Shown here: positions 1 through 64,000 of the stretch, one piece after another | How the letters are laid out: each line of letters starts with the position of its first letter | How positions within the stretch are numbered: the stretch's first letter is position 1 | Virus record (IMG/VR): IMGVR_UViG_3300023371_000005 | Origin: a virus | Lineage: Duplodnaviria > Heunggongvirae > Uroviricota > Caudoviricetes | Reading direction: 5' to 3' (one strand) | DNA length: 64,000 bases | Program-made: the position numbers and the translations under genes | The notes under the pieces: model-generated | What the model saw: the letters and a program-made list of their open reading frames with translations, nothing else | Told to the model about the DNA's origin: nothing | The model's database searches: none

Positions 1-3000
1 TTTTTGAGTAGAATGGCGAAATCAAAAAGATGGATAACATTCTAAATGAAATGGCTGAAAAATGGGGAACTTTAGCGAAGGATCAACAAATTGCTTTAGC
101 ATAGACTGTTGCTGGCGTTCGTCAATATACTTAGCTAATTGCTTTAATGGATAACTGGAATGCTGGAGATTCTGATAGTATGACAGCTAACTTAAATACT
201 GCTTATAATGCCACTGGCACTTTACAAGAACAAGCAGATATTTATGCAGAATCTTGGGAAGCTGCAAAAGATAGAGTTACTGCAGCGGCAGAAGAAATTT
301 ATAACCAATTATTGAACGATGAATTTTTTATTGATTTAAATAATGGTTTTGCAGGTTTCTTAAATATTATCTCTGATACTATCGACACTCTTGGTGGATT
401 ACCTGGAGTACTTACTGTTGCATCTAGCCTCATGATTAAAATGTTTGGTAAAGATATGGCAAAAGCGATTGATGATTGGGGATATAATATTAAATTGCGC
501 TCTAAAGAGGGCGTTTAGTCTTTAATGGAGCTTAGAGAGCAAGCAAAAAATTCTTTAAAAACAATGTATGCAGATAATGTAGACACTGGTCCTATAAATT
601 CTGCATCTCAAATTGCTTTCAGTGAATATGCTTCTTTAACAGATGTAGTATTAGCAAAACAAAAAGAATTAACTGCTCAAGGTTAGATGCTTTCAGAAGA
701 AAATCAAAAGCAAGTTCAATATTTATTACAAGCAAATGAAGCATATGGAGAGCAAGCAATTCTTGCTGCAAAATCTTTAGAGGCAGCTGAACAGTAGACT
801 CGAGAAAATGAGATGCAATTAAGATATGCTGTTTAGAAGCAAAATACAAAAAATCCTGAAGACAAAAAAGTTGATTTTAAAACAACTTTAAAACCTCAGA
901 TTGATGAAGCTCAAAAAGCTTAGATGTAGTATTCTTCTTTGTATGATGTTTTTTTGAAATTAAAACAATTACAAAATAAAGGTTTAGATAGTGCAACAAT
1001 AATTAAAGAACTGACTGAAATGAGTAATTAGGCTAAAGCGGCAGGCCTTGATATTTCACATTTTGATGCCATTTTACACTCTTTAAATAACGGAGATAGC
1101 GTAGTAGTTACTTTAAATGCAATTGAAAGCAATTTAGATGATCTTGCATTGGAAGCTTTAAATACTGCAGAAACTGTTAAAAATTCTTTAACTGGAATGG
1201 GAATGGATGGCACTCAAGTTGATGCAATTCTTGATTAGTTAATTGAATCTTGGAGACAGCAAGGTATTGTTACTGCGGATTTAGCAGAAAAATTAAAAAA
1301 TATAAAAGTTAATGGAGATGCTGCGGCAGAAGCTATTAGTGGAATGCAAGGTCCTCCACCAACTGTCGGCCAGAAATTTATGGCAGTTGCAAATACAATT
1401 AGTAATATTGCTATGAGTATTAATGTAGTAAAAGGATTAATTGATACTTGGAATAATGAAGATATGAGTTTTGGAGAGAAATTACTTTCCACTTTTACAT
1501 CTCTTGGAATGGTTATTCCAATGGTTACAACTGCTTTTACTGGAAACAATCTTGCAATGTTAGGTAGTGTTTCTTCTTCTATTGTTGCAGCAGCAGGTTT
1601 TGATGGTGTTGCTATTTCTGCAAAAGTTGCTGCAGGTGGTGTTGGAGCATTGTGGGCAGCTTTATGGCCTATTGCATTAGTAGTTGCAGGCTTGACGTTA
1701 GTAATTACTGCATTAGCAGCTGGAGTAAAATATTTATCTGATGAATATAATAAAGATGCTATTGCTGCTAACAAAGCTGCTGAAGCAGCAAATAATTTGA
1801 AAGAAGCATATGAAGAAACTAAGAAATCTTATGAAGATATGATTTCTGCTATGGAAAATTATCAAAGTGCTAGAGACAGTCTTGATAATTTAACTAAGGG
1901 TACTGAAGCATATCGAGATGCCTTAAACGGAGCGAATGAAGCAGCTTTACAATTAATTAAAGCTGGTAATTTGATTCGTGGAGAAGATTACGATATTGTC
2001 GGTGGAGAAATCATTATTAAACAAGAATCAATTGATGCGGCTAAAGAAAATCAATATGGAAAAGTTCAAGAAGCATATGCTGCAAGTACAATGGCAAATG
2101 CAAATGCTAGTCGTTTAAAAGCTGAGGCAGATCAAACTAAACTTACTCGAACTGATGATAAATCTATTTGGTAGGGCGTAGTTGAAGGTATGGTCACAGG
2201 AATGGCTGCAATGATGATTACTGGTAATGCTCCAGCAGTTTTAGCAGGTGCATTAACGGGTGGAGTTGTTGGAGCTATTGATACTGCTCTTATAAATAAA
2301 GCTAGTAATGAAGCACAACAAAAACAAATTGATGATTTAGTAGCTCTTTATGATGAAATGGGAGAAGCTGCTTTTGATTCTGTAGAACTTCAAAAATTAG
2401 GCATTGATACTGCTAATGAAGAATATATTAATTCTTTAAAAGAAATTGTTCGTGCTACCCATCAGGCTGCAGAAGAAATGGAAGTCGCCGCTGAGTTAGC
2501 CGCAACCTCTATTTTGAGTCAAGATGAGCGTTTTGCAAAGTCTCAAGATAGTGAAGAATTATATGCAGCAAGTGGAGAAATATATAATAAATTATATCAA
2601 GATAATTTAAAAAAATATCAAGAAGTTGATATTGCCAATTGGGTAGGAGCTGGAACTGAAGATGCTAAAGATTTATGGAATAAATATTTAGAGGCTTCTG
2701 GCTTAGACGAACTAAGAGGAATTAAAGCCACCAATTTTAGAAAAGATAATACTGTTGACTATGAGTATTATGATGAAGAGGGTAAGAAGCAAGAAGCTAA
2801 TGTTGATTTGGCTACAATGGCTGCGGCAGTTGCAGCTGCAGAAGCAAATAATTTATTAGCTGATTCAGCAAATGTATTACTAGGAATATTTAATGAATTA
2901 AATAATTCTGGTAATGAAGCTGCTTAGGCATTAAAAAATATTATCGCTTATGAAAATGTTGAAAAATCAACTAGAGCTGAGTTTGATGATTTAAAAAATG

Positions 3001-6000
3001 AATATGAATCAGCAGAAGATAAAACTGCTTATTTAAATGAAGCTTTTGGTGGTGCTGATGGTGTTATTGATGAAGCTGAATTAAAGGCTTTGGGGTATGA
3101 TTCCATAGAAGCTTTATAGGCAGGAATTGAATAGGCCATTGAAGATGGTGAAGATGCTTGGGATGATGTTGGTAAACATTTAACTAGCACTGCAAAAAAA
3201 GCATTTAAAAATTCTATGGATTCTGGTATTTTTGATGATTTGACTTTAGAACAAACTAATCAAATGGCAGATCTCTTCCAAGATGCTTTCGCCAAGGGTG
3301 GAGTTGAAGGTTTAGATTCTCTATAGAATAGTTTAAATGTAATGTTTGAGAAGTCTGGTCAAGATGCTGGAAAAATGGCTGCAATCTTAGCAAATGTTGA
3401 TTGGCAAACTACTAATATTGAAGATTTAACTGCAATTTTAGAAGACGCAGGCATTGAAACTGATGGTTTTGCTAATGAGCTAGAAAACTTAATAGACTTA
3501 ATGCAAGAGGGTCAAAACATTGGTTTTGACGGTGCGGCCGATATTTATAAAACTGCTCATGAGATTATTGATGATCTTAAAACTGGAGATACTATTTCTA
3601 GTGAAGATTATGATAATCTTAAAACTATGGGCATTAATATGTCTGACTATTTTGTTCAAATGGCAGATGGGTCTTATAAATTAACTGCTGATGCAAAAGA
3701 ATTCTATGATGTTGTTAATGCTAAAACTTTAGAACAATTCCAAAATAATATTGACGCTTTACGCGGTCAAAAAGCAGATGTAAATAATTTACAAAATAGT
3801 ACCTATGATAAGGATTCTATTGCTACAATGGATACTAATATGATAGGTATGATTAAACAAGATAATGATAAATTAGGAGATCAATTAACTTTCTTAAAAG
3901 CAATTGGTTCTGATTTAGAAAATCTTGATAGCTATATTCAAGAGATTGAAGCTGGTAGACAATTAACCCAACGTCAATTAAGAGAAATTCGCAACGAACT
4001 TGAAGAAAATGCTTGGCAATGGGATAATTTATCTCAAGTAACTGAAGGGTTTGATGCAGAAATCCAACGTAATATGGATGCATATGCTATGTCTGCAACT
4101 ACAGTTGGAGATTTAAATGATATGCTTCGCGAAGGATTAATTAATGCTGAAGCATATAATAAAGCAATTGAATCCGTAATGGATGTGGAATTTGAGGCTG
4201 AAGGGTTAGATGTAGAAGCCGCTAATGATGTAGCAGATGCTTTCCGTGAAATGGCAGATGCTGGTGAAGCAGGCACAGAAGCTTTAAAAGACAATGAAGA
4301 AGCTGTTAAAGATGCTACTGTTCGTTATATGGAACTTAACGAAGCTATTACTGATATTTATGATAATTATGATGATTATATAGATGTTTTAAAAGCAGCA
4401 AGAAAAGCTTCAACTCCTTTAGAAAAAGCTAACCTATTAAATGAAAAATCTGCTAGATCTTTAAGAACTTCTTTGGCAGGTTTGCTTGGCACTACAGAAG
4501 ATTTAATTGATGCAGATTTAATGGCAGCAATTAATCCAGCAGATTTCGAAGCAGCTGCAAACGGTAGTGTTGAAGCTATTGATAGAATTAGAGAGGCTTT
4601 TATAAAATTATAGATTGAAGGTATTGATGGAATTACACTTGATGGCTTAATGGCTGAATTAAATGCATTTAATGATGGTGCTTATATTGATTTAGACAAT
4701 ATGCCAATGCTATGGTCTTTAATTGAAGCAAAGGTTGCCGCAGGTGCAACTGCAGCTGACATTGAAGCTTTGTTAAGTGGTTTGAACATCGATGCTGATG
4801 TTAGTGATTTCTATGGTACGATGGAAGAAATGGCAGCTATTGCAGAGCAAGCTGGTTCTCGTGTAGTACAAGCTACTTCTTTCTCTCAAACATCAACGAC
4901 TGAAACTGAAGCTACTCCACGTACAGTTGATAATGTAAATTTCACTGAAACTGTTACAACTACTAATCATCCGTCTATTGCGGCAGTGCCTATGACAAAT
5001 GGTTTTGGACCATTAATTTATGGTACTAATATGGTTAGTTATTAGAAGTCTGTAAGTGTTGATCCAGTAAGTTATCAAACTCAAGATACTGCAACTGCTA
5101 CTGAAGTTGTCACTGAGAACGCTGCGGGTGAAGAAGGTAAAGTTCGTGGTATTTAGATAAATGGTGCTCATAAAGCTCCAACTGCTTCTAGAACTCCAAG
5201 TCCAACTAATACAACCAGAAAACCTGTATCATCAGGCAGTGGCGGTGGTGGTAGTAGTGGTAGTAAAGCAAAAGAACCTTCTAAACCAAAATAGATGGAT
5301 ACCACTAAACAAACTGATGTAGTAAAAAGATATAAAGAAATTGATGATGCGCTTGATGATTTATCTGATGAATATGATAGAGCTTCTAAATCTGCAGATA
5401 GATTATGGGGCGAACATCGTTTAGATGCTCTTCGTGAACAAAATGCTTTAATTGAAGAGTAGCAAGAATTGTTAGCTGAAAAATAGCGTCAAGCAGAACG
5501 CTATATGAAACAAGATCAAGTTGCTTTACAATAGGCTGCAGCTGCAGCGGGATTAGCCTTCTCATTTGATGATAAAGGTAATATTACTAATTACACTGAC
5601 TAGATGACTGTCCTTTATAATCAGTTAGCTGCCGCAGAATCTCGTTACAATTCTCTTGCTACTGGTGAAGCTCAAGAGTCTTATGAAGAAACTATTCTTG
5701 ACCCTCTAAAAAATAAGATCCAAAACATTGAAGATGCAATGGAGTTATACGAAGAGAGTAAAGAATTATTTGAAGAATTGGGTATTAACATTGAAGATCT
5801 TCAAGATTAGATTATGCAAAATAATTATGATATTATAATGGACGGTTTAGAGCTTCATATTGGTTTTAATGAAGAAGATTTAGAAATAATTAATTATTAT
5901 TTATCTAAGATTGAAGATGATTTTTATTCTATGGCTGAAGCTGCTGCTTTAATAGCAAATCCAAAAGGAAATAGTCAATTGACTGAGTATATTTCTAATT

Positions 6001-8312
6001 TAGAAGAATATGAATCTTCTCTTCAAGGATTAAATAAAGCTTATGTCGCAGGAGAAATTACTGAAGCAATGTATCAAGAAGGCTTAGAAGAAGTCCGTTC
6101 TGGTATTAGAGATAATTTAAGTTCTTTAGTTGAATTAGATAATACTATGAAAGAGTATTATAGTAAAACTCTAAATATGGCCTAGGAAGAATTAGCGAAG
6201 TATACTGACCGTATGGAGCATCAAACTGAAGTTCTAGAACATTATCAATCTTTAATGGAAATTCTTGGCAAAGAAACTGACTATAACGGTTTAGGAATTA
6301 TTCTTGAAGGTCAAGCAAAAACTATTGAAAATCAAATGAAGGTTGCTAAAGAAGCATATGCTATGTATCAATCTGAAGCAGATGAAAAGAAGAAATTGCT
6401 TGATTAGGCTATTGCCACAGGAAATACTGAAGCTGCAGAAGTATATCAGAAAGAATGGGAAGCTGCTAATGCTGCTGCCATGGAAGCTCAACAAGATATG
6501 CTTGATAAAACTGAAGAGTGGGCTGATGCATTACGAGCAATACTGGAGAATAAACTATCTGGTTTCGCTCAAAATTTAGAGAACGCTCTGACCGGAGGCA
6601 CATCTTTTGATACTTTAACTACTTCTATGGAGCGAGCAGCTAGTCTACAAGAAGAATATTTAACAACGACTAACCAAATTTATGAGACTAATAAGTTGAT
6701 GCGCGTTGCACAGCAAGCTATTGATAATTCCACTAGTAGTATTGCAAAGCAAAAACTAAAAGGATTTATTAATGAAACTAAGCAATTGCAAGATCAAACA
6801 AAGTTAAGTAAATACGAGTTAGAAATTCAGCAAGCAAAATATAATTTATTATTGGCTGAGATGGCTCTAGAAGATGCTCGTGATGCGAAAACTGTTGTTA
6901 GATTAAAGCGTGATAATGAAGGCAATCTTGGTTATGTATATACCGCAGATCAAGATAAGTTGGCCGAAGCGCAACAAGAGTTAGAAGACGCACAAAATAG
7001 TTTATATAATATTGGATTGGAAGGCGCTAATGAATATAGTGAAAAGTATCAGCAAACCATGAGTGAAATGTATGATACATTTACTGAACTCCAAGAGCAG
7101 TATTTGAGTGGTGAATTCGAAACTGAAGCTGAATATCAAGATGCTATGTTAAAAGCTAAGGAATATTATTATGAAAAATTGAAGAGTTATTCTTCTCTGC
7201 ATCAAATAGCATTGACTACAGATAGTCGAGTCATTGCAGATGCTTGGTCTTCTGATTATAGCGAAATGATTTTCAATACTGAAGATTGGATGCGCGCAGT
7301 TACTGAATATGTTGGTAATGTAAATCTTGCATTTGACGAATGGGAAGAAAATGTTGATACTATTACTAATGAGACTCTTGGACCAAATCTTGATACTCTT
7401 GAAGATAACGTTAAAGATATTACAGATGCTAATGATGCTTTAACTGATTCTATCGTAAAAGATGGCGGCGTTATTGACGCTATTGAGTCTGAATTGGATC
7501 AAGTTAGTGAATTGACTGGTAAATACGCTAATTTAAGACAATAGATTCAGGGACTGATTGCGGATCATGAAACTCTTATGGTACGTATTGGCAATGAACC
7601 TAATCCTTACACTCCTCCTGGAACTGGTACTTCTGGAAGTTCTTCTTCTAGCGGAGGTAGTAGTGGAAGTTCTAATTCTGGTAATTCTTCTAGTGGTAGT
7701 GGTCGAGGTTCTAGTACAGCAAGCACATCTTCTGGAACTAGTACTAAAGAAGCAAGTGCTCCAGAATATAGTGACACTACTAAGCAAGGAGTTGCTCTCG
7801 CAATTTGGAATGGTGGTTTTGGTTGGGGTAACGGTACTACCCGCCGCAACCGGTTGGATGAAAAAGGATTTGATCCCGAAGAAATCCAGCGTATTGTTGA
7901 TATTACTAATCCTAATGGAGATTGGCGTACTCGTTATGGAATTTCTGACTTAAGTAAGTATGCTTATTCTAGTTTTGATACTGGTGGTTATACTGGAGCT
8001 TGGGGTTCTTATGGTAAGTTCGCTATGTTACATGAAAAAGAATTGATTTTGAATCCAGGTGAAACTGAAAACTTTTTAGCAAGTATGGAAGTATTGCGTA
8101 GTATTATCAAGATGATTGACTTACAAAGCACTGCTTCTCAGCTAGGTGGATTGTTACATAGTCCTGGATATTACGCTCCTCAAACTTCTGAGGTATTAGA
8201 GCAAAATGTTCATATTGAAGCTAGCTTCCCTGAAGTAACTGATAGATATGAAATTGAAGCTGCTTTGACTTCTATCGTCAATCGTGCTTCTCAATACGCT
8301 AACCGTAAATAA
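1..8312 (+). CDS. Giant tail tape-measure-like protein, 5' partial, >2770 codons. One continuous frame with about 30 in-frame TAG read as sense, ending at TAA 8310-8312.
   Basis: All track ORFs 147..518, 1344..2174, 2190..2927, 3342..4613, 4650..5045, 5604..5810, 5814..6185, 6213..6407, 6480..7544 and 7578..8312 share one frame (start mod 3 = 0) and are separated only by single TAG codons. Long coiled-coil A/E/K-rich repeats. Hydrophobic TM-like segment (VGALWAALWPIALVVAGLTLVITALAAGV). Ser/Gly-rich linker near the C-terminus. Confidence 0.55.
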
Positions 8313-8318
8313 ATTTTT

Positions 8319-8351
8319 GGGTAGGTTGTAGAAATACAACCTACCCTTTTT
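8319..8351 (+). terminator. Rho-independent terminator after the tape-measure gene
   Basis: GGGTAGGTTGTA-gaaa-TACAACCTACCC perfect 12-bp stem followed by TTTTT. Confidence 0.6.
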
Positions 8352-8374
8352 CTTATTTGGTCTAATATAAAAAA

Positions 8375-8403
8375 TTGACTTTTCTAAATTTTTATGATAT
8401 AAT
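8375..8403 (+). promoter_or_regulatory. Sigma70-like promoter: TTGACT, 17-nt spacer, TATAAT
   Basis: ttgact 8375-8380, 17-nt AT-rich spacer, tataat 8398-8403. AAAGGAG RBS 8418-8424 follows. Confidence 0.55.
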
Positions 8404-8433
8404 AGATTATAAGAGAGAAAGGAGATATTGGTT

Positions 8434-11400
8434 GTGGTAATAGATTATGCTGAGGAACTGTTAAAAGCAGTTGATATAGTTGTAGAATAGCGTATTCGAA
8501 ATATCCAAATGGATACTACAATTATTTGTACTGTTACTGATAATACAGAAAAGAAAAGTGGCATATATCAGGTAACTGATGGTGCCGCAAAATTTACTGC
8601 CAAAACCGATGCCAATAGTAGATATTATAATGTCGGAGATACTGTAAGAGTTCTTGCTATTAAAGGCGATTTGGGTAACTGTTATATTAGTGGTAAATAT
8701 TCTTATAATGATGACAGTGATCCCTTAACTTATATTTCTCCATCTGAAACTGTTGTTGATATGACTGATAATCTGATTCCAGGTAAAGTAGATGCTTGGG
8801 GCATTACCGCAAATGGCGATGAAACTCAACTTCCTCTTTGGAGTGTAAATTTATCTAATTCAGATTATAAAGATTTACAAACTAACAGTATTTATAATAC
8901 TCTTAATCTAAAGGCAGATTTTAAATGTCTTTTATCTAATTATAAAATGAAAACAGGTACTTATGGTTTAATTTTACGATTAGATGTTAGACCAACAAAT
9001 GATAATAGCCAAACAATTAGTCAATGGGTATCATTAGATTCCACAGATATGTTTGGTAATCCATATGCATTTATGGTATATTCTACACAAGAAGCCACAT
9101 TCGATATTTCTGGATTGGGCACAATTGAAAGTCTTCAATTATTTTTATATCAAAATGATGATTTTGAATTTTATAATGATAAAGGTTTCCCTGAGCGGTT
9201 ACCTGCGGTTGATTTCAGTAATATTCTTGTGAAGAATATTTATTTGAGTTTTGGCTCAGATTTAACTAAAGTAGAAGATAATACTTTACAAATTTATACT
9301 GGCGATAGTGCTATTTATAATATTAGCGACGATGGTAGTAATTCTCGTGACATCGGATTGCTATGGTATAATAAAGACGAAGATAATACTTATATTGGTT
9401 TTAGTGATGGTATTTATGACCCCGGTTATGATGAAATTACTTATTTAGAAATAAGTGAAGTTGATAGTCGTTTGGTCGCTCAAATGGGCAAGGACGTTCC
9501 TAATGATGAAATTGCATTAGGGATTTCAGCTGATATTGAAGAGGCTCAACCGATTTTCAAAAATCTTCGTAATGCTTTAACAAGAGATTTAAGAAATAAC
9601 TTAACTTCTTATCGAGATTAGATTCAATCAATTGAGACTTTTAAAGACGATTTTGAACTTCTGTTATCTGAAATTTCAATTGTCGGTTAGCAAATTGAAG
9701 AAGATCAAAAAACTATGACAGAAGAATATGCTACAATTTTATCTGCGGCAAAAAAAATTCAAGATGGTATTGTTGTAGCTAAACCAAATCAAACTGTTAC
9801 AATTGATAAGATAAAAGAAAAAGTAAATTCTGTTATTGGGGATACAGATGCTTTATTGTCAGCAACAGAGACTGAAATAAAAGATAAATATACTGGTTTT
9901 GTAAGTATATATGATACTTATGAGGCTCGTATTGAAAAAGTCAAAAAGTCAATTACTGGTTATATCGATCAGCTGAATGCATTATTAGCTGATGATGCCA
10001 ATAAGATGGATGCTTTCTTCCTGCCAGGTTATAATTTTGAGCCTTATGGAAGAACTGATTTTAGTGAATATGATAATAAATACTGTATTTACTGGTATCG
10101 GTATGAACCTGGTTATGCTAACTTAGAAGAAAGATTCCTTGAAACAGGATGGCATAGATTATCAAAAAAATTAAATGTTGGATTGCCTTCTGCAAAACTA
10201 AGTGAAGATAGTATTTATAATGCTAAAAAAACATTAAATCCAGAAGGAATTTTAGAAGTAGAATTAGATACTCAATACGTAGAAGAAAAATATATGGCAG
10301 TATTATTCTTTAATCATAATATGTATAAGAGTAATATTCTAACTTTTACAAATGCAAATCCTCCTGTAGATGAGAAGATTGTAGACTAGGCTGATGCTTG
10401 TCGCATTGAGCATGGAGATAACTCTCAACCTTCTTATCAAGTTTATGGATTAAATAACTTATTAGTAAATGCGGCCGATGGTTATCGTAAACGCGAACTG
10501 TTATTGCGCTATGAGGGCTTGACCGCAGGTGATGAAGCATTATACGGAGCGCAGATTTTCTGGTACATTCCTAAAAATTCAACTATGTTGAAATATGAAC
10601 TTGAAGATTTTGACAGTTCTTGGTCTAATGATGAAAAGGCTATGCCTGGAGTAACTTCTCCTTATTCTAAGACTGGTTATGTATGCTTCTATAAAACAAT
10701 CGGTGGTACAGAAAGCACTGACGAAGATGGAAAAGTTCATTATGAAATTGCAAATCGAGACAGATATTTTACATACCGCATAAAAGATTATTATTCTCAA
10801 AGTTTTACAAATAATACAATTTATTGTAGAGTTGTAAAACCTAATTATTATGACTGCAATGCAGAGATTTCTTTAATATTTAGTAGCTTTGGTACTTCTG
10901 GAACAGATTATACTTTAGTAATTTCTCCTAATACCGCAAAAGCTGCGGCAGATGGTGTATTAGAAGATGGAGCTAATCTTCCTCTTGGTCTGGCATTATA
11001 TGATTATGATAATAATCGAATTAAGATTTTGGATAGTGCTCCGGCAGTTGATAATCCAGATCCATACTTAGCAAGTTTAGAATGGATTGGTCCTACTGGA
11101 TATTATGCCGCACCAGTCTACAATAGTGATCCTAAAGGATATGGTGTTGAAAGAATTAATATCACCTTAAAAGAGAGCGAAGGTCCATTGCAAAAATACT
11201 ATAATGGTATTTTGAAAGCGACAGTCCCTTACCCTATTGATGAATTAGGTGAAATTATCAATTTAATTTCTATTTATACTGTTCCTTATACAGCTGGAAA
11301 TTATTATATTGAAGGTCCTGGTATTGTAGTTTATAACTCTGATGGAGTTAATCCTACTTATTATAAAAATCCATATAAGATTTTTAGACGTAAGGAAGAA

Positions 11401-14013
11401 ACTGATGCTGATGGTAATGTAATCCATGAAGCTGATTCTGAAGTTACTGGTGTAACTTGGAAGATTATGTATTATAAAGAAAATGGCGATATTATGACTG
11501 CCACAGATTGGGGTCAATCACAATATGCTGTTTTACAAAGTTATATGCCTAAATTGAATGAGCGAAATTGCTTGATTCCTTGTCATATTTTCTTAGAAAA
11601 TAATGGTGGTACAATGGTTTATCCAGTTGTTACTTGTGAAGATGAGGATGCAGTAGTAATTTGGGCTCAGCCAATTTATTGTATGAAAAATAGATACGCT
11701 TCTGCTATGATCAATAAATGGGACGGTAGTCTAGTTATTGATGAAGAGAATGGAACTATTATGTCTACTATGGTAGGTGCGGGCCGCAAGAACTCAGAAA
11801 ACCAATTTGAAGGTGTTTTACTGGGCGATGTAAATACCGCCTCTGAAGATAATGCTACTGGCGTAGGCTTATATGGTTTCCACAAAGGAGCGCAAAGCTT
11901 TAATTTCAATGTTGATGGTACTGCTTTTATCGGTAAATCTGGTAGAGGTAGAATCAAGTTTGATGGAAATACAGGTACTATTACAAGTGCTTCGTATGAA
12001 CAAGCAAAAGATTCTTCTGGAATGAAAATTGATTTAGATGATGGTATCATTGACATGAAGGGAGCTAAAATTGATGCTACTACTGGTAAGTATGTAGCAG
12101 ATACTGCAAGTCATATTCATATTGATGTAAAAAGTCCTTATTTCAAGATTGATAGTGTTAAAGGTAAAACTTTAATGTTTATCGGCGGAGAGAAAGAAGG
12201 ATATTATTTACAATCTGACGAATATAATGAAACAAAATTTACTTTGAATGAGACTGAATCTAATGGCTTAACTACACCAACTACTGATACTACTGGTACC
12301 GGTATGCGATTGGATTTAAAAAATGGTACATTAGATGCATTTGATTTTTATTTAACTTCAAAGAATGTAATGTTAAATTCAAAAGATTCAAGTAAACCTT
12401 ATTTTGTTATTAAAGATAATTGTAACAATATGCTTATGCATATTGGTGGTACTAAGTTCTGGCTAAAATCTGCTGATTATAGTGAGACTGCAGCTGGTGA
12501 ACCTGAATCTGGTATGAAAATTGATTTATCTACTGGTAAAATTGATGCTTTTAATTTTTCATTAGTTTCTAGTAGAGTTAAATTGAGTACTAGCGGAACA
12601 GTAACAAAACCTTATTTAGAAATTGTTGGTAATGATATAACTTTAATGCATATTTCTGAAGCGGGACAATATATTCGTTCTAATACTTTTATTCGAGAGG
12701 CTGCTGGTACTCCTGGAACAGGTATGGAAATTAATCTTGGTACTGGAGAATTTACAGCTTATACATTTAATTTAAAAGCTGGTAATGCTTCTACTGGTCA
12801 ATTAAGAATTGATAGTAGTGCCGCACAATATCCTTTGTGGATAGGTACAATTGATAAAACCTATGATCCTGAAAATGATGATCCAGAAGATATAATTCCT
12901 AATTTTAAAGTTGATTGGGCCGGCAATTTTTATTCACAAGGTGGTAAATTTACCGGAGCAATTCATGCAACTAGCGGTACTCTTGGTAGTTTAACTGTTA
13001 GTGGTGTTTTGACAGGTGGTACTATTTCAGGTGCTACTATTGAAGGTGGCGTGTTAAAAGTAGGTCCAACCTCAGGAGAAACTGGTTATCAGTTATATGC
13101 TGATAACAAAGAGGTTGTAATTAAAAATGCAAAAATTATAAATTGTGATATTTAGAGCGGCGATGGAGCTCCCACAGGTACTGGTGGATTTAGTGTCACT
13201 CCAGCGGGTATTATGAAAGGTTTTGGTTGTAGTTTAACAAATGGATCTTTTACCACTTGTACTGTAATTGATTCTTTATATATCGGAGGAACTGTGGATG
13301 GAAAGACCGTTTCTGGCAATATTTATTTAAATGGTAATAATAAAATATATTTTGGTTCTGGTACTGGTAATTATTTATATTTTTCAGATGATGGTCGTGT
13401 TTCAGTAAGTGCTTTAACGGCTTTTTATGCTAATAAAATAAATGCTTCAAAAATAACTGCTTATCAAATTGTTGGTGCGCTAGAATCGAATGGCATGGAA
13501 GACTATAATACTCAAGTGTTATTTACTTCAGGAGCAAAAGTAAAAGGTCATTATTTATCAGCAGAAAATTCTTCTGGAGCTTTACTATTTTCAGCAGGTG
13601 ATAATACCGCTGGTTTATATGCTAGTAGCGTTTATTTAGGTGGTACTAAGACCGCTTCTGTTAATGTAGCAGATGGTAATGGTAGTGTTGTAAGCTTAGA
13701 GGCATATATAAAATCAATAATAAAAGATAGCGTTACAGTATCTGTGACTTCTGGAGCTAGTGATACAACAGTAACTGGTGGAACAGATGGGGTTTATACA
13801 GTAACAACAACAGATAATAAAACTGTTACAGCATCTTAGACAATTTGTTGTTATACATATACACAACCTTCTGGAGGTTATTTTTCTACTACTGAAACAG
13901 CTGGTAGTCCGCCATCAGGTTCTTACTATACTTATTGTACTAAAGATAAATCTCAAACAAAAGATGTTTCAACTTCTGGTACAATTCAAGTAGCTGTTAC
14001 TATTAAAGATTAA
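8434..14013 (+). CDS. Very large tail/baseplate structural protein, about 1860 aa, 5 in-frame TAG. GTG start; TTG 8428 or ATG 8509 are alternatives.
   Basis: Track ORFs 8509..9621, 9715..10389, 10504..13155 and 13213..13839 are all in frame 1 and joined by single TAGs (8488, 9619, 10387, 13153, 13837). The frame continues to TAA 14011-14013. Gly/Thr-rich beta-type repeats near the C-terminus. Confidence 0.55.
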
Positions 14014-14038
14014 AAAGGAGAAAAAGGAGATATACGTT

Positions 14039-14404
14039 ATGAAAATGACAAATTTAGAAATTTATAATACTGCAAGTCACCTTATGGAGGCTTTCAGTGA
14101 TGGTAATCAAAAATTACCTGTTAAATTGAATTTCTTCTTACAGAAGAATAAAAAGACTTTATTGGGTTTAGCTCAAGAAATTGAAGAGGCTCGTTTGAAT
14201 GTTGCTAAAGAACTCGGCGTTCAAAATGAAAATGGTGGATATACCGTCGAACCTGAAAATGTTGATAAGGCCCAAGCTGAATTAACTCAGTTGTTTAATA
14301 TTGAGCAAGAGGTTGACATTGCTATGATTAGTTATGATGATCTCGATCCTGGTATGACAATGACTGCTGCCCAGATGGAAGCATTATTGTTCATGATTAA
14401 GTAA
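14039..14404 (+). CDS. Hypothetical protein, 121 aa
   Basis: ATG preceded by AAAGGAG repeats. TAA stop. No TAG. Confidence 0.5.
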   Translation: MKMTNLEIYNTASHLMEAFSDGNQKLPVKLNFFLQKNKKTLLGLAQEIEEARLNVAKELGVQNENGGYTVEPENVDKAQAELTQLFNIEQEVDIAMISYDDLDPGMTMTAAQMEALLFMIK

Positions 14405-14410
14405 TTATAT

Positions 14411-14446
14411 GGGCTACTGGAAATTTTCCAGTAGCCCAATTTTTTA
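14411..14446 (+). terminator. Rho-independent terminator
   Basis: GGGCTACTGGAAA / TTTCCAGTAGCCC 13-bp stem followed by a T-run. Confidence 0.55.
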
Positions 14447-14466
14447 GAGAGAAAGGAGTTAGAGTT

Positions 14467-17313
14467 ATGAAATTACATCCACCTGTTATAGATGGTAAAT
14501 TACCTGCTTTTGCGGGAACCTCAATGAATATTCCTTTTATGTTGAATCGTGCAGTTGCTCTATCTGATTTGAATGAAGCCACTCCACTAAAATTGAAAAT
14601 TAAAACTGTAAAAACCAACAGAGAGATTGGTACTTTTAGTGGTCAATATATATACAATAAAGCTACGGGTAATTATCATGCTAACTTTATTTTATCTGAA
14701 AAGAAAAATGAAATAAAATTTGGTACTTTTTATAAAGTTCAAATTGCTTTTGTTTCTAAGGATAATACTGTGGGTTATTATTCTACCGTAGGAATTATTA
14801 AATGTACTACATACCCCATCGTAAAAGTTTAGGGACAAAGTGATAATTTATCTAATAGTTATGAATATGTTGGTGTTTATCAACAGCCAAGCGAAGGTAA
14901 TAAGTATGATACAACAGAAAAAGCTTACTCTTATTGTTTTGAATTAAGGGACATTGATGGAAATATTGTTTCTACAAGCGGAACTCAAATTCATAATAGC
15001 TCTTATGATACGGAGCCAGAAGAGATGCATGACCACTGGGTTTTGCGAAAGAATTTGAAAGAAGGAGTTCCTTATTATCTTACTTATAAAGTAACTACTA
15101 CCAATGGATTAGAATGTGAAAGTCAAAGTTATCCAATTGTTACTCAAGAAAGCGTAGACTCTTCTCTTCAAGAGAAATGTGATTTAATTGCCACTTCTAA
15201 TTTTGAAGATGGTTTTATTCGTTTAAGTTTACGTCCAAAAGTGAAGCATGGTGTTATTGATGGTAGCTTTGTTTTGTCTCGTTCTTCTAGCGAAGATAAT
15301 TTTGATAGCTGGAATGAGATTTACCGATTCTCTTATAAAAATCTTCATGTATATGGAGATATTGGAGAATCTGCGGACTTATTAACAACTCACCCAGATT
15401 TTTGGGATAAGAATGATTTAATCCTTTGGGAAGATTTTACTGTGCAACAAGGTGTTCAATATGTTTATTCTATTCAAGCATTCAATGCTCAAGGATTATT
15501 TTCTAATCGAATGATAAATCATAAATGGACACTAGCTTATCGTGACAATGATATGAATGCCGCAGGCGACTATGAAGAGCCTGATGGTTATGATGAATAC
15601 CGCAGAGGATATTATTTTGACAGCACTCCAGAAACTATTACAGTTGATTTTGAAGATATGTTCTTATTTGATGGCTCTCGTCAATTAAAGATTAGATTTA
15701 ATCCAAAGGTTACTTCTTTTAAGTCTACTGTTTTGGAATCTAAAATTGATACTTTAGGCGGTAAATATCCATTCGTATTTAGAAATGGTAATGTAGAATA
15801 TAAAGAATTCCCTGTATCTGGATTATTATCTCTCATTAGTGATCCAAATGAGTTCTTCTTAAAAGGTATTTAGACTGAGAAGTTATTATATCGTTCTTAG
15901 GCTAATGGCGATGAAATTATCGGTCCAGGAGATACTCATGTAACTATGGATAATTTACGCAGAGAACGCGAATTTAAAATGGAGGCTTTGTCTTGGCTAA
16001 CAAATGGCAAGCCTAAGTTGTTCCGCTCTCCTAGCGAGGGTAATTTTATTGTTCGTATTATGAATGTATCCATGTCTCCACTTGATGTAGTGGGACGTAT
16101 GCTTCATAGCTTTAGCGGAACTGCTTACGAGATTGCGGAATGCACTTTTGATAATCTAAATACATATGGATTTATTTCTGCTCCTGATAGAGATAATCGC
16201 GATCTGAAAATCGGTTAGATTAGACTTGCGGACGCCGCAGATCCCAAAAAAGATGTACAAGGATTTAGTGCAGAAGGTAATAAAATTACCACTCCCGCAA
16301 TTTATCGAGCTAGCTTTACTGGTGTCGCTCCTGGAACAATTTTTGCATTAAACTTTGAAGATGGATATGGTAATGTTGAAATTGAAATTGGCTATACGGG
16401 TACTTATTATGTACAAGTACAGGATAAACCAATTACTTCAATTACTTTATTAAAATCCGCAGATATTGATAAATTAGATTATACTAAGAAACCTGAGACC
16501 GATGATTGGAGAGACGCATATTTAACTTTCTGTTATTATGATAGTAATCCTACTGATAATTTTAGTAAGATTACAAGCATCGCAGTACAAGACGAATTTA
16601 GACAATTTATTGGCACTGGCTTTAATGCTAATCTTATTTCTTTTTTGGAAGATATTCGTCGATAGACTGGTAGATTCCATTATTTGCGAATTAGCGAAAG
16701 ACCAATTCGTCAGATTTATAAAGATAGTAACGGAGTTTGGTTCTTTAATCCACAGTTCACCGATCGTATATATGATACTGAATGGGATGCTAGTGTAATT
16801 TATCAAGTCGGAAATTCAGGAACTTATTATAGCGGTAAACCTCGTTCTCCCATGGGTAAGCCTGATTATCGTCTAAAGATTGTAAATGGTGATGGCGAGT
16901 ATGAGGATGAAATCAAATTCGATGGTAGAAAATCACCTGGCATCGAATTAGATAAATGGTGGCCTACTAATTCTTATAATAATGGTCGTATCAATAAATC
17001 TTCTGGTACTCACAGTAGAATTGATGCGATTACTGGTGTTGATAAAATTGATGGAATTTATATTGGCACTGGTTTAATGGTTGAGATGGCTTATCGTGTT
17101 AAATTCTTAGGATATGATGTTGAGACTAGTAGTAGTGCAGTTAGAAATGCTAAAGCAACTTGGCAGGCTGCAATTGAGAATTGGGAAGCTGTCACTGGTG
17201 ATGCAGAATCTACCAGAGAACAAATTGATGCTAGTTTACAACAAATTGAATCTGCTTATGCAAAATATATAGAAGCACTTGAATATGCTTTGGCACAGGA
17301 GGTTGAAGATTAA
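14467..17313 (+). CDS. Large tail/baseplate structural protein, about 948 aa, 5 in-frame TAG
   Basis: Track ORFs 14467..14832, 15025..15873, 15946..16218 and 16684..17313 share frame 1. TAGs at 14830, 15871, 15898, 16216 and 16663. Ends at TAA 17311-17313. RBS AAAGGAG precedes the ATG. Confidence 0.55.
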
Positions 17314-20210
17314 TGGTTTATGATAAAAATTTTTTATTAGAGTTAGATAGAGATAAAAACAAAACCATTTATGCTCGTATCACAGCTTTGCGCTTTGATG
17401 AATCTCCTATTGAATTTATTGAAGGTCGTGTAACGCAGGGTTCCATCAATATCGATGGAACCTCTGCCATCAGACGCTCTTGTTCTTTAACCATGGTCGC
17501 CGCAGATTTTGATTATCGAAATTATTATTGGGGACTGAATACTAAATTCAAGTTAGAAATTGGATTGGAAAATTATATCAATCCTGCCTACCCAAAAGTA
17601 TGCTGGTTTGATTAGGGTGTCTTTTTAATTACTCAATTTAATACAAGTCGTAATGCCTCAAGTTTTAATATTTCTGTATCTGGTAAAGATAAGATGTGTT
17701 AGCTAAATGGTGAAATTGGTGGTAATTTTGAATCTTCTGTTGATTTCGGTCAAATTGAAGAACAAAATCCTGATGGCTCTTGGAAAATTACTAAACTTCC
17801 AATTCATCGTATTATTCGCGAAATGATTCACCAATACGCCGGAGAGCCTTTTCACAATATTATTATCAATGATTTAGAAGAATATGGTTTAGAGCTTTTA
17901 GAGTATCAATACGATGTTCCAATGTTTTTATACAGACATATTGATTCTCCAATTTATACAAACGCTTTATTAAAAGGTGAAGTCGAATGTAAGGTAGACA
18001 GAGTTAATCCAGAAACAAAAGAAGTAGAGCGAGTATCCATTCAAGTAAAAGATTTAACTAATACAGAATTAGAAATGTTAGTTGATCCATTGACTGGAAC
18101 ACCTAATCCCTCTGAAGTATGGATTTGGGACAGTGAAGAAAAGCAAGATATTCCTTATTATTTTGCTAAGATTGAAACTAATTAGACTGCAGGTTATCGA
18201 ACTACTGAGTTAACTTACCCAGGTGATTTGATTGCGGCCGCAGGTGAAACAGTTACTTCTGTTTTAGATAAGATCGTAAATATGCTTGGTGAATTCGAGT
18301 ATTTTTATGATTTATAGGGACAATTCATTTTCTAGAAAAAGCGTTCTTTTGTCAATACTTTATGGTCTCCATTGGTTGATAGTAGTTCCGATGATGAGGA
18401 TGGTTCTTATGATGAACAATATGTAGAAAGCTTGGCGATTGCTTCCTCTCAAAGTTATGTATTCCATGAAGGAGAGCTAATTACTGCTTTCAATAATAAT
18501 CCTAATTTGACTAATATGAAAAATGATTATTCAATTTGGGGTACTCGTGCTTCCGTTCAAAATACTGAAATTCCAATTCATATGCGCTATGCAATTGATA
18601 AGAAACCAACCTTCTACCGCACATATGACGGAAGTAAATTCTTTACAACTGAGAAAAAAACTGATGAAGATTTATATAATGAAATCTTTAGCGAGCTATA
18701 TGAAGAATTTACTAAAAAGCCAAATCCAAATGGATTACCGGAAGATTGGTGGGATATTATGGATTGGGCTGAAAGATATAAAATGCTAAAAGGTTTTTAT
18801 CCTCCTGGACGTATTGGCCAATACTGTTCTGAAGCAGTAAGTAAAAGAATTGATTTAAATTCTTATTTCCCTGCTCCTCCTGAGGATTAGAATTTGAATG
18901 ATAGTAGAGGTAAATGGAATCATTATCGTGACATTTATATCTTTGATGTAGAAAGTGATGGAACTCTTGGATATTATGGACATTATAATGGATGTACTCA
19001 TTATTATGAATATTTCTTAGAAAGAGCGTTAGAAGGATTAGGAACTTCTTACATTTATAAGCCAGAAATTCCCGAATCTGAAGGCGGCGATGTAAGTAAT
19101 ATTGTTGTTGATATTATGAAAAATCGTGTTTATAATCAAGATTGGCGAGAAATTATTTATCAAATGGCTTTAGACTATTATCAGCATGGTCAAGAAGAAG
19201 ATTTTGAGCAACGGATTATTGAAAATAATTATCCTTATTATCCTACTGGATTGACTGGATATGAATCTTATTATATTGATTTACAAGGCTTTTGGAGACA
19301 GTTATATTATCCCATTGAAAGAACTGTGCAAGAATACCAAGATGAAAAAGCAAAATTAATGGAAGAGAAAGGGTTCATTGGAAATTTTATTTATACTCCT
19401 GAATATATTGAAGAGAACAAAGAAGCATTATCTAACCTAGATAAGAAATTTGATTATTTCTTCTATGTAAGAAAAGAAAAGGACGAAGAAGGCGTAGTGC
19501 ATGAGCTAGATCGATTTGGACCTGAGCAAGAAGAAGATGAAACAGATGACGCTTATGCGGAAAGAATAGACGCATTGTTATTACAATTCCAAGATGCTTT
19601 ATACGTCACTTTAACTGAAATTGAAGAGCTTATTGCGAAGTGCGATACAAAAATTGAAGCAGTTGAAGAAGAAAGCTCTTATTATTATACCAAAGATGAA
19701 CTTTATCCTCATTGGCGTAAAGATGTTTATGAATCTCCTTAGAGCTTGAATTTCTGGTTTGACTTTTTAGATACAGATGGAGAACTGGCACAATTCAATG
19801 TGTAGAATGTCGGTCGTAGGCCAAAAGTTGTAAATGATTCAAGTGTAAAATCCATTTATTTTAGAGATACACCGGACATTATTTTTAGAACTGCTGATGA
19901 GGGAGAAATAATGACTGGTTATAGATACATTTAGGCTCCAATGATTGAGACCATGTTTAAGATTAGTACTCAAGGCAAATCCGCAAAAGATAAGTTAGAT
20001 GAACTAATTTATACTCATGGATATTGCATTGAAAATGCTACAATTACAACTATTCCAATCTATTATTTGGAACCTAATATTCGTGTGCATTTATATGACA
20101 ACGAAACCAATCTATGCGGAGATTATATTATTAGCAAATATACTATTCCATTAGCATATAATGGAACAATGAGTATTACTGCTACTAAAGCCGCAGAAAA
20201 TATTGTTTAA
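17313..20210 (+). CDS. Large tail structural protein, about 965 aa, 10 in-frame TAG. Start overlaps the upstream stop (TAATG).
   Basis: Track ORFs 17313..17615, 17823..18185, 18372..18890, 18894..19742 and 19941..20210 are all in frame 0. In-frame TAGs at 17613, 17700, 18183, 18315, 18333, 18888, 19740, 19803, 19932. Ends at TAA 20208-20210. Confidence 0.55.
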
Positions 20211-20595
20211 AAGGAGGACGGACGAATTGAAAGCTATTAGACAATTTAGATATTATGGATCTGATTTGATTAATAATGAATTTGCCAAAATAAATAATTA
20301 TCCAAATGATCCTTCTTTCCCAGAAAGATTGATCGGTGGTAATATTTTTAATGAATATAGCGCAATCACAAAGCTTGGTATTCAAGGTCGTCCAGGTACA
20401 ATGTTCTATTTGAATGATAGTAATTACCCAATCGTCATTGGCGAGACAGGTATTTATGAGATTGATTTAGAAGGTTATGGACAGATTTTCCGTATCAAAT
20501 TTGACGGTCCTTCATTGAAGTGGTACGATGAAGATGGCAAAGGCGACCGTCTTCTAATTGACATTGTATTTGAAGGGTCAGGTGGAAGCGCATGA
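20203..20595 (+). CDS. Hypothetical small structural protein. More likely initiates at TTG 20227, 8 nt after AGGAGG. TGA stop overlaps the next start (ATGA).
   Basis: ORF in frame 1. AGGAGG at 20213-20218. Stop TGA 20593-20595. Confidence 0.4.
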   Translation: MFKRRTDELKAIRQFRYYGSDLINNEFAKINNYPNDPSFPERLIGGNIFNEYSAITKLGIQGRPGTMFYLNDSNYPIVIGETGIYEIDLEGYGQIFRIKFDGPSLKWYDEDGKGDRLLIDIVFEGSGGSA

Positions 20596-22748
20596 GTTTT
20601 TATGGTAGCATATATTACCAATTAGTTGATGCTTTCAATCGACTATGGTTTAGTAACTAGGGAAAAGACAGCATTATTTTCCCCGGTGAAGATAAATTAG
20701 TAAATCCAAATCCTGCTGAGGGTGTTCCAGAAGATACTTTTGAATATCATTCTCCTGGACGCCAAGGTGTTATCGACTTAAAGTCTGGTAACAGATGGAT
20801 TGTTTTTACTTAGAATGAAGAAGATAAATCTTTCAAGATTTGGCATAGAGAAGCAGATGCCGAGAGTAATGTTCCTGGTAATGGTTTTTATCATGTTCCA
20901 AATATGTATTTGGTTGTTTAGCAAGATGGAGAAAAAATCGAATAGGTTATTGATAGATGTATTCAAGAAACTTCTGACAGAATTGCAGAAGAGGGCGGAA
21001 CTTTTACTTTAGAAGAGGGCTGTAGAGTAGTTGTTGAAATTCCAAGCAAAGAAGATAATGTTGATCCTTCTCATGCAATCTATAAATATACTATTGATGG
21101 TGAATGGGAAGAGGAATTAGAAGCAACTCAAGGAATGGTAACCATTCTAAATCCCGATGATTTCTTTGTAACTACTGAATCTTATGCTGTAGATGGAGCA
21201 GGACATATGATTCCTGGTACTCGTCATTTATACAAGATGCCAAAGTCTGATGTTCAAGAAGAAATTGATGCTCTAAAGGCTCGTATGACGAAGAATGAAG
21301 AGCACGATGGAGAGCAAGACGACGATATTGATCTATTGGAAGAATATGTCGGTGATTGGAATCTATACAGAGGCGCAACCAATGATAAAGGATTTAATTA
21401 TTGGATGCCGGGTGTCTCTGATGCCATTGGCGATATGTGTGAATTAATCGCAGGTCACCAAAATACTTTTAATGAAGATGGAAGCGTCAAAGATGTTTGG
21501 TCTGACTGGGAAGACCATCGTGATGTTAATATTGCTCGTGTTATCGGTAACTTAACACTATTAAGAGAAAGCTTAAAATCTTTTGATAATGCTCATTTTA
21601 GAGTTGATGATACTAAAATGAGTGATATTAGCTTGATTGATGTTATTTTGTATATTAAAGATAATTTAGTTGCGACAAATACAACAACTCTTACTGGTCA
21701 TAAAGGAAGACTTGATAACTTAACTGACGATATTAATAGATTAACTTCAGATACTTTAGCTTTGACAAAACGTGCAGATGACTTAGAAGCAAAAGATATT
21801 GAAATTGAAGCTGATATTGATGCAATTAACGATCCTGCTACTGGCATTTTGATTACTGCTAAAAATTATACTGATAGTTTAGCCAATGGCGCTGTAAAAG
21901 CAAATACTGATGCCATTGCCGCGATTAATGATCCTACTACAGGTATTTTAGCAAATGCTAAGTCTTATACTGATAATTTAGCAAATGGAGCAGTAAAAGA
22001 TAATACTAATGCTATTACCGCAATTAATGATAGTGAAACTGGTATTTTAGCAAAGGCTAATAAGTATACAGATGAATTAGCCAATGGTGCAGTAACAGAT
22101 AATGCTAATGCTATTATTGCAATTAATGATGGCGAAACTGGTATTTTAAAATCTGCAAATAATTACACTGATGATGAAATTGATAAATTAGATTATACTG
22201 ACAGTGCTGCCGATGGACAATATGTCTATTCTGTAAATGAAACTGATGGTATTATTGCAGTTGAGCATAAAGCTCTTCCTACTTATACTTTAACTTCTGG
22301 TAGTACCAATGGTACAGTCGCTTTCAATGGATCTGATGTAATTGTAAAAGGATTAGGTACTGCTGCTTATTCTAATACAGACGCTTTTGATGCGGCTGGT
22401 GCGGCCGCAACTGCCAAGAACGAGGCAATTGCTGCAGCTAAAACCGAAACTGAAAATCAGATATAGGCATTAACTGAAGGCGCTATTGCAACTGCCAAGA
22501 GTGAAGCAATTGCTGAAGCCAAAACTGAAACTGAAAACCAAGTAAAAGCATTGGCTGAAGGTGCTGTTGCAGACAACAGTGCAGCAATTGAAGATTTAGA
22601 ATTATTGCTTCAAAATTACAATGAACTGGTTGCGAAGGTAGCTGAGCTAGAAGGCAGAATTGCTGCCCTAGAACCCGCACCCGAAGAACCAGATCCAGAA
22701 GAACCAGATCCCACTCCAGGAGATGAAGGTTCTGAACCCACTACATAA
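20592..22748 (+). CDS. Tail fiber protein, about 718 aa, 5 in-frame TAG. Contains four tandem 33-aa repeats and a C-terminal EEPDP repeat.
   Basis: ATG 20592 overlaps the upstream TGA. Track ORFs 21135..22466 and 22551..22748 are in the same frame. TAGs near 20658, 20811, 20919, 20943 and 22464. Ends at TAA 22746-22748. Confidence 0.55.
21822..22217 (+). repeat. Four tandem 99-nt (33-aa) repeats inside the fiber gene. Unit: AINDPATGILITAKNYTDSLANGAVKANTDAIA.
   Basis: Units start at 21822, 21921, 22020 and 22119. Units are roughly 75-80% identical at nucleotide level. The fourth unit diverges after about 18 aa. Confidence 0.7.
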
Positions 22749-22811
22749 TTTCTTTCTATTGAGAAATTAATATATATAAGTAAATAATTTTTAGGAAGGA
22801 GAGAGATTATA

Positions 22812-24299
22812 TTGGCAAGATACGTTAAGTTTATGCGAGGTACTCCTACACAGTACGCCGCTTTGGTTGAAAAAGATATTGATACCCTGTATTTTATTGC
22901 TGAACCTACTGCTAGTGAAGGTTGCTTGTACTTAGGTAATAAGTTAATTGCTGGTAATGGCGAAAGCAATAGCGGAGATCTATCTGAATTACTAAGTTTA
23001 AACGACTTATCTGATGTCATTGTAAATTCCTTAGACTTATCTGATGCTTCCTTTCTAATCTACAATCAATCTCAAGGTGCTTGGGTAAATTGTAGTAAAG
23101 AAGCATTAGTATTTGTTGGCTCTTCTTCTTTGTCCGACGGTAAGGCTGGCCTAGTGCCAGCCCCCGCAAAGGGCGAAGAAAATATGTTCTTGCGTGCGGA
23201 CGGCACTTGGGCCGTTCCTGAAGGCGCAGGAGCTGCTTCTAATGCTGTTGTTTATCAAGTAACCGCAGAAGCAGATGAGAGCAAGGAGGCCGCAATCGTT
23301 CGCATCGTAAATGGTGCTGAATTGCATAAAAATGATGTAGCAATCGTAAGAGTCTTAATTGCTAATGATATGTATGAGCATACTGCTTATGTATATGACG
23401 GTACAAATTGGGCCGCCATGGATGGCAATTATAACGCTGAAAATGTTTACTTCAAAAGCGATTTTGTATTTACTGAAAATGTAGGTACAGTAAAAATTCC
23501 AGAGTCTGGTAATATTGAAGTTCAGGCCGCAGGTTTGAATGTTGCTGAGTTCTTTAATAAGTTGTTCTCTGAGGTAAAAGATCCAACAATTACCGATGTA
23601 GAGTTCACTGTCTCCTGGGATGGAACTAAGACTTCTTATGAAGTTGGCACTTCTGTAATTCCTAAGTATACTTCTACTTTCACTCCTGGTAGTTATGAAT
23701 TTGGCCCTGAAAGTACTGGCGTAACTGTTAGTAGTTATAGTGTTGTTGATACCAATAACAATACTGCTAATACAGCTTCTGGCTCCATGCCAGAAATTAC
23801 CATTACTGATGATACTAAGTATTCTGTAGCAATTACTGCTACTTATACTGATGGTGTTAAAGCCTATAATAACTTACAGCAAGAAAGCGCAGAATATATC
23901 AAGGGTGGTTCCGTAACTAAGGCTACTAGTTCTATTATTGGTTATCGCGCTTCTTTTGTTGGTGTTGATAATGGTACTGGAGCTATTGACTCTGCTGTAA
24001 TTAGAGGTTTAGCTACTTCTTGGAATTATAATGCCGGTAAGGTTATTACTGTTGACGCAGAAACTATTAATAATCCTACTCGTATTATTATTGCTATTCC
24101 TGCTTCTAATACTCGTAATGGTATTAAAGAAATTATTATGCCTGAATCTATGAATTATAATTGCACTGCTGACTATGTACAGCAAGATAATGTTATGGTT
24201 GAAGGTGCTAATGGTGCTACCGCTGCTGAGTATGAAGTTTGGGTTTATGCTCCAAGTAAAATGGGTGTTGATGAAGTCCATAAAATTACTTTGAACTAA
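22812..24299 (+). CDS. Hypothetical structural or fiber protein, 495 aa. TTG start, no TAG.
   Basis: Continuous ORF. RBS AGGAAGGAGAG upstream. TAA stop. Confidence 0.5.
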   Translation: MARYVKFMRGTPTQYAALVEKDIDTLYFIAEPTASEGCLYLGNKLIAGNGESNSGDLSELLSLNDLSDVIVNSLDLSDASFLIYNQSQGAWVNCSKEALVFVGSSSLSDGKAGLVPAPAKGEENMFLRADGTWAVPEGAGAASNAVVYQVTAEADESKEAAIVRIVNGAELHKNDVAIVRVLIANDMYEHTAYVYDGTNWAAMDGNYNAENVYFKSDFVFTENVGTVKIPESGNIEVQAAGLNVAEFFNKLFSEVKDPTITDVEFTVSWDGTKTSYEVGTSVIPKYTSTFTPGSYEFGPESTGVTVSSYSVVDTNNNTANTASGSMPEITITDDTKYSVAITATYTDGVKAYNNLQQESAEYIKGGSVTKATSSIIGYRASFVGVDNGTGAIDSAVIRGLATSWNYNAGKVITVDAETINNPTRIIIAIPASNTRNGIKEIIMPESMNYNCTADYVQQDNVMVEGANGATAAEYEVWVYAPSKMGVDEVHKITLN

Positions 24300-24313
24300 G
24301 GAGGAATTGAAGA

Positions 24314-25735
24314 ATGGCTGTAATTAGACAAGATTTTAATGTCATGTACTTGCCTGCTGCTATTCAGAGAAATAATCCAATTCCTCTGGATAGTACTGCC
24401 TTATGGTATGACTATGATTTGATGGCTGCTTATGCAGCTAGTGATCCTACTGCCTATGTAGGTCAGATTTTAAGCTTGGTTGTTGATGATGTAGCTAATG
24501 CTTATATTATTACTAACTTAGCTGGAGATTTAGAAAAAGTTGGCTCTGCTGTTGTTGCTGATAACAAAACTATTGTTTTGGATAATGGCGCAGTAGCTTT
24601 CAAAGATTTTGGTAAGCGTTATTATAAATATGACGCAGAAACCGAAGAATATACTTTACAGGAAGTTGATGAAAACCATCCTTGGATTGCTGGTCTAGAA
24701 CCAAAAGTAACTAGTGAAGCCGGTCAATTGGTATTAGGTTGGTTTGAGCCAAATTCAACTACATTGGAAGGTGTAAATAGTTCTTTAAGCACTTTACAGA
24801 CTTCTGTAAGTGATTTACAGGGTACTGTTGAGAGCTTGGGTATCCAGGTTTCTTTGAATGAGAAGGCTTTAGAGAATGTTTATACTAAAGAAGAGACCTT
24901 AGCTGAAATTGCTAAGGCTGGACATCTAGTATATAAAAAAGTTGATAGTTTAGATGACATTCAGGCGGATATTGATAATGAAGATGCTAATGTTTCTAAT
25001 ACTATTTACTTAGTTCCTGTTTTAGAAGGCTTAGTAAATGACGTATATGATGAATATATGGTTATTGATGGTGGGATTGAAAGATTAGGTTCTTGGGAAG
25101 TTAATCTTGATAATTATGCCACCAAGGATGATCTTGATGGAAAAGTTGATAAAGTTGATGGCTATGGACTAATGTCTACAGCTCAGACTGCTAAATTAGC
25201 TACCATTGAAGAAGGCGCTCAAAAGAACGTTATCAATGAAGTTAGTGATGAGTTTGAAATTACTGATGGTAAGTTAAAACTTATCAGCTTACCTGATACT
25301 GCTAATATTGCAAATCATACAACTATTTTATCTTTACAGTCTGGTATTGACTCTAAAGTCACTATTGTCCCAGGCAAGAGCTTAGTTGATGATACTCTAA
25401 TTGCAAAGTTAGAGGCAATGAATGCAGAGGGCGAGAAAAATGTTATCAATGCGGTTGATGAAAATGAATTAGCAATTGATGAAAACCGCACTTTATCTAT
25501 TGTTTCCGTAAGTGGTTCTAAGATTGCTGAATTGGATTTAAATGAAGATTTTAAGAATTTGTCTAATAATGTAGATAGTTTATCTACTGACTTAGCTGCT
25601 TTAAATGCTTCTTTACAATCTTTGGATACAACTTTAACTGCTTATAAGATTGAAGTTTCTCAAACTTATTTAACTAAGTCTGAGTTTGAGGATCGTTTTG
25701 CTTGGCATGAGTTATCTGACTTTGTCACTACTTAA
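24314..25735 (+). CDS. Fiber-like structural protein, 473 aa, no TAG
   Basis: AAGGAGG RBS 7 nt upstream. Continuous ORF. TAA stop. Confidence 0.55.
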   Translation: MAVIRQDFNVMYLPAAIQRNNPIPLDSTALWYDYDLMAAYAASDPTAYVGQILSLVVDDVANAYIITNLAGDLEKVGSAVVADNKTIVLDNGAVAFKDFGKRYYKYDAETEEYTLQEVDENHPWIAGLEPKVTSEAGQLVLGWFEPNSTTLEGVNSSLSTLQTSVSDLQGTVESLGIQVSLNEKALENVYTKEETLAEIAKAGHLVYKKVDSLDDIQADIDNEDANVSNTIYLVPVLEGLVNDVYDEYMVIDGGIERLGSWEVNLDNYATKDDLDGKVDKVDGYGLMSTAQTAKLATIEEGAQKNVINEVSDEFEITDGKLKLISLPDTANIANHTTILSLQSGIDSKVTIVPGKSLVDDTLIAKLEAMNAEGEKNVINAVDENELAIDENRTLSIVSVSGSKIAELDLNEDFKNLSNNVDSLSTDLAALNASLQSLDTTLTAYKIEVSQTYLTKSEFEDRFAWHELSDFVTT

Positions 25736-25755
25736 TATAAGGAGGATTACTAATA

Positions 25756-27885
25756 ATGGCTGATGAAAAATTAAGTTTATTATTTAGAAGAGGTACAATC
25801 GACCAGATTTTAGCTGGCGATAATATTGTTCCTGGTGCCGTTTCTTTCTGTACTGATGAGCCTGGTATTTATCTAGATTTAACTACTGATGAAGGCGGCG
25901 GTGTTGCTAAGAGAGTCCGTGTCGGTGATTTCATCTCTGTTGCTAGCTTTGACGATATCAAGGCTGCTGCCGCAGCTGCTACAGATCCTGACAAAGCTTT
26001 CTCTGAGCATTGCTTATACTACTCTATCCAAGAGAATGCTTTGATGAAGTACAAGAAGAGCGAAAAGACTTTTGTACTTATCAATGATTTAAGTGATGTA
26101 AATGCTGATATTGCGGCCCTTGATGTTAGAATTACTACTAATGAGGGCTATATTAAGACCTTGCAAACTAATTTAGCTACTGAGACTACTCGTGCTACTA
26201 ACGCTGAAGCCGCCCTAAGAAATCGTATTGATGCTTTAACTGGCGGTGGAGATGGCTCTACTGATTCTTTAACCCAATTAAGAGCAGATTTAAATGCTGA
26301 AATTGAGGCTAGAGAAGATGGCGATGAGGCTTTACAAGGCAGTATTACCACTCTAAGTGGACGTGTTAGTACCAATGAGGGTGATATCTCTAACTTAAAG
26401 ACTTTGTTTGGTCAATTACCAGATGGAGTTGCTACTAACATTGTTGATTATGTAAATGCTAAGGTTCTTGCAGAGCAGGAACGTGCAACTGGTATTGAAA
26501 ATGGCTTACGTACCGATGTAGATAAGAATACTGGTAATATCAGTACCTTAACAACTGGTTTGACTGATGAAGCTGCTCGTGCTAAGGCTGCTGAGCAAGC
26601 TAATGCGACTGCTGCTGCTAATGCTCAGTCTAAGGCTGATGAAGCTGCCACAGCTGCCGCCAATGAAGCTTCTCGTGCTATTGGAGTTGAAGGCAAGTTA
26701 AGAACACTTATTACTAACCTAACTAATACTCACACTACTGATAAGAATGCTTTAGAGCAGTCTATTACTGGTTTAACTAGTAGCTTAGCTGCCACTACTG
26801 GTATTGCTAACGATGCTAAGACTCAGTCTGACACTAATAAAGCTGGTTTAGCTCAAGAATTGGTAGACCGTGCCACTGGCGATCAAGCTAATGCTGATGC
26901 TATTGAAGCCTTGGATGGCGAATTGGCCGAAGAAGTCGAAAGACTGGAAGGTTTGATTGGTGAGGCTGGCTCTAGTGCTGATGCTGTTCGGTTGAATTTG
27001 AATAAAGAAATTGCAGACCGTCAAGCAGCTGATCAGGCTAATGCTCAAGCTATCGCTAATGTCGATACTGCTTTAGAACAGGAAAAGACAGCTCGTACTA
27101 ATGCCGATACTGAGTTAGACGGAAAGATTACTACTGTTTCTAATGGTTTGGCTGCAACTGATGGTAAAGTTTCTACTTTAGAAAATTGGAAGACAACTGC
27201 TTCAAAACAAATTAAAGATTTAGAGGATTGGGCAACTGATACTGATGACACAATTCAGCAGGAAGCTCAAGCCCGTCAGACTGCTATCAATAATTTAAAC
27301 AATGCTTTGACTTCTGAAACTGAGGCTCGTGAGAAGAGAGACGAAGAGTTAACTAATTTAATTAGTGCTGAAACCAAGGATCGTGAAGATGCTATTGCCG
27401 ATGCTTTAACTCAGGCTGCTAATACTGCTGACGAAAAAGACCAGGCTTTGCTAGATCTGATTAATGAGAATATGGCTGCCGCAAACTCCATGTCCTTCAA
27501 GGGTAGCGTAACCGGTTATGACAGCTTACCTGCTTCTGGAATCCAGGCTGGTGACACTTACGTTGTAACTACTGCTTTTAGTAACGCTGAAACTGAGCCT
27601 CAGATTGGTGACTTATTGGTTGCTAGAGATGATCAGGCAGACGGTGCTACTTTAGCTGATGCTAATGCTAAGAAGGATTTCTTCATCTGGGTTAAGACTG
27701 GTTATTCTACTTTCAATGATCCTGAATTGGTTGTTGAAGATGCCAAGATCAAGATGAAGAGCCATTTAGGTGAAGTTTTAGGAACTGTTTCTGTTATTTC
27801 TGCTAGCGAGAATATTGTAACTAATATTTCTGGCGAAGGAAAAGACTGCACCGTAAATGTTAGCTTCGTATGGGGAACATTCTAA
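25756..27885 (+). CDS. Coiled-coil fiber protein, 709 aa, no TAG
   Basis: AAGGAGG RBS. Long heptad-like repeats (ATNAEAALRNRIDAL etc). TAA stop. Confidence 0.55.
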   Translation: MADEKLSLLFRRGTIDQILAGDNIVPGAVSFCTDEPGIYLDLTTDEGGGVAKRVRVGDFISVASFDDIKAAAAAATDPDKAFSEHCLYYSIQENALMKYKKSEKTFVLINDLSDVNADIAALDVRITTNEGYIKTLQTNLATETTRATNAEAALRNRIDALTGGGDGSTDSLTQLRADLNAEIEAREDGDEALQGSITTLSGRVSTNEGDISNLKTLFGQLPDGVATNIVDYVNAKVLAEQERATGIENGLRTDVDKNTGNISTLTTGLTDEAARAKAAEQANATAAANAQSKADEAATAAANEASRAIGVEGKLRTLITNLTNTHTTDKNALEQSITGLTSSLAATTGIANDAKTQSDTNKAGLAQELVDRATGDQANADAIEALDGELAEEVERLEGLIGEAGSSADAVRLNLNKEIADRQAADQANAQAIANVDTALEQEKTARTNADTELDGKITTVSNGLAATDGKVSTLENWKTTASKQIKDLEDWATDTDDTIQQEAQARQTAINNLNNALTSETEAREKRDEELTNLISAETKDREDAIADALTQAANTADEKDQALLDLINENMAAANSMSFKGSVTGYDSLPASGIQAGDTYVVTTAFSNAETEPQIGDLLVARDDQADGATLADANAKKDFFIWVKTGYSTFNDPELVVEDAKIKMKSHLGEVLGTVSVISASENIVTNISGEGKDCTVNVSFVWGTF

Positions 27886-27948
27886 TTCGGACAGAAAAGG
27901 ACAATAAATAAGTTGTTATTTTCAAATCCTTATGAAGGATGATTATAT

Positions 27949-27985
27949 GGAGAGGATAATATAATTATCCTCTCCATTTTTTTTA
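27949..27985 (+). terminator. Rho-independent terminator
   Basis: GGAGAGGATAAT-ata-ATTATCCTCTCC 12-bp perfect stem followed by a T-run. Confidence 0.6.
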
Positions 27986-28010
27986 TATTTGGATAGAAAG
28001 GAGAGCAACA

Positions 28011-31000
28011 ATGGTAGATCAAAAAAATGTTTTACAATCTATTGGCGCCCGTGAGACCGGCAATGTTTTTAGACCTGTAAATTGTACTGAGCAAGACATG
28101 AAGAGAAAACGTGCTATTCCAGGCTACTTATACTTCACACAAGATTCTCATAAGATTTATCAAGGCTTAGGCTCTGGTGAATACCAGATGGTCGGCGGCA
28201 GTTCTAGTATTTTCTACGGCAAATATCCTATGACCGATGATGAAAAATACGGAACTAATGTTTTCTTTACTTTCTCTATGACTGAACATATTGAAGGAGA
28301 AAATGTTCCTGCCTTAGATTCTTTGATTTTGAATATACCTGATGGCGGTTTTTACAGAGTATTAAATGTTGATGGTGACGCCATTGCTGTAGAAAGACTG
28401 GCTATGTCTGGCGGCGGTGGAGATAACACTGGTCCTGGCTCTAATCAAAAAGGTAATATTACTATTGAATATTACAATGGCGCTGACGTTGATACTAATA
28501 TCACTATCTTAAATGGTGTTGAGCATTGGATTGAGTTTACTATTACTGCAACTGATGAAGTTGGAGATATCTTAACTGAAACTGGTACCGCAAGTTGGGC
28601 TATTAATGGTAAGACTTATACTCAATCTGTAACTACTGGCTATAATAAATTCAGAGTTGATGAACTTTTACCCATGGCAAAAGATGGTAACTATACTCGT
28701 ATTAACTTGATGGTCTATATGAATACTGGCGGTATCACTGATAACTATGCTAGTAAGCAATGGAATATCCAAAAAGTTGATTTGCGTTTAGAGTGGCCTT
28801 TCACTTATTCTGAAGATGAATATCGTAAAGATTCAACCTTTACTTTAGTATTCAAACCTTTTGGTGGTATTAATTGTACCGCTCATATTACTTTTGACAA
28901 TGGTTCTACTCTAGGACAAGATTACTTCGAGGAAGATATTCCTGCTAATCGCGCAAACGGTAATGAATTTACTACTCAAGCAATGAAGAGTCTGTCTTAT
29001 GGTGAGCATACTTGTTCTATTTATTTGGATGCCACTATCAATGAAGATACTGGAAAGCCAATTACTGTTAGAACACAAGAAATTGTTCATAGAATCACTT
29101 TCACCGAAGGTGGTACTTCTACAATTTTAACCGTCCCATTTGATCAAAAGACTGCTACTCAATATGACACTATTGAGATTCCATTCTTAGTTTATGACCC
29201 AGATACAACTGAATGTAGTGTTACTTTCTCTGTTAATGATAACGTAATTTCTACTCGTAGCTACAACAGAGATAAGCAATCTATTCCTTACACAATTACC
29301 ACTCATGGTACTATTAAGTTAGCTTTAGAGTCTACTAATGGTGATACTAAGAGAGAATTCAATATCACTGTTGAACCTTTGGATTTGAACAGAGAAGAAG
29401 TTAGTGGTGCAGCTTTTAGCTTAAAAGCAATTAATTTCTCTGGTAATGATGAAGTTATTAACTGGGTTGGCGGTAGTGAAACTAAGCCTGTAAGATTGAA
29501 CTTCTCTGATAATTTTGACTGGCGTAATGGCGGTCTAAAATATGAAGTTCTTGCAGATGGAAGCATTGAAAAGTTTATCTGTGTGCGCCAGGGTACTTGG
29601 ATGGAAATTGACTATAAGTTATTTGAAAATTTCAAAACTGGTACTACCGGTGGTAAGAACTTTAAGTTCTGCTTCAAGGCAGCCAACTGTTATGATTATG
29701 AAGCTCCAGTTTTAAGCTGTATCCATTATAATTATAACGAAATTGAATTGACTGAAGATACTTATAGAACTAATAAGTATTATATCCTTTCTGGCTCTGA
29801 TTATATTATTTCTAGAAATCCATTTGATGAAACTGCTACTTATTTTGAGAAAGTAAGAGTCGCTGAAATTGGTCTAGAATTTGATGCTCAGAAAGCAACT
29901 TTCTCTTCTGCTACTTATCCTAATTTCGCAACTCAGTATTGTGAAAACTCTTATATTGAAGTTGAAACTGAAATTTGGCCCAATGTAGGAGATAGACAGC
30001 AAGGTAGTAAAACCGTTTATGGTGATCGCTACTTAATGATTTGGGTTGATGGTGTTCCTGCAGGTGCTAAGCCTTACAGCCAAAACATGGCTTTACAGCA
30101 AAATGATGCTCAAACCATTCGCATTGGTTCTGATTCTTGTGACGTCTATGTATATACCGCAAAAGCATATGAACGTAGATTAACAAATGATGAACATTTA
30201 AATAACTTCGTTATGGATGCTCCTAGCGTTAATAAGATGCTAGAGCGCCATCGCCGCAATGATATTATTGACTCCAGTACCGGCGAAATTTCTTATGAGC
30301 TTTTGGTGCAGAAAAATCCTGGATGCCATGCTTATTTGTATGATATTCCAGAATTAACTACTAATAAAGAAGATAAGATTGATGGCTGTACTTATTATGA
30401 GTTGATTAATGAATATGATAATTTAGGTAAGCCATTTATGAGAGCAGATAAAGTTAGAACTTATGTTCAGGGCACTTCTTCTGCCGCTTATGGTGTTGCC
30501 GCATTTAACTTACGTTCTGATTTTACTAAAAAAGGTAAAATTTATGATAAGAATGGTAATGAAATCCCTGGATGGAGACCTTCTGATGAAGATGAATATA
30601 TTGACATTGCTTGTACTAAAGTTAATGTTGCTTCTTGTGAAAATGCCAATAACGTTGTAAACGCAGAATGGTATAACAGATTCCAGCCTTACTGGGATGC
30701 TCACAGAAGAAAAGGTACTCGTTATGACAGTGATGGTAATTTATTATACAATCCTATGCGTGACTGTATGAAATTCCACTCTGGCGTTGTCTTCTTGAGA
30801 GACCACAATACACAATTCAAATATTTAGATGACAATGGAGATCCTAAGAGTGAAATCTATTTGGAGTCCAATGCATTTATCAACCCAACTAACCCTGATT
30901 GGGAAGCAAAATATGCCGCAGAACCTTATTTTAAGATGTATTCTATCGGCAATATGGGTAATGATAAGAAGAATTTGAATGTTTTCCATGATACTACCAA

Positions 31001-34000
31001 TCCACGTGCGGCCTGTGTCGAAGTTCTAGATAACCAGAACGCAGAACACTGGATGACTATTTTCAATGAAAAAGCTTTTGAAAAAGAAGTTGTAGGTCAG
31101 GACGAAGAAGGTAAAGATATTACCAAGGGTCCATACTATGAGTTCCGTTATGGTCTTGTAGAAAATGAAGACTTGTTAGAAAATGAGCAGGGCATTACCG
31201 TAGAACAACAAGAACAAGATTTCTTGAGACTGGCTGAATGGTTCGCAATGAATGATCCAAGTCCATATGATGAGTTGTCTCACCCCAATGGATATACTGG
31301 TGAAGAATTGCCTGAACCTGTAACCTTTACTGATGATTTTGTGTTTGAAGGCTTCGATCCTCCTGGATACGAAGGCCAGCCAAATCCAACTGAAATTAGT
31401 CTAAAGGGTCAGAAAATTAGTCGTTACAAAGGTACTTATACCCACGACACTAAAGATTATCGTATCGCTAAAATGTTGTATGAATGTGAAGATTACTTGG
31501 TTATGGATTCTGTTGTATTCCATTATTTGTATATCTCTCGTCACACCATGGTTGATAACGTTGCTAAGAACACTTTCTGGAGCACCGAAGATGGATTCCA
31601 CTGGGATCTAACTAAAAACTACGATAATGATACTTCTGATGGTAATGATAATACTGGTAACTTGACTTATACATATGGTCTAGAAGTCGGTGATATTAAC
31701 CCCAATGGTAAAGATGTTTTCAATGCTTCTCCTTCCGTATGGTTGAATTTCATTCATGAATTAAGAGAGGCTCAGCAATATCTATTCCAGGAGTTGAGTA
31801 AGAAGGGTGCTTGGGATGCTGATGATTATCTAGCTGAATTTAAGGCTCACCAAGATATTATTCCCGAAATTTGCTGGATTCAGGACTATGAAAGAAAATA
31901 TATTCGTCCTAGACGCTTAGGTCTTGATGAAACTACTTTCTTAAGTCGTCTAGAGGGTGGTCGTAAGACTCACCAGAGAAAGCAATATGAAACTTATCAA
32001 GAGTTCTATCTGAACTCTAAATATGTTGCAAGTACTGCTTTCACAGACAGTGCTGGTATCGAATTCCGTTTCAATAAAGACGGTGATTTCGCATTGCAAC
32101 CAACTGACGTTCTTCCCATGACTTTCTATATTGATTGTTATGGCACTATCCACTTAGGTGGTCAGAAGAGAACTTCTACTCGTATTAAGAGAGGTAATTA
32201 TTATAATGCCCCTGTCGGTGAATTGATTTCTGCCGCAAGCGATGCTACTTGCTATATTTATGGTGCAAGTATGATTCAAACAATTAAAGACTTGTATAAG
32301 TTGTATCCTGGTTATGCCAAGATGACTAATGCAAGTAAATTGCGTGAATTTGAAATCGGTTCTGATATAGAAGGTTATTATAACCCTCGTTTGAGCGAAG
32401 TTAGCGTTGGTACTAACGCAATGTTACAAAAATTCCAGGCTAGAAATGTCGGTAACCCCGAGAATATTTCTATCCTAAGCTTAACTAACGCAACTCAGCT
32501 AGAAACTGTTCTAATGAGTGGTAGTGCTTTCAAAGAATTGTCTTTGGCTCCTAACGCAACTACCAAAGAACTTGAATTAAACCCATTAGCAATCTTCTCT
32601 GCAACAAATCTTCTTGATTTGGAAACTGTTAGATTGGATGATGGAATTTATGATTCAATTCAGCAGGCTTACATTAATAACTGCCCTGGCTTAGATGTTT
32701 ACACTTATCGCTTCGCAAAAGCTCCTTCTTTAACTAACTATCAATTTACCGATGTAAATTGGGTTATTAATGATGAGACTGAAGATGATTTCGTCTTAGA
32801 TGCCGATAATAATGTTGTAGCCTTTGCCGCTCTTGAAAACTTAACTGATAATAATACTGGTCCTAGACTTGGTACTACTACTGTTACTGCTTTAAGCGGT
32901 ACATTAACAGTTGATAAGGCTTGCGCTATTGATGAATATAAGATTTACAAAACTTATGCAAAAACTTATCCAAACTTGATTTTCAAGTACACTGATAAAG
33001 TTGGTGCTAATTTCAACCCCGCAGTTGAATTAATTTTCTTAACCAATGAAAATTCTGAGGAACAATATTACAGAGTATTGGGTAGCGGTGATACCTCTGG
33101 AGAAAATGCTCACAGTATTGCTTATCTAACTTCCGCACAAGGTCCTTTAGGTTTTGCTATTGGTACTCCTCACAAGGAATCTACTTCTTCTCATGATTTT
33201 GCATTTACTGGCTATTGGATTCATAAAAAGGATAATGTAATTACTAAGTATTACAATACAAAAGATTTGCCAGATGGAGCAGTTCCAGAAGCATCTGCAA
33301 TCTCCTTTGAAGATATTACTCCAACTGAAAGTATGACATTCTATCCAGAGTATATTACTACTGATAGAGAGTACAAAGTTCGCTTCTGCGACTGGGCTGG
33401 TAATATTATCTTACAGAATGGTGAAGAGTATTGGCCTGTTCCTTATGGTAAGACTTACGTCGAGGCCGCAGGTCCAATGACTAATTTCCACTATCGTGAT
33501 AATACAGGTCTACAAGATCATATGAGATGGGCATTCCAAGGTTGGTCTAAGAACCAATACAAGGATAAGGAAATTAAGAATCCTGTTTATGAAGATTTGG
33601 CAACAATGGTAGTTACTAATGATGTGACTTTACATGGTCACTATTTAACTGAAGACTGCCGTGATGTCGCTTCTAAATTGGAATATTTCAATTTCAGCGA
33701 GCGTGGTAAGATCTCAATCGCTGAGGAATATCGTGAAACTTTACAAGGTAAAATTACTTTACCTAGTGAATATGATGGTATCCCTCTAACTCAGGTAAAA
33801 GACTTTAAGAATATGGCTCGTGTTACTCACGTATTCTTCTTGAGAACCAATACTTCTTATACAAGTATTTTCCAACAAGCCTTCGAAGGAGCTTTAGCTT
33901 TGCAATATGTTGATTTGCCTATTGGAATTACTCATATCGGAACATATGCTTTCAAGAGTATCAAGAGTTTAACTACTGTTGATATGAAATCTAATGTTGA

Positions 34001-34481
34001 AGAAATTGGTAGCCAGGCATTCTATGAAACCAACATTAACTTAACTTCTTTACCTGCTAAACTAAAACTTCTAAAGTCTGGTGCATTCATGGATTGTCGT
34101 GAATTGACTTTGTCTGCTTTACCAGCTTCTTTAGAGACTATCGAAAGCCACGTATTTTTCTTATGTCCTAAGATTAGTATTAATCAATTGGGTGGCGGTG
34201 ACGCTAAATTGAGTTATATCGGTATGCAAGCTTTTGGCGGCGGTTCTGGCGCTAATGGCACTGTTACTGATATTTACTTCGGCTCAACGGTTAACTTCAT
34301 TGGTGAAAACGCCTTCAAGGGATATGGTAAAAATGGTCGTGTAAGTACTATTAGCTTTGCTAAACAAAGTGTTGAAGATTATCTAATGACTGATACAGCC
34401 TACCATACTAGTATTTCTACTATGGGATTTGATAATCCTCCTTACACTGAAGTTTGGGATTGGAAAGGAGAAGGTTCTTAA
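28011..34481 (+). CDS. Giant virion-associated protein, 2156 aa, with C-terminal BspA-type leucine-rich repeats. No TAG.
   Basis: RBS AAAGGAGAG. Continuous ORF ending at TAA. The last roughly 250 aa carry repeated motifs typical of BspA/TpLRR: xIGxxAFxxCxxLTSLxLPxxLxxIxxxAF. Confidence 0.6.
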   Translation: MVDQKNVLQSIGARETGNVFRPVNCTEQDMKRKRAIPGYLYFTQDSHKIYQGLGSGEYQMVGGSSSIFYGKYPMTDDEKYGTNVFFTFSMTEHIEGENVPALDSLILNIPDGGFYRVLNVDGDAIAVERLAMSGGGGDNTGPGSNQKGNITIEYYNGADVDTNITILNGVEHWIEFTITATDEVGDILTETGTASWAINGKTYTQSVTTGYNKFRVDELLPMAKDGNYTRINLMVYMNTGGITDNYASKQWNIQKVDLRLEWPFTYSEDEYRKDSTFTLVFKPFGGINCTAHITFDNGSTLGQDYFEEDIPANRANGNEFTTQAMKSLSYGEHTCSIYLDATINEDTGKPITVRTQEIVHRITFTEGGTSTILTVPFDQKTATQYDTIEIPFLVYDPDTTECSVTFSVNDNVISTRSYNRDKQSIPYTITTHGTIKLALESTNGDTKREFNITVEPLDLNREEVSGAAFSLKAINFSGNDEVINWVGGSETKPVRLNFSDNFDWRNGGLKYEVLADGSIEKFICVRQGTWMEIDYKLFENFKTGTTGGKNFKFCFKAANCYDYEAPVLSCIHYNYNEIELTEDTYRTNKYYILSGSDYIISRNPFDETATYFEKVRVAEIGLEFDAQKATFSSATYPNFATQYCENSYIEVETEIWPNVGDRQQGSKTVYGDRYLMIWVDGVPAGAKPYSQNMALQQNDAQTIRIGSDSCDVYVYTAKAYERRLTNDEHLNNFVMDAPSVNKMLERHRRNDIIDSSTGEISYELLVQKNPGCHAYLYDIPELTTNKEDKIDGCTYYELINEYDNLGKPFMRADKVRTYVQGTSSAAYGVAAFNLRSDFTKKGKIYDKNGNEIPGWRPSDEDEYIDIACTKVNVASCENANNVVNAEWYNRFQPYWDAHRRKGTRYDSDGNLLYNPMRDCMKFHSGVVFLRDHNTQFKYLDDNGDPKSEIYLESNAFINPTNPDWEAKYAAEPYFKMYSIGNMGNDKKNLNVFHDTTNPRAACVEVLDNQNAEHWMTIFNEKAFEKEVVGQDEEGKDITKGPYYEFRYGLVENEDLLENEQGITVEQQEQDFLRLAEWFAMNDPSPYDELSHPNGYTGEELPEPVTFTDDFVFEGFDPPGYEGQPNPTEISLKGQKISRYKGTYTHDTKDYRIAKMLYECEDYLVMDSVVFHYLYISRHTMVDNVAKNTFWSTEDGFHWDLTKNYDNDTSDGNDNTGNLTYTYGLEVGDINPNGKDVFNASPSVWLNFIHELREAQQYLFQELSKKGAWDADDYLAEFKAHQDIIPEICWIQDYERKYIRPRRLGLDETTFLSRLEGGRKTHQRKQYETYQEFYLNSKYVASTAFTDSAGIEFRFNKDGDFALQPTDVLPMTFYIDCYGTIHLGGQKRTSTRIKRGNYYNAPVGELISAASDATCYIYGASMIQTIKDLYKLYPGYAKMTNASKLREFEIGSDIEGYYNPRLSEVSVGTNAMLQKFQARNVGNPENISILSLTNATQLETVLMSGSAFKELSLAPNATTKELELNPLAIFSATNLLDLETVRLDDGIYDSIQQAYINNCPGLDVYTYRFAKAPSLTNYQFTDVNWVINDETEDDFVLDADNNVVAFAALENLTDNNTGPRLGTTTVTALSGTLTVDKACAIDEYKIYKTYAKTYPNLIFKYTDKVGANFNPAVELIFLTNENSEEQYYRVLGSGDTSGENAHSIAYLTSAQGPLGFAIGTPHKESTSSHDFAFTGYWIHKKDNVITKYYNTKDLPDGAVPEASAISFEDITPTESMTFYPEYITTDREYKVRFCDWAGNIILQNGEEYWPVPYGKTYVEAAGPMTNFHYRDNTGLQDHMRWAFQGWSKNQYKDKEIKNPVYEDLATMVVTNDVTLHGHYLTEDCRDVASKLEYFNFSERGKISIAEEYRETLQGKITLPSEYDGIPLTQVKDFKNMARVTHVFFLRTNTSYTSIFQQAFEGALALQYVDLPIGITHIGTYAFKSIKSLTTVDMKSNVEEIGSQAFYETNINLTSLPAKLKLLKSGAFMDCRELTLSALPASLETIESHVFFLCPKISINQLGGGDAKLSYIGMQAFGGGSGANGTVTDIYFGSTVNFIGENAFKGYGKNGRVSTISFAKQSVEDYLMTDTAYHTSISTMGFDNPPYTEVWDWKGEGS

Positions 34482-34693
34482 TGACTAAAGATAGAAAATA
34501 CAGATACCTTGGCCGCAATGGTATTTTAGATACTAAGGTCCTTCTAGATGGTATCAATCATATCAATATCGTAACTATCAATGCTGATCCCGGCAAGATT
34601 TTAACTAATGGTGAGCGTACTCAGTACAGCGTCACTGTTGAAGAGGCCGAGGAACATAAGTGGAGAGAAATTACGGACAATACCAAAAAATAA
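34481..34693 (+). CDS. Small hypothetical protein, about 70 aa. ATG overlaps the upstream TAA.
   Basis: ATG 34481 is in frame with track ORF 34454..34693. AAGGAGAAGG precedes it. Confidence 0.4.
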   Translation: MTKDRKYRYLGRNGILDTKVLLDGINHINIVTINADPGKILTNGERTQYSVTVEEAEEHKWREITDNTKK

Positions 34694-34711
34694 GGTTATT
34701 TGATTTTTCAG

Positions 34712-34743
34712 TTCTAGGGAAGGGAAATTCCTTCCCTAGAACA
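34712..34743 (+). other. Perfect 13-bp hairpin GTTCTAGGGAAGG / CCTTCCCTAGAAC without a T-run
   Basis: Inverted repeat seen directly. No U-tract on either strand, so not an intrinsic terminator. Possible RNA stability or processing element. Confidence 0.4.
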
Positions 34744-34769
34744 ATATTATAAAGAAAGGAAGATATAAC

Positions 34770-36782
34770 GTGATTACAGTCTATAATAAAGATTATAAAG
34801 ACCAATATACCGTTCTATTCCAAGACGCATATAACGTTTTATTGGATATGCAGGCTAAAGATCCTCTTGGTGTAAAGATTAATCAGTCTGTTTTGGATAA
34901 AGGCAAAATCAGTTCTCTTGAAGAGTATTTTGCTCATATTGGTTATTTAGCAGATTATCACACTGAAAATATTAGAAATAATCCACCTTCTAATGTTGCA
35001 TATCAAAACTCTGCTAAGTTCTTGATGCTTCCTATGGATGAAAAATACGATGTCAAGTCTGGCTGTTTTTACATTGACCTAAATACTAGAAATATTCAGG
35101 TTCCTGATATTTATAGTAAATATGGTGTTAGTGTTACTGGTGATCAGTTAGCCGAGACTTTGATGTTTAAGGTTCCTCGCTATTTCGATTATACTGACTT
35201 GGCTTCTACTGAAATTTATGTTCAGTGGACTAACCCAGCAGGAGACGAAGGTGCTTCTCGTATTGTCTTAGTTGACTTTGAAGCAGAAGAAGGTTATCTA
35301 TTATTTGGTTGGCCTTTGACCAGTAAGGTTACTGTTGAAGGTAAAAATCCTTTGAAGTTCTCTGTTCGTTTCTTCGTAAGAAATGAAGAGAAAGAAATTC
35401 AGTACAGCTTAAATACTTTGGCTAGTTCTGTTATGATTAAGCAAGCTCTATATACTCATTTCAATGCTGACCTAGACATTGATGATCCATCTTTGTTGTT
35501 TGCGGCCGCAGTTGAAAATGGCGTTGACTCCAACATGACTCTACCTCAGATTCCTGTCTTCTTCTATGATTGGAAATTGGGTAATGACGAAGGAAAAGCT
35601 TTCTTAAAGAATGATGCAATTAAGCTATATGCTAGCGGTGCCACTGCTGATGCAGGTCAGTTGTGCTACAAGTGGTATTATACTCCTCGATTCATCGAAA
35701 ATAATGTCGCTGTAACTAAAGATACTGAAGAAGTTTTCAAGGCTTACGCTGATGTAGATACTATCTTCAAGCCCACAAATGATACTGAAAAAGAAGCTGG
35801 CAAGACTTATTATGTTGAAGAAATCGAAGCTGAAACTGGCAATCAGATTTATACTGTTTTCCTAGGCGATGCTTTTGAAGAGCCAGAAGAGGGAGAAGCT
35901 GCTCCTGTTTATTATGAGCAGGTAAGTGTTTATACCATTTTGGCTGTTGATGATGATGCTGAGGATTTGGGTGCTTCTACTGCGCTAGCACCTAATAAGA
36001 GATATTGGCCTCACGTCACCGGTGAATACAAGCTAACTTTGAACAATCAAGTTGGTAGTAGCAAATCTGCAGAGAGCGTTGATTCTTTGAAGTGCGTAAT
36101 TCCTTGTGTTGAAAAAGTTGAGTTCACCGCAGATTTACCTAAGAACAAAGTTCTATCTACTATTGGCGAAGGCGAAGAGACTGTTAGCCAGGCTATTTTA
36201 ACTGTTACTGTTGATGCAAATGACGGTGCTGAAAAGAGCTATGTATGGTATGAAGCTGCTTCTTCTGACGCTGAATATGTTGAAGTTCCCAATGCTTCTA
36301 ATGCTAGTATGACTGCTACTCAGCCAGGCTGGTATAAAGTTAAGGCTATCGGTACTTTGAACAGAGAGAGTATGTGGAAAGAAAGTTCTGAATGTAAGGT
36401 TACTTATCCTGCTGAAGCTCCTGAAATCGTCAAGTATCTAGTTGATGGTATCGAGTATCCTATTACAGATGATGACCCAACTTTAGAGAATGTTCCTGGC
36501 TTGAATACTCCTATTACCTTCAAGATTGAAATTGAAGAAATGAATGAGTTCCAGACTGACGGTGTCACTTACAAGTGGTTCCGCAATACTCCTAACCAGA
36601 ATGGTACTCCTATTAAGGATTCTGATCTAGATATTATTAGTGTAAATGGCAGTGAAATTACTGTTAAGCTATTAGCTAATAATGACTTGCCTGTTAATAT
36701 TGCCTTCTATTACTGTGAAATCACTAATACTCTAGCAGGAGAAGAAAAGAAAACTACTTCTAAGGTATTCCAGATTTCTTAA
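34770..36782 (+). CDS. Hypothetical structural protein, 670 aa. GTG start, no TAG.
   Basis: RBS AAAGGAAG. Continuous ORF. TAA stop. Confidence 0.5.
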   Translation: MITVYNKDYKDQYTVLFQDAYNVLLDMQAKDPLGVKINQSVLDKGKISSLEEYFAHIGYLADYHTENIRNNPPSNVAYQNSAKFLMLPMDEKYDVKSGCFYIDLNTRNIQVPDIYSKYGVSVTGDQLAETLMFKVPRYFDYTDLASTEIYVQWTNPAGDEGASRIVLVDFEAEEGYLLFGWPLTSKVTVEGKNPLKFSVRFFVRNEEKEIQYSLNTLASSVMIKQALYTHFNADLDIDDPSLLFAAAVENGVDSNMTLPQIPVFFYDWKLGNDEGKAFLKNDAIKLYASGATADAGQLCYKWYYTPRFIENNVAVTKDTEEVFKAYADVDTIFKPTNDTEKEAGKTYYVEEIEAETGNQIYTVFLGDAFEEPEEGEAAPVYYEQVSVYTILAVDDDAEDLGASTALAPNKRYWPHVTGEYKLTLNNQVGSSKSAESVDSLKCVIPCVEKVEFTADLPKNKVLSTIGEGEETVSQAILTVTVDANDGAEKSYVWYEAASSDAEYVEVPNASNASMTATQPGWYKVKAIGTLNRESMWKESSECKVTYPAEAPEIVKYLVDGIEYPITDDDPTLENVPGLNTPITFKIEIEEMNEFQTDGVTYKWFRNTPNQNGTPIKDSDLDIISVNGSEITVKLLANNDLPVNIAFYYCEITNTLAGEEKKTTSKVFQIS

Positions 36783-36800
36783 TAAAGGAGGTCAATAATT

Positions 36801-37448
36801 ATGTCACAGTTAAGTCAAACTGCTATTGACAAATTATATGAAATCCAAAGAAGTAATCCTCCAAAGATGGCTTCCATTCCATATGCGGAGGATTACATTG
36901 AAGTTGATTGGCGTACTCGCTCAATTGGAGAACGTGATATCCTAAGCACTGCTCGTGACCATAAATCCGAAAATTTATACTTTATCATGGATAGATATTG
37001 GGATTATATGGACTTGTCTACCACCACCTGTGTTATTTCTTATAAGACTTATCCCGCAGACCCCCAGAAGCAAGGTGTGACTGGTTTATATGCCGTTCCA
37101 TATTACGACATTTATACTCATAAAGCTACTCCTGGCACTTTGGAAAAGGATAAGATGGTTATTCCATGGTGTATTGATGGACGAGTAACTCAAGACGAAG
37201 CAGAAGTAGAATATGCCATTCGTTTTTATCGTGTTGATGCTGATGGAAAGAAAATCCTCTATAATATCAGCACCATGCCAAATGTTGGCAAAGTCCTATA
37301 TGGACTAAACGTTCAGCCAAACGGCCTTGAAGACGCCGGAGATCTAGCTGGTGATTATGATATTGCTAGTAGTATGTATGAACATTTTACTGACGAAATC
37401 AGAAAATTAAATCAGCAAGATATTTTTTGGATTGAATTTGTTTCATAA
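36801..37448 (+). CDS. Hypothetical protein, 215 aa, no TAG
   Basis: AAAGGAGG RBS. TAA stop. Confidence 0.5.
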   Translation: MSQLSQTAIDKLYEIQRSNPPKMASIPYAEDYIEVDWRTRSIGERDILSTARDHKSENLYFIMDRYWDYMDLSTTTCVISYKTYPADPQKQGVTGLYAVPYYDIYTHKATPGTLEKDKMVIPWCIDGRVTQDEAEVEYAIRFYRVDADGKKILYNISTMPNVGKVLYGLNVQPNGLEDAGDLAGDYDIASSMYEHFTDEIRKLNQQDIFWIEFVS

Positions 37449-37455
37449 CTTTTAT

Positions 37456-37490
37456 GGGTGGAAGTAATTTTTACTTCCACCCATTTTTTT
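37456..37490 (+). terminator. Rho-independent terminator closing the TAG-free block
   Basis: GGGTGGAAGTAA / TTACTTCCACCC 12-bp stem followed by a T8 run. Confidence 0.6.
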
Positions 37491-37599
37491 TGTTATTGGC
37501 CGAATAAAAATAATATACTAATCTCTTTTTTTATTTATATTAGAAAATAAAAAGAGATACTCTTTTTTTATAAAAATTTTTAGAAAAGGAGGAACATAT

Positions 37600-39705
37600 A
37601 TGGCAACTCTTCCACCCGATGGGATTTATAGTGGTTTTTATATTCGTTATTTTTTTGAAGGCGAAGAAATGACAGGCTACTATGGATCTAGTATGGGCAT
37701 TTATAAAAGTGGAGATCCCGTCGAAGCGACAGTTACTTCAGATTGGATTATTAATGGGCCTAATGGCGAAGCTGCTTTATGGTATTGGGATTCAAATTAT
37801 TAGAATGAAATTCAAATTGGTAGTTCATTAAGTTTTCAAGCTCATATTTATTTAGATGATGGAATCTCCTTTGGAATTATCATATATGGAAAGAGAATGG
37901 ATATCAAATTAAAGATGGGTGCGAAGACTGATCTTCCATCCAGTAAAAATAAAGGCACAGTATATTTTGCTAAAGATGGAGATAAAAACTTTGGTGAATT
38001 ATATTATGATGATGAAAATGGCAATCGAGTAAAAATTGGCGGTAGCAATATTAGCAGCGCTAAATTTAAAATTTAGTATAATTCTAGCAATATTGATTTA
38101 GTTGATGGCCTTAGATTAGATTTAACTTTTGAAGATGGAACTGTAATAGCTTCTAATTTTTTCCCTGAAGCAACAATATATAACCCTGGTTTAATGATGC
38201 CTGCCAAGAATAGTATTACAGAAATCCAATAGATGCCATTAGGATTGAAATCTTTTTATCCAGGCATTATAATTGGTACAATGCCTGCATTAGAATTAAA
38301 TAACGGTTATGCCATTGGAATTGGAGATGCTGCAGTTTTATTTGGAGATGATAGTACAGAATATAATAAAGTAGGAATAATTCAAAGTCCAGAAACTTTA
38401 ATATTAGCTACAGAGGATTAGACCGCAGTGTTTAGTGTAAGCAATTAGGATAATACTCCAGGAATAGTGGCTATGGCTGGTGATGCAAGTTTTACGCTTG
38501 CAGAAGGTTATTTTTGGACAGGTTCCTTAGGAGCTGAATCTAATTATATTCCTACTGCTTATATTGAAGAACTTCATTCCACTTCAATCAATGCAGCCCA
38601 GTTTGAAGGAGCTTTTGCTGGAGATTTAGAAGGTACAGCTAGAGATGCAACTTCTTGGACCAATGCAATTCTTTTAAATGGCACTGAAGTTAAAGGCGGA
38701 GAAACTGAAGCAATTACTACTGCTAAATGGGGTGCTGAACGCAATATCTCTATTTCTGGCACTGCCGGCACAACTGGAACTATTGTTGATGGTTCTAATG
38801 AAGATGGTTATACTCTAATCATTCCCGCAACTATGATTGGTTTCACTAGCATCACTTCTACTAATTTATTGGCAACTAACTTAGGAGCTGCTGGAGCCCC
38901 AGTTGAAGTTGCTCATTTTAAAGAAACTTATTTCCATAATCCTAATAATAATAACTATAAGCATAAGCTAACAAGTAATGCTGGTTCTGCTGATTGTGAA
39001 TTACAGCTACCTAATACTTCTGGCTTAATTGTTACTAAGGCTAGCACTACTGCGGCCGTTGGTGGTCTGAATGCACCAGTGTTTGTTGCTGCGAGCGGTG
39101 AAGTTACTGCTTGTTCTACTGTCTCTGTCGAGCATGGTGGTACTGGCGCTAACTCTTTAAGTGCTTATTCTTTATTATATGGCAATGGAACTAATGCAGT
39201 AGGACAGGTTACTCCTATGGCCGCAGGCCGTATTTTAGTATCTGGCGGTACTACTTCTGCTCCTCTATATGCTAGCCCAAGTTTAAGTTTCAGCACAGGC
39301 GCTTCTAATCCAACTATTAGTTTTGTCATTAATGGTGCTACTTATACTTCTACTAATGGCATTCAATCTGCTACTGGCGAAAATCCTGGTCTAGTTTCTA
39401 CTACTACTCAGACTTTTGCAGGAGCAAAGACTTTTACTGGAGCTGTTAATTTTAGCGCTGGTATCACAAGTACAACAGGTACATTCTCTGGACAAATCAA
39501 TGCTACAAACATCAAGTTGAGTGGTCAATTGAAGAGTCATTCCGCAGGTACTTCTTATCTAACTTTGACTGATACTAAAGCAACTGTGACTTCTCCAACT
39601 GTTTATTTAAATGGTACAACTATCGTTCTAAATTCTAGTAATTATGGTCCTACTTTACCAACTACTAATTTAGAAGAAGGTCGAATTTTCTTCTTATTGA
39701 CTTAA
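37600..39705 (+). CDS. Tail fiber protein, about 701 aa, 5 in-frame TAG, with the conserved phage-fiber HGGTGA motif
   Basis: Track ORFs 37600..37803, 38233..38421 and 38467..39705 are all in frame 1. TAGs at 37801, about 38074, about 38230, 38419 and about 38446. Motif VEHGGTGANSLSAYSLLYG. AAAAGGAGG RBS. Confidence 0.6.
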
Positions 39706-39737
39706 TAAAATCTAGGTGAGAAAGGAGAAAATATACA

Positions 39738-41912
39738 ATGGCAACTTATGATTGCACTATAAATGGTGTTCGTGCAAGAGTTGCTGCCACTGGAGTCTAC
39801 TGGTTTGGACCCTCTGGCGGCAACCTAGGCACTTCTACAACTGACGATGAAGGTTGGGGCGTTAATGATGGAGAAGATTTCTTCGGTGGAAATGTCAACC
39901 CCATGGCTTGTGATCCAAGCGGTAATAGTAAATTTACAGTTGCTATCAAAGTAACTACTCCAAATTTATCAAATGTTACTATTAGTGCTTTAACAATTAC
40001 AGTTCAAGGTTTTGACCATACTTACAAAGGTCTTACTTCTACTTATCCATTATATGCTAGTTTAAGAACTACTTCTACAAGTAGTAGTAGTGATACTTAC
40101 AGCACTTTTAGAAATTACGCAATTGGAAGTGAGGCTAGTACCAGTTCTCTTACTGGAAATTCTCTAAATCTTAATACTTGGTCTCCTACTTTCTACGGAT
40201 CTTTTTCCCCAAATACTTCATATTATTTATTCTTATATACTAAATCTACAAGCCAAATTTATGGTTTTTATCACAGTGGCGCAATTTGCACTGATGCTTA
40301 TGTTACTTATACTCAAAATGCAGCATCTTATACTGTAAGTTTGAGTAAAGGTACTGGTATCAGTTCTGTAAGTGGCGGTGGCACTTATACAGAAGGCGAT
40401 TTAGTAACCATTAGAGCTACTCCATCTTCTGGATATAGCTTTGTAAACTGGACAGGTTCAGAAACTTCAACCGCAAACCCTTATAGTTTTTATATTTATG
40501 GTAATAAGTCTTATACTGCTAACGCAAGTTCTGCGACTTATTTAGTTCAATATAAAGCTGGTACTTATGGTTCTGGTACAGAGAGTTCTGTTTATAAAAC
40601 TCATGGTACAAATTTAACCTTAAAAGGAGTGCAATTCACTCGTTCTGGTTATACTCAAACTGATTGGGCTTCTGACGCCGCAGGTACGGTATGGGTAAAT
40701 ACCTTAAATGGAACTTATCAGACAGATGCTCCTGCAACTTTTTATCCATATTGGACACCCAATGTATATACATTAACCATTAATCCAAATGGTGGTACAA
40801 TGTATAACGGTGACAATACTACTTCAAGTCCTTTTACCACAGAATTCTCTTATGGTACTCTAACTTATATTGGTAATTTAGATAGTTACGAAGGATACTA
40901 GCCAGACAATAAGCCAACAAAACCTGGTTATACTTGTACTGGATTTACTTTCTCTGGAGGCTCAGGTCAATAGAATACTAGTGGTGCTACTTTCTATTTT
41001 ATGGGCGATAATCCAGCCGCCGCAATGGTTACTGCTTCTGATACTCGCTCTTGGGTTTTCAATGGTAATTATGCTGGCAATGTAACTGCGACTGCAGAAT
41101 GGGTTGGAAATACTTATACTGTTGTTTATAATGCTAATGGTGGTACTGGTTCTATGGCTAATACATCTCATACTTATGGTGAAGGCTCTAGTTTAAGAAC
41201 TAATAGTTTTACCCATTCTGGTTATACCTTTACCGGATGGAATACCAAAGAAGATGGAACAGGAACTACATATGCTAATAATGCTGTAGTAACTGATTTA
41301 ACAACTACTGCCGGAGGAACTGTTACTTTATACGCTCAATGGGGTGAAGCCACTTATACAGTTATTTTCAATCTAAATGGTGGTAGTATTCAAAGTGGTG
41401 ATTTTAGTAATATGACTTGTGCTCGTAATACTAATTATACCATTCCTACTGGAACCATTGCAGCCAATGGCTTAATCTTCTTAGGATGGTCTACATCATC
41501 TTCTGCTACGACTGCGACTTATGAAGCTGGAGATACTTTCAATAATATTGGAGCCGCAGGCGCAACAGTTATTTTATATGCAGTTTGGGATACAAAAGAG
41601 TTTACAATTAAATATCATGACAATAGCAATGGTAATACATTAAGTGTTAGTTGTATTCCTGCAGCTACCACCAATACTTTTAGAACTCTTCCTTCTGGAT
41701 GGACGAAGGATGGCTATGAAGCTATTGGTTGGAGTAGATCTGCATCTGCCACTTCTCCTGACTATCGATTTGGTCAAGGATTTGTTGATGATTTAGGCGT
41801 AGCAGATGGAGCTACTTTAAATTTATATGTTGTTTGGACCCTGTAGCAACCATGGACTCTGACTCAATTATATATGTATATTGATTCTAGAGATTCATTT
41901 GTTCAATTCTAA
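39738..41912 (+). CDS. Fiber/adhesin protein with 4 Listeria-Bacteroides repeat domains (Flg_new type). About 724 aa, 3 in-frame TAG.
   Basis: Track ORFs 39738..40901 and 41001..41846 are in frame 0. TAGs at 40899, about 40971 and 41844. The frame continues to TAA 41910-41912. Repeats of the form TYTVxFNxNGG...GYTFTGW...TLYAxW. Confidence 0.6.
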
Positions 41913-41933
41913 TAAAAAAAAGGGGGATATAAT

Positions 41934-42341
41934 ATGGACTGGATGGTTATGTTATATCAAATTTTTGAACTTTGCGTTATTCCTCTCTTGGGTGTATTGA
42001 CTATGTACTTAGTTCAATTCATTAAAATGAAGAGCCAAGAAATCGCAGATAAGACTGATAGTGAATTAGCAGATAAGTACATTCAAATGCTTGCTGATAC
42101 TATCACTACTTGCGTTATCGCAACTAATCAGACTTATGTTGAATCTTTGAAGAAGCAAGGTAAGTTTGATGCAGAAGCTCAGAAGGAAGCTTTCAATTTG
42201 ACTTATAATGCAGTTATGTCTGTATTAACTGATGAAGCTAAGCATTATTTGGCTTCCATTTATGGCGACTTGACCGCCTACATTACTAGTCGTATTGAGG
42301 CTGAGGTTAATGTAAGTAAGATTGTTCCTGTTACTGAGTAA
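41934..42341 (+). CDS. Small membrane protein with one N-terminal TM helix, 135 aa. Possible holin-like protein.
   Basis: AAGGGGGA RBS. Hydrophobic segment VIPLLGVLTMYLVQFI. TAA stop. Confidence 0.4.
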   Translation: MDWMVMLYQIFELCVIPLLGVLTMYLVQFIKMKSQEIADKTDSELADKYIQMLADTITTCVIATNQTYVESLKKQGKFDAEAQKEAFNLTYNAVMSVLTDEAKHYLASIYGDLTAYITSRIEAEVNVSKIVPVTE

Positions 42342-42351
42342 TTGCGGAGAT

Positions 42352-42394
42352 ACCCGAAAAATACCTAAAAAGTATTTTTCGGGTATTTTTTTTT
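42352..42394 (+). terminator. Strong rho-independent terminator ending the structural operon
   Basis: ACCCGAAAAATAC-ctaaaaa-GTATTTTTCGGGT 13-bp perfect stem followed by a T9 run. Confidence 0.7.
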
Positions 42395-42436
42395 GTCATT
42401 CGCAGGACCTCAAAAAGTTATGTCCCGGTATTCTTA

Positions 42437-42541
42437 CGGTCCATTTTTGGTTATTTTTCATTCCAGTCGCGGTCCATTTTCGGTTAGGGTTCGGTCCTCG
42501 TTTGGACAAATTAGGGTAATTTTTCGGTCCTAATTTTCATA
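42437..42541 (+). repeat. Array of 4 direct repeats sharing the core CGGTCC. Core starts at 42437, 42470, 42492 and 42525, i.e. spacings of 33, 22 and 33 nt.
   Basis: Units: CGGTCCATTTTTGGTTA, CGGTCCATTTTCGGTTA, CGGTCCTCGTTTGGACA, CGGTCCTAATTTTCATA. Located in a 250-nt non-coding region between a terminator and the next gene. Confidence 0.6.
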
Positions 42542-42595
42542 AAGCTATGAGGGGATTGGATAAAATATTTTTTGTATGGAGAGGAGACCTTACAT

Positions 42596-43030
42596 ATGTA
42601 CTCAAACTATAATTATTATCCACAACAACCCTAGCAAGTCGCCCAATAGCAACCAGTGTACCAACCATTGTCTTACTTACGACAGGCGCCGCCGCAAGCA
42701 GGACTGAAAGGACGCTTGGTAGCATCATTGGAAGAGGCCCGTGCAACCTCTATTGACTTTGATGGTTCTGTATTCTACTTCCCAGATTTAGCGAACAGAC
42801 GAATCTACACAAAACAAATAAATATGGATGGCACCGCATCACTGTGTGTGTATGAATTAAGGGAAATGCCCGTTTAGAGAGAAGAGAGCGGTTCTGTTCC
42901 ATCCGTTGAGAAATTTGTAACGAGAGAAGAGTTTGAGCAGGTCCTGGCGCAACTACAAATGCTCCAGAAGCCAACCGAGCCGGCCGTATCTGCCCCCGCA
43001 AAAGAAAAAGTAGAATTAATGTCATTCTAA
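42596..43030 (+). CDS. Gln-rich hypothetical protein, about 144 aa, 3 in-frame TAG. Two of them fall inside the poly-Q run.
   Basis: ATG 42596 preceded by GGAGAGGAG. Reads MYSNYNYYPQQP-TAG-QVAQ-TAG-QPVYQ. Third TAG at 42875. TAA 43028-43030. Confidence 0.55.
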
Positions 43031-43040
43031 GGAGGTATGA

Positions 43041-43295
43041 ATGATGTATCCAGTAAACCCAAATAAATTAATCCAAATGATTAAATCCGGGCAAAATCCT
43101 CAGCAATTGATGTTATCAATTTTGAAAGGACAAGCCTATGATAATCCCCTCGGAAAAAATCTCCTAAATTTAGCTCAATCTGGTCGCACTGTCGAATTAG
43201 AGAAAGTAATTCGCAACCTTTACGCCCAGTAGGGCGGTCAAAATTTCGACCAGGAGTTCGAAGCCTTTAAACGTGCATTAGGCTACAACACTTAA
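43041..43295 (+). CDS. Small hypothetical protein, about 84 aa, one in-frame TAG (43230)
   Basis: TAAGGAGG RBS. ORF continues through the TAG to TAA 43293-43295. Confidence 0.5.
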
Positions 43296-43316
43296 AATTT
43301 AAGGAGGAAAAAAATT

Positions 43317-44033
43317 ATGTTCAATGGAAAAGGTTATAATTTATCTGATATCGCTGCTGTAACCCGTGGAAGTGGTACTGGTTTCGGTGGAGATGGCGAC
43401 GGCGCATGGTGGCTGTTACTGTTATTCCTGTTTGCGGGATGGGGTAATGGTGGCTATGGCGGCGGCCTTGGCGCAGGTAACGCTCGCGACGCTGTTTCTT
43501 ATGGCTTTGATATCAACAATCTAGAAAATGGAATCCGTGGACTAGAGCATGGTCTATGCGATGGTTTCTATGACATGAACACTTCTTTGCTAACTGGTTT
43601 TGGTAATGTTACTATGGGTAATATGCAGAACACTAACGCCATTATGGGCCGTTTGTGTGATATGTCCGCAGAGCAAGCTGCTTGTTGCTGCGAAACTCAG
43701 CGCTTGATTGAGAGAGGTTTGTGCGAAGTCAACTATAATATCTTGACTCAATCTAACGCAACTAATACTAATATTGCCAATGCCGCGAGAGATATTATTG
43801 AAAACAATAATAATGGTGTTCGCTCTATCTTAGACTTCTTGACTCAGGATAAGATTGCTACTTTGCAGGCTGAAAATCAGGCTTTGCGCTTGACCGCTTC
43901 TCAGCAAGCTCAGAACGCTTTCTTGATCGACCAGTTAGGAACTAAGGCTCCTATTCCTGCATACATGGTAGCTAATCCATATGCTAGCTATGGTTGTGGT
44001 ATGAACTACTATGCTGGATGTGGCTGCAACTAA
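43317..44033 (+). CDS. Gly-rich membrane protein with a Cys-rich C-terminus, 238 aa
   Basis: AAGGAGGA RBS. GGDGDGAWWLLLLFLFAGWGNGGYGGGLGAGN TM segment flanked by Gly runs. CCCE and YGCGMNYYAGCGCN motifs. Confidence 0.5.
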   Translation: MFNGKGYNLSDIAAVTRGSGTGFGGDGDGAWWLLLLFLFAGWGNGGYGGGLGAGNARDAVSYGFDINNLENGIRGLEHGLCDGFYDMNTSLLTGFGNVTMGNMQNTNAIMGRLCDMSAEQAACCCETQRLIERGLCEVNYNILTQSNATNTNIANAARDIIENNNNGVRSILDFLTQDKIATLQAENQALRLTASQQAQNAFLIDQLGTKAPIPAYMVANPYASYGCGMNYYAGCGCN

Positions 44034-44052
44034 TATCTAAGGAGGAAAGTAT

Positions 44053-44475
44053 ATGGAAATTATTGCTAATGCTGTTCAAACAGTTCCCGCAAATCAGAAT
44101 GTTTATTTCACTGATTCTGTTACTTCTGGAAATTATTCTATCGAGCATCGTGATGGTAGTGGATTGGTGACTCTTCGCGGAGTCACCAATACTCAGTGCC
44201 GCGCCCGTTTTAGAGTACATTTCGGCGCAAATGTCGCGATTGCAGAAGGTGGCACCGTCGGACCAATTTCCTTAGCTATCTCTTTGGATGGTGAAGCGGT
44301 TCCAGCTACAATTATGACTGTCACCCCTGCCGCAGTTGGAGATTTCTTCAATGTGAGCGCATCTATCTTTATTGATATTCCAAAAGGATGCTGCTCTCAT
44401 GTGGCCGTGAAGAATATTTCTACTCAGCCAATTGATGTACAAAATGCAAATCTAATTGCTGAACGTTCTGCGTAA
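44053..44475 (+). CDS. Hypothetical beta-rich protein, 140 aa. Loosely C1q/TNF or BclA C-terminal-like.
   Basis: AAGGAGG RBS. TAA stop. Confidence 0.4.
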   Translation: MEIIANAVQTVPANQNVYFTDSVTSGNYSIEHRDGSGLVTLRGVTNTQCRARFRVHFGANVAIAEGGTVGPISLAISLDGEAVPATIMTVTPAAVGDFFNVSASIFIDIPKGCCSHVAVKNISTQPIDVQNANLIAERSA

Positions 44476-44486
44476 GGAGGGATAGT

Positions 44487-45068
44487 ATGGACCACGAAAG
44501 ATTAAAACACATGAAAGAAACTTTAATGTGTGCTGTTGAAGTACAATTATGTGATTTGGGTGAAGTAGATACTAAAGAGCTTGGAGAAGCTATTGATATG
44601 ATTAAAGATTTAGAAGAGGCAATCTACTATTGCACCGTTACAGAAGCTATGAACAACTCTTCACACGAAATGGAGTTTGAAATGAAAAAAGGCGGCCATC
44701 ACCAGTAGGAAAATGGTGACAGCCGCATGTATTATGACAGAAATCGTAGAAGTGATGGTACATTCTATGCTGACAATGATAATTCTTCTTCTTCTGGAAT
44801 GAATAGTTCTAATGGAAGAAATTATTACGATGACCCAGGTATGTGGCGCGATGAGCGCGAAGGCCGCAGTTATAATAGTCGTAGAATGTATATGGAAGCC
44901 AAGGATATGAAACGAGATAAAGCTACTCAATTGCGTGAGTTAGAAAAGTATATGCAAGAGCTATCTCTGGATATTACCGAAATGATTGCGGATGCTTCTC
45001 CAGAAGAAAAAGCATATCTTGAAAAGAAGATAACCGCATTGGCTTCTAAAATTGGTCAAATGAAATGA
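44487..45068 (+). CDS. Hypothetical charged protein, about 193 aa, one in-frame TAG (44706). TGA stop followed one codon later by TAA.
   Basis: Track ORFs 44487..44708 and 44727..45068 are in the same frame. AAGGAGGG RBS. Confidence 0.5.
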
Positions 45069-45376
45069 TTATAAATGGCGTGCGCTGGCGGGTCCGGTTG
45101 GTCTCGCCAGCCCATCCAATGCTACTTACGCCTTGGAGAACTCACGCTCTTGGAGTTTGTGATAAAGTCACATAGACTATATGTATAGACAAGACTCTTT
45201 CCCCTCAACAACTAAAAGAAGTCTTATGTCATGAATTAGTTCATGCTTTTATGTTTAGCTATGCTGTGGATTTATCATATGATGAAGAGGAAATGGTAGC
45301 AGAGCTTATGACTGAATATGGAGAAGATATATTAGAACGGACAAACGCGATTTATAATGGTATAAAAATGAAATAA
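45065..45376 (+). CDS. Small HExxH metallopeptidase-like protein (ImmA/IrrE or SprT-like fold), 104 aa, one in-frame TAG
   Basis: Frame 2 reading: MIINGVRWRVRLVSPAHPMLLTPWRTHALGVCDKVT-TAG-TICIDKTLSPQQLKEVLCHELVHAFMFSYAVD... The motif I.ID..L....LKEVLCHELVHAF follows the ImmA-type pattern. Start ATG overlaps the end of the upstream gene. TAA 45374-45376. Confidence 0.45.
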
Positions 45377-45419
45377 GGGTCGATTATGAATAATCATAAT
45401 CGACCCCTTATTTTTTTTT
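45377..45419. terminator. Bidirectional rho-independent terminator at the convergence of the + and - arms
   Basis: GGGTCGATTATGA-ataa-TCATAATCGACCC 13-bp perfect stem. T-run on the + side and a T-rich tract on the - side. Confidence 0.7.
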
Positions 45420-45422
45420 GGT

Positions 45423-45881
45423 TTAATCAACAACGTCGTCATTATCAACTTTTAAGTCTAAAGCCATAGCCTTATCATAATAGATTTTAGCTTGACCGTT
45501 GCCACCCAAACCAGTATATAATTTATAGAACTCGGTTAACTGTTCCATCTGTGCAGGAGTAATATATCCCTGAGCTAAGAATCCTTTGCATAATTGTACT
45601 AAGCGGAAACGATAAGAAGCAATAATCAGATTCATATGAGTCTTCTCGATGTTCTCAGTTTCTCTGATATATTTTCTTAGTTCCTCTAATTCCTGATATA
45701 CTGGTTCTAAATGGATCTCAATGGTGTCCTCGACATGTTGTCTCTCTTGGGCGGCGGCTAATTCTCTAGCGTTTCTTAATTCACGATTCAATTCACGAGT
45801 TTTGAACTTAGCATAACCAATTACACCGGCACTGATAAGAGCAAACAAAATCTCCATACCCCACTCAGCTAATAATTCCAT
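45423..45881 (-). CDS. Hypothetical protein with an N-terminal TM helix, 152 aa
   Basis: Continuous ORF. ILFALISAGVIGYAKF hydrophobic segment. RBS GGGGGA lies inside the hairpin at 45890-45940. Confidence 0.45.
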   Translation of the reverse strand: MELLAEWGMEILFALISAGVIGYAKFKTRELNRELRNARELAAAQERQHVEDTIEIHLEPVYQELEELRKYIRETENIEKTHMNLIIASYRFRLVQLCKGFLAQGYITPAQMEQLTEFYKLYTGLGGNGQAKIYYDKAMALDLKVDNDDVVD

Positions 45882-45889
45882 TTAAAGTA

Positions 45890-45940
45890 TCCCCCTTTCT
45901 AACTTCTCTGACATTTATAAGAAGTTGGATAGGGGGATTT
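45890..45940 (-). promoter_or_regulatory. Long imperfect hairpin (19 bp, 2 mismatches, C5/G5 clamps) overlapping the RBS of gene 45423..45881
   Basis: ATCCCCCTATCCAACTTCT...AGAAGTTAGAAAGGGGGAT on the - strand. No U-tract. Confidence 0.35.
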
Positions 45941-45945
45941 ATTAG

Positions 45946-46431
45946 TTAGGACCAATCGAATACTTCGACCTTATTTTTGGTATAATGAGCGCCAATACAA
46001 ATAGCATCACATTCATCCTGTGTTGGTTTTACATTATAGGTTTTTACAACCCAATCTTGTGCGGCTTTCTTCTAGGCTGGACGATCTTTTCCCTTGATAC
46101 CAAGAGAAGATTTCCAGACGGTAGAAAGAACGGCGGTTCGAGGCATTTTCATTTCAACAAATAATTCATGTAAAACGCCAAATACCTCAGCCAATGCTTT
46201 AAAGGTGGCTACATTATTGACAACATTATTTTGAAGTTGAATATCTTCAAAGACGACTTCGTCAATATCAAACTTCTCAATTAAACCAATAACTTCCTTG
46301 CGAATAAAGTGAAGTCTATCTCCAACATCGGTTTGAGTTGCGGAGAACTTGCCATAATTGTAAAGTTCACCATCATCAAATACTGCCCAACCAGTCACGC
46401 GACTGGCCTGGTCCAATGCAAGAGTTCTCAC
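45946..46431 (-). CDS. ruvC: RuvC-type Holliday junction resolvase, about 161 aa, with one in-frame TAG (46074-46072) upstream of the catalytic C-terminal motif
   Basis: N-terminus MRTLALDQASRVTGWAVFDDGEL (GTG start overlapping the dut stop). After the TAG the frame continues as KKAAQDWVVKTYNVKPTQDECDAICIGAHY...*. The DxxDAxxIxxH pattern matches the RuvC C-terminal acidic/His motif. Stop TAA 45948-45946. Confidence 0.65.
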
Positions 46432-46967
46432 TTAGAAGTAGAACCGAATCCGCCAGTGCGTTCGCCCATTACCACATCATCAGAAGTGATACCATATGGA
46501 AGAATGGTTGCCTGACCGATTGCGTCACCTTTCTTAATTTGAATATTAAATGGAGATAGATTGTAAATCTGGAAGAAAATCTCACCTTCATTATCGGGGT
46601 TATTGTAGTAATCAGCATCGATAATACCAATGCCGTTACCCAACATCAACCAATATTTCAAGGGAGAGGAACTGCGGACACTTAGTTGTAACCAAGAGCC
46701 AGGATCTAACTTACACTTCATTCCAGTAGAAACAAGAGTTGGCTTGAAACCAATCTTCTTAGTAAAGTCAGCCATTTGTTCCAGACTTACATATTCATCG
46801 ACCTCAACAGGCCATAATAATTTTGCTTCTTCACACATCAAAGGAAGAGAAGGAATTACATAATCCTCTGCGGCGACCATGTCATATCCTGCGGATTGAC
46901 TGGTTTTACGGACCGGCATAGCTAAGTCCGCGTCCGCATACTTAGAAACTTTTTCAAAATGTGCCAT
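46428..46967 (-). CDS. dut: dUTP diphosphatase
   Basis: dUTPase motifs AGYDM, GIIDADY and RTGGFGSTSK. TGA stop. Confidence 0.7.
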   Translation of the reverse strand: MAHFEKVSKYADADLAMPVRKTSQSAGYDMVAAEDYVIPSLPLMCEEAKLLWPVEVDEYVSLEQMADFTKKIGFKPTLVSTGMKCKLDPGSWLQLSVRSSSPLKYWLMLGNGIGIIDADYYNNPDNEGEIFFQIYNLSPFNIQIKKGDAIGQATILPYGITSDDVVMGERTGGFGSTSK

Positions 46968-46972
46968 GATGA

Positions 46973-47215
46973 TTAACCCCTTTCATAAGTGACGGTATAA
47001 ACATCCTCGGGGTCTTTCTCATTAGTGAAAATCTTAGTAGCAGTAACTACTTGATATTCTTCAATAACTTCACCCTTAGCCTTAATTTGCTTAGTCTTAT
47101 AACTAAAAGCAGTTAGGTCAAAAGTGGGATCATCTAGTAATTGTTCATGAAGAGCCTCAACATCGGCAATGGTGGGAACTCTATAAGTATCAACAGCTTT
47201 TAATAAATATTTCAT
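46973..47215 (-). CDS. Hypothetical protein, 80 aa
   Basis: Continuous ORF tightly packed in the operon. Confidence 0.4.
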   Translation of the reverse strand: MKYLLKAVDTYRVPTIADVEALHEQLLDDPTFDLTAFSYKTKQIKAKGEVIEEYQVVTATKIFTNEKDPEDVYTVTYERG

Positions 47216-47490
47216 CTTATTACCTCTACAACAATATTATTTCGACTATAATTCATTTTTGAGTAAGCAAGAATATCTTCGGAAACAGCATTACCGAAAA
47301 CACTATTGCCACTCAAATATACATGATCAATTTTCTTTTCATTACTGATTGTACTGATTACCTCTGGAAGTCCTTCCATGGTGGTAATTGCTACGCACTC
47401 TTTATCTCCAGTATCTGTATCAACGATATAGACTCTCTGGTGCAAATCGAACATATGTAATTCACAATAAATTCTTTTCATTTCATTCAC
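47212..47490 (-). CDS. Hypothetical protein, 92 aa, GTG start
   Basis: Continuous ORF. Overlaps its neighbours by 4 nt. Confidence 0.4.
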   Translation of the reverse strand: MNEMKRIYCELHMFDLHQRVYIVDTDTGDKECVAITTMEGLPEVISTISNEKKIDHVYLSGNSVFGNAVSEDILAYSKMNYSRNNIVVEVIR

Positions 47491-47980
47491 CTACCTGAAC
47501 TAAGCCACTATCATAAGGGAACAGATATAGACAGGTTGGGCCGTCATCTGTTTCCACCCAAATCTCCACGGCAGTGCCAGGTTCGTCGGGGTCAATGGCT
47601 TTAATTTTTCCCACATTTCGCAGACAATCAAGAACCTCTTGTGCGAAATACTGAGGCTCAATTAGTTTGAATACAGTAAAATAAGAAATCTCTTTACCGT
47701 AAAGCATATAGTATTTATTACGATACATTTCATGTAATGCTTCAATGGTTTGGATTGCCTTATTTAAATCAGCCAACTCAGGAAGCTGGGCGATAATTTG
47801 TTTATTCAAATCATATAGACCTAAATTCAAGCCTGCGCCATCAGTTCTCATTGTAACCCAATGACCGTCATGATATACGCGAATTTCACCTGAAATGGAA
47901 TCTTGAATTACTTCTCCTTCCATTGGTTCAAAATTGACTTGTGAAAGGTCCATTTTCTTGACAGTGAGTTTACTTCCCAT
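47483..47980 (-). CDS. Hypothetical protein, 165 aa
   Basis: AAAAGGAGG RBS. Lies downstream of the promoter at 48010-48038. Confidence 0.45.
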   Translation of the reverse strand: MGSKLTVKKMDLSQVNFEPMEGEVIQDSISGEIRVYHDGHWVTMRTDGAGLNLGLYDLNKQIIAQLPELADLNKAIQTIEALHEMYRNKYYMLYGKEISYFTVFKLIEPQYFAQEVLDCLRNVGKIKAIDPDEPGTAVEIWVETDDGPTCLYLFPYDSGLVQVGE

Positions 47981-48009
47981 ATCAAGACCTCCTTTTACTC
48001 TTTATACTA

Positions 48010-48038
48010 AATTATATCAATTTTTTTTATGTAAGTCA
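48010..48038 (-). promoter_or_regulatory. Sigma70-like promoter on the - strand: TTGACT, 17-nt spacer, TATAAT. Copy 1 of a duplicated 39-nt element.
   Basis: On the - strand: TTGACT (48038-48033), spacer TACATAAAAAAAATTGA, TATAAT (48015-48010). The 39 nt at 48001-48039 match 55591-55629 almost exactly. Confidence 0.6.
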
Positions 48039-48499
48039 ATTATACGCTGGTTGCGAGAGCCTCTCATTTCTAGAGTCAAATCTCGCTCTGCTTCAATATA
48101 TGGACCGTCGATTAGGACGTCCGCTAATTCCAGACATGATTTGACATGAGGGTCGCCAGACCGCAATAATTCTTCATAAGTGTAGCCGCTCCAAATATAT
48201 ATCTTCACTTCTGGAAGCTTATGTCTTACCTCTTGGAGAATCAAATTTACCAGAAAAGCATTTGCTTCACACAAAGGTTCACCGCCCATAATACATAAAT
48301 TACGCTTGATTCCTTGTGCGGTTAGTCCTTCTAAAATCTTATGTAAAGTATTATTTGTAAACTCCTTACCTCCATCAAAGGCCCAGGTGCCAGGATTATG
48401 ACACCCAGGACAATGATGAGGACAGCCTTGTGTAAAAAAGCTTACACATAAACCTGGAGCAGCGGTGATATCATTTAGTATCAATCCACTGTATCTCAT
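48017..48499 (-). CDS. nrdG: Anaerobic ribonucleotide reductase activating protein (radical SAM)
   Basis: CPHHCPGCHNP radical-SAM cysteine motif. About 160 aa. Adjacent to nrdD. Confidence 0.7.
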   Translation of the reverse strand: MRYSGLILNDITAAPGLCVSFFTQGCPHHCPGCHNPGTWAFDGGKEFTNNTLHKILEGLTAQGIKRNLCIMGGEPLCEANAFLVNLILQEVRHKLPEVKIYIWSGYTYEELLRSGDPHVKSCLELADVLIDGPYIEAERDLTLEMRGSRNQRIIDLHKKN

Positions 48500-48546
48500 A
48501 GTTATCTCTCTTTCTTATAGCGTAGCTAAGTTGTAGTTAGCAACAG

Positions 48547-50751
48547 TTAGGAAAATTGAGAATGCTTGACGCGGTGTTCAACCTCTGCTTGTTTTCCGTT
48601 GTTGAAATGGCGATAGTCAGTAGTCAAATAACCAGTTACACGACGAAGCTGTTGAATATTCTGGCTTCCGCACTCGGGACAAGCATCATTGAACTCGCCT
48701 TGATAACCACAATCTAAGCAAGAGTCGATTGGGAAGTTGAAAGCTAAATAAGGGATATCTAGCTCTTTGAAAGCATAATCAATAATCTGCTCGATAGCCT
48801 TAGTATTCTTTACGAAAGTAGAATCCAATTCTACATAAGTGATACAACCACCAGTAGGATACTTACAGAAAGGAGCTTCAATAGCTAACTTCTCAAAGAT
48901 ACCAACTTCCTGCCAAACAGGAACATGGTGACTGTTAGTCAAGAACTCCTTATCAGTAACATTAGGAATGATTCCATATTGCTTACGTAAGCCCTTCAGC
49001 GCGGTATGGCATAGACCTTCCGCAGGAGTAGCATAACAAGAGAAATTCAAATCGTGACGCTCGGAAGCTTCCTTAGCGTATTCATTGATTCTCTTGACAA
49101 CCTTCAAAGCGAAAGCATGAACTTCGGAGTCTTCTGCGTGATTCTTACCAAACAGAGCCTGGCACATTTCAGCAATACCGATATAACCCATAGCTAAAGT
49201 GCCGTGCTTCAATGCTTCATAGTTAGACATTTTGCACTTCTGAGCATCCTTCATAGTACCATTTTGATACATAAATGGAGCGGCCTCAGGTGGCTGATTA
49301 ACCATAATATCAAAGCGCTCTAATAAACCTTGTTCACATAGCATCAATAAATCCTCAAACGCAGACCAGAAGCCGTCTAAGTCTGGGGTCTCACGCTCAC
49401 CAAGGCAGATACCATATTCGATACCGAGCTTTGGCAAAATCATAGTATTAGGAACAAGGTTACCACGTCCGACGCGATTATAAGATTTGCTGTGTCTGTC
49501 ATAACCCAACATTGTGCGGCAACCCATTGTTGCGAAATATGTGTCAATATTATTTGGGTCTTCATGTGCTTCGGAATAATCACAATTGACAAAGTTGGGA
49601 TAAATGCGCTTACTTAAAGATTCGATAGCCAACTGCTTCAAATCATAGTTAGGATCTTCGGGATTAGCATTACAACCCTGCTTATATTGGAAAATACTAA
49701 TTGGGAAAATAGGAGTTAGATGATGCTTACCAATACCAGACAAGGAAGCCTCTAACATCTTGCGAGATACGAAACGACCTTCAACAGATTCGTCTCTACC
49801 AAAATTAATAGAAGTGAAAGGAACCTGAGAACCTGCGCGAGACTCTAATGTATTCAAGTTGTGATACATAGCTTCGGCAGCCTGGGTGCCTTCGCGCTCA
49901 ACCTGGCGGACCGCAAACTTATGTGCAGGATCATCTGCATATGCGGGATTACCCATATCCAAATCGGGGAACTTGGCATGAATAACTAATTCAGCATCCT
50001 CTTCACTCATCTCTTGGACGTCAGTATAATACTGCATTAGCTTCTTCTTATAACTCTTCTTTACGAAAGGAGCCAAGTCATAATCCAAGTGAACAGTACC
50101 AACACCACCGAACTGAACTTGAGACTGGCACTGGTCAATAACAGCAGTTTGTTGACAAGCACTACTGAAATTAGAAGGTGGTCTTACATCACCATTACGG
50201 GTTATAAAGCCATCGGTAAATAGCTTCTTCATATCAACGAACAAGCAGTTATGCTGGCCGATATTAGTCTTTTCCATATCATGTTGATATAACAACATAT
50301 TCTTGTGAGCATTTGAGACTTCTGGAGACAAAGTATAATCGAGGGCAATAATCTTCTGAATATCTGCGGAAGCCTCTTTCTCTCTACCAGAGAAGCTCTT
50401 TTCGTCAACATTAGCATTAGCATTTTCTACTGCAGTAGCTTCAATGCGCTTCATTACTGCTTTGACTAACTTGCTGCGACGAGTGCGCTCTTTACTACGC
50501 TGGTCGCGATATAGGATATATTCTTTTGCTACTTCTGGATACTCGCTCTTCATCAAGTATCCTTCAACTAAATCTTGGATTTGCTCAACGCTCATATCAA
50601 CATTGCGCTGACCAATTAAATCGGCAATCTCTTCGGCAGTTTCAGTCTCATAGACTGCGCCGTAAGTGCTAATCATAGCTTTGTTGATAGCTTGAACAAT
50701 CTTATCGGGATTGAATAGAACTCTTGTTCCATCTCGTTTAATTACATACAT
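48547..50751 (-). CDS. nrdD: Anaerobic ribonucleoside-triphosphate reductase, class III. Likely initiates at the second ATG, 50751.
   Basis: N-terminal ATP-cone (YVIKRDGTRVLFNPDKIVQAI). C-terminal Zn ribbon CLDCGYQGEFNDACPECGS. Glycyl-radical motif RVTGYL. GGAGG lies 8 nt before ATG 50751. Confidence 0.75.
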   Translation of the reverse strand: MYVIKRDGTRVLFNPDKIVQAINKAMISTYGAVYETETAEEIADLIGQRNVDMSVEQIQDLVEGYLMKSEYPEVAKEYILYRDQRSKERTRRSKLVKAVMKRIEATAVENANANVDEKSFSGREKEASADIQKIIALDYTLSPEVSNAHKNMLLYQHDMEKTNIGQHNCLFVDMKKLFTDGFITRNGDVRPPSNFSSACQQTAVIDQCQSQVQFGGVGTVHLDYDLAPFVKKSYKKKLMQYYTDVQEMSEEDAELVIHAKFPDLDMGNPAYADDPAHKFAVRQVEREGTQAAEAMYHNLNTLESRAGSQVPFTSINFGRDESVEGRFVSRKMLEASLSGIGKHHLTPIFPISIFQYKQGCNANPEDPNYDLKQLAIESLSKRIYPNFVNCDYSEAHEDPNNIDTYFATMGCRTMLGYDRHSKSYNRVGRGNLVPNTMILPKLGIEYGICLGERETPDLDGFWSAFEDLLMLCEQGLLERFDIMVNQPPEAAPFMYQNGTMKDAQKCKMSNYEALKHGTLAMGYIGIAEMCQALFGKNHAEDSEVHAFALKVVKRINEYAKEASERHDLNFSCYATPAEGLCHTALKGLRKQYGIIPNVTDKEFLTNSHHVPVWQEVGIFEKLAIEAPFCKYPTGGCITYVELDSTFVKNTKAIEQIIDYAFKELDIPYLAFNFPIDSCLDCGYQGEFNDACPECGSQNIQQLRRVTGYLTTDYRHFNNGKQAEVEHRVKHSQFS

Positions 50752-50773
50752 ATATATTACCTCCAATTAAAAA

Positions 50774-50794
50774 CCCTACATCTTGTGTAGAGGG
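50774..50794 (-). terminator. Weak intrinsic terminator between the NMP kinase gene and nrdD
   Basis: On the - strand: CCCTCTACA-caaga-TGTAGGG, a short imperfect stem followed by TTTTTAATT. Confidence 0.35.
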
Positions 50795-50838
50795 CAAAAT
50801 TTCTCTACTAAATATGGGTTTATGGATTGATCACTTAA

Positions 50839-51405
50839 TCAATCTCGTCCTTGGGCGAATGTGGTCTCGGTCTGGTACACAATCTCTTCAGGGCCAGTCC
50901 AACCGTCCAATTCAGTGGCGTTTCTAATTTCAAAAAATGGGAAATCAATCTCGCCAAAATCAGAATAGTCAGCTAAGAAGCGACGACAAACTTCCTTGAC
51001 GTCAGGATCTTCTTCTCGATTCAACTGACGCATTAGACGCAACTTATCGGGCGTCCGCAAACGAATAGCTAGAACTTCACAATCCCCACGAGCCAAGAGA
51101 TCATGGATGCCTTGAGGATTGAAAACTCCAACATTGATATTATCTTCAACCACAGACTCGGTACTTGTGCCGTAATACCAATTATTGAACATTACACATT
51201 CAAGCATTTGGTCATTGTTAATTTTTTCTTTGAACTCATCCATTGTGTGATAAAAATAATTCACACCATGCTGTTCACCCTGTCTCATAGGACGAGTAGT
51301 ACAGCTAATAATTTTATGCCAGTCAGGTCTCATAGCGAGGACCTTATTCAACATAAAGTCCTTGCCGGAGCCTGCCTCGCCAAACAAAGCAACGATTTTA
51401 TACAT
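50839..51405 (-). CDS. Guanylate-kinase-like nucleoside monophosphate kinase. Start at internal ATG 51405 (MYKIVALFGEAGSGKDF).
   Basis: P-loop GEAGSGKDF. TTRPMRQGEQHGVNYFY...YYGT matches the guanylate kinase TTRxPRxGE..G.dY.F...YGT pattern. GAGGA RBS before 51405. Abuts the stop of the upstream Zn-ribbon ORF. Confidence 0.6.
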   Translation of the reverse strand: MYKIVALFGEAGSGKDFMLNKVLAMRPDWHKIISCTTRPMRQGEQHGVNYFYHTMDEFKEKINNDQMLECVMFNNWYYGTSTESVVEDNINVGVFNPQGIHDLLARGDCEVLAIRLRTPDKLRLMRQLNREEDPDVKEVCRRFLADYSDFGEIDFPFFEIRNATELDGWTGPEEIVYQTETTFAQGRD

Positions 51406-51406
51406 T

Positions 51407-51601
51407 TTATTCATCCTCGAACTCATATTCAATACTGCCATTTTTAGTAGTGCTTGTTGTAGTCGTTCCGCAATTCAAACACTCATAGCAGTGCTGTGCA
51501 GGATAAGTACAGAGTGTATGAGTGCAACGCATGGGCTTACCGCACTCTTCACAGACAATCTGCACAACATACATAGCTTTTACTTTTCTTTTTTGGATCA
51601 T
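51407..51601 (-). CDS. Small Zn-ribbon protein, 64 aa
   Basis: CEECG...CTH...C and CYECLNCG cysteine pairs. Immediately downstream of dnaE. Confidence 0.45.
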   Translation of the reverse strand: MIQKRKVKAMYVVQIVCEECGKPMRCTHTLCTYPAQHCYECLNCGTTTTSTTKNGSIEYEFEDE

Positions 51602-54600
51602 TTATTCGTCTCCTTGATAACGAGCATCTAATAGTTTCAAATCACCATTAGGATAAATTTTATCAATTTTATATAACTGGTGTCCACCAGTTGAAGCATA
51701 CTTCTTAGAAATGAAATCATCACCAGAACGAATACCAGTTACCACAATCATATTACCTCGATTGAACCAGGACTTTTCCATGATCTTCTTAGTTCCATCG
51801 GGTTGACGAGCAGAAATCTGCTTATCAAATAATGTGAAATATTCTTTTCTAAATTTCACATTTACAACACCTGTGTTAGTCAAAATAGTAACTGTACTCT
51901 TAGTTTTATTCTTCGCGATACAAGTTCCGCAAATACGATTCAAGTGAAAGATATGGATTTCTTTGTCACCCTTTTTAAAAGTCTTTTCAATTACGGGGTC
52001 TTCTGGCAAAGCAAAGAAATCAACAAAGCCATACTTGTCATTATTTACATGAGCCAATTCGTGCTCATGATAATAGAAGCACAATACTTCCATCTCCCAT
52101 GCGGAGATACTGCCCTGGGCATATTTCTCCCAGTCTTCCATGAAGATTTTTGTATTCAATGCTTCAAGGATTTCTTCCTTATCAGTAGCAATCCAATTTC
52201 TGAAAATGTTCATATACTTCTGATATACATTATCCCAAGTCTTGACTTTGATAAACCAAGCGAGATTATCGCTTTCCATCAAGTCTTCACATTCAATTTC
52301 ATGTAAGAATGAAATTGCTCGTGGATCAAGACTATACATATCTTTGTAAGCACATTCATCAGCCTTTGTAATTGCTTTTAGATAACGATTGAACTCATAA
52401 ACTCTACGAGCCATAATTTGCTCTTCTGTGGATTCAGGTAATAAACCATGCTTGATAAGACCACCCATATTCTGTAAAGTCAAACGGCTCTTCTTATCAC
52501 AAGTCTCCCACAGATACCATGCCATTACGAAACGACGATCTTCCATATCATCAAAGGCACCGCCCTTGATTAGAGAAATCATTGCTTGCTTACCGGGCTT
52601 TACTTTCTGTAAGAAATCCTTGGGAGAAGCATATGGTCTATTTGCGATGATTGCGGCGATAACATCATCGCCGACATTTAGCATACCTTTCAAACCAAAC
52701 AGAATACGATTATTTTCCACGTCGGGAGCAAATCCAAATTGAGATTTATTGATATCAACCAGACTCACCTTGATGCCAGCCGCACGAATATCTCCAATTG
52801 CCTTAGCAATCTTACCATAGTCAGTGCTTGCGGTCTTACGAATCTTACCAGACCGATCGGGCAGATCCTGGAAAGTCACGCCTTCGCTTAGGTCTTGTCC
52901 TTCTGGCTCATAAATATCAACAATCTCTTCTTCACTATTATCTTCCAAAGAACCACTATTGACAATCAGACAAGCTGTATTCCAGTAGATGGGATTGAAA
53001 TTCATGGCAAGATAAATAGATTGCATACCAACGAATGAATAAGGTAATGAGTGATTCAAGCTAAATGCGTATCCTAACTGAGGGGCAACCGCATTTTCCC
53101 AGAAGTAATTCGCAGAATTGACATGGTCAAATCTACTATATACATCCTCGCGCAACTGCGGAATCTTACTCATTTGCTTTTTACCGACAATCTTTCTTGC
53201 GGTATTTGCTTCACCTAATGTGAAGCCAGCGACATCCATCAACAGTTCCATCATTTGCTCCTGGATTGCACAACAACCCCAATATTGATCACAATGCTTA
53301 TGCATCAACGCAATCATATTAGAATCAAGTCCTGCTTGAACCATTTCTCGATGAAACTCAGTCAAACCTTTCCGTTGAATACGGACGTATCTGTCCTGCT
53401 GAGACTCTTTGCCTTTTTCGCTCATCAGTCTCATCATGGCGTTTGCCGCAGTCATCTCCATAGGATTTTGAGGCTTCAACTTTTTCGCAATGGCTAGACC
53501 GACACCTGTGCTGAACTGAAACACGTCCAGAACATCACCGGCCGCAAGGTGATCCCAAATGCGCTGGTCAGTTGTATCCATTACTTCTGGATGGATATAT
53601 TTATTATATAATTCACGCAAACTCAAATCTGGAATTACTTTATCTGCTACCAAAAGTTCAAAACATTTAATAATCTTATCAGAAATTTCAGTAACCAGGA
53701 AGTCGTACTTAGTATCACCTGCGGCCTCAGCTTTATGTAGGTCATAACAGGTAATCAAGTCACCACTAGGAGTTCTCATAAAAGCTGCTGTATCAAATGG
53801 ATCATCACCATATAAGATAACACCAGATGCGTGAGAAGAACATTTATTTACAAGTCCATCAATGGACTTGATAATATTTAGCAAACCAGGATACTGATTT
53901 ACTTCTCGAATGAAAGCAACAACAGGCTTTCTGTCTTTACTTTCATTACCATTAACAACATCATCAATAGACCACAAAAAACCACGTTCCTGTGGGATTA
54001 GAGATGACATATATTGGGCTTGGTCGACATCAATTCCATCAGGAAAATCTTCACTTCGGTATCCTCGGCAGGCGGTAAGGATGGCTGATTTAGTTCCTTC
54101 TGTGCCGAAGGTTCCAACTTGGATAAGTCCAAGTTCACCTCTTTCTTTCCGAATTCTTCGAAAGATTTCTGGTCGCTTTGAGGGAGCGAGGTCAATATCA
54201 ATATCGGGCAACTCAGCTCTTTCTTTGTTAAGAAAGCGCCAATATGGTAACTTCCATCGTACTGGATCAAGTTGGGTGATACCCAAGAGATAGTTAGAGA
54301 GGAATCCAGTCGCTGAACCTCGTCCTGGACCAACGATACTGCCGCACTCCCAGAAGAGGTCAATATAGTGTTTGAATGTGTTGAAATAAGCGAAGAGACA
54401 ATCTTCAAGCTTTCTTCCAATGTCGTCAATTACGTCTGCCTCCGTTTCAAGTCTATCCCAATATTCTCTCTTATCAATGAAGCCTTTTTCGTGCATACTC
54501 TTCAAGCATTCACCCAACCAATATCTCTCTTGATCATTACCCGCACAAATAATGCGATCTAAAGTGGGCCACTGATAAGAATCCCATTGAATATCTTCTG

Positions 54601-55567
54601 GCAATAAATCCCAAAGATTATCATAAAATGGAACTTGAACTTTAGGAATAATCTGCTTACGCTCCAAAGAGTAATCTTCAATTTTACTCTGAGCTTCTAA
54701 GGTCGCCGCAAAAATATCATCAATATCAACATCACTAAATGACTTTGACAATAATGTTCGACACTCTTCTGGACTCATTAAATATGCGAACTCATAGAAG
54801 TCATCAACTTCTCGTTCACCATCTTTTGAGTTCAAATAAGATTTATGGACAAATCTATCTTCTTTTGTCAAATAATGAGAGTCAGTACCAACAACCATAT
54901 TGATACCATATGCTTTCGCAATTCTCATTAGTTTGCGGTTGACCTCACATTGTTGACTTGCGCTTGAGGGAGCGCACTCAATATAAAAATCATCACCAAA
55001 CAAGCCTCGACAATAATCAATAAAATCGCAAATCTGGTCATAATAAACCTTTGCGTTTACCATATCATTTACTCGTTCAGCCTGCGACATATTCCAGGCG
55101 GCGGTAGATAATTCACCACCAAGACAAGCAGAGGTCGCAATTACATGGCCACGATATTTGCTAATGATTTTAGTCATTTCTTCTTTCGTGATTGGCACAC
55201 GCTTCATACCTCTATCAGTATAAGCGTAATACCATGCAATAGAACTCAATTCACGAAGTGCCTTATGTCCGATGGCATCCTTCGCAACTAAAATAAAGTG
55301 ATAATATTTTATACCACTTTCTCGTTTATCTACTAAATAAACCTCATTGCCTAAAGCGATTTTGAAGTCGGGATGGTTCTTTTTAACTTCCTTCGCATAT
55401 TGATTTACTTCCATATGACCACTAATACATTCATGGTCAGTAATCGCAATGCCAGAAAGACCCAACTCAATCGCTTTGTCAATGAGGTCTTTTGGTCTAT
55501 TGATACAATCGAGCAAGCGGATATTAGAATACATAGTATGATTGTGAATATTGAAGTAAGTTGTCAT
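51602..55567 (-). CDS. dnaE: DNA polymerase III alpha subunit (DnaE-type) with an N-terminal PHP domain, 1321 aa
   Basis: PHP motif FNIHNHTMYSNIRLLDCINRPKDLIDKAIELGLSGIAITDHE. Length and architecture of bacterial Pol III alpha. GAGG RBS. No TAG. Confidence 0.75.
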   Translation of the reverse strand: MTTYFNIHNHTMYSNIRLLDCINRPKDLIDKAIELGLSGIAITDHECISGHMEVNQYAKEVKKNHPDFKIALGNEVYLVDKRESGIKYYHFILVAKDAIGHKALRELSSIAWYYAYTDRGMKRVPITKEEMTKIISKYRGHVIATSACLGGELSTAAWNMSQAERVNDMVNAKVYYDQICDFIDYCRGLFGDDFYIECAPSSASQQCEVNRKLMRIAKAYGINMVVGTDSHYLTKEDRFVHKSYLNSKDGEREVDDFYEFAYLMSPEECRTLLSKSFSDVDIDDIFAATLEAQSKIEDYSLERKQIIPKVQVPFYDNLWDLLPEDIQWDSYQWPTLDRIICAGNDQERYWLGECLKSMHEKGFIDKREYWDRLETEADVIDDIGRKLEDCLFAYFNTFKHYIDLFWECGSIVGPGRGSATGFLSNYLLGITQLDPVRWKLPYWRFLNKERAELPDIDIDLAPSKRPEIFRRIRKERGELGLIQVGTFGTEGTKSAILTACRGYRSEDFPDGIDVDQAQYMSSLIPQERGFLWSIDDVVNGNESKDRKPVVAFIREVNQYPGLLNIIKSIDGLVNKCSSHASGVILYGDDPFDTAAFMRTPSGDLITCYDLHKAEAAGDTKYDFLVTEISDKIIKCFELLVADKVIPDLSLRELYNKYIHPEVMDTTDQRIWDHLAAGDVLDVFQFSTGVGLAIAKKLKPQNPMEMTAANAMMRLMSEKGKESQQDRYVRIQRKGLTEFHREMVQAGLDSNMIALMHKHCDQYWGCCAIQEQMMELLMDVAGFTLGEANTARKIVGKKQMSKIPQLREDVYSRFDHVNSANYFWENAVAPQLGYAFSLNHSLPYSFVGMQSIYLAMNFNPIYWNTACLIVNSGSLEDNSEEEIVDIYEPEGQDLSEGVTFQDLPDRSGKIRKTASTDYGKIAKAIGDIRAAGIKVSLVDINKSQFGFAPDVENNRILFGLKGMLNVGDDVIAAIIANRPYASPKDFLQKVKPGKQAMISLIKGGAFDDMEDRRFVMAWYLWETCDKKSRLTLQNMGGLIKHGLLPESTEEQIMARRVYEFNRYLKAITKADECAYKDMYSLDPRAISFLHEIECEDLMESDNLAWFIKVKTWDNVYQKYMNIFRNWIATDKEEILEALNTKIFMEDWEKYAQGSISAWEMEVLCFYYHEHELAHVNNDKYGFVDFFALPEDPVIEKTFKKGDKEIHIFHLNRICGTCIAKNKTKSTVTILTNTGVVNVKFRKEYFTLFDKQISARQPDGTKKIMEKSWFNRGNMIVVTGIRSGDDFISKKYASTGGHQLYKIDKIYPNGDLKLLDARYQGDE

Positions 55568-55602
55568 TCTATTATCCTCTTTCTTTTTACTTATTATACT
55601 AT

Positions 55603-55631
55603 ATTATATCAATTTTTTTTATGTAAGTCAA
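55603..55631 (-). promoter_or_regulatory. Sigma70-like promoter on the - strand in front of dnaE. Copy 2 of the duplicated element.
   Basis: TTGACT (55631-55626), identical 17-nt spacer, TATAAT (55608-55603). Confidence 0.6.
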
Positions 55632-56755
55632 TCTTTGGTGACAATCACCAATTTCTCTGCCGCACGAGTGGCCGCAGTGTATAACCAACGAGCATGATCA
55701 ACGGGCTGGAAGGGGAACTTTTCTTCCAGAACCAAGACGTTATCCCATTCAGAACCCTGCGCTTTATGACAGGTAATGGCATATCCATAAGTAAATTCCT
55801 TTGGCACAACATCGCCAATACGATTTTTTAGCTTATTCAGCTTATACTTATCACGCCATTCAAGCTCGCTTTCGCCGCCCTTCATAATGCGAGGGTCCAT
55901 ATTGATATGACCATAATTCTCACCTAAGTCAGATTCAAATACACCAGTAAGGATATTGATCTTACCCTTCTCATAAGCGTAAAACGGGACATTGATATGA
56001 CTATACTTGGGATCATGTAATGTTCCAATAGTGCCATTTACCAATGGGTCGCCGTTAGTCAAATTACCCCAGTCCCAGTAATTCCGCAGACAAATAACTT
56101 TATCTCCTTCTTCTGGCTCAGGTCCAAAACCTCGTTGCTGACGCATGAAATCATTCATACTGTGCCGTTGTAGATTAGTCGCAACAAGAACCTGGTCTGC
56201 CCAATCAAGCATTCCGGTATTGAGCGCGCTGGCTGGATAAATTTGAACTTGGTCATTCTTTATATATTCCAAAGGCTTCTGGTCTCGAATATCCATAGTC
56301 AAACGGATAATACCAGATTCAGTAGCCTGTCTCATAATTTCATCAAGGAAGATATGAGGATGGTCAAGCAAATGATTATCCTCGTCTTTCTCAATGGGTG
56401 GCAACTGGAACGGGTCGCCAAGACAAATTACATATACATTATGGGAGAATAATTTATCCATAATACTCTTGGGCGCCATGGACACCTCATCAACCACAAC
56501 GACTGTATATTCCAAAGATTTCTTTGGGATTCTAGTAAATCCACCGCCTGGACGAGGCACGCTATCATAAAGCAGACGATGTAGAGTCATTGCGTTCTTA
56601 TTGCCCTTCTTAGCTAGAACCTGGGCGGCCTTGCCTGTAAAAGTAGCAAAGCAAACTTTATTATGTTCTACATCTAATGCTTCAATGATAAATTTTACCA
56701 GAGTGCTCTTTCCTGTACCTGCCTTTAGGCGTAGCCAGCAATCACAGTGTACTTT
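55628..56755 (-). CDS. Dda/RecD-like SF1 helicase. The track ORF 55628..56590 lacks Walker A. The motif lies in frame upstream as far as an in-frame TGA at 56758-56756. No in-frame start codon was found in that 165-nt stretch.
   Basis: In-frame upstream extension reads KVHCDCWLRLKAGTGKSTLVKFIIEALDVEHNKVCFATFTGKAAQVLAKKGNKNA-MTLHRL... (compare T4 Dda GPAGTGKTTLTKFIIEAL). Downstream motifs VVVDEVSM, GDPFQLPPI, YAITCHKAQGSEWDNV and YTAATRAAEKLVIV. Confidence 0.55.
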   Translation of the reverse strand, partial: KVHCDCWLRLKAGTGKSTLVKFIIEALDVEHNKVCFATFTGKAAQVLAKKGNKNAMTLHRLLYDSVPRPGGGFTRIPKKSLEYTVVVVDEVSMAPKSIMDKLFSHNVYVICLGDPFQLPPIEKDEDNHLLDHPHIFLDEIMRQATESGIIRLTMDIRDQKPLEYIKNDQVQIYPASALNTGMLDWADQVLVATNLQRHSMNDFMRQQRGFGPEPEEGDKVICLRNYWDWGNLTNGDPLVNGTIGTLHDPKYSHINVPFYAYEKGKINILTGVFESDLGENYGHINMDPRIMKGGESELEWRDKYKLNKLKNRIGDVVPKEFTYGYAITCHKAQGSEWDNVLVLEEKFPFQPVDHARWLYTAATRAAEKLVIVTKD

Positions 56756-56781
56756 TCATGTGCTCTGTGTCTGGCTACGGC
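56728..56781 (-). other. Strong composite hairpin enclosing the in-frame TGA and a 5-codon mini-ORF (ATG AAA AGT ACA CTG TGA) at the 5' end of the helicase gene
   Basis: GGCGTAGCCAG-caat-CACAG-(17-nt loop)-CTGTG-t-CTGGCTACGGC on the + strand. The helicase-frame TGA sits inside the loop. No U-tract follows on the - strand. Confidence 0.5.
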
Positions 56782-56816
56782 AATTTTCAAACCTTCTTCT
56801 TGCTTTCTTGTAAGAA

Positions 56817-57377
56817 TCACAGTTCTACTTCCTCTCTTTCTTCAATATTCAAATCTTCAATATTCCATAGATTATCATGTAGTTCTTTATGACAATTAGA
56901 ACAAATTAAAATACATTTTTTACTTTCTTCTACTGCTTCTAATAAGTGAAAATGGTCATTGCTAATTGTAAAATCTTTTTTAGAGGGGTCAATGTGATGA
57001 AATTCTAATGCTTTTATACATCTATCATATCCACATCTTATACATTTTCCACCACGAGATTCTTTTATTTTAGCTAAAAACATTCCTCTCGTTAATTGAA
57101 CTCCATTTGGCATACAGTTATAACAACAGGTTCTTTGATGAGCCGTAGAAGTTAAAGGATAAAATTCTTTTCCACAAATGGGACAAATTTTTGGTTTTCC
57201 TTTATAAGAAGTATCTTTTTGATTCTTTTCTTTATTGGCGTATTTTTCTCTGCGCGAAGCGTTTTGACATTCTATACTACAGTATTTTTTAGTAGAACGG
57301 ATTGCCTCAAATTCATTTCCACACATAACACATTTATTTATCATATATTTTCTCCTTTTTTGAAATATTTCTTTCAT
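56817..57377 (-). CDS. HNH endonuclease with N-terminal CxxC zinc-ribbon repeats. Likely a homing-type mobile endonuclease. Probable true start at the internal ATG 57344.
   Basis: C-terminal HHIDPSKKDF...NDHFH...CSNCHKELH HNH motif. Several CxxC pairs. AAAAGGAG RBS 8 nt before ATG 57344. TGA stop. Confidence 0.65.
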   Translation of the reverse strand: MKEIFQKRRKYMINKCVMCGNEFEAIRSTKKYCSIECQNASRREKYANKEKNQKDTSYKGKPKICPICGKEFYPLTSTAHQRTCCYNCMPNGVQLTRGMFLAKIKESRGGKCIRCGYDRCIKALEFHHIDPSKKDFTISNDHFHLLEAVEESKKCILICSNCHKELHDNLWNIEDLNIEEREEVEL

Positions 57378-57468
57378 TATATTTCAAAAATAAGACAAGT
57401 AAATTCGTCAGCTTTGTCCGGAGTTTTACACAACGAACTTACCTAACCAAAGTTGCACAAGCAACTTA

Positions 57469-57702
57469 TCAATCATGCTCTCCTATTGCTTCATCTAAAA
57501 TCTGAATAAAACGCATCATATCTCGTTCATGCCTACGTATGACAGCCTCATGTGCTTTTGGTTCAGAGAACCCTTTACACTTCATCAATTCAATTTTGTC
57601 GTGTTCAAAGGCTTTTGCCTGGTATTCCTTAAAACGGAATACCAGACTATCAAACATATAACCCTTTAAATGCTTATTATCACTAAAATGTACTTTTTCC
57701 AT
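57469..57702 (-). CDS. Hypothetical protein, about 77 aa. The track ORF 57469..57798 is trimmed to the internal ATG that has an RBS.
   Basis: Extended -10 TGGTATAAT (57730-57722) and an AAAAGG RBS upstream of ATG 57702. TGA-TAA tandem stop. Confidence 0.4.
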   Translation of the reverse strand: MEKVHFSDNKHLKGYMFDSLVFRFKEYQAKAFEHDKIELMKCKGFSEPKAHEAVIRRHERDMMRFIQILDEAIGEHD

Positions 57703-57739
57703 ACTAATACCTTTTATTTTTATTATACCAAAATATTTC

Positions 57740-58069
57740 TTATAAATCAATAAGGAACATATTGTTGTCCAATTTAAGAAAATCTTCATCCCACTCAATT
57801 TGGGGAAAAATTTCTAAATCGCTTTTTTGTTTTGGGTTTTCGGCTGGCGCGTCTGGCACCGGTCGGATGGCGTCTTGGAGAGCAATTATATTGGCAATAG
57901 CATTGCTTATCGCTCTTTCAAGTTCATCGACTCTACATTCAAGCACTCGAAAAGAATCACTCAATGTAGTTGCAGTACTAGCCATATCACAAGTTAGCAT
58001 ATCAACTCTATCTTGGATTAGATCAACCATGTACTTTGCGCCATCAGCAGTTAATACTTGTAATGCCAT
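57740..58069 (-). CDS. Hypothetical protein, 109 aa
   Basis: Continuous ORF with a GGAGGA RBS. Confidence 0.4.
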   Translation of the reverse strand: MALQVLTADGAKYMVDLIQDRVDMLTCDMASTATTLSDSFRVLECRVDELERAISNAIANIIALQDAIRPVPDAPAENPKQKSDLEIFPQIEWDEDFLKLDNNMFLIDL

Positions 58070-58078
58070 ATATCCTCC

Positions 58079-59872
58079 TTAGAAGTAATACTTCTGTTCA
58101 CCAACAATTTCATAATCCTCAATAATAATTTGAGGAGAAACACTTCCGTTCCAGACATTGCGTTCACATTTGCCAACTACATTGATGGTGATACAACCCA
58201 TCTCACTCTTCAACTTCTCATATTCTTCTTGAGAAGATTTGAATTTGATAAGACTTGTGCCATTTGGTAAAGTGATCTTCAAAGTAGGACTCTTATCGGG
58301 AGACATGAGCACAATATTACCGCTTGATACATTGATATGTTCAATAGCAACAAATGGTTCATCAACGCCTTGACCCCAAAGAGATTTCAAACCAGCAATC
58401 TCAATGATATCACTACCTCTGAAATCTGCTCCACTGAAAATGAAATCAACTTTATAACAAGGAGTAAAATCAAACTCAGCCAAAGCCTTATTTGAATACT
58501 CCACAAATTCAGAAAATACTTTATCGTAAATGCCAACGCCGAGCGCATTAGCATGGCCTTCCGCATACATTACCAGGCCACTATTTTGTAGGAACTGGCG
58601 CAAATTATCAAACTTAGATTTATCATAACCACGACCAGAGCCTTCCCAGCTTTGCTCCTGTAAAGTCATAATCTTCTTACCATTGGTATCAAATATGTCT
58701 TGCTCAGTAATTGTCTTATTCAGTAGTAAAACTGGACGCTGGTATTTAGCCATAAGTTGGTTGGCGATAAGACCGGTTAGATTGCGATCCGCAGAAAAAG
58801 AATCCAGCTTGATTGCCAGAATTTTATTCTTCAATAAATCTTTTTGCTTGATAATAGCTTCAATAGTCTCAAGCGCAGCATCTCTTGCCTTAGTCTGACG
58901 ATTTTTGATATTCGTACAATTTCGGCACGCCTGCTCTACGCGAGTTTCTTGCTGACCCTTACAGCCTCTCTTGGTTGAAGGAATTAGCTCATATCCACGA
59001 TAATCTAACATCGATTCAAACATCAATAACTTTTCCTCTTGGCTACCCATTCGGATAGTAGCATTGACATATGGAGCAACATAGAACGCAATACCAATAG
59101 GAGTGATACCGTCCTTTAGCGAATACTGTTGCTTATCAACCATGCCTTTGAAATAAGGATTTCTGATATTTTGTAAGCCACGATGAATTAAATGCTTGGT
59201 TTCAAAATCTCTCAAATCCATCATATCGGCAATCATGCCAAGAGCAACCAAATCAAGAAACTGATCGGCATAATCAACATTCATAAGTTCGTCAATATAA
59301 GAACAAAACTTATAAACCATGCCGACACCAGAAAGAGATTTAGTTGGATAATCACATAGCTGGTTATTGATAACGCAAGCATATTCGCTAACTTTTTCAG
59401 CTTCGTGGTGGTCAATAACCAGAACATCTACTCCACGCTCATGGAGCTTTTTATGTTCTTCATAATCATTTGAACTTGAGTCTGGCGCAATTACCAACTT
59501 TACATCAGCTGGAATTGTATTGAGAATAATACCATGTTCTTTACCATTATGGATGCGGTAATAAACATTATTCTGAACATATCCAGGAAATAGGCAGTTC
59601 AAATAATTGATTAGTGTTGCCGCTGAAGTGTAACCATCACAGTCGCTATCAATTTGGATTAGGATCTTGTGTCCTTGCGAGATGTGATAAATCAACAGCT
59701 TTACACCCTACGCGATATTCGCAATAAGGGAGGGTGCTAAAATGTCTTCATCAGTTGTATTTAGATAATGCTCAATTTTATCGGGTTCAATGCCACGATT
59801 TACGAGTACCTGTTCGACCGCAGATAAAACATCCTTGTGCGGGATGCGAGGTACTATTAGTTGATATTCCAA
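58079..59872 (-). CDS. recJ: RecJ-like DHH-family single-strand DNA exonuclease, about 597 aa, with one in-frame TAG (59710-59708) in the conserved N-terminus
   Basis: The track ORF starts at TTG 59695, but the frame extends upstream through the TAG. That gives EYQLIVPRIPHKDVLSAVEQVLVNRGIEPDKIEHYLNTTDEDILAPSLIANIA-TAG-GVKLLIYHISQGHKILIQIDSDCDGYTSAATL, which matches the RecJ N-terminal pattern LxxRGIxxxxxxxxFLxP...KILIxGDxDxDGxTS. DHH motif VLVIDHHEA. AAAGGAGG RBS precedes TTG 59872. Confidence 0.6.
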
Positions 59873-59898
59873 AAGAAATCAACCTCCTTTCATAATCC

Positions 59899-60243
59899 TT
59901 ACCACTCCTTAGGATAAAAAAATTCGTAGTGACGAGGACCAAAAGGACAGCAAAGGGTTCGTAAAATTACAAGATAACAAAATTCCTGAGATACACGAGC
60001 ATCAATCAAAGCATAATTGGCACGAATACCTCTACCGCTTTCATTTGCGGGAGCTACTCTCCAATAATCTCCATTTTCAAATTCAATAAATGAATTACTA
60101 CGGGAATATATTTCTCTAACTGGATTGATACCTTTCCAAATATATTCATCTCGGACGCATTTTAATTGTCTTACACCATCGCCTGCTCTATCACAGGACC
60201 AAATAACACCTTTTATCATTCTTTTTTCCTCGTTCCTGCCCAA
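59899..60243 (-). CDS. Hypothetical protein, 114 aa
   Basis: Continuous ORF. No recognisable motif. Confidence 0.4.
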   Translation of the reverse strand: MGRNEEKRMIKGVIWSCDRAGDGVRQLKCVRDEYIWKGINPVREIYSRSNSFIEFENGDYWRVAPANESGRGIRANYALIDARVSQEFCYLVILRTLCCPFGPRHYEFFYPKEW

Positions 60244-60548
60244 CGGCGCTTACCAATCTCATGTCCTTCTGGACACATGGTGGCCGCTTCAATATGTATT
60301 TCTTTCTCATACTCATAGGGTTCTAGGTAACCCATCAATGGATTGATGCAAGTTGTCTTTTCTTCTTCAAAAAACTTTGTATTACAATCCTTTTTATAGT
60401 ACCAGCGACCGCATCCACTACACCAGTTACCCTGCGCCTGAACATCAGTTTGAAGTTGAAGTAGCGCATCAAATGAATTAGCAATTACATTCATTCGCTC
60501 TTGAATGTCGTCGGGACCATTTTTGAATACTTCTTCTAAAATTAACAT
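60216..60548 (-). CDS. Hypothetical Cys-rich protein, 110 aa
   Basis: CSGCGRWYYKKDC ... C ... CPEGH cysteine cluster. Confidence 0.4.
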   Translation of the reverse strand: MLILEEVFKNGPDDIQERMNVIANSFDALLQLQTDVQAQGNWCSGCGRWYYKKDCNTKFFEEEKTTCINPLMGYLEPYEYEKEIHIEAATMCPEGHEIGKRRWAGTRKKE

Positions 60549-61651
60549 TAGAGAATTATCCTTTCTTTGAATAATTGTAAAAATATCTGCGGGCCGCAGT
60601 CGATCGGTGAGTCCTTGTATCCTGTAACCATATTCTTATCAAAGATAAAAGAAATTGTAGTAAAGTTCTTATATCTATCTCTTAGTCTGATTAGATTAGT
60701 TTTTAGGCGCTTATATTCAGCATCGCCAATTTCCTTGAACTGACGGTCAAAGGCAATGATTACTTCTTCGGCGCCCACATCCAAAAGCATCTGCATCTGG
60801 TGCGAAGATACACTTGAACCGCAACACGCAACAGAAATATCATTTTCCAAACCAAAATAAGATTTATATAATAAACAGGATTTCTCACCTTCAAAGATAA
60901 TAGCCTTTTTCATAAGACTAATATTATCTTTACTAAAATTGAAATTATATAAGTTCATGCCAAGAGGATGATTATATAATACTTTATTGATTTTTAGAGG
61001 TCTATACTTACCATACAACTCGCCCTCTTCTGCGCATACAGTTCGTCCGCGCAAACCAACAAATCTTCCATCCTTATCAAAGTGCGGGATGGTTATTTGA
61101 TCTCCTCCTGGATAAAAACCAATGCGAGCTTGGTCTAATGCGGCCTGGGAAATACCCTCCCGCAACCACGGGCCAATCTTCACCTTGTAGTTGAAGCGTT
61201 CCAATATGTCATTTTCATAATCTTTTAGTAAAATCGTATTAGACTTCACAGAGACTTCTTGAATACGCTCGTAGTTAGCAAGAAACTTCCAATCGTCTAA
61301 TGCTTCATCGTCTGGGCCATCTTCATGTTCGCCAGAAAATCCAAATCTTTGAGCGACCCACCTTACTGCGTCGTTAAGGTCAAAGTCTTTATCCCATTGG
61401 ATTTTCGCAACTTTGATGACTAACTCAAACGGGTCGAAATATTCGTCGCAACCAGTGAAACACTTGAACAGACCTGTATTCTCATAATAATACAATTTAC
61501 GACTACCTTCTCCAGGAGGATTGTGGCAGATAGTAGAAGAGGTGAGCCCGAACGATGTGCGTCCGGGATCACCGCCAAATTCTTGAAGTAAATCGTATAT
61601 ATAGTCAGTTGTAAGTGCTTCTCTGATTTTGACTTTATCAAAGACGAGCAT
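60548..61651 (-). CDS. dnaG: DnaG-type DNA primase with zinc-binding and TOPRIM domains
   Basis: CHC2-type zinc finger ICHNPPGEGSRKLYYYENTGLFKCFTGCDEY. TOPRIM-like IIFEGEKSCLLY. Confidence 0.65.
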   Translation of the reverse strand: MLVFDKVKIREALTTDYIYDLLQEFGGDPGRTSFGLTSSTICHNPPGEGSRKLYYYENTGLFKCFTGCDEYFDPFELVIKVAKIQWDKDFDLNDAVRWVAQRFGFSGEHEDGPDDEALDDWKFLANYERIQEVSVKSNTILLKDYENDILERFNYKVKIGPWLREGISQAALDQARIGFYPGGDQITIPHFDKDGRFVGLRGRTVCAEEGELYGKYRPLKINKVLYNHPLGMNLYNFNFSKDNISLMKKAIIFEGEKSCLLYKSYFGLENDISVACCGSSVSSHQMQMLLDVGAEEVIIAFDRQFKEIGDAEYKRLKTNLIRLRDRYKNFTTISFIFDKNMVTGYKDSPIDCGPQIFLQLFKERIIL

Positions 61652-61962
61652 TAGTTGATGTCAACAAGGACCTTGACGCAATAGCCCTTCAGACCGCACT
61701 CCTGATTTACATACTTACACAGGACTTCCTGGGGAGTGCCAGGCAACTTACCGCTCTTGGACTTAGCTGCCTTCAGAATCTCTTCTGCCATCAGCTTGCC
61801 CATCTTATACTCGATGGTGCCAGCACAAACATCGGGAGCGGGCTGACGAATGTCGCTCTTACTGCCGAAGTCCTTATTACGGGGAGCGTTGTTCTTATTG
61901 CGGTTGAAGTTACCCTTGGTCTTGTTATTTCTCTTGTTGTCATTCTTTACAAACTCTGCCAT
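61651..61962 (-). CDS. Small basic hypothetical protein, about 104 aa. Trimmed from the track ORF to ATG 61962, which has AAGGAG 9 nt upstream.
   Basis: Lys/Asn-rich N-terminus. Cys-containing C-terminus. Sits between the primase and DnaB genes. Confidence 0.4.
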   Translation of the reverse strand: MAEFVKNDNKRNNKTKGNFNRNKNNAPRNKDFGSKSDIRQPAPDVCAGTIEYKMGKLMAEEILKAAKSKSGKLPGTPQEVLCKYVNQECGLKGYCVKVLVDIN

Positions 61963-62041
61963 ATTATTTATCTCCTTTATATTTCCAATTCCAAAATCGG
62001 AATCGTGTAACAAATTTAGTTTAGCTCTCAACCCTCGTTGC

Positions 62042-63580
62042 TTAGTCGCACTCAAAGGCAGATTCTTCGTCGATTCTAATTCGTACATCATCAATACTTA
62101 CCATTTCATAATCATAGGTAGTGCAGAACATTGGCTTGATTCTACATACACCCAAGTCTGCCTTACACCACAAAATTACACCCTTGTATCTTCCTCGTCT
62201 ATTTTTGTAAACCGACATTTTGATTGTAGGTCTTTCAAAAACATTTGTAGACAAGATATTTTCCAGAGCAACAAGGTCATCGTCTTTTACCGCCAATAGA
62301 ATTGAACCATAGTCAATCTTATCCGCAATAGACTTAGCACCACGAAGTAGATTTTGGTCAGGAGTCTTACTGTCTTGATAATCGCCATTTAGCTGAGTAG
62401 CAGACATAATAAATACTCCATATTGATTACAAATATCTTTCAAACGAGTGGATAACATAAATAGAATATTATCTTCTCTCAATTTTACGCCGCCAGATCG
62501 ACGAGTAATTTCTTCCAAGATTTTTAGACTTGTATGAATATAATCATGGAAAATATATTTGACACCATGGTCGCGAATATTCTTCTTGATTTTATTCTCA
62601 ATATCCTGAAGAGAGAAGTCAGGAAGTTCTTCTACATAAATTGGACTCTCTTTTAAGAGTTTTGCGGCCTGAAGCACGCGCTCTTTTTCACCCTCGCCAT
62701 ATTCACTGTAAATGATATGTTCCTCATTTACATTAGACAAGAATGCCAACATCATAGTTTGAATTTCCTCAAGGTCCTGCTCTGTTGCGATGAATAGGAC
62801 TGGTTCCGCAGGACCGCTACCAATCCACCCGAAAGTTTCATCGTAAATCTTATTACAGCCAATATAACAGGCATCCGCAATCATTGAACGAGTCTTACCG
62901 ATACCAGTAGCCGCGGACCGCAAATAAAATTTCTTCAATCTTGCTCCACGAGTGACTGTATTTACCAATGGACCATATAATGGAACACCAGCTTCTGGAT
63001 GCTCAGCAAATCGTTCAATTAGTTCAAAAATACCTTCAGCGGCTTGTTGGGCCTCGCCAAAGGCGTCATCAACATACTGAAGTCGGATAGAGTCAATCTT
63101 GGCATCAACCTTGTCCGCAATCTGTTCCAGCGTCGCATTATCTAATTGGTCCTCCTGTAATTGTTTTTTCTTTGTATCTAAAATATTGTCGGCATCGTAA
63201 ATATCAGATACATCAACACCGCAATTATCATACGCACGAAGCAAAGAGAATTTCTTCAATCGTCCATAATAATAATCAAATGCTGATGGCATACAATTTT
63301 CTGATATTTTTAGTAGCCATTCTTCGCCCTTGCCTTGCTTATAGACTGCCGCACTCTTGGGGCGAGAACTGAAAAAGTCTGATAGACTTTCTAATGTGAT
63401 TTTATTTGCGCCAAGCTCATGGATTTTGTAAATTGCACCGAATACAGTTTTATGGAATGTATCAGCGAAATCTTCATCCACGATTGAATACTTATCAGTG
63501 ATTTCCAAAAGACGAGGATTATTGAACACACAACCAATAACCTGCATTACCGCAGTTGTATCAACATATTTGCTACCCAT
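62042..63580 (-). CDS. dnaB: Replicative DNA helicase, DnaB family
   Basis: DnaB N-terminal domain. Walker A SAATGIGKTRS. Walker B-like KYIFHDYIH. 512 aa. Confidence 0.7.
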   Translation of the reverse strand: MGSKYVDTTAVMQVIGCVFNNPRLLEITDKYSIVDEDFADTFHKTVFGAIYKIHELGANKITLESLSDFFSSRPKSAAVYKQGKGEEWLLKISENCMPSAFDYYYGRLKKFSLLRAYDNCGVDVSDIYDADNILDTKKKQLQEDQLDNATLEQIADKVDAKIDSIRLQYVDDAFGEAQQAAEGIFELIERFAEHPEAGVPLYGPLVNTVTRGARLKKFYLRSAATGIGKTRSMIADACYIGCNKIYDETFGWIGSGPAEPVLFIATEQDLEEIQTMMLAFLSNVNEEHIIYSEYGEGEKERVLQAAKLLKESPIYVEELPDFSLQDIENKIKKNIRDHGVKYIFHDYIHTSLKILEEITRRSGGVKLREDNILFMLSTRLKDICNQYGVFIMSATQLNGDYQDSKTPDQNLLRGAKSIADKIDYGSILLAVKDDDLVALENILSTNVFERPTIKMSVYKNRRGRYKGVILWCKADLGVCRIKPMFCTTYDYEMVSIDDVRIRIDEESAFECD

Positions 63581-63591
63581 GCGCGCCTCCT

Positions 63592-64000
63592 TTATTCATC
63601 TAAAAATGTAAATAATTGACGCTTCTTGACTGTGCTCTGCGGTCTTGGGATAACAATCTCTTTGACTTTTGGAGTGTATAGTTCAATTTGGACGTCCTTG
63701 TTTTTCTGTTGAGTAAGCCATAAGTTATAGTGATAATTGTAAGCATCCTTATATACATAAGGCACAATACCAATACCACCATTTGCCTTCGACTTATCTC
63801 CGCCTTTTATTTCGTAATGATAGTATAATGCTTTTTGGATGCCCGAATAAGTATAATTATATTCCTCCACATATTTTTTGATTTGTGCTTTTACTCTTGG
63901 CTCGATAAAAGAAATTTGGAATAATTCTTTGATATAATCTTCCAACTTTTCTCGATCAGTTTTTTCACGATGCTCTTCTAAATCTTTACAAGCGGCGTGA
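63592..64000 (-). CDS. Hypothetical protein. The ORF stays open upstream to the window edge, so it is 5' partial.
   Basis: Track ORF 63592..63945 begins at a TTG. The same frame has no stop through 64000. Confidence 0.35.
   Translation of the reverse strand, partial: HAACKDLEEHREKTDREKLEDYIKELFQISFIEPRVKAQIKKYVEEYNYTYSGIQKALYYHYEIKGGDKSKANGGIGIVPYVYKDAYNYHYNLWLTQQKNKDVQIELYTPKVKEIVIPRPQSTVKKRQLFTFLDE

Follow-up and report, generated by a model that had tools for sequence, protein, structure and literature searches.

The 64,000-nucleotide stretch of phage DNA analysed here (the window) is divided between two gene blocks, with virion and lysis genes on the plus strand from position 1 to ~45.4 kb, and replication and nucleotide-metabolism genes on the minus strand from 45.4 to 64 kb. 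The minus-strand set comprises a DnaE-type polymerase, DnaB, a primase-like protein, an SF1 (Dda/UvrD-like) helicase, NrdD, NrdG, dUTPase, a dNMP kinase, a RecJ-like DHH exonuclease and a RuvC-like resolvase, the last two of which each carry one in-frame TAG (Table 1). The source genome is a metagenome contig that is 100% identical to the window over the part they share, and in its flanks we found Pfam YorF, YorH, YonB and YomU domains, named after SPbeta proteins. A megablast search of 14.6 kb against GenBank phages gave no match, the relatives there being recognisable at the protein level only.

Table 1. Features of the RuvC and RecJ-like genes and their surroundings; positions refer to the window unless another locus is named.
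Feature	Position	Strand	Remarks
RuvC-like Holliday junction resolvase	45946..46431	-	161 codons; GTG start, TAA stop (45948-45946)
In-frame TAG, RuvC codon 120	46072..46074	-	read as Gln; sole TAG of the RuvC frame
RuvC codons 139-142 (D-E-C-D)	46006..46017	-	two C-terminal catalytic Asp; 3' of the TAG
GTGA overlap	46428..46431	-	dUTPase stop / RuvC start
RecJ-like DHH ssDNA exonuclease	58079..59872	-	SPbeta YorK family; 597 codons; TTG start, TAA stop
In-frame TAG, RecJ codon 55	59708..59710	-	upstream of DHH motif I; sole TAG of the frame
Shine-Dalgarno AAAGGAGG	59883..59890	-	10 nt upstream of the RecJ TTG start (59872)
DHH motif I (DSDCDG, codons 75-80)	59633..59650	-	first catalytic motif; 3' of the TAG
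Holin	41934-42341	+	phrog_13712
Bidirectional intrinsic terminator	45375-45408		convergence point of late (+) and early (-) blocks
152-aa protein with N-terminal transmembrane segment	45423..45881	-	closes the minus-strand block
Stable hairpin between RuvC and the 152-aa gene	45889..45938	-	RNA fold -27 kcal/mol, z = -3.9
DnaE-type polymerase	51602..55567	-	1321 aa; TAG-free; standard-code comparator
Primase-like gene	60548-61651	-	TAG-free
DnaB helicase	62042-63580	-	TAG-free
147-aa ORF	within 60548..63580	-	TAG-free; listed between the primase-like gene and DnaB
Membrane-anchored GIY-YIG nuclease	L164:4260-5219	early strand	outside the window; TAGs at codons 28, 39 and 117

Counting TAG as a sense codon raised coding coverage from 89.6% under the standard code to 97.5% over the whole window, the late half alone going from 87% to 98%, with no gain when TGA was treated as sense. 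In the TAG-sense gene model all 46 genes end in TAA or TGA, and none of the 21 on the minus strand ends in TAG. The two strands differ sharply in how they use the codon: the plus strand, where one 2760-codon late ORF carries 27 TAGs, has 66 TAGs among its 531 Gln codons, and the minus strand has 2 among 229 (Fisher p = 7e-9). Within the minus-strand genes TAG appears twice in frame, against 76 and 64 occurrences in the two alternative frames, and none of the 44 Gln codons of DnaE is a TAG. That TAG is read as Gln follows from RuvC codon 120, which is Q in nearly all of the 74 homologous loci that we gathered around RuvC. TAGs of the relatives also fall mostly where the window has a Q, for example at codons 8, 65 and 125 of RuvC and codons 21, 73, 100, 171, 378 and 581 of RecJ. 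The genome is that of a code-15 phage (TAG to Gln), a class already known, and the best explanation for the window is an origin in an SPbeta-like phage of gut Clostridia, some 130-180 kb in size, that reads TAG as Gln.

The RuvC frame continues past its TAG (...QDECDAICIGAHY...) and then ends at the TAA at 45948-45946, so that the original prediction of a TAG at 46074-46072, followed in frame by a catalytic motif and a TAA, was correct in each part. The protein matches phrog_827 (3e-18; residues 3-153 on profile positions 3-158 of 161) and phrog_159 (1e-18), and scores 20.7 bits against Pfam RuvC (PF02075), slightly below the gathering score of 22.2; the PHROG and Pfam RuvC profiles run across the codon-120 TAG. 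Residues D7, E62, D139 and D142 align to D7, E66, D138 and D141 of the E. coli enzyme (1HJR), in a pairwise comparison whose E-value is weak (0.2) and whose register matches the profile alignments. With the profiles spanning the TAG, and with the catalytic D139 and D142 downstream of it, the post-TAG segment is a required part of the enzyme. At its other end, RuvC shares a GTGA with the end of the dUTPase gene, an overlap which indicates that the two belong to one operon, and through which translational coupling is likely.

At the level of individual strains the RuvC TAG is not stable. Of seven strain-level relatives, six (94-95% nucleotide identity) have CAG at codon 120 and a TAG-free RuvC, and the TAG is also missing in two relatives whose RuvC is ~80% identical (L026 and L031). 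It is common only to an identical assembly (L310; 100%), assembled independently from another sample. The window TAG is a recent strain-level CAG-to-TAG polymorphism and, because it is missing from six of the seven strain relatives as well as from L026 and L031, it cannot be essential regulation in the window lineage.

Downstream of RuvC, the 3' arm of the hairpin listed in Table 1 holds the GGGGGA ribosome-binding site of the gene for the 152-aa membrane protein. That gene is TAG-free in the window and heavily recoded in relatives.

The RecJ-like protein is well supported by its matches, which include phrog_2484 (5e-153, residues 18-594), Pfam DHH (PF01368; 61.3 bits, cut-off 28.1) and RecJ_OB (PF17768; 28 bits, cut-off 27), an alignment of query residues 1-590 to SPbeta YorK at 37% identity, and two stretches matching the RecJ structure 8Y30 in PDB (3e-51). 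Residues D75, D77, D79 and G80, as well as D154-H155-H156, are invariant in the homologue alignment, and we infer that the protein would act as a 5'-3' ssDNA exonuclease. As predicted, an N-terminal extension (59872-59696) preceded by a ribosome-binding site lies in frame upstream of the TAG at 59710-59708; it starts with the TTG at 59872. Ahead of the TAG lie 54 residues that match the homologue N-terminus (consensus MxYQLIxP), with N25, R26, I28 and I44 invariant, and the segment also matches residues 28-67 of a solved bacterial RecJ. Conserved as it is in homologues, in YorK and in the solved enzyme, the pre-TAG segment is as necessary to RecJ as the post-TAG segment is to RuvC. An internal TTG at 59695, five codons past the TAG, opens a 538-aa ORF with all DHH motifs; the conserved N-terminus and its own strong ribosome-binding site argue against this shorter product as the normal RecJ. 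Among strain relatives (L164-L167) the RecJ TAG persists down to 87% protein identity, and in relatives at 59-82% identity codon 55 is E, Q, D or N, with TAGs elsewhere in the gene. Both the RuvC and the RecJ-like genes are intact genes that can give a full-length, catalytically competent product only when TAG is decoded.

Within the window, the claim that RuvC and RecJ are the only minus-strand genes with a TAG held, in that we found no other credible gene with one. The predicted absence of TAG from dnaE, dnaB, dnaG and nrdD was borne out and extends to nrdG and dUTPase. It was also borne out for the Dda helicase, though in this strain the helicase frame is shifted by an 8-nt insertion at the Walker A motif. 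We considered and rejected an intron with a 186-aa zinc-finger ORF as the cause of the split helicase: the N-terminal exon is contiguous, and the break consists of the insertion and the resulting frameshift, hence no intron. Two extended, TAG-bearing ORFs (47212-47661 and 57469-57885) are not genes, since better-supported genes overlap them in different frames. The greedy gene model also proposed an ORF on the minus strand at 42537-43025, which was dropped, the real gene there being on the plus strand at ~42596-43030, with three TAGs and a ribosome-binding site seen on inspection of the sequence.

Beyond the window the claim of only two genes did not hold. The source genome has a third early-strand gene with TAGs, for a membrane-anchored GIY-YIG nuclease, in which the TAG share across relatives is 22%, and in relatives dNMP kinase, NrdG, NrdD and dUTPase are recoded too, though less so than RuvC and RecJ. 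Among the ~33 early-strand genes that we read in the source genome, the TAG carriers are exactly the three nucleases. For gyrase, ligase, ThyA, DHFR, YorF, AAA_24 and YorH the TAG share across relatives is 0-3%.

The relatives are 110-200 kb contigs, common in IMG/VR, and the phage family holds standard-code, TAG-to-Gln and TGA-to-Trp lineages, which allowed the same genes to be compared across codes. We gathered 74 loci centred on RuvC, 88 on RecJ, 80 on the helicase and 45 on gyrase, and dereplicated lineages at 95% nucleotide identity before comparing shares. In TAG lineages the recoded share was 33% for RuvC vs 4.7% for the enzymes upstream of it (higher in 23 lineages, lower in none, tied in two), and 23.9% for RecJ vs 2.5% for DnaE, DnaB, DnaG and helicase together (32 higher, none lower, one tied). 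In TGA lineages the corresponding shares were 81% vs 0% for RuvC (nine higher, none lower or tied) and 19% vs 2.6% for RecJ (six higher, none lower, five tied); sign tests on all four of these counts run over kindred lineages and so overstate independence. The late strand of the same loci had 28.6% TAG in TAG lineages and 42% TGA in TGA lineages. The helicase-centred set gave a RecJ share of 30.5%. The replisome genes stayed low throughout, near 1-3% across dereplicated lineages, with DnaE at 0.6-2% across TAG lineages (0.7% after dereplication), dnaB at 1-7% and dnaG at 3-6%.

Considering that the RuvC and RecJ shares lie near that of the late strand while the replisome shares are low, the code usage of the two nucleases behaves as that of late genes: RuvC and RecJ are written in the late-gene code though they sit inside the replication block, and the gene-class bias is seen in two independent recodings, TAG and TGA. 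One TGA clade (L315-L323) combines a heavily recoded RuvC with a RecJ that has no TGA. The number of distinct TAG sites per 100 codons, a count less sensitive to shared ancestry, gave the same gene order as the shares: 12.4 for RuvC, 9.2 for the 152-aa membrane protein, 7.2 for RecJ, 6.6 for NrdD, 6.0 for dNMP kinase, 1.8 for DnaB and 1.7 for DnaE. The pattern is a gradient with the nucleases on top and no clean two-gene switch. As to whether homologous phages keep TAG in ruvC and recJ, the answer is yes for the genes as such, in TAG and TGA lineages alike, but no for the individual sites, given the CAG at RuvC codon 120 in six of seven strain relatives and the variable RecJ codon 55.

The recoded codons are also unevenly placed within the two genes. 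The median TAG codon is 65 in RuvC vs 120 for CAA/CAG (p = 1e-5), and 139 in RecJ vs 314 for CAA/CAG (p = 4e-5), a 5' bias that is merely weak in the late genes of the window. Some relatives carry 13-18 TAGs in RecJ.

Since RuvC and RecJ are coded like late genes in relatives, and the replisome is not, it is plausible that their TAGs act as a timing switch, as the original prediction had proposed. In the form that we favour, with a probability of about 60%, the replisome is readable by the host machinery, and RuvC, RecJ and the GIY-YIG nuclease are gated until TAG is suppressed, presumably later in infection. Early on, the host machinery would terminate at TAG; DnaE, DnaB, the primase and most nucleotide enzymes would be made, and the resolvase, the exonuclease and the GIY-YIG nuclease would be absent. 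Once TAG suppression became active, the nucleases would be produced along with the virion and lysis proteins, and their onset would coincide with the stage at which branched concatemers are resolved and ends are processed for packaging. In phages generally, concatemer resolution and end processing precede packaging. Because RuvC overlaps the dUTPase stop, and because the gaps on either side of RecJ are 26 nt or less, there is no room for separate promoters for either gene. The delay of suppression, and selection acting on that delay, are the parts of this scheme that we infer.

A stronger version would make the TAG and TGA codons gene-specific safety locks on early-operon nucleases, convergent, placed towards the 5' end, selected against premature cutting, and working without a phage suppressor tRNA. 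We regard this version as tentative and would not bet on it. The RuvC (33%) and RecJ (24%) shares bracket that of the late strand (~29%), as relaxed selection alone would give, with no lock selected; this weighs against the favoured form as well. If the locks were real, premature nuclease activity would be expected to damage replicating phage DNA or trigger host defences, and their operation without a phage suppressor tRNA would imply an unknown decoding trigger. The window strain itself has a light lock, with a single TAG per gene.

Relaxed selection can also be taken as the whole explanation. Since CAG-to-TAG changes are synonymous, they would accumulate by permissive drift in genes that are not needed before the code switch, with no lock selected and any delay functionless. 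Besides the closeness of the nuclease shares to that of the late strand, in the helicase-centred set as well, the quick turnover of TAG sites fits such drift, with CAG and TAG alternating among strains and relatives using other sites, and so do the intermediate values of the nucleotide-metabolism genes, which look gradient-like and not switch-like. Drift does not readily account, however, for the strong 5' bias of TAG relative to CAA/CAG in the very same genes, for a RuvC share in TGA lineages (81%) well above that of their late strand (42%), or for the recoding of three different nucleases but not of ~29 other early-strand genes of the source genome. We therefore consider drift as the sole cause unlikely, though it deserves to be kept in mind.

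Control of dosage in place of timing is quite improbable. Here TAG suppression would be incomplete throughout infection and would lower the yield of proteins of which little is needed, such as a nuclease. Nucleases do suffice in few copies and can be toxic, truncated products would cost less when the TAGs lie near the 5' end, and the lack of a dedicated suppressor tRNA among our finds (see below) fits weak or leaky decoding. On the other hand, the most abundant virion proteins bear the most TAGs, as in the 2760-codon late ORF, and inefficient late read-through is for that reason hard to reconcile with the data; moreover, under leaky decoding the 13-18 TAGs in the RecJ of some relatives would abolish its synthesis. 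That the TAGs are real stops or errors, making RuvC a 119-aa protein or a pseudogene, starting RecJ from the TTG at 59695, or reflecting a sequencing error in RuvC, is hardly credible: the RuvC TAG is strain-specific, the RecJ TTG opens an ORF complete in DHH motifs and the adjoining helicase does have a frameshift in this strain, but the RuvC TAG recurs in the independent, 100% identical assembly from another sample, truncation would cost RuvC D139 and D142, the RecJ N-terminus is conserved, homologous to bacterial RecJ and equipped with its own strong ribosome-binding site, dozens of relatives have up to 18 in-frame TAGs in an otherwise conserved RecJ or RuvC, and the late half of the window can be read only with TAG as sense.

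A search for the agent that would decode TAG gave no candidate in the sequences covered. ARAGORN and Rfam (at gathering and E-value thresholds) found no suppressor tRNA in the 64-kb window, nor did Rfam find one in the gene-poor stretch at 42200-43400, and neither the window, nor its two 10-kb flanks, nor the 76 kb searched of the closest relative (positions 51.7-128.1 kb of a 132-kb IMG/VR contig) yielded a tRNA of any kind. The same window, flanks and ~76 kb of the closest relative contained no release factor or other code-change gene, and none of 308 sequences scanned had the release-factor GGQ motif. A tRNA(UCA) was seen near RuvC only in two TGA-recoded relatives (L079 and L090), 1.2-1.4 kb downstream on the late strand. 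In all, ~84 kb of the source genome contained no detectable suppressor tRNA; code-15 phages often, though not always, encode a tRNA(CUA) of this kind or other code-change machinery. As for the hosts, relatives in bacterial data were met only as binned MAG contigs (Acutalibacteraceae, Clostridium sp. and Gemmiger); such binning with Clostridia is a host hint and not a host assignment, and the hosts of the relatives appear to be Bacillota.

The evidence for recoding so far has been that whole gene blocks differ in code, while here genes of the same packed operons differ. The timing hypothesis thereby gains a sharper form that can be tested on one small gene, together with a suggested biological reason, namely that enzymes which cut junctions and resect ends are kept from early replication intermediates. 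There is also a practical side, in that standard-code annotation truncates RuvC, RecJ and the GIY-YIG nuclease in such phages, which are then mis-annotated as fragments.

The concept of a timing switch is that of a model already published, in which stop-codon recoding in gut phages (TAG to Gln, code 15; TGA to Trp, code 4) regulates late, lytic translation (Borges et al., bioRxiv 10.1101/2021.08.26.457843). The phages studied here resemble those of Borges et al. in reading TAG as Gln, in recoding mostly structural and lysis genes with replication largely in the standard code, in having close relatives that use TAG, TGA or the standard code, and in the logic of an early host code followed by a switch. 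They differ in that the variability follows a rule, three nucleases being recoded (NrdG and dNMP kinase less so) and the replisome not, and in that no suppressor tRNA was found in the window, its flanks and part of the closest relative. The nearest precedent for a nuclease is in the Agate phages, where an intron homing endonuclease within an early gene is recoded, and where recoding was proposed to delay that endonuclease until late (Borges et al., bioRxiv 10.1101/2021.08.26.457843). In both cases a nuclease in an early region is preferentially recoded, but the Agate enzyme is a selfish mobile endonuclease, whereas here we deal with a core RuvC, a RecJ-like and a membrane-anchored GIY-YIG protein, in TAG and TGA lineages alike. 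The relatives have Agate-like traits, which are circumstantial: a size of 110-200 kb, mixed codes, apparent Bacillota hosts and standard-code replication genes.

A further code-15 phage of the gut, phAss-1 or 'Phassvirus' (OQ749652; PMC10607447), is a 136-kb member of a Caudoviricetes code 15 clade. It shares with the window TAG read as Gln and genes for DnaE, NrdD/NrdG, dUTPase, RecJ-like and RuvC-like proteins, and its RecJ homologue appears as three ORFs in the GenBank annotation, i.e. is TAG-bearing. It differs in that these proteins are merely 29-33% identical to those of the window, in that its RuvC homologue is uninterrupted, and in that its 36 tRNAs include tRNA-Sup-CTA genes, a pair of which lies immediately upstream of nrdD. 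The phAss-1 paper does not single out nucleases (PMC10607447), and RuvC, resolvase and RecJ go without mention in a recoding context in Borges et al., the phAss-1 paper and the other open-access full text retrieved (supplements and journal version aside). Nor does the text of Borges et al. mention an exonuclease. The window itself is one more code-15 phage of known type; it is at the family level that an apparently undescribed pattern emerges, with nucleases specifically recoded in two codes and the recoded codons biased towards the 5' end. In its replication module the source genome recalls SPbeta, with YorK, YorF and YorH, and also with YonB and the tube protein YomU; SPbeta uses the standard code, with no evidence there for translational gating.

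Well-studied phages control the timing of such enzymes by other means. The junction resolvases of T4 (endonuclease VII, gene 49) and T7 (endonuclease I, gene 3) are expressed late or in the middle of infection, outside the earliest gene set, and debranch concatemers before packaging. In T4 and T7 it is the promoter class that sets when the resolvase is made, while here it would be the genetic code, gene by gene, within an early operon.

The genes for dNMP kinase (50839-51441) and NrdG (48017-48499) are TAG-free in the window, and in relatives (L026-L091, L315-L394) the recoded share reaches 17–24% TAG and 27% TGA for the kinase and 11–18% TAG and 39% TGA for NrdG. As both genes are highly recoded in these relatives, recoding within the early block extends beyond the nucleases. 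The GIY-YIG nuclease gene on the source contig has TAG in frame three times, at codons 28, 39 and 117. TAG makes up 22% of the glutamine codons of this gene across relatives; for its neighbors gyrase, ligase, ThyA, DHFR, YorF, AAA_24 and YorH, the share is 0–3%.

Features of the window, its source contig (L164) and two relatives (L079, L090)
Feature	Position	Strand	Remarks
Fused frame	30-8312	+	2760 codons, TAG as sense
Fused frame	8428-14013	+	1861 codons, TAG as sense
Fused frame	14467-17313	+	948 codons, TAG as sense
Fused frame	17313-20210	+	965 codons, TAG as sense
TAG-free genes	22812-37448	+	495, 473, 709, 2156, 79, 670, 215 aa
Strong intrinsic terminator	42344-42395	+	after holin
Gln/Pro-rich gene	about 42596-43030	+	after holin terminator; own ribosome-binding site
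152-aa protein, N-terminal transmembrane segment	45423-45881	-	downstream of RuvC
Stable hairpin	45889-45938	-	between RuvC and 152-aa membrane protein gene
186-aa cysteine-rich (zinc-finger-like) ORF	56817-57377	-	immediately upstream of helicase
Membrane-anchored GIY-YIG nuclease	L164:4260-5219	early	source contig, ~5 kb past window end
tRNA, anticodon UCA (opal suppressor)	L079:11879-11950	-	TGA-recoded sister lineage
tRNA, anticodon UCA (opal suppressor)	L090:11608-11702	-	TGA-recoded sister lineage

On the late strand, reading TAG as sense merges runs of standard-code ORFs into very long plus-strand frames. Many of the TAGs in the four fused frames are the ends of standard ORFs and lie 57–190 nt upstream of the following in-frame ATG; some may double as partial stops, giving short and long products. 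The first of these frames extends past the window start, has a weak CW_7 match at its end and probably encodes the tape-measure protein. Further downstream, seven successive genes (~4800 codons) lack TAG altogether, and their G+C content and CAG use are higher than those of the flanking TAG-rich late genes; this stretch may represent a standard-code island, a module that is expressed earlier or recently acquired DNA. The Gln/Pro-rich gene contains three TAGs and is overlooked when the standard code is applied.

No tRNA genes of any kind were found in ~84 kb of the window genome (window 1-64000; L164, L168), and 76 kb from the closest relative likewise yielded none; the result also covers loci L026, L011, L177, L219, L226 and L228. 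The more distant phage phAss-1 has 36 tRNAs, and locus L227 has 14. The UCA tRNA of the TGA-recoded lineages (labeled tRNA-SeC by ARAGORN) lies on the late strand, 1.2–1.4 kb downstream of RuvC; the matching site in the window is occupied by protein-coding genes, with no tRNA.

In the window strain, the Dda/UvrD-like helicase gene is broken within 56650-56830 (-) because of an 8-nt insertion at ~56720-56727, at the Walker A motif (GCC-TAAAGGCA-GGT): codons 1–31 span 56820-56728, and the remainder resumes at 56722 in a different frame. Strain relatives L165 and L166 lack the insertion and encode an intact 402-aa protein. The break could reflect a frameshift mutation, programmed frameshifting or misassembly. 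The adjoining 186-aa ORF is likewise absent from both; it is TAG-free, had no match in a Pfam search and may be a mobile endonuclease-like gene. The RecJ-like gene is interrupted in two other relatives (L018:8312-11116 and L019:8386-11664) by insertions of ~1–1.2 kb that follow query residues 133 and/or 213 and may represent introns, inteins or inserted homing endonucleases.

The hairpin at the far end of the early genes (-27 kcal/mol, z = -3.9) contains the GGGGGA ribosome-binding site of the 152-aa protein gene and may add a second layer of translational control. That gene has no TAG in the window; its homologues (L026-L091), in which 9.2 distinct TAG sites occur per 100 codons, are among the most recoded genes, and the protein is similar to the 'strongly recoded transmembrane protein' reported for Agate phages (Borges et al., bioRxiv 10.1101/2021.08.26.457843).

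Follow-up and report, generated by a model that had tools for sequence, protein, structure and literature searches.

Two identical promoter cores on the minus strand of a 64,000-nt stretch of phage DNA (here called the window) are likely to be host primary-sigma promoters that act as internal boosters, that belong to a larger promoter class, and that were homogenized by a conversion of ~30 nt; the pair would reflect ordinary promoter biology and no special cassette. The core, TTGACTTACATAAAAAAAATTGATATAAT, is a 29-mer that occurred exactly twice on the minus strand of the 64-kb window, at 48039..48011 and 55631..55603. Each occurrence consists of TTGACT, the 17-nt spacer TACATAAAAAAAATTGA, and TATAAT, and the repeat noted in the initial annotation was confirmed. 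The second of the two 39-nt intervals given there (55591-55629) was displaced by ~2 nt, and the match of 38 of 39 nt claimed for the flanks was obtained for 48040..48002 against 55632..55594 but became 37 of 39 when counted from the first T of TTGACT. Similarity between the sites extended over 51 nt at 92% identity (repeat family D10), with copy 1 at 47990..48040 (minus strand; the core plus ~20 nt of putative initial transcribed region) and copy 2 at 55582..55632 (minus strand).

AT-rich composition (GC 37-41%) is the one feature that would favor a chance match, or would favor reading the copies as pieces of a larger segmental duplication. Against chance, no further copy of the 29-mer was found at up to 3 mismatches in the 64-kb window beyond the two, and none of 100 dinucleotide-preserving shuffles contained a match at that threshold. 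Against segmental duplication, a possibility that the initial annotation had raised against its own reading, similarity stopped at 51 nt, and the flanks could not be aligned between the sites and encode unrelated proteins. Because the flanks are without similarity, the copies do not lie within a longer duplicated segment, and we regard both explanations as having a negligible probability. The window was 100% identical to part of an ENA contig (ERZ27248436:k141_1895590; 183,267 bp). Megablast of 9.5 kb around the repeat against 50,697 phage records gave no match, the exact 29-mer had no match in IMG/VR, a relaxed promoter pattern had none in GTDB genomes, and an Rfam scan of the whole window at gathering thresholds returned none. 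Blastn of the 76-nt element against phages gave weak, generic promoter-like matches only, mostly in Firmicutes phages.

Read from its elements, each copy is a sigma-A/sigma-70-type promoter with an extended −10 element (TGnTATAAT). The −35 hexamer of both, TTGACT, agrees with TTGACA at 5 of 6 positions; the −10 hexamer, TATAAT, agrees at 6 of 6 and follows a 17-nt spacer; and a TG dinucleotide stands one base before the −10 (TGATATAAT). Both copies thereby scored 11 of 12 against the consensus with TG before the −10, the best on the minus strand between 44 and 64 kb. We call the core at 48011..48039 (minus strand) PnrdG-down and the identical 29-mer at 55603..55631 (minus strand) PdnaE. PnrdG-down, which carries A8 in its 17-nt spacer followed by TGaTATAAT, scored 32.9 bits by position weight matrix (PWM) and has a predicted start near 48005-48003, and PdnaE scored 35.1 bits with a predicted start near 55597-55595. 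The distance from the −10 to the ATG is 30 nt at the nrdG site and 35 nt at the dnaE site, with GGAGG or AGAGG as the Shine-Dalgarno sequence. A role as a replication origin or iteron was rejected on the fixed distance to the Shine-Dalgarno sequence and start codon and on the match at every defining promoter position.

The window is laid out as a plus-strand structural array (1 to ~45.3 kb) that meets a convergent minus-strand array of replication and nucleotide-metabolism genes (64 down to 45.4 kb), with a bidirectional intrinsic terminator between them at 45375..45408 (perfect hairpin of 13 to 15 bp, with T-runs on both strands). Within the window, no convincing terminator hairpin was found in the minus-strand array ahead of 45375-45408. 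By Pfam, that array encodes a DnaB-like helicase, a primase, a RecJ-like protein, an SF1 helicase fragment, DnaE, a guanylate-kinase-like protein, NrdD, and NrdG and, beyond the nrdG-site promoter, three small genes, a dUTPase, and a weak sub-threshold RuvC match. The gene context that the initial annotation had described for the two copies (nrdG, dut, and ruvC; helicase and dnaE) was thus borne out by Pfam, with RuvC as the weak match. The nrdG gene (48017..48499, minus strand; Fer4_12, 2.6e-37) precedes PnrdG-down, and the first gene after it, at 47483..47980 (minus strand), encodes 165 aa and starts the small-gene/dut/ruvC cluster. The first gene after PdnaE is dnaE itself (51602..55567, minus strand), which encodes a YorL-like DNA polymerase III alpha subunit with ~38% amino acid identity to SPbeta YorL and to that of gut phage Phass-1, and neighboring genes match the SPbeta families YorF, YorH, and YomU.

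Both promoters overlap the gene before them, a detail absent from the initial annotation. The nrdG stop is a TGA within TTGATATAAT, the extended −10, and the last seven codons (IDLHKKN) are encoded by the −35 and spacer. At PdnaE, the TGA stop of an SF1 helicase fragment (UvrD/AAA_30; 55628..56590, minus strand; 320 aa) sits inside the −35 TTGACT. The helicase terminates at a TGA within a −35 of the form TTGA(C/T) both here and in the related loci L003, L039, L040, and L041, and the TGA in the dnaE-promoter −35 of L014 ends an unrelated inserted gene. The helicase fragment of the window is N-terminally truncated, with its AAA_30 match beginning at profile position 71, and an intact 402-aa helicase was present in two sister strains (L039, 16169-17377; L040, 16434-17642). 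In the window (55628-57377, minus strand), the 5′ part of the helicase is replaced by a 186-aa open reading frame (ORF) that has an HNH-like Cys/His motif (CIRCGY…FHHIDP…CSNCH) and had no Pfam match; from 56704 on, the sequence is again homologous to the intact helicase.

PdnaE would drive dnaE and the genes after it, and PnrdG-down would drive the small-gene/dut/ruvC cluster. Sigma region 4 would read TTGACT, region 3 the TG at −15/−14, and region 2 TATAAT, and the A/T-tract spacer and AT-rich discriminator would favor strong, factor-independent initiation. The A/T tract is probably read through contacts between RNA polymerase (RNAP) and the spacer (PMC3130263, PMC3173786, PMC8695583). Initiation is predicted at an A ~6 to 8 nt past the −10, giving predicted leaders of ~25 to 30 nt with a Shine-Dalgarno sequence. 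Folding of ~100 nt around each focal copy revealed no structure beyond that of shuffled sequences and no hairpin followed by a T-run (z = 0.80 and −0.16). Because no terminator precedes either focal copy, both promoters, overlapping upstream stop codons, would serve as internal boosters within a long co-directional read-through array.

The two promoters belong to a class. A consensus built from 18 non-redundant sites in relatives consists, in order, of TTGACTTA, ~4 free positions, an A/T tract free of G and C, TGnTATAAT, and AWAWRTA, and its −35 can be abbreviated to TTGAyw. The TG was invariant in 36 of 36 class sites, an invariance that follows by construction, since the regular expression used to find the sites demanded both TG and TATAAT. 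The A/T tract occupies spacer positions 14 to 20 and is common to the 18 non-redundant members, appearing in relatives as A5 to A8 or as A/T mixtures, and the non-tract spacer positions (9 to 12) vary freely among orthologues. Because the tract is common to the whole class, the spacer is not neutral filler, contrary to its description as "non-functional" in the initial annotation, and RNAP is known to respond to the sequence of the spacer (PMC3130263, PMC3173786, PMC8695583; reviewed in PMC2613000). Slipped-strand phase variation at the A8 tract was rejected, the 17-nt spacer being kept in every copy and orthologue read.

A PWM made only from the relatives' sites picked out four sites in the 64-kb window and no others. 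Each scored at least 30 bits, no score fell between 12 and 30 bits in the window, and the maximum in shuffles was 14. The third site, TTGATTTATAAGAAATATTTTGGTATAAT (57722..57750, minus strand; 37.6 bits), lies upstream of a 74-aa gene (57469..57693), and the fourth, TTGACTTTTCTAAATTTTTATGATATAAT (8375..8403, plus strand; 30.6 bits), lies upstream of a 1859-codon ORF with TAG codons. All four are oriented with their genes and stand 19 to 35 nt before a start codon with a Shine-Dalgarno sequence. Five more co-directional copies were found in the 9.6 kb past the window end (identical contig, L038), where they precede a ligase gene, several small ORFs, one uncharacterized gene, and a YorH-like gene, and another copy was found in the structural region ~1.8 kb before the window start. 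The plus-strand member is part of a terminator-promoter composite in which the TAA stop of a tape-measure-like ORF (8310-8312) is followed by an intrinsic terminator hairpin with a T-run (8319..8357, plus strand; 12-bp stem; minimum free energy, −34.8 kcal/mol; z = −4.5) and then by the promoter. We conclude that the class, as defined by its consensus, is made up of at least 10 promoters in the window and the 16 kb flanking it, counted over the same or near-identical genomes.

Conservation was assessed at 26 IMG/VR loci that encode DnaE at 53 to 84% amino acid identity, 23 of which include the dnaE start. A class promoter lay directly upstream of dnaE at all 23, and one followed nrdG in L002, L003, L007, and L014, the relatives in which the nrdG site was identified. 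Both sites are syntenic in relatives. The exact 29-mer was present at the nrdG site of L028 (78% identical flanks) and of L034 (92%), and eleven metagenome contigs matched TTGACTTANNNAAAAAAAATTGATATAAT, all at the nrdG site and none at the dnaE site, with flanks 70 to 92% identical. A look-up with NrdG returned the window's own genotype only, and one for the dNMP-kinase protein found no entry. The claim of a conserved early promoter thus held in part: promoters of the same class occupy both sites in relatives across that range of DnaE identity, but the class is also found on the plus strand at 8375..8403 and in the structural region outside the window. A sigma-A-type member is present in the late region as well, so the class marks out no specifically "early" regulon.

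Membership in one class does not by itself yield identical cores. Pairs of class members shared on average 19.8 and at most 26 of 29 positions, and identity between two members drawn independently from the class had a probability of 4e-6. Within a genome, PdnaE and PnrdG-down agreed at 29 of 29 positions in the window and at 21 to 24 of 29 in four relatives. When each part of the dnaE-site promoter was compared separately, the core and the 5′ untranslated region (5′UTR) had different nearest relatives. The window's PdnaE core matched nrdG-site promoters at 29 of 29 positions (window, L028, and L034), 27 of 29 (L002 and L014), or 24 of 29 (L003), and matched its dnaE-site orthologues at 21 to 25 of 29. 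Its 5′UTR, in turn, was 0.62 to 0.71 identical to nrdG-site 5′UTRs and 0.92 (L041), 0.82 (L003), or 0.66 to 0.69 (L001 and L014) identical to those of dnaE-site orthologues. Because the PdnaE core groups with nrdG-site promoters and its 5′UTR with dnaE orthologues, the comparison points to gene conversion in which nrdG-site sequence overwrote a tract of ~30 nt, from −35 to −10, at the dnaE site.

In the nrdG-site copy, ATTGACTTA specifies I-D-L, which follows on from the RII encoded upstream, and the A-tract specifies Lys-Lys(-Asn) of NrdG. Because the same bases encode these residues, the nrdG-site copy is doubly constrained and old. The dnaE-site core is identical in L039 and L040 (90 to 94% nucleotide identity) and different in L041 (85 to 87%). 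The conversion thus looks recent, having taken place in the sub-lineage of the window, L039, and L040, and the full 29-of-29 identity looks specific to that lineage.

The two cores might instead have arrived at the same optimal sequence independently, with no recombination. The class is strongly constrained, with 16 of 29 positions fixed or nearly so, and the window's PdnaE core differs from that of L041 at just 5 of 29 positions, a figure near the regional divergence. The positions that would have had to converge, however, are spacer positions 8 to 12, which carry low information in the class (0.2 to 0.7 bits) and vary freely in orthologues; no other class pair exceeded 26 of 29; and convergence would leave the discordant nearest relatives of the PdnaE core and 5′UTR unexplained. 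Convergent substitution toward an optimum is unlikely, as is divergence in the L041 line in place of conversion, and we give independent convergence on one optimal sequence only a small chance of being correct. We conclude that conversion of a short tract is the better account of the identity.

Identity that includes the spacer could also mean that the A8 tract and its neighbors are bound by a regulator, of phage or host origin, that controls the two operons jointly and whose binding keeps the copies identical, and the conservation of an A/T tract across the class would agree with such a site. A search for inverted repeats of at least 8 nt found none in or around either copy, however, and the sole spacer feature kept in relatives is the generic A/T tract, which RNAP-spacer contacts can explain (PMC3130263, PMC3173786). 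Moreover, the lower agreement of the same two promoters in the four relatives (21 to 24 of 29) is not what a shared site would maintain, and the nrdG-site tract doubles as coding sequence for Lys-Lys-Asn of NrdG. A regulator site embedded in the A8 spacer, as the initial annotation had proposed, is therefore very improbable. Its other proposal, a short mobile element, gained no support: a class promoter stood at the dnaE site of all relatives and at each nrdG site that was identified, and an inverted-repeat search detected no terminal repeats. We conclude, because both sites are syntenic in relatives, that the repeat is not a mobile element.

The suggestion that the copies are recombinogenic and mark module boundaries fared less simply. 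The cores look like the product of a 30-nt conversion, and two strain-level breakpoints fell at promoter edges, but selection for intergenic junctions could alone produce that coincidence. A fuller form of the idea would make the promoter a portable recombinogenic cassette, similar to the promoter-early stem-loop cassettes (PeSLs) of T4-type phages, that mediates module shuffling and marks boundaries. In its favor, a 30-nt core appears to have been transplanted between sites, and L039 switches, at precisely the 3′ edge of the 57750 promoter, to a downstream gene of L001 type; that promoter forms a block of ~46 nt that is near-invariant across 6 genomes with diverging flanks. Likewise, L014 carries a 658-nt insertion, past which its homology to L002 starts again right at base 1 of the dnaE −35, and the plus-strand copy at 8375 is a terminator-promoter composite. 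Weighing on the other side, neither focal copy has a stem-loop, both sites keep the same syntenic position in all relatives, so neither has moved, and a promoter was touched by just 2 of the ~8 breakpoints inspected. Selection, moreover, would leave breakpoints at gene boundaries in any case. Because a viable junction has to lie between genes, where the space is taken up by promoters, the promoter-edge junctions are suggestive only, and a shuffling cassette seems unlikely to us. A related version, in which the near-identical cores act as short homology patches for exchanging regulatory cores and swapping adjacent genes in large TAG-recoded, Clostridia-associated phages, is a tentative proposal that we likewise doubt. 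We conclude that homogenization of two ordinary class promoters remains the preferred account of the pair.

The window also departs from the standard genetic code. TAG is evidently read as sense in the late/structural genes (3-22748 and 37522-41912, plus strand). With TAG open, plus frame 3 is uninterrupted between 3 and 8312 (2769 codons, of which 28 are TAG), extending past the window start, and this ORF looks like a tape measure gene by its size and by its position after the tail-tube gene. Further TAG-open ORFs on the plus strand span 8434-14013, 14401-17313, 17307-20210, and 20574-22748, and eight consecutive "standard" ORFs in one frame were separated by TAG alone. Long ORFs ended in 15 TAG, 10 TAA, and 0 TGA on the plus strand and in 11 TAA, 8 TGA, and 1 TAG on the minus strand. 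A tRNA scan of the window found no genes, and so no suppressor tRNA there. A fibre-like protein contains in-frame tandem coding repeats on the plus strand (3 units of 99 nt, 71 to 77%, at 21816-22112; 2 units of 81 nt, 81%, at 22407-22568), and a TAG in the first 81-nt unit aligns with AAA (Lys) in the second.

Recoding was also apparent within the minus-strand array. The RuvC-like gene (45946-46431, minus strand) has an in-frame TAG at codon 119, past which the C-terminal part (…DECDAICIG…) stays in frame. With TAG read through, the Pfam RuvC match covered profile positions 2 to 142 of 148 at 20.7 bits against a cutoff of 22.2. Because that match spans the in-frame TAG, a recoded gene appears to end the otherwise standard-code nrdG-site operon. 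A single host type of promoter stands before both the standard-code replication genes and genes that contain TAG (the 1859-codon ORF after 8375; ruvC). This would fit a published proposal in which translation sets part of the timing in recoded phages. TAG recoding is known in gut phages (PMC10607447; bioRxiv 10.1101/2021.08.26.457843; PMC9523058).

Two observations touch on the host and on the quality of one assembly. The relatives L044 (JAZNWP010000048.1; 176 kb) and L045 (JAFTFU010000004.1; 121 kb) come from metagenome-assembled genome bins labeled Acutalibacteraceae and Clostridia (roe deer abomasum). Because these contigs are phage-sized, the binning gives only a weak hint of the host. The distant phAss-1 group has a predicted Clostridia host (PMC10607447). 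A record of 402,311 bp, IMGVR_UViG_3300032167_000002, contained two different relatives of the dnaE region, L005 and L010, at 81% and 78% amino acid identity to the window and ~190 kb apart; the assembly has probably joined two related phages, as a chimera or a concatenation.

Several known systems resemble what is described here. Extended −10 promoters are typical of Gram-positive bacteria and their phages, and reiterated strong early promoters occur in SPO1, T5, and lactococcal phages. The class shares with extended −10 primary-sigma promoters (the "−16 region", TRTGnTATAAT) the −35, the 17-nt spacer, the TG, the TATAAT, and an AT-rich spacer and discriminator, and shares with phage primary-sigma promoters the presence of many near-identical copies per genome, each before a Shine-Dalgarno sequence and start codon. 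It differs from extended −10 promoters at large in an unusually sharp consensus, with its A/T homopolymer tract and AWAWRTA start region, and in its frequent overlap with the stop codon of the upstream gene. For an uncultured clade of large gut phages, the work supplies a promoter model (a 40-nt consensus with 10 mapped instances) that can aid operon annotation and provide strong promoters for work in Clostridia. It also gives a clear instance in which a short tract of one promoter was probably converted by a paralogue, and it reveals no new regulatory principle.

Among phages, the closest parallel is phAss-1/"Phassvirus", which likewise has a large genome, a YorL-like DnaE (38% amino acid identity), NrdD/NrdG, a dUTPase, virion genes, the tape measure among them, that contain TAG in frame, and a host that probably belongs to Clostridia. 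The relation to phAss-1 is distant, however, and there was no nucleotide match in the phage collection. Promoters were not analyzed in the phAss-1 paper, in which the word "promoter" occurs 0 times (PMC10607447). Among regulatory elements, the closest parallel is the PeSL of T4-type phages, which combines a promoter with a terminator stem-loop and flanks non-essential ORFan genes in hyperplastic regions (PMC2839356, PMC4122927). PeSLs and the class described here have in common repeated, strong sigma-70-like promoters, near-identical copies, signs of sequence exchange between them, and, in a few cases, a position that coincides with a gene-replacement junction. Unlike PeSLs, the focal copies have no stem-loop and stand at fixed syntenic positions before core replication genes, and of all the copies only the plus-strand one at 8375 has a terminator stem-loop (8319-8357). 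If the homology-patch reading were true, the class would be a terminator-less, Gram-positive counterpart of PeSL-mediated shuffling in T4-type phages.

Follow-up and report, generated by a model that had tools for sequence, protein, structure and literature searches.

The window analysed here is the whole 64,000-nt stretch of IMG/VR record IMGVR_UViG_3300023371_000005, a virus of the class Caudoviricetes. It carries on its minus strand a helicase gene in two coding parts, an 8-nt insert between them, a hairpin upstream of the break and an adjoining HNH endonuclease gene (Table 1). The original prediction had described the helicase as lacking a start codon, and the observations behind it were reproduced: the frame that runs from TGA (56758-56756) into KVHCDCWLRLKAGTGKSTLV holds no ATG, GTG or TTG, the called ORF begins at a Met past Walker A, and the mini-ORF ATG AAA AGT ACA CTG TGA is present. 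However, GTG 56820 opens a 31-codon ORF, closed by TAA 56725, in another frame than the large helicase ORF. Its product MILTRKQEEGLKIAVARHRAHEKYTVIAGYA matched residues 1-31 of intact 394-aa relatives by alignment and tblastn, and lined up position by position with intact Dda-like helicases at their N-termini. KVHCDCWLRLKA, the TGA and the mini-ORF all arise from reading the true N-terminal codons out of frame, the mini-ORF overlying the conserved helicase codons H-E-K-Y-T-V.

Table 1. Features of the interrupted helicase locus in the window
Feature	Position	Strand	Description
HNH endonuclease gene, 186 aa	56817..57377	-	TGA stop overlaps helicase GTG start (GTGA)
Helicase N-terminal coding part	56728..56820	-	31 codons, GTG start to take-off codon; product MILTRKQEEGLKIAVARHRAHEKYTVIAGYA
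RNA hairpin	56730..56779	-	3' arm ends on first base of take-off codon
Hairpin outer stem	56779-56771 with 56738-56730	-	CGUAGCCAG with CUGGCUACG
Hairpin inner stem	56769-56765 with 56747-56743	-	CACAG with CUGUG
Proposed take-off codon GCC	56728..56730	-	Ala31, the Ala of G-Y-A-G-T-G-K-S-T
8-nt insert TAAAGGCA, proposed untranslated	56727-56720	-	Stop TAA 56727-56725; proposed landing triplet GCA 56722-56720
Helicase C-terminal coding part	55628..56719	-	363 codons plus stop; restarts at GGT (56719-56717), GTGKSTLVKF...
Mechanically called 320-aa ORF	55628..56590	-	Begins at Met75; annotation artefact of the interruption

A helicase gene interrupted within Walker A

Alignment with intact Dda-like helicases, a check that the original prediction had proposed, located an insertion of 8 nt within Walker A, between the Ala (GCC) and Gly (GGT) codons, so that the coding sequence …GGC UAC GCC | GGU ACA GGA AAG… is split by UAAAGGCA. 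Intact relatives without the insert read GCN|GGN at this site, and those up to 95% identical carry …EKYTVIAGYAGTGKSTLV…. Deletion of the 8 nt in silico gave a 394-aa protein, the length of these intact relatives, with matches to Pfam AAA_30 (1.5e-24), AAA_19 (1.6e-20) and UvrD_C_2 (2.9e-19), and its residues 1-390 gave a single unbroken alignment with Dda-like helicases of Enterococcus phages. By domain content and full-length homology, the gene is one Dda/RecD-like SF1 helicase. It is the only helicase copy in the window, and no tRNA genes, suppressor tRNA included, were found there.

The same junction was present in independent ENA and JGI assemblies, which excludes the read or assembly error that the original prediction had considered. 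The ORF is listed in 38 collection blocks, and 23 carrying contigs were read, indicating that the window phage is widespread; a close variant (L160) has TAAAAGCA as its insert. Truncated database calls of 320, 347 and 356 aa pointed to further interrupted loci, with the exception of one 320-aa call (P0062/L006) that proved to be an intact gene whose TTG start had been missed. If the bypass proposed below is confirmed, the loci expose a systematic annotation error, in that public catalogues list these helicases as truncated proteins of 320-356 aa without Walker A.

The upstream ORF is an HNH endonuclease by motif and profile match, as had been predicted. The motif ...EFHHIDP...CSNCHKELH is visible in the protein, which matched several PHROG HNH families (best phrog_2255, E = 3.3e-23), no Pfam family at E <= 0.01, and annotated phage HNH endonucleases at 32-40% identity. 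Because the N-terminal coding part sits between the HNH gene and Walker A, the HNH gene lies outside the helicase and does not split it.

Recurrence, codon rules and a selected hairpin

Inserts of 35 types were found at this site across 92 distinct metagenomic contexts, all located between the same two codons, and removal of any of them restores GYA|GTGK. The inserts measured 5 nt in 31 contexts, 6 nt in 19, 7 nt in 14, 8 nt in 27 and 11 nt in one. These lengths cover all three frame classes, and therefore no single readthrough or single frameshift mechanism would serve them all; a fixed frameshift fails because relatives need 5, 6, 7, 8 or 11 nt at the same spot. Upstream contexts that differ at no more than 3 of 72 nt bear inserts of 5, 6, 6 and 8 nt, and further near-identical groups mix 7 with 8 nt, or 8, 8 and 6 nt. 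The insert thus tolerates variation in length, which is what one would expect of a segment that is not decoded.

A stop codon directly followed GCY in all 92 contexts (TAA 62, TGA 21, TAG 9). The codon before the insert was GCC in 68 contexts and GCT in 24, whereas GCA and GCG, which the scan also permitted, did not occur. This rule, like the 3' arm of the hairpin, is partly conditioned by the DNA search patterns, which demanded GGCTAY ahead of the Ala codon. Interrupted genes found by protein similarity alone had GGCTAYGCC and the hairpin in eight of eight cases. At the same Ala, intact genes use GCT (9), GCA (7), GCG (3) and GCC (2). Among all Ala codons of the helicase genes, GCC is the one used least (12%). 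The last triplet of the insert was always GCN, GUN, ACY or GAU, each of which can form at least two of three pairs with the anticodon GGC. GCN was the final triplet in 18 of the 35 insert types and in 15 of the 21 types of at least 7 nt. For inserts of up to 6 nt re-pairing would be weak, because their final triplet is mostly near-cognate (11 of 14 types). The set also includes the classic matched stop-hop arrangements GCT TAA GCT and GCT TAG GCT (L166, L181 and L165).

The strong hairpin of the original prediction was confirmed in the window (-23.7 kcal/mol, z = -3.63), while its quoted arms had been mis-transcribed and are replaced by those in Table 1. Across the 92 contexts, the upstream 72 nt folded with a mean of -21.4 kcal/mol, and 96% of them reached -17 kcal/mol or lower. 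Measured against synonymous recodings, the mean z was -3.7 for 52 distinct contexts and 0.0 for intact genes (p = 8e-10). Covariation pointed the same way, with 55 double-sided changes against 30.5 expected among 52 distinct sequences, a count reached in none of 500 shuffles. These results show that the hairpin is maintained via synonymous codon choice in the 52 tested contexts, and that intact genes are without it. Inserts without an HNH gene retain the hairpin (-21.0 vs -22.6 kcal/mol); one lineage (L081, L177 and L184) is without a strong one.

The reading frame behind the insert is evidently under strong purifying selection. In 49 of 65 contexts the 37 codons past Walker A contain no start codon, and among genes sharing an insert type the post-Walker A codons gave a dN/dS of 0.030 at a dS of 0.42. 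For the whole part after the insert, startless Walker A segment included, dN/dS ranged from 0.03 to 0.06, although the argument for selection after the insertion is weakened since genes with the same insert may have gained the cassette recently by homing. In 46 of the 51 contexts readable to a stop, the downstream part was open for at least 350 codons. Four of the five exceptions (L007, L081, L094 and L133) have an in-frame TAG with homology continuing beyond it, two of these TAG codons sit where relatives have Gln, and all four genes use TGA in the insert; the fifth (L110) has an unrelated insertion further down the gene. The dN/dS of 0.03 on the startless segment is indirect support for a single continuous polypeptide from both ORFs.

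The HNH gene is associated with the interruption as well. At 24 of 51 interrupted loci and at none of 20 intact loci (p = 5e-5), a gene for a homolog of the window's HNH protein (50-78% identity) terminates no more than about 45 nt from the helicase start, and in one context (L159) the HNH gene is pseudogenised. The 5' 95 nt of the helicase gene are mosaic: against the closest intact relative their identity is only 66-73%, although the gene body of that relative reaches 80-94%, while more distant interrupted genes match them at 92-100%. An endonuclease beside the modified site, a patchy distribution among relatives and a mosaic flank are the marks of a homing cassette, and all are present here: the insert behaves as part of a mobile cassette, together with the 5' gene end that bears the hairpin and, often, the HNH gene. 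By analogy with MobA, the insert would disrupt the putative endonuclease target in the conserved Walker A DNA and so shield the carrier genome.

A proposed short bypass and competing explanations

In our view the best explanation, with a probability of roughly 0.6, is that a homing-endonuclease cassette is coupled to a short programmed translational bypass, or stop-hop. In this model, the ribosome would translate 31 codons from GTG 56820 and pause once the P site contains GCC, paired to peptidyl-tRNA-Ala, and the A site contains UAA. The anticodon would then release, the mRNA would slide by 8 nt, the tRNA would re-pair on GCA, the final triplet of the insert, and decoding would restart at GGU. 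The predicted product is the normal 394-aa helicase with the GYAGTGKST P-loop intact and a junction peptide, YTVIAGYAGTGK, of wild-type length. The features expected of a bypass are found at the locus: a take-off codon followed by a stop (GCC UAA), a landing triplet that can pair with the take-off tRNA (GCC to GCA), and a gap free in length and frame between preserved protein segments. The hairpin, which ends at the take-off codon, may re-form behind the ribosome and pull the mRNA forward, thereby stimulating the hop; this hairpin-pulling model depends on how far the mRNA exit lies from the P site. Yield counts against the hop, since an essential replication helicase would need a reasonable amount of product, yet synthetic short hops have been reported to be inefficient.

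The strongest competitor, which we regard as unlikely, is recoding without a hop, by -1 frameshifting for inserts of 5, 8 and 11 nt, stop readthrough for 6 nt and +1 frameshifting for 7 nt. The insert would then be decoded and place 2-4 extra residues before GxGK[ST], giving GYA-LKA-GTGKST or GYA-KA-GTGKST in the window (peptides YTVIAGYALK or YTVIAGYAK). In its favour, +1 frameshifting is known to be stimulated by an A-site stop codon (prfB is an example), and the inserts can by construction be read in an alternative frame that has no stop. The last triplet would supply a small residue (A, V, T or D) that is plausible ahead of GxGK, and a 2-residue insertion still fits [AG]xxxxGK[ST]. However, three or four mechanisms would have to operate at one homologous site, even in near-identical contexts, and the P-loop would differ by 2-4 residues in length among near-identical proteins. 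There is no slippery sequence, the triplets available for re-pairing of tRNA-Ala being CGC, CCU or CUA, and the enrichment of GCN at the ends of the longer inserts is left unexplained. Efficient readthrough of all three stops would also be needed, with no suppressor tRNA in the window. Stop reassignment or readthrough as a general account was rejected on the grounds that the downstream part in the window is out of frame, that all three stops occur at the site and that the window has no tRNA genes.

It is also improbable, and more so, that the helicase is simply inactivated, a selfish HNH cassette or imprecise repair of the cut site having left a stop-bearing scar and only a 31-aa peptide or an ATPase-dead fragment from Met75. 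In favour of this reading, the stop is of the standard kind, gene callers yield only the 320-aa ORF, and L110 carries an unrelated insertion further down the gene. The long open frames and the low dN/dS described above argue against it, and random scars would not share an initial stop, a preceding GCY, a near-Ala final triplet and a neighbouring hairpin selected through synonymous codons. Moreover, the window phage is widespread and has no second helicase copy. The truncated pseudogene of the original prediction does not fit an intact N-terminus and two parts open in nearly all 92 contexts.

Less probable again is removal or neutralisation of the 8 nt at the nucleic-acid level, by RNA editing, by processing and ligation, or through an insert-free sub-population of genomes. 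The hairpin could in principle serve as a processing signal, but we know of no bacterial or phage mechanism that cuts 5-11 nt out of an mRNA. No Rfam family was found here, the insert was present in all independent assemblies, and GCY, the stop and the near-cognate triplet are features of decoding rather than of RNA cleavage.

From the HNH gene that adjoins the break and the TGA within the hairpin, the original prediction had suggested that an HNH-bearing intron splits the helicase at motif I, or that ribosomes make a prfB-like +1 shift at CUG-UGA-U within the mini-ORF. Both ideas are refuted by the reading-frame analysis and have almost no probability left: an Rfam search of 55000-58600 gave no match at E <= 1, to intron models or otherwise, the N-terminal coding part adjoins the rest of the gene with 8 nt between them, the CUG-UGA site is out of frame and the true break lies 30 nt downstream at GCC-UAA, the net displacement of +8 (equivalent to +2 or -1) in the window and of 5-11 nt in relatives with no slippery overlap is not a +1 shift, and the product MKSTLDCWLR would miss a conserved N-terminus that is plainly encoded. 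The original prediction had been right in calling for non-standard decoding, an involvement of the hairpin and a relevance of the HNH gene.

Relation to known bypass systems and significance

Few processes depart as far from triplet decoding as programmed bypassing, and only a small number of natural cases are established: the byps of yeast mitochondria and the T4 gene 60 family, whose members all lie in topoisomerase genes. Hallmarks of the gene 60/MobA family are a topoisomerase II large-subunit gene, a homologous cassette, a take-off stem-loop in the gap and a nascent-peptide signal. To our knowledge, a short bypass insert tied to a neighbouring HNH gene is otherwise known only for MobA. 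The HNH gene of MobA makes up a mobile cassette together with the gene 60 bypass, which guards the DNA against nicking (bioRxiv 10.1101/2022.08.31.505936). As in that system, an essential DNA-metabolism gene is broken here at an invariant motif by a non-coding insert, a stop directly follows the take-off codon, and the landing triplet equals or nearly equals it. The HNH gene again sits directly upstream, and in many cases it has disappeared or become a pseudogene although the insert persists (bioRxiv 10.1101/2022.08.31.505936), a loss paralleled here by L159, L040 and the orphan inserts. Unlike gene 60, the present system shows no sequence homology, interrupts Walker A of a Dda-like helicase rather than the Toprim domain of a topoisomerase, would employ tRNA-Ala (GCY) instead of tRNA-Gly or tRNA-Asp, and does not split its host gene into two ORFs with added tails. 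Its gap of 5-11 nt, compared with 20-50 nt in the gene 60 family, cannot accommodate a stem-loop for take-off, a Shine-Dalgarno sequence within the gap or scanning. The dominant signal is the strongly selected hairpin at the take-off codon, whereas the 5' stem-loop of gene 60 was reported not to be conserved, and the hop of gene 60 is proven by experiment whereas the one proposed here is predicted from sequence comparison. The gene 60/MobA family has been described only in topoisomerase genes (bioRxiv 10.1101/2022.08.31.505936). With its helicase host gene and a gap too short for a stem-loop, the present system is thus a functional analogue of gene 60/MobA and not a member of that family.

Synthetic stop-hops were reportedly obtained in E. 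coli by Weiss, Dunn, Atkins and Gesteland in 1987, with 9 nt specifying one amino acid. There, too, a peptidyl-tRNA crosses a stop to a matched codon independently of frame, and L166, L181 and L165 are arranged exactly so. The synthetic hops are artificial or adventitious and described as low-efficiency (bioRxiv 10.1101/2022.08.31.505936), whereas the arrangement here is natural and conserved, has a dedicated hairpin and includes out-of-frame gaps of 5, 7, 8 and 11 nt. According to a review, no natural in-frame stop hops are known, and short-distance counterparts have long been presumed to exist (PMC5009743). In the byps of Magnusiomyces capitatus mitochondria, 27-55 nt are bypassed. Take-off and landing codons there need not match perfectly and may pair at two positions out of three (PMC5009743). 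There, and by our proposal here, bypassing makes many otherwise inactivating inserts tolerable, and in both systems the inserts act as mobile DNA. The byps, however, are mitochondrial, longer, spread over many sites in many genes and placed at an unassigned A-site sense codon, and they seem to rely on relaxed mitochondrial decoding, not on local mRNA context (PMC5009743). The inserts described here all fall at a single site of a single gene family and come with a stop codon and a specific hairpin. As the original prediction had noted by analogy, prfB (RF2) likewise has an A-site stop that provokes re-positioning of the P-site tRNA. The prfB shift is a fixed +1 on the slippery CUU U with an upstream Shine-Dalgarno element, whereas the displacement here is 5-11 nt, varies among close relatives and has no slippery overlap. 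The HNH gene itself resembles the free-standing phage HNH genes of T4 (Mob) and FelixO1-like phages, being small, located between conserved replication genes and patchy in distribution.

Taken together, the comparisons somewhat favour a natural, widespread and efficient class of short hops, in which an Ala tRNA (GGC) would leave GCY beside a stop and a spring-like 5' hairpin would drag the mRNA by 5-11 nt to a cognate or near-cognate triplet. This class may have been recruited repeatedly by a homing-endonuclease cassette that inserts immunity DNA into the most conserved motif of the helicase and leaves the protein unchanged. If true, endonuclease-plus-bypass cassettes would have arisen independently a second time, natural stop-hops would have their first family, and the 35 natural gap variants would provide a ready-made mutational series. 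Confirmation would add a second, independent bypass of bacterial viruses with a much simpler signal (hairpin, GCY, stop and landing triplet), and natural variation in gap, landing codon and stem with which to test mRNA refolding behind the ribosome as the sliding force. The pairing of a homing endonuclease with a bypass insert would then be a recurring evolutionary solution and not a one-off.

The interrupted Walker A junction in the window and its relatives

We confirmed that the large frame of the helicase, which reads …TGA-KVHCDCWLRLKAGTGKSTLV… on the minus strand, contains no start codon, as the original prediction had stated. However, its conclusion that the gene lacks a start codon did not hold, since a 31-codon ORF in another frame encodes MILTRKQEEGLKIAVARHRAHEKYTVIAGYA, which is the canonical lead-in to Walker A. 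When the 8-nt insert between the two frames was skipped, the N-part (the 31 codons before the insert) and the downstream frame gave a 394-aa protein. This joined protein matched the Pfam families AAA_30, AAA_19 and UvrD_C_2, and its residues 1-390 aligned in one piece to annotated Dda-like helicases of Enterococcus phages, which share with the window the gene order RecJ-like exonuclease, helicase and DNA polymerase. The TGA, the 'KVHCDCWLRLKA' peptide and the ATG…TGA mini-ORF considered earlier are out-of-frame readings of genuine helicase codons. The prediction stood in part, both in its observation and in its interpretation, but none of its three options (a splitting intron, a frameshift or reinitiation at the hairpin, and a truncated pseudogene) fits.

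The window carries one helicase copy and no second, and no other junction of this type was found when all 64 kb were scanned. The junction was identical across independent ENA and JGI assemblies, which excludes the assembly error that had been named as a possible refutation. A sister strain carries the insert TAAAAGCA, with the same stop and final GCA as the window. No near-identical DNA match was found among cultured phages, and therefore no isolate is at hand.

We identified many relatives of exactly 394 aa in a large protein database, with identities reaching 95% and all with EKYTVIAGYAGTGKSTLV, together with shortened helicase calls of 320, 347 and 356 aa. DNA was fetched for six shortened calls, located by protein similarity alone (L006-L008 and L058-L060 in the table). 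One of them, P0062 at L006, was rejected as an interrupted gene: it is a 320-aa call in a public catalogue, yet the gene is intact from a TTG start that the caller missed, and a shortened call is therefore not always an interruption. A protein-based scan of IMG/VR added two loci, L024 (TAGGTA) and L033 (TAAGTA), with 52-56% identity to the window.

By scanning viral and metagenome contigs for DNA patterns, we catalogued 92 distinct contexts of the junction, with 35 insert types. The inserts were 5 nt long in 31 contexts, 6 nt in 19, 7 nt in 14, 8 nt in 27 and 11 nt in one, and their leading stop was TAA (62), TGA (21) or TAG (9). Deletion of any insert restored GYA/GTGK; intact junction DNA reads …GGCTACGCCGGTACAGGAAAG…. 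The DNA patterns pre-selected GGCTAY-GCY, and the eight pattern-independent cases agree.

An apparent second family, with 4 nt inserted at 'GYA/GTGKAPTTF' (…GGCTAYGCC TAAG GGNACNGGNAAR…, conserved in L061, L068, L069, L072, L082, L098, L112, L115, L126 and L135) was rejected, as it gave low-complexity junk translations and short ORFs. These are chance pattern matches unrelated to the helicase, and because the translations of this strand are junk, the pattern probably matched the antisense of another gene, which would lie on the opposite strand. Separately, two CDSs about 320 nt apart, each annotated 'hypothetical protein', make up the Dda-like helicase homolog of Bacillus phage vB_BpuM-BpSp (KT895374.1; L002), a gene split by something far larger than 5-11-nt inserts.

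Coordinates and junctions of the features in the window and in relatives (L numbers are DNA loci of relatives or strains)
Feature	Source	Position	Strand	Details
HNH endonuclease ORF	window	56817-57377	minus	PHROG E = 3e-23; stop overlaps helicase start codon
N-part ORF	window	GTG 56820 to TAA 56727-56725	minus	31 codons
Outer stem	window	56779-56771 with 56738-56730	minus	CGUAGCCAG pairs CUGGCUACG; RNA fold
Inner stem	window		minus	CACAG pairs CUGUG; RNA fold
Insert TAAAGGCA	window	56727-56720	minus	8 nt; Ala-Gly codon boundary in G-Y-A-G-T-G-K-S-T
Mechanical helicase ORF call	window	Met 56590 start	minus	320 aa
Free-RNA fold	window	56715-56790	minus	GCC-UAAA-GGC mini-hairpin
Intact helicase	L006	2780-3963		GCC GGT
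Interrupted helicase	L007			GCC TGAGTT GGT; 6-nt insert
Interrupted helicase	L008			GCC TAAGTT GGT; 6-nt insert
Interrupted helicase	L058			GCC TAACT GGA; 5-nt insert
Interrupted helicase	L059			GCC TAAGTA GGA; 6-nt insert
Interrupted helicase	L060			GCC TGAGTT GGA; 6-nt insert
Split helicase homolog	L002	2486-4025		two CDSs
Frameshifted HNH	L159	700-1290		63-aa and 98-aa ORFs
Cys-rich ORF	L040	1170-1337		55 aa, MICEKCKFFKD...

Codon rules, upstream hairpin and selection

The codon before the stop was GCC, the rarest Ala codon in these helicase genes (12%), in 8/8 interrupted genes that had been identified independently of any DNA pattern. A scan permitting GCA, GCG or GCT gave 28 helicase matches, all with GCT and none with GCA or GCG. 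At the same junction, intact genes carry GCT (9), GCA (7), GCG (3) or GCC (2). The tRNA-Ala with anticodon GGC reads GCC and, by wobble, GCU. Throughout the catalogue, the last triplet of the insert is GCN, GUN, ACY or GAU, each able to make two or more of the three pairs with this anticodon, and a cognate GCN ending is found in 15 of 21 types for inserts of at least 7 nt and in 3 of 14 types for those of at most 6 nt. The catalogue also contains GCT TAA GCT and GCT TAG GCT, the textbook stop-hop layout.

The hairpin of the window folds at -23.7 kcal/mol (z = -3.6), and the last base of its 3' arm is the first of the take-off codon, the GCY before the insert. Over the upstream 66 nt, the mean MFE was -22.3 kcal/mol in interrupted genes (n=21) versus -8.6 kcal/mol in intact genes (n=19); over 72 nt, the full catalogue averaged -21.4 kcal/mol (n=92). 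Compared with synonymous recodings, the mean z was -3.7 for interrupted (n=52; 92% below -2) and 0.0 for intact genes (n=20; p = 8e-10), indicating that the hairpin is maintained via synonymous codon choice. Column-wise covariation showed 74.8% of cells paired, versus 24-50% with the partner columns slid, and 55 double-sided changes against 30.5 expected, a number reached in 0 of 500 shuffles; these include G-C to A-U (columns 22/69) and A-U to C-G (columns 34/57). Some lineages use a 5' arm in another register or codon with the same 3' arm partner. At synonymous sites, the 31 N-terminal codons diverged 3-4-fold less than the rest of the gene. Moreover, the hairpin is kept without an adjacent HNH gene (-21.0 versus -22.6 kcal/mol with HNH), and therefore serves the helicase gene and not the endonuclease alone. 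One lineage with the insert TGACT (L081, L177 and L184) is without a strong hairpin (-7.7 to -10.7 kcal/mol versus the mean of -21.4) and may use another stimulator.

In a free-RNA fold of the window, the take-off GCC pairs with GGC of the insert as a mini-hairpin, and GGUA at the resume site pairs with a UGCC that precedes the hairpin, which leaves the insert looped out of a near-continuous helix. Judged from the catalogue sequences, other inserts are apparently unable to form this mini-hairpin. We rejected the continuous helix as a part of the model, because other inserts seem unable to form it and it is impossible inside a translating ribosome.

The N-part has 31 codons in most interrupted loci, and the C-part (the coding after the insert) stays open for at least 350 codons in 46 of the 51 contexts readable to a stop, while for another 14 the contig ends before a stop is reached. 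We considered whether the early stops of five relatives signal decay, and rejected this reading. Four of them (L081, L094, L133 and L007, with 7, 2, 1 and 1 in-frame TAG in the C-part) retain homology across the TAG, and two of these codons sit where relatives have Gln (HKA-Q-GSEWD and IMRQA-Q-ESE), which suggests that these lineages read TAG as an amino acid; the insert stop is TGA at all four loci. The fifth, L110, carries an unrelated insertion: its helicase homology ends at a TAA about 312 nt past the junction (motif LGDP/QLP), followed by unrelated sequence to the contig end. This second, different insertion may be an intron or some other mobile element; with Rfam, the locus gave only a sub-threshold U4 match, away from the insertion.

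The dN/dS had a median of 0.057 over the first 150 codons past the insert and was 0.030 (at dS 0.42, among genes of the same insert type) over the 37 codons just past Walker A, an argument softened by the possibility that homing recently spread a cassette into diverged genomes. This 37-codon segment has no start codon of its own in 49 of 65 contexts. Judged by these sequence measures, the interrupted helicase gene appears functional.

A proposed translational bypass

We propose that the insert is crossed by a short programmed translational bypass (probability about 0.62 from the sequence evidence), because this is the sole mechanism that accounts at once for inserts of every length, for the GCY codon and the stop required at each junction, for a last triplet close to Ala and for a P-loop that is exactly restored. 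The peptidyl-tRNA-Ala would let go at GCY with the stop in the A site, the mRNA would shift by 5-11 nt, and the tRNA would re-pair on the last triplet of the insert before decoding restarts at GGN. For the 8-nt hop, the predicted tryptic junction peptide is YTVIAGYAGTGK. Landing on near-cognate triplets for short gaps is weaker than the classical matched hops. At take-off, the 3' strand of the inner stem (roughly -18 to -11 relative to the P-site codon) would have reached or already left the mRNA exit, with that of the outer stem (-8 to +1) still within the ribosome, and zipping of the 9-bp outer stem could pull through about as many nucleotides as the gap contains. This inferred geometry agrees with the proposal for gene 60 that pairing of mRNA leaving the ribosome drives forward bypassing.

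A mixture of frameshifting and readthrough, in which the insert is decoded and 2-4 residues are added to the P-loop, appears unlikely. Inserts of 5, 6, 6 and 8 nt occur on upstream contexts at most 3/72 nt apart, and further near-identical-context groups mix 7 with 8 nt, or 8, 8 and 6 nt; since length changes of 1-3 nt are tolerated between near-identical genes, we infer that the insert is not decoded. A suppressor tRNA was rejected, as tRNA genes are absent from the window, and the intron option found no support in Rfam models over the helicase/HNH region, which gave zero matches at E <= 1.

Among known systems, the T4 gene 60/MobA cassette comes closest. Its logic is common to the helicase inserts, but these differ in sequence, host gene, gap size, tRNA and signal architecture, and are therefore an analogue and not a member. 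Homologs of gene 60/MobA are all in topoisomerase genes, with 20-50-nt gaps, a take-off stem-loop and a mini Shine-Dalgarno element (bioRxiv 10.1101/2022.08.31.505936). Stop-hops over short distances have been described in synthetic and over-expression settings; according to a 2016 review, no natural in-frame stop hops were known, although gene 60 had long been presumed to have short-distance counterparts (PMC5009743). A full-text literature search found no description of a bypass at a helicase Walker A.

The HNH endonuclease and a possible 5' cassette

The HNH endonuclease noted upstream of the helicase was supported by its PHROG match, and its ORF shares 32-40% identity with annotated phage HNH genes of the free-standing kind. 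Among interrupted loci with sufficient flanking sequence, 24 of 51 had an HNH homolog in this position, versus 0 of 20 intact loci (p = 5e-5); the remaining interrupted loci carry orphan inserts. In 4 of 8 HNH-less interrupted loci examined, the helicase directly follows the RecJ-like gene. In L159, from the phage species of the window, the HNH gene is frameshifted in its N-terminal part and the 8-nt insert and hairpin are the same as in the window, indicating that the endonuclease decays while the proposed bypass stays. We also observed a Cys-rich ORF in the interrupted, HNH-less L040, at the place taken by a full HNH gene in its close relative L049; this ORF may be an HNH remnant or a replacement.

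The first ~95 nt of the window helicase showed 66-73% identity to the closest intact relative, L156, which has no hairpin, versus 80-94% over the gene body. The same ~95 nt showed 92-100% identity to more distant interrupted genes, and the identity block ends exactly at the insert. Ungapped 5' versus 3' identity is crude for pairs below ~60% identity, and nearer pairs were used. From the sequences compared, this 5' mosaic reflects a mobile cassette, a very strong structural constraint, or both. The analogy to MobA and gene 60 suggests a role for the insert: it probably abolishes the target of the HNH endonuclease within the conserved Walker A DNA, while the bypass would leave the protein unchanged.
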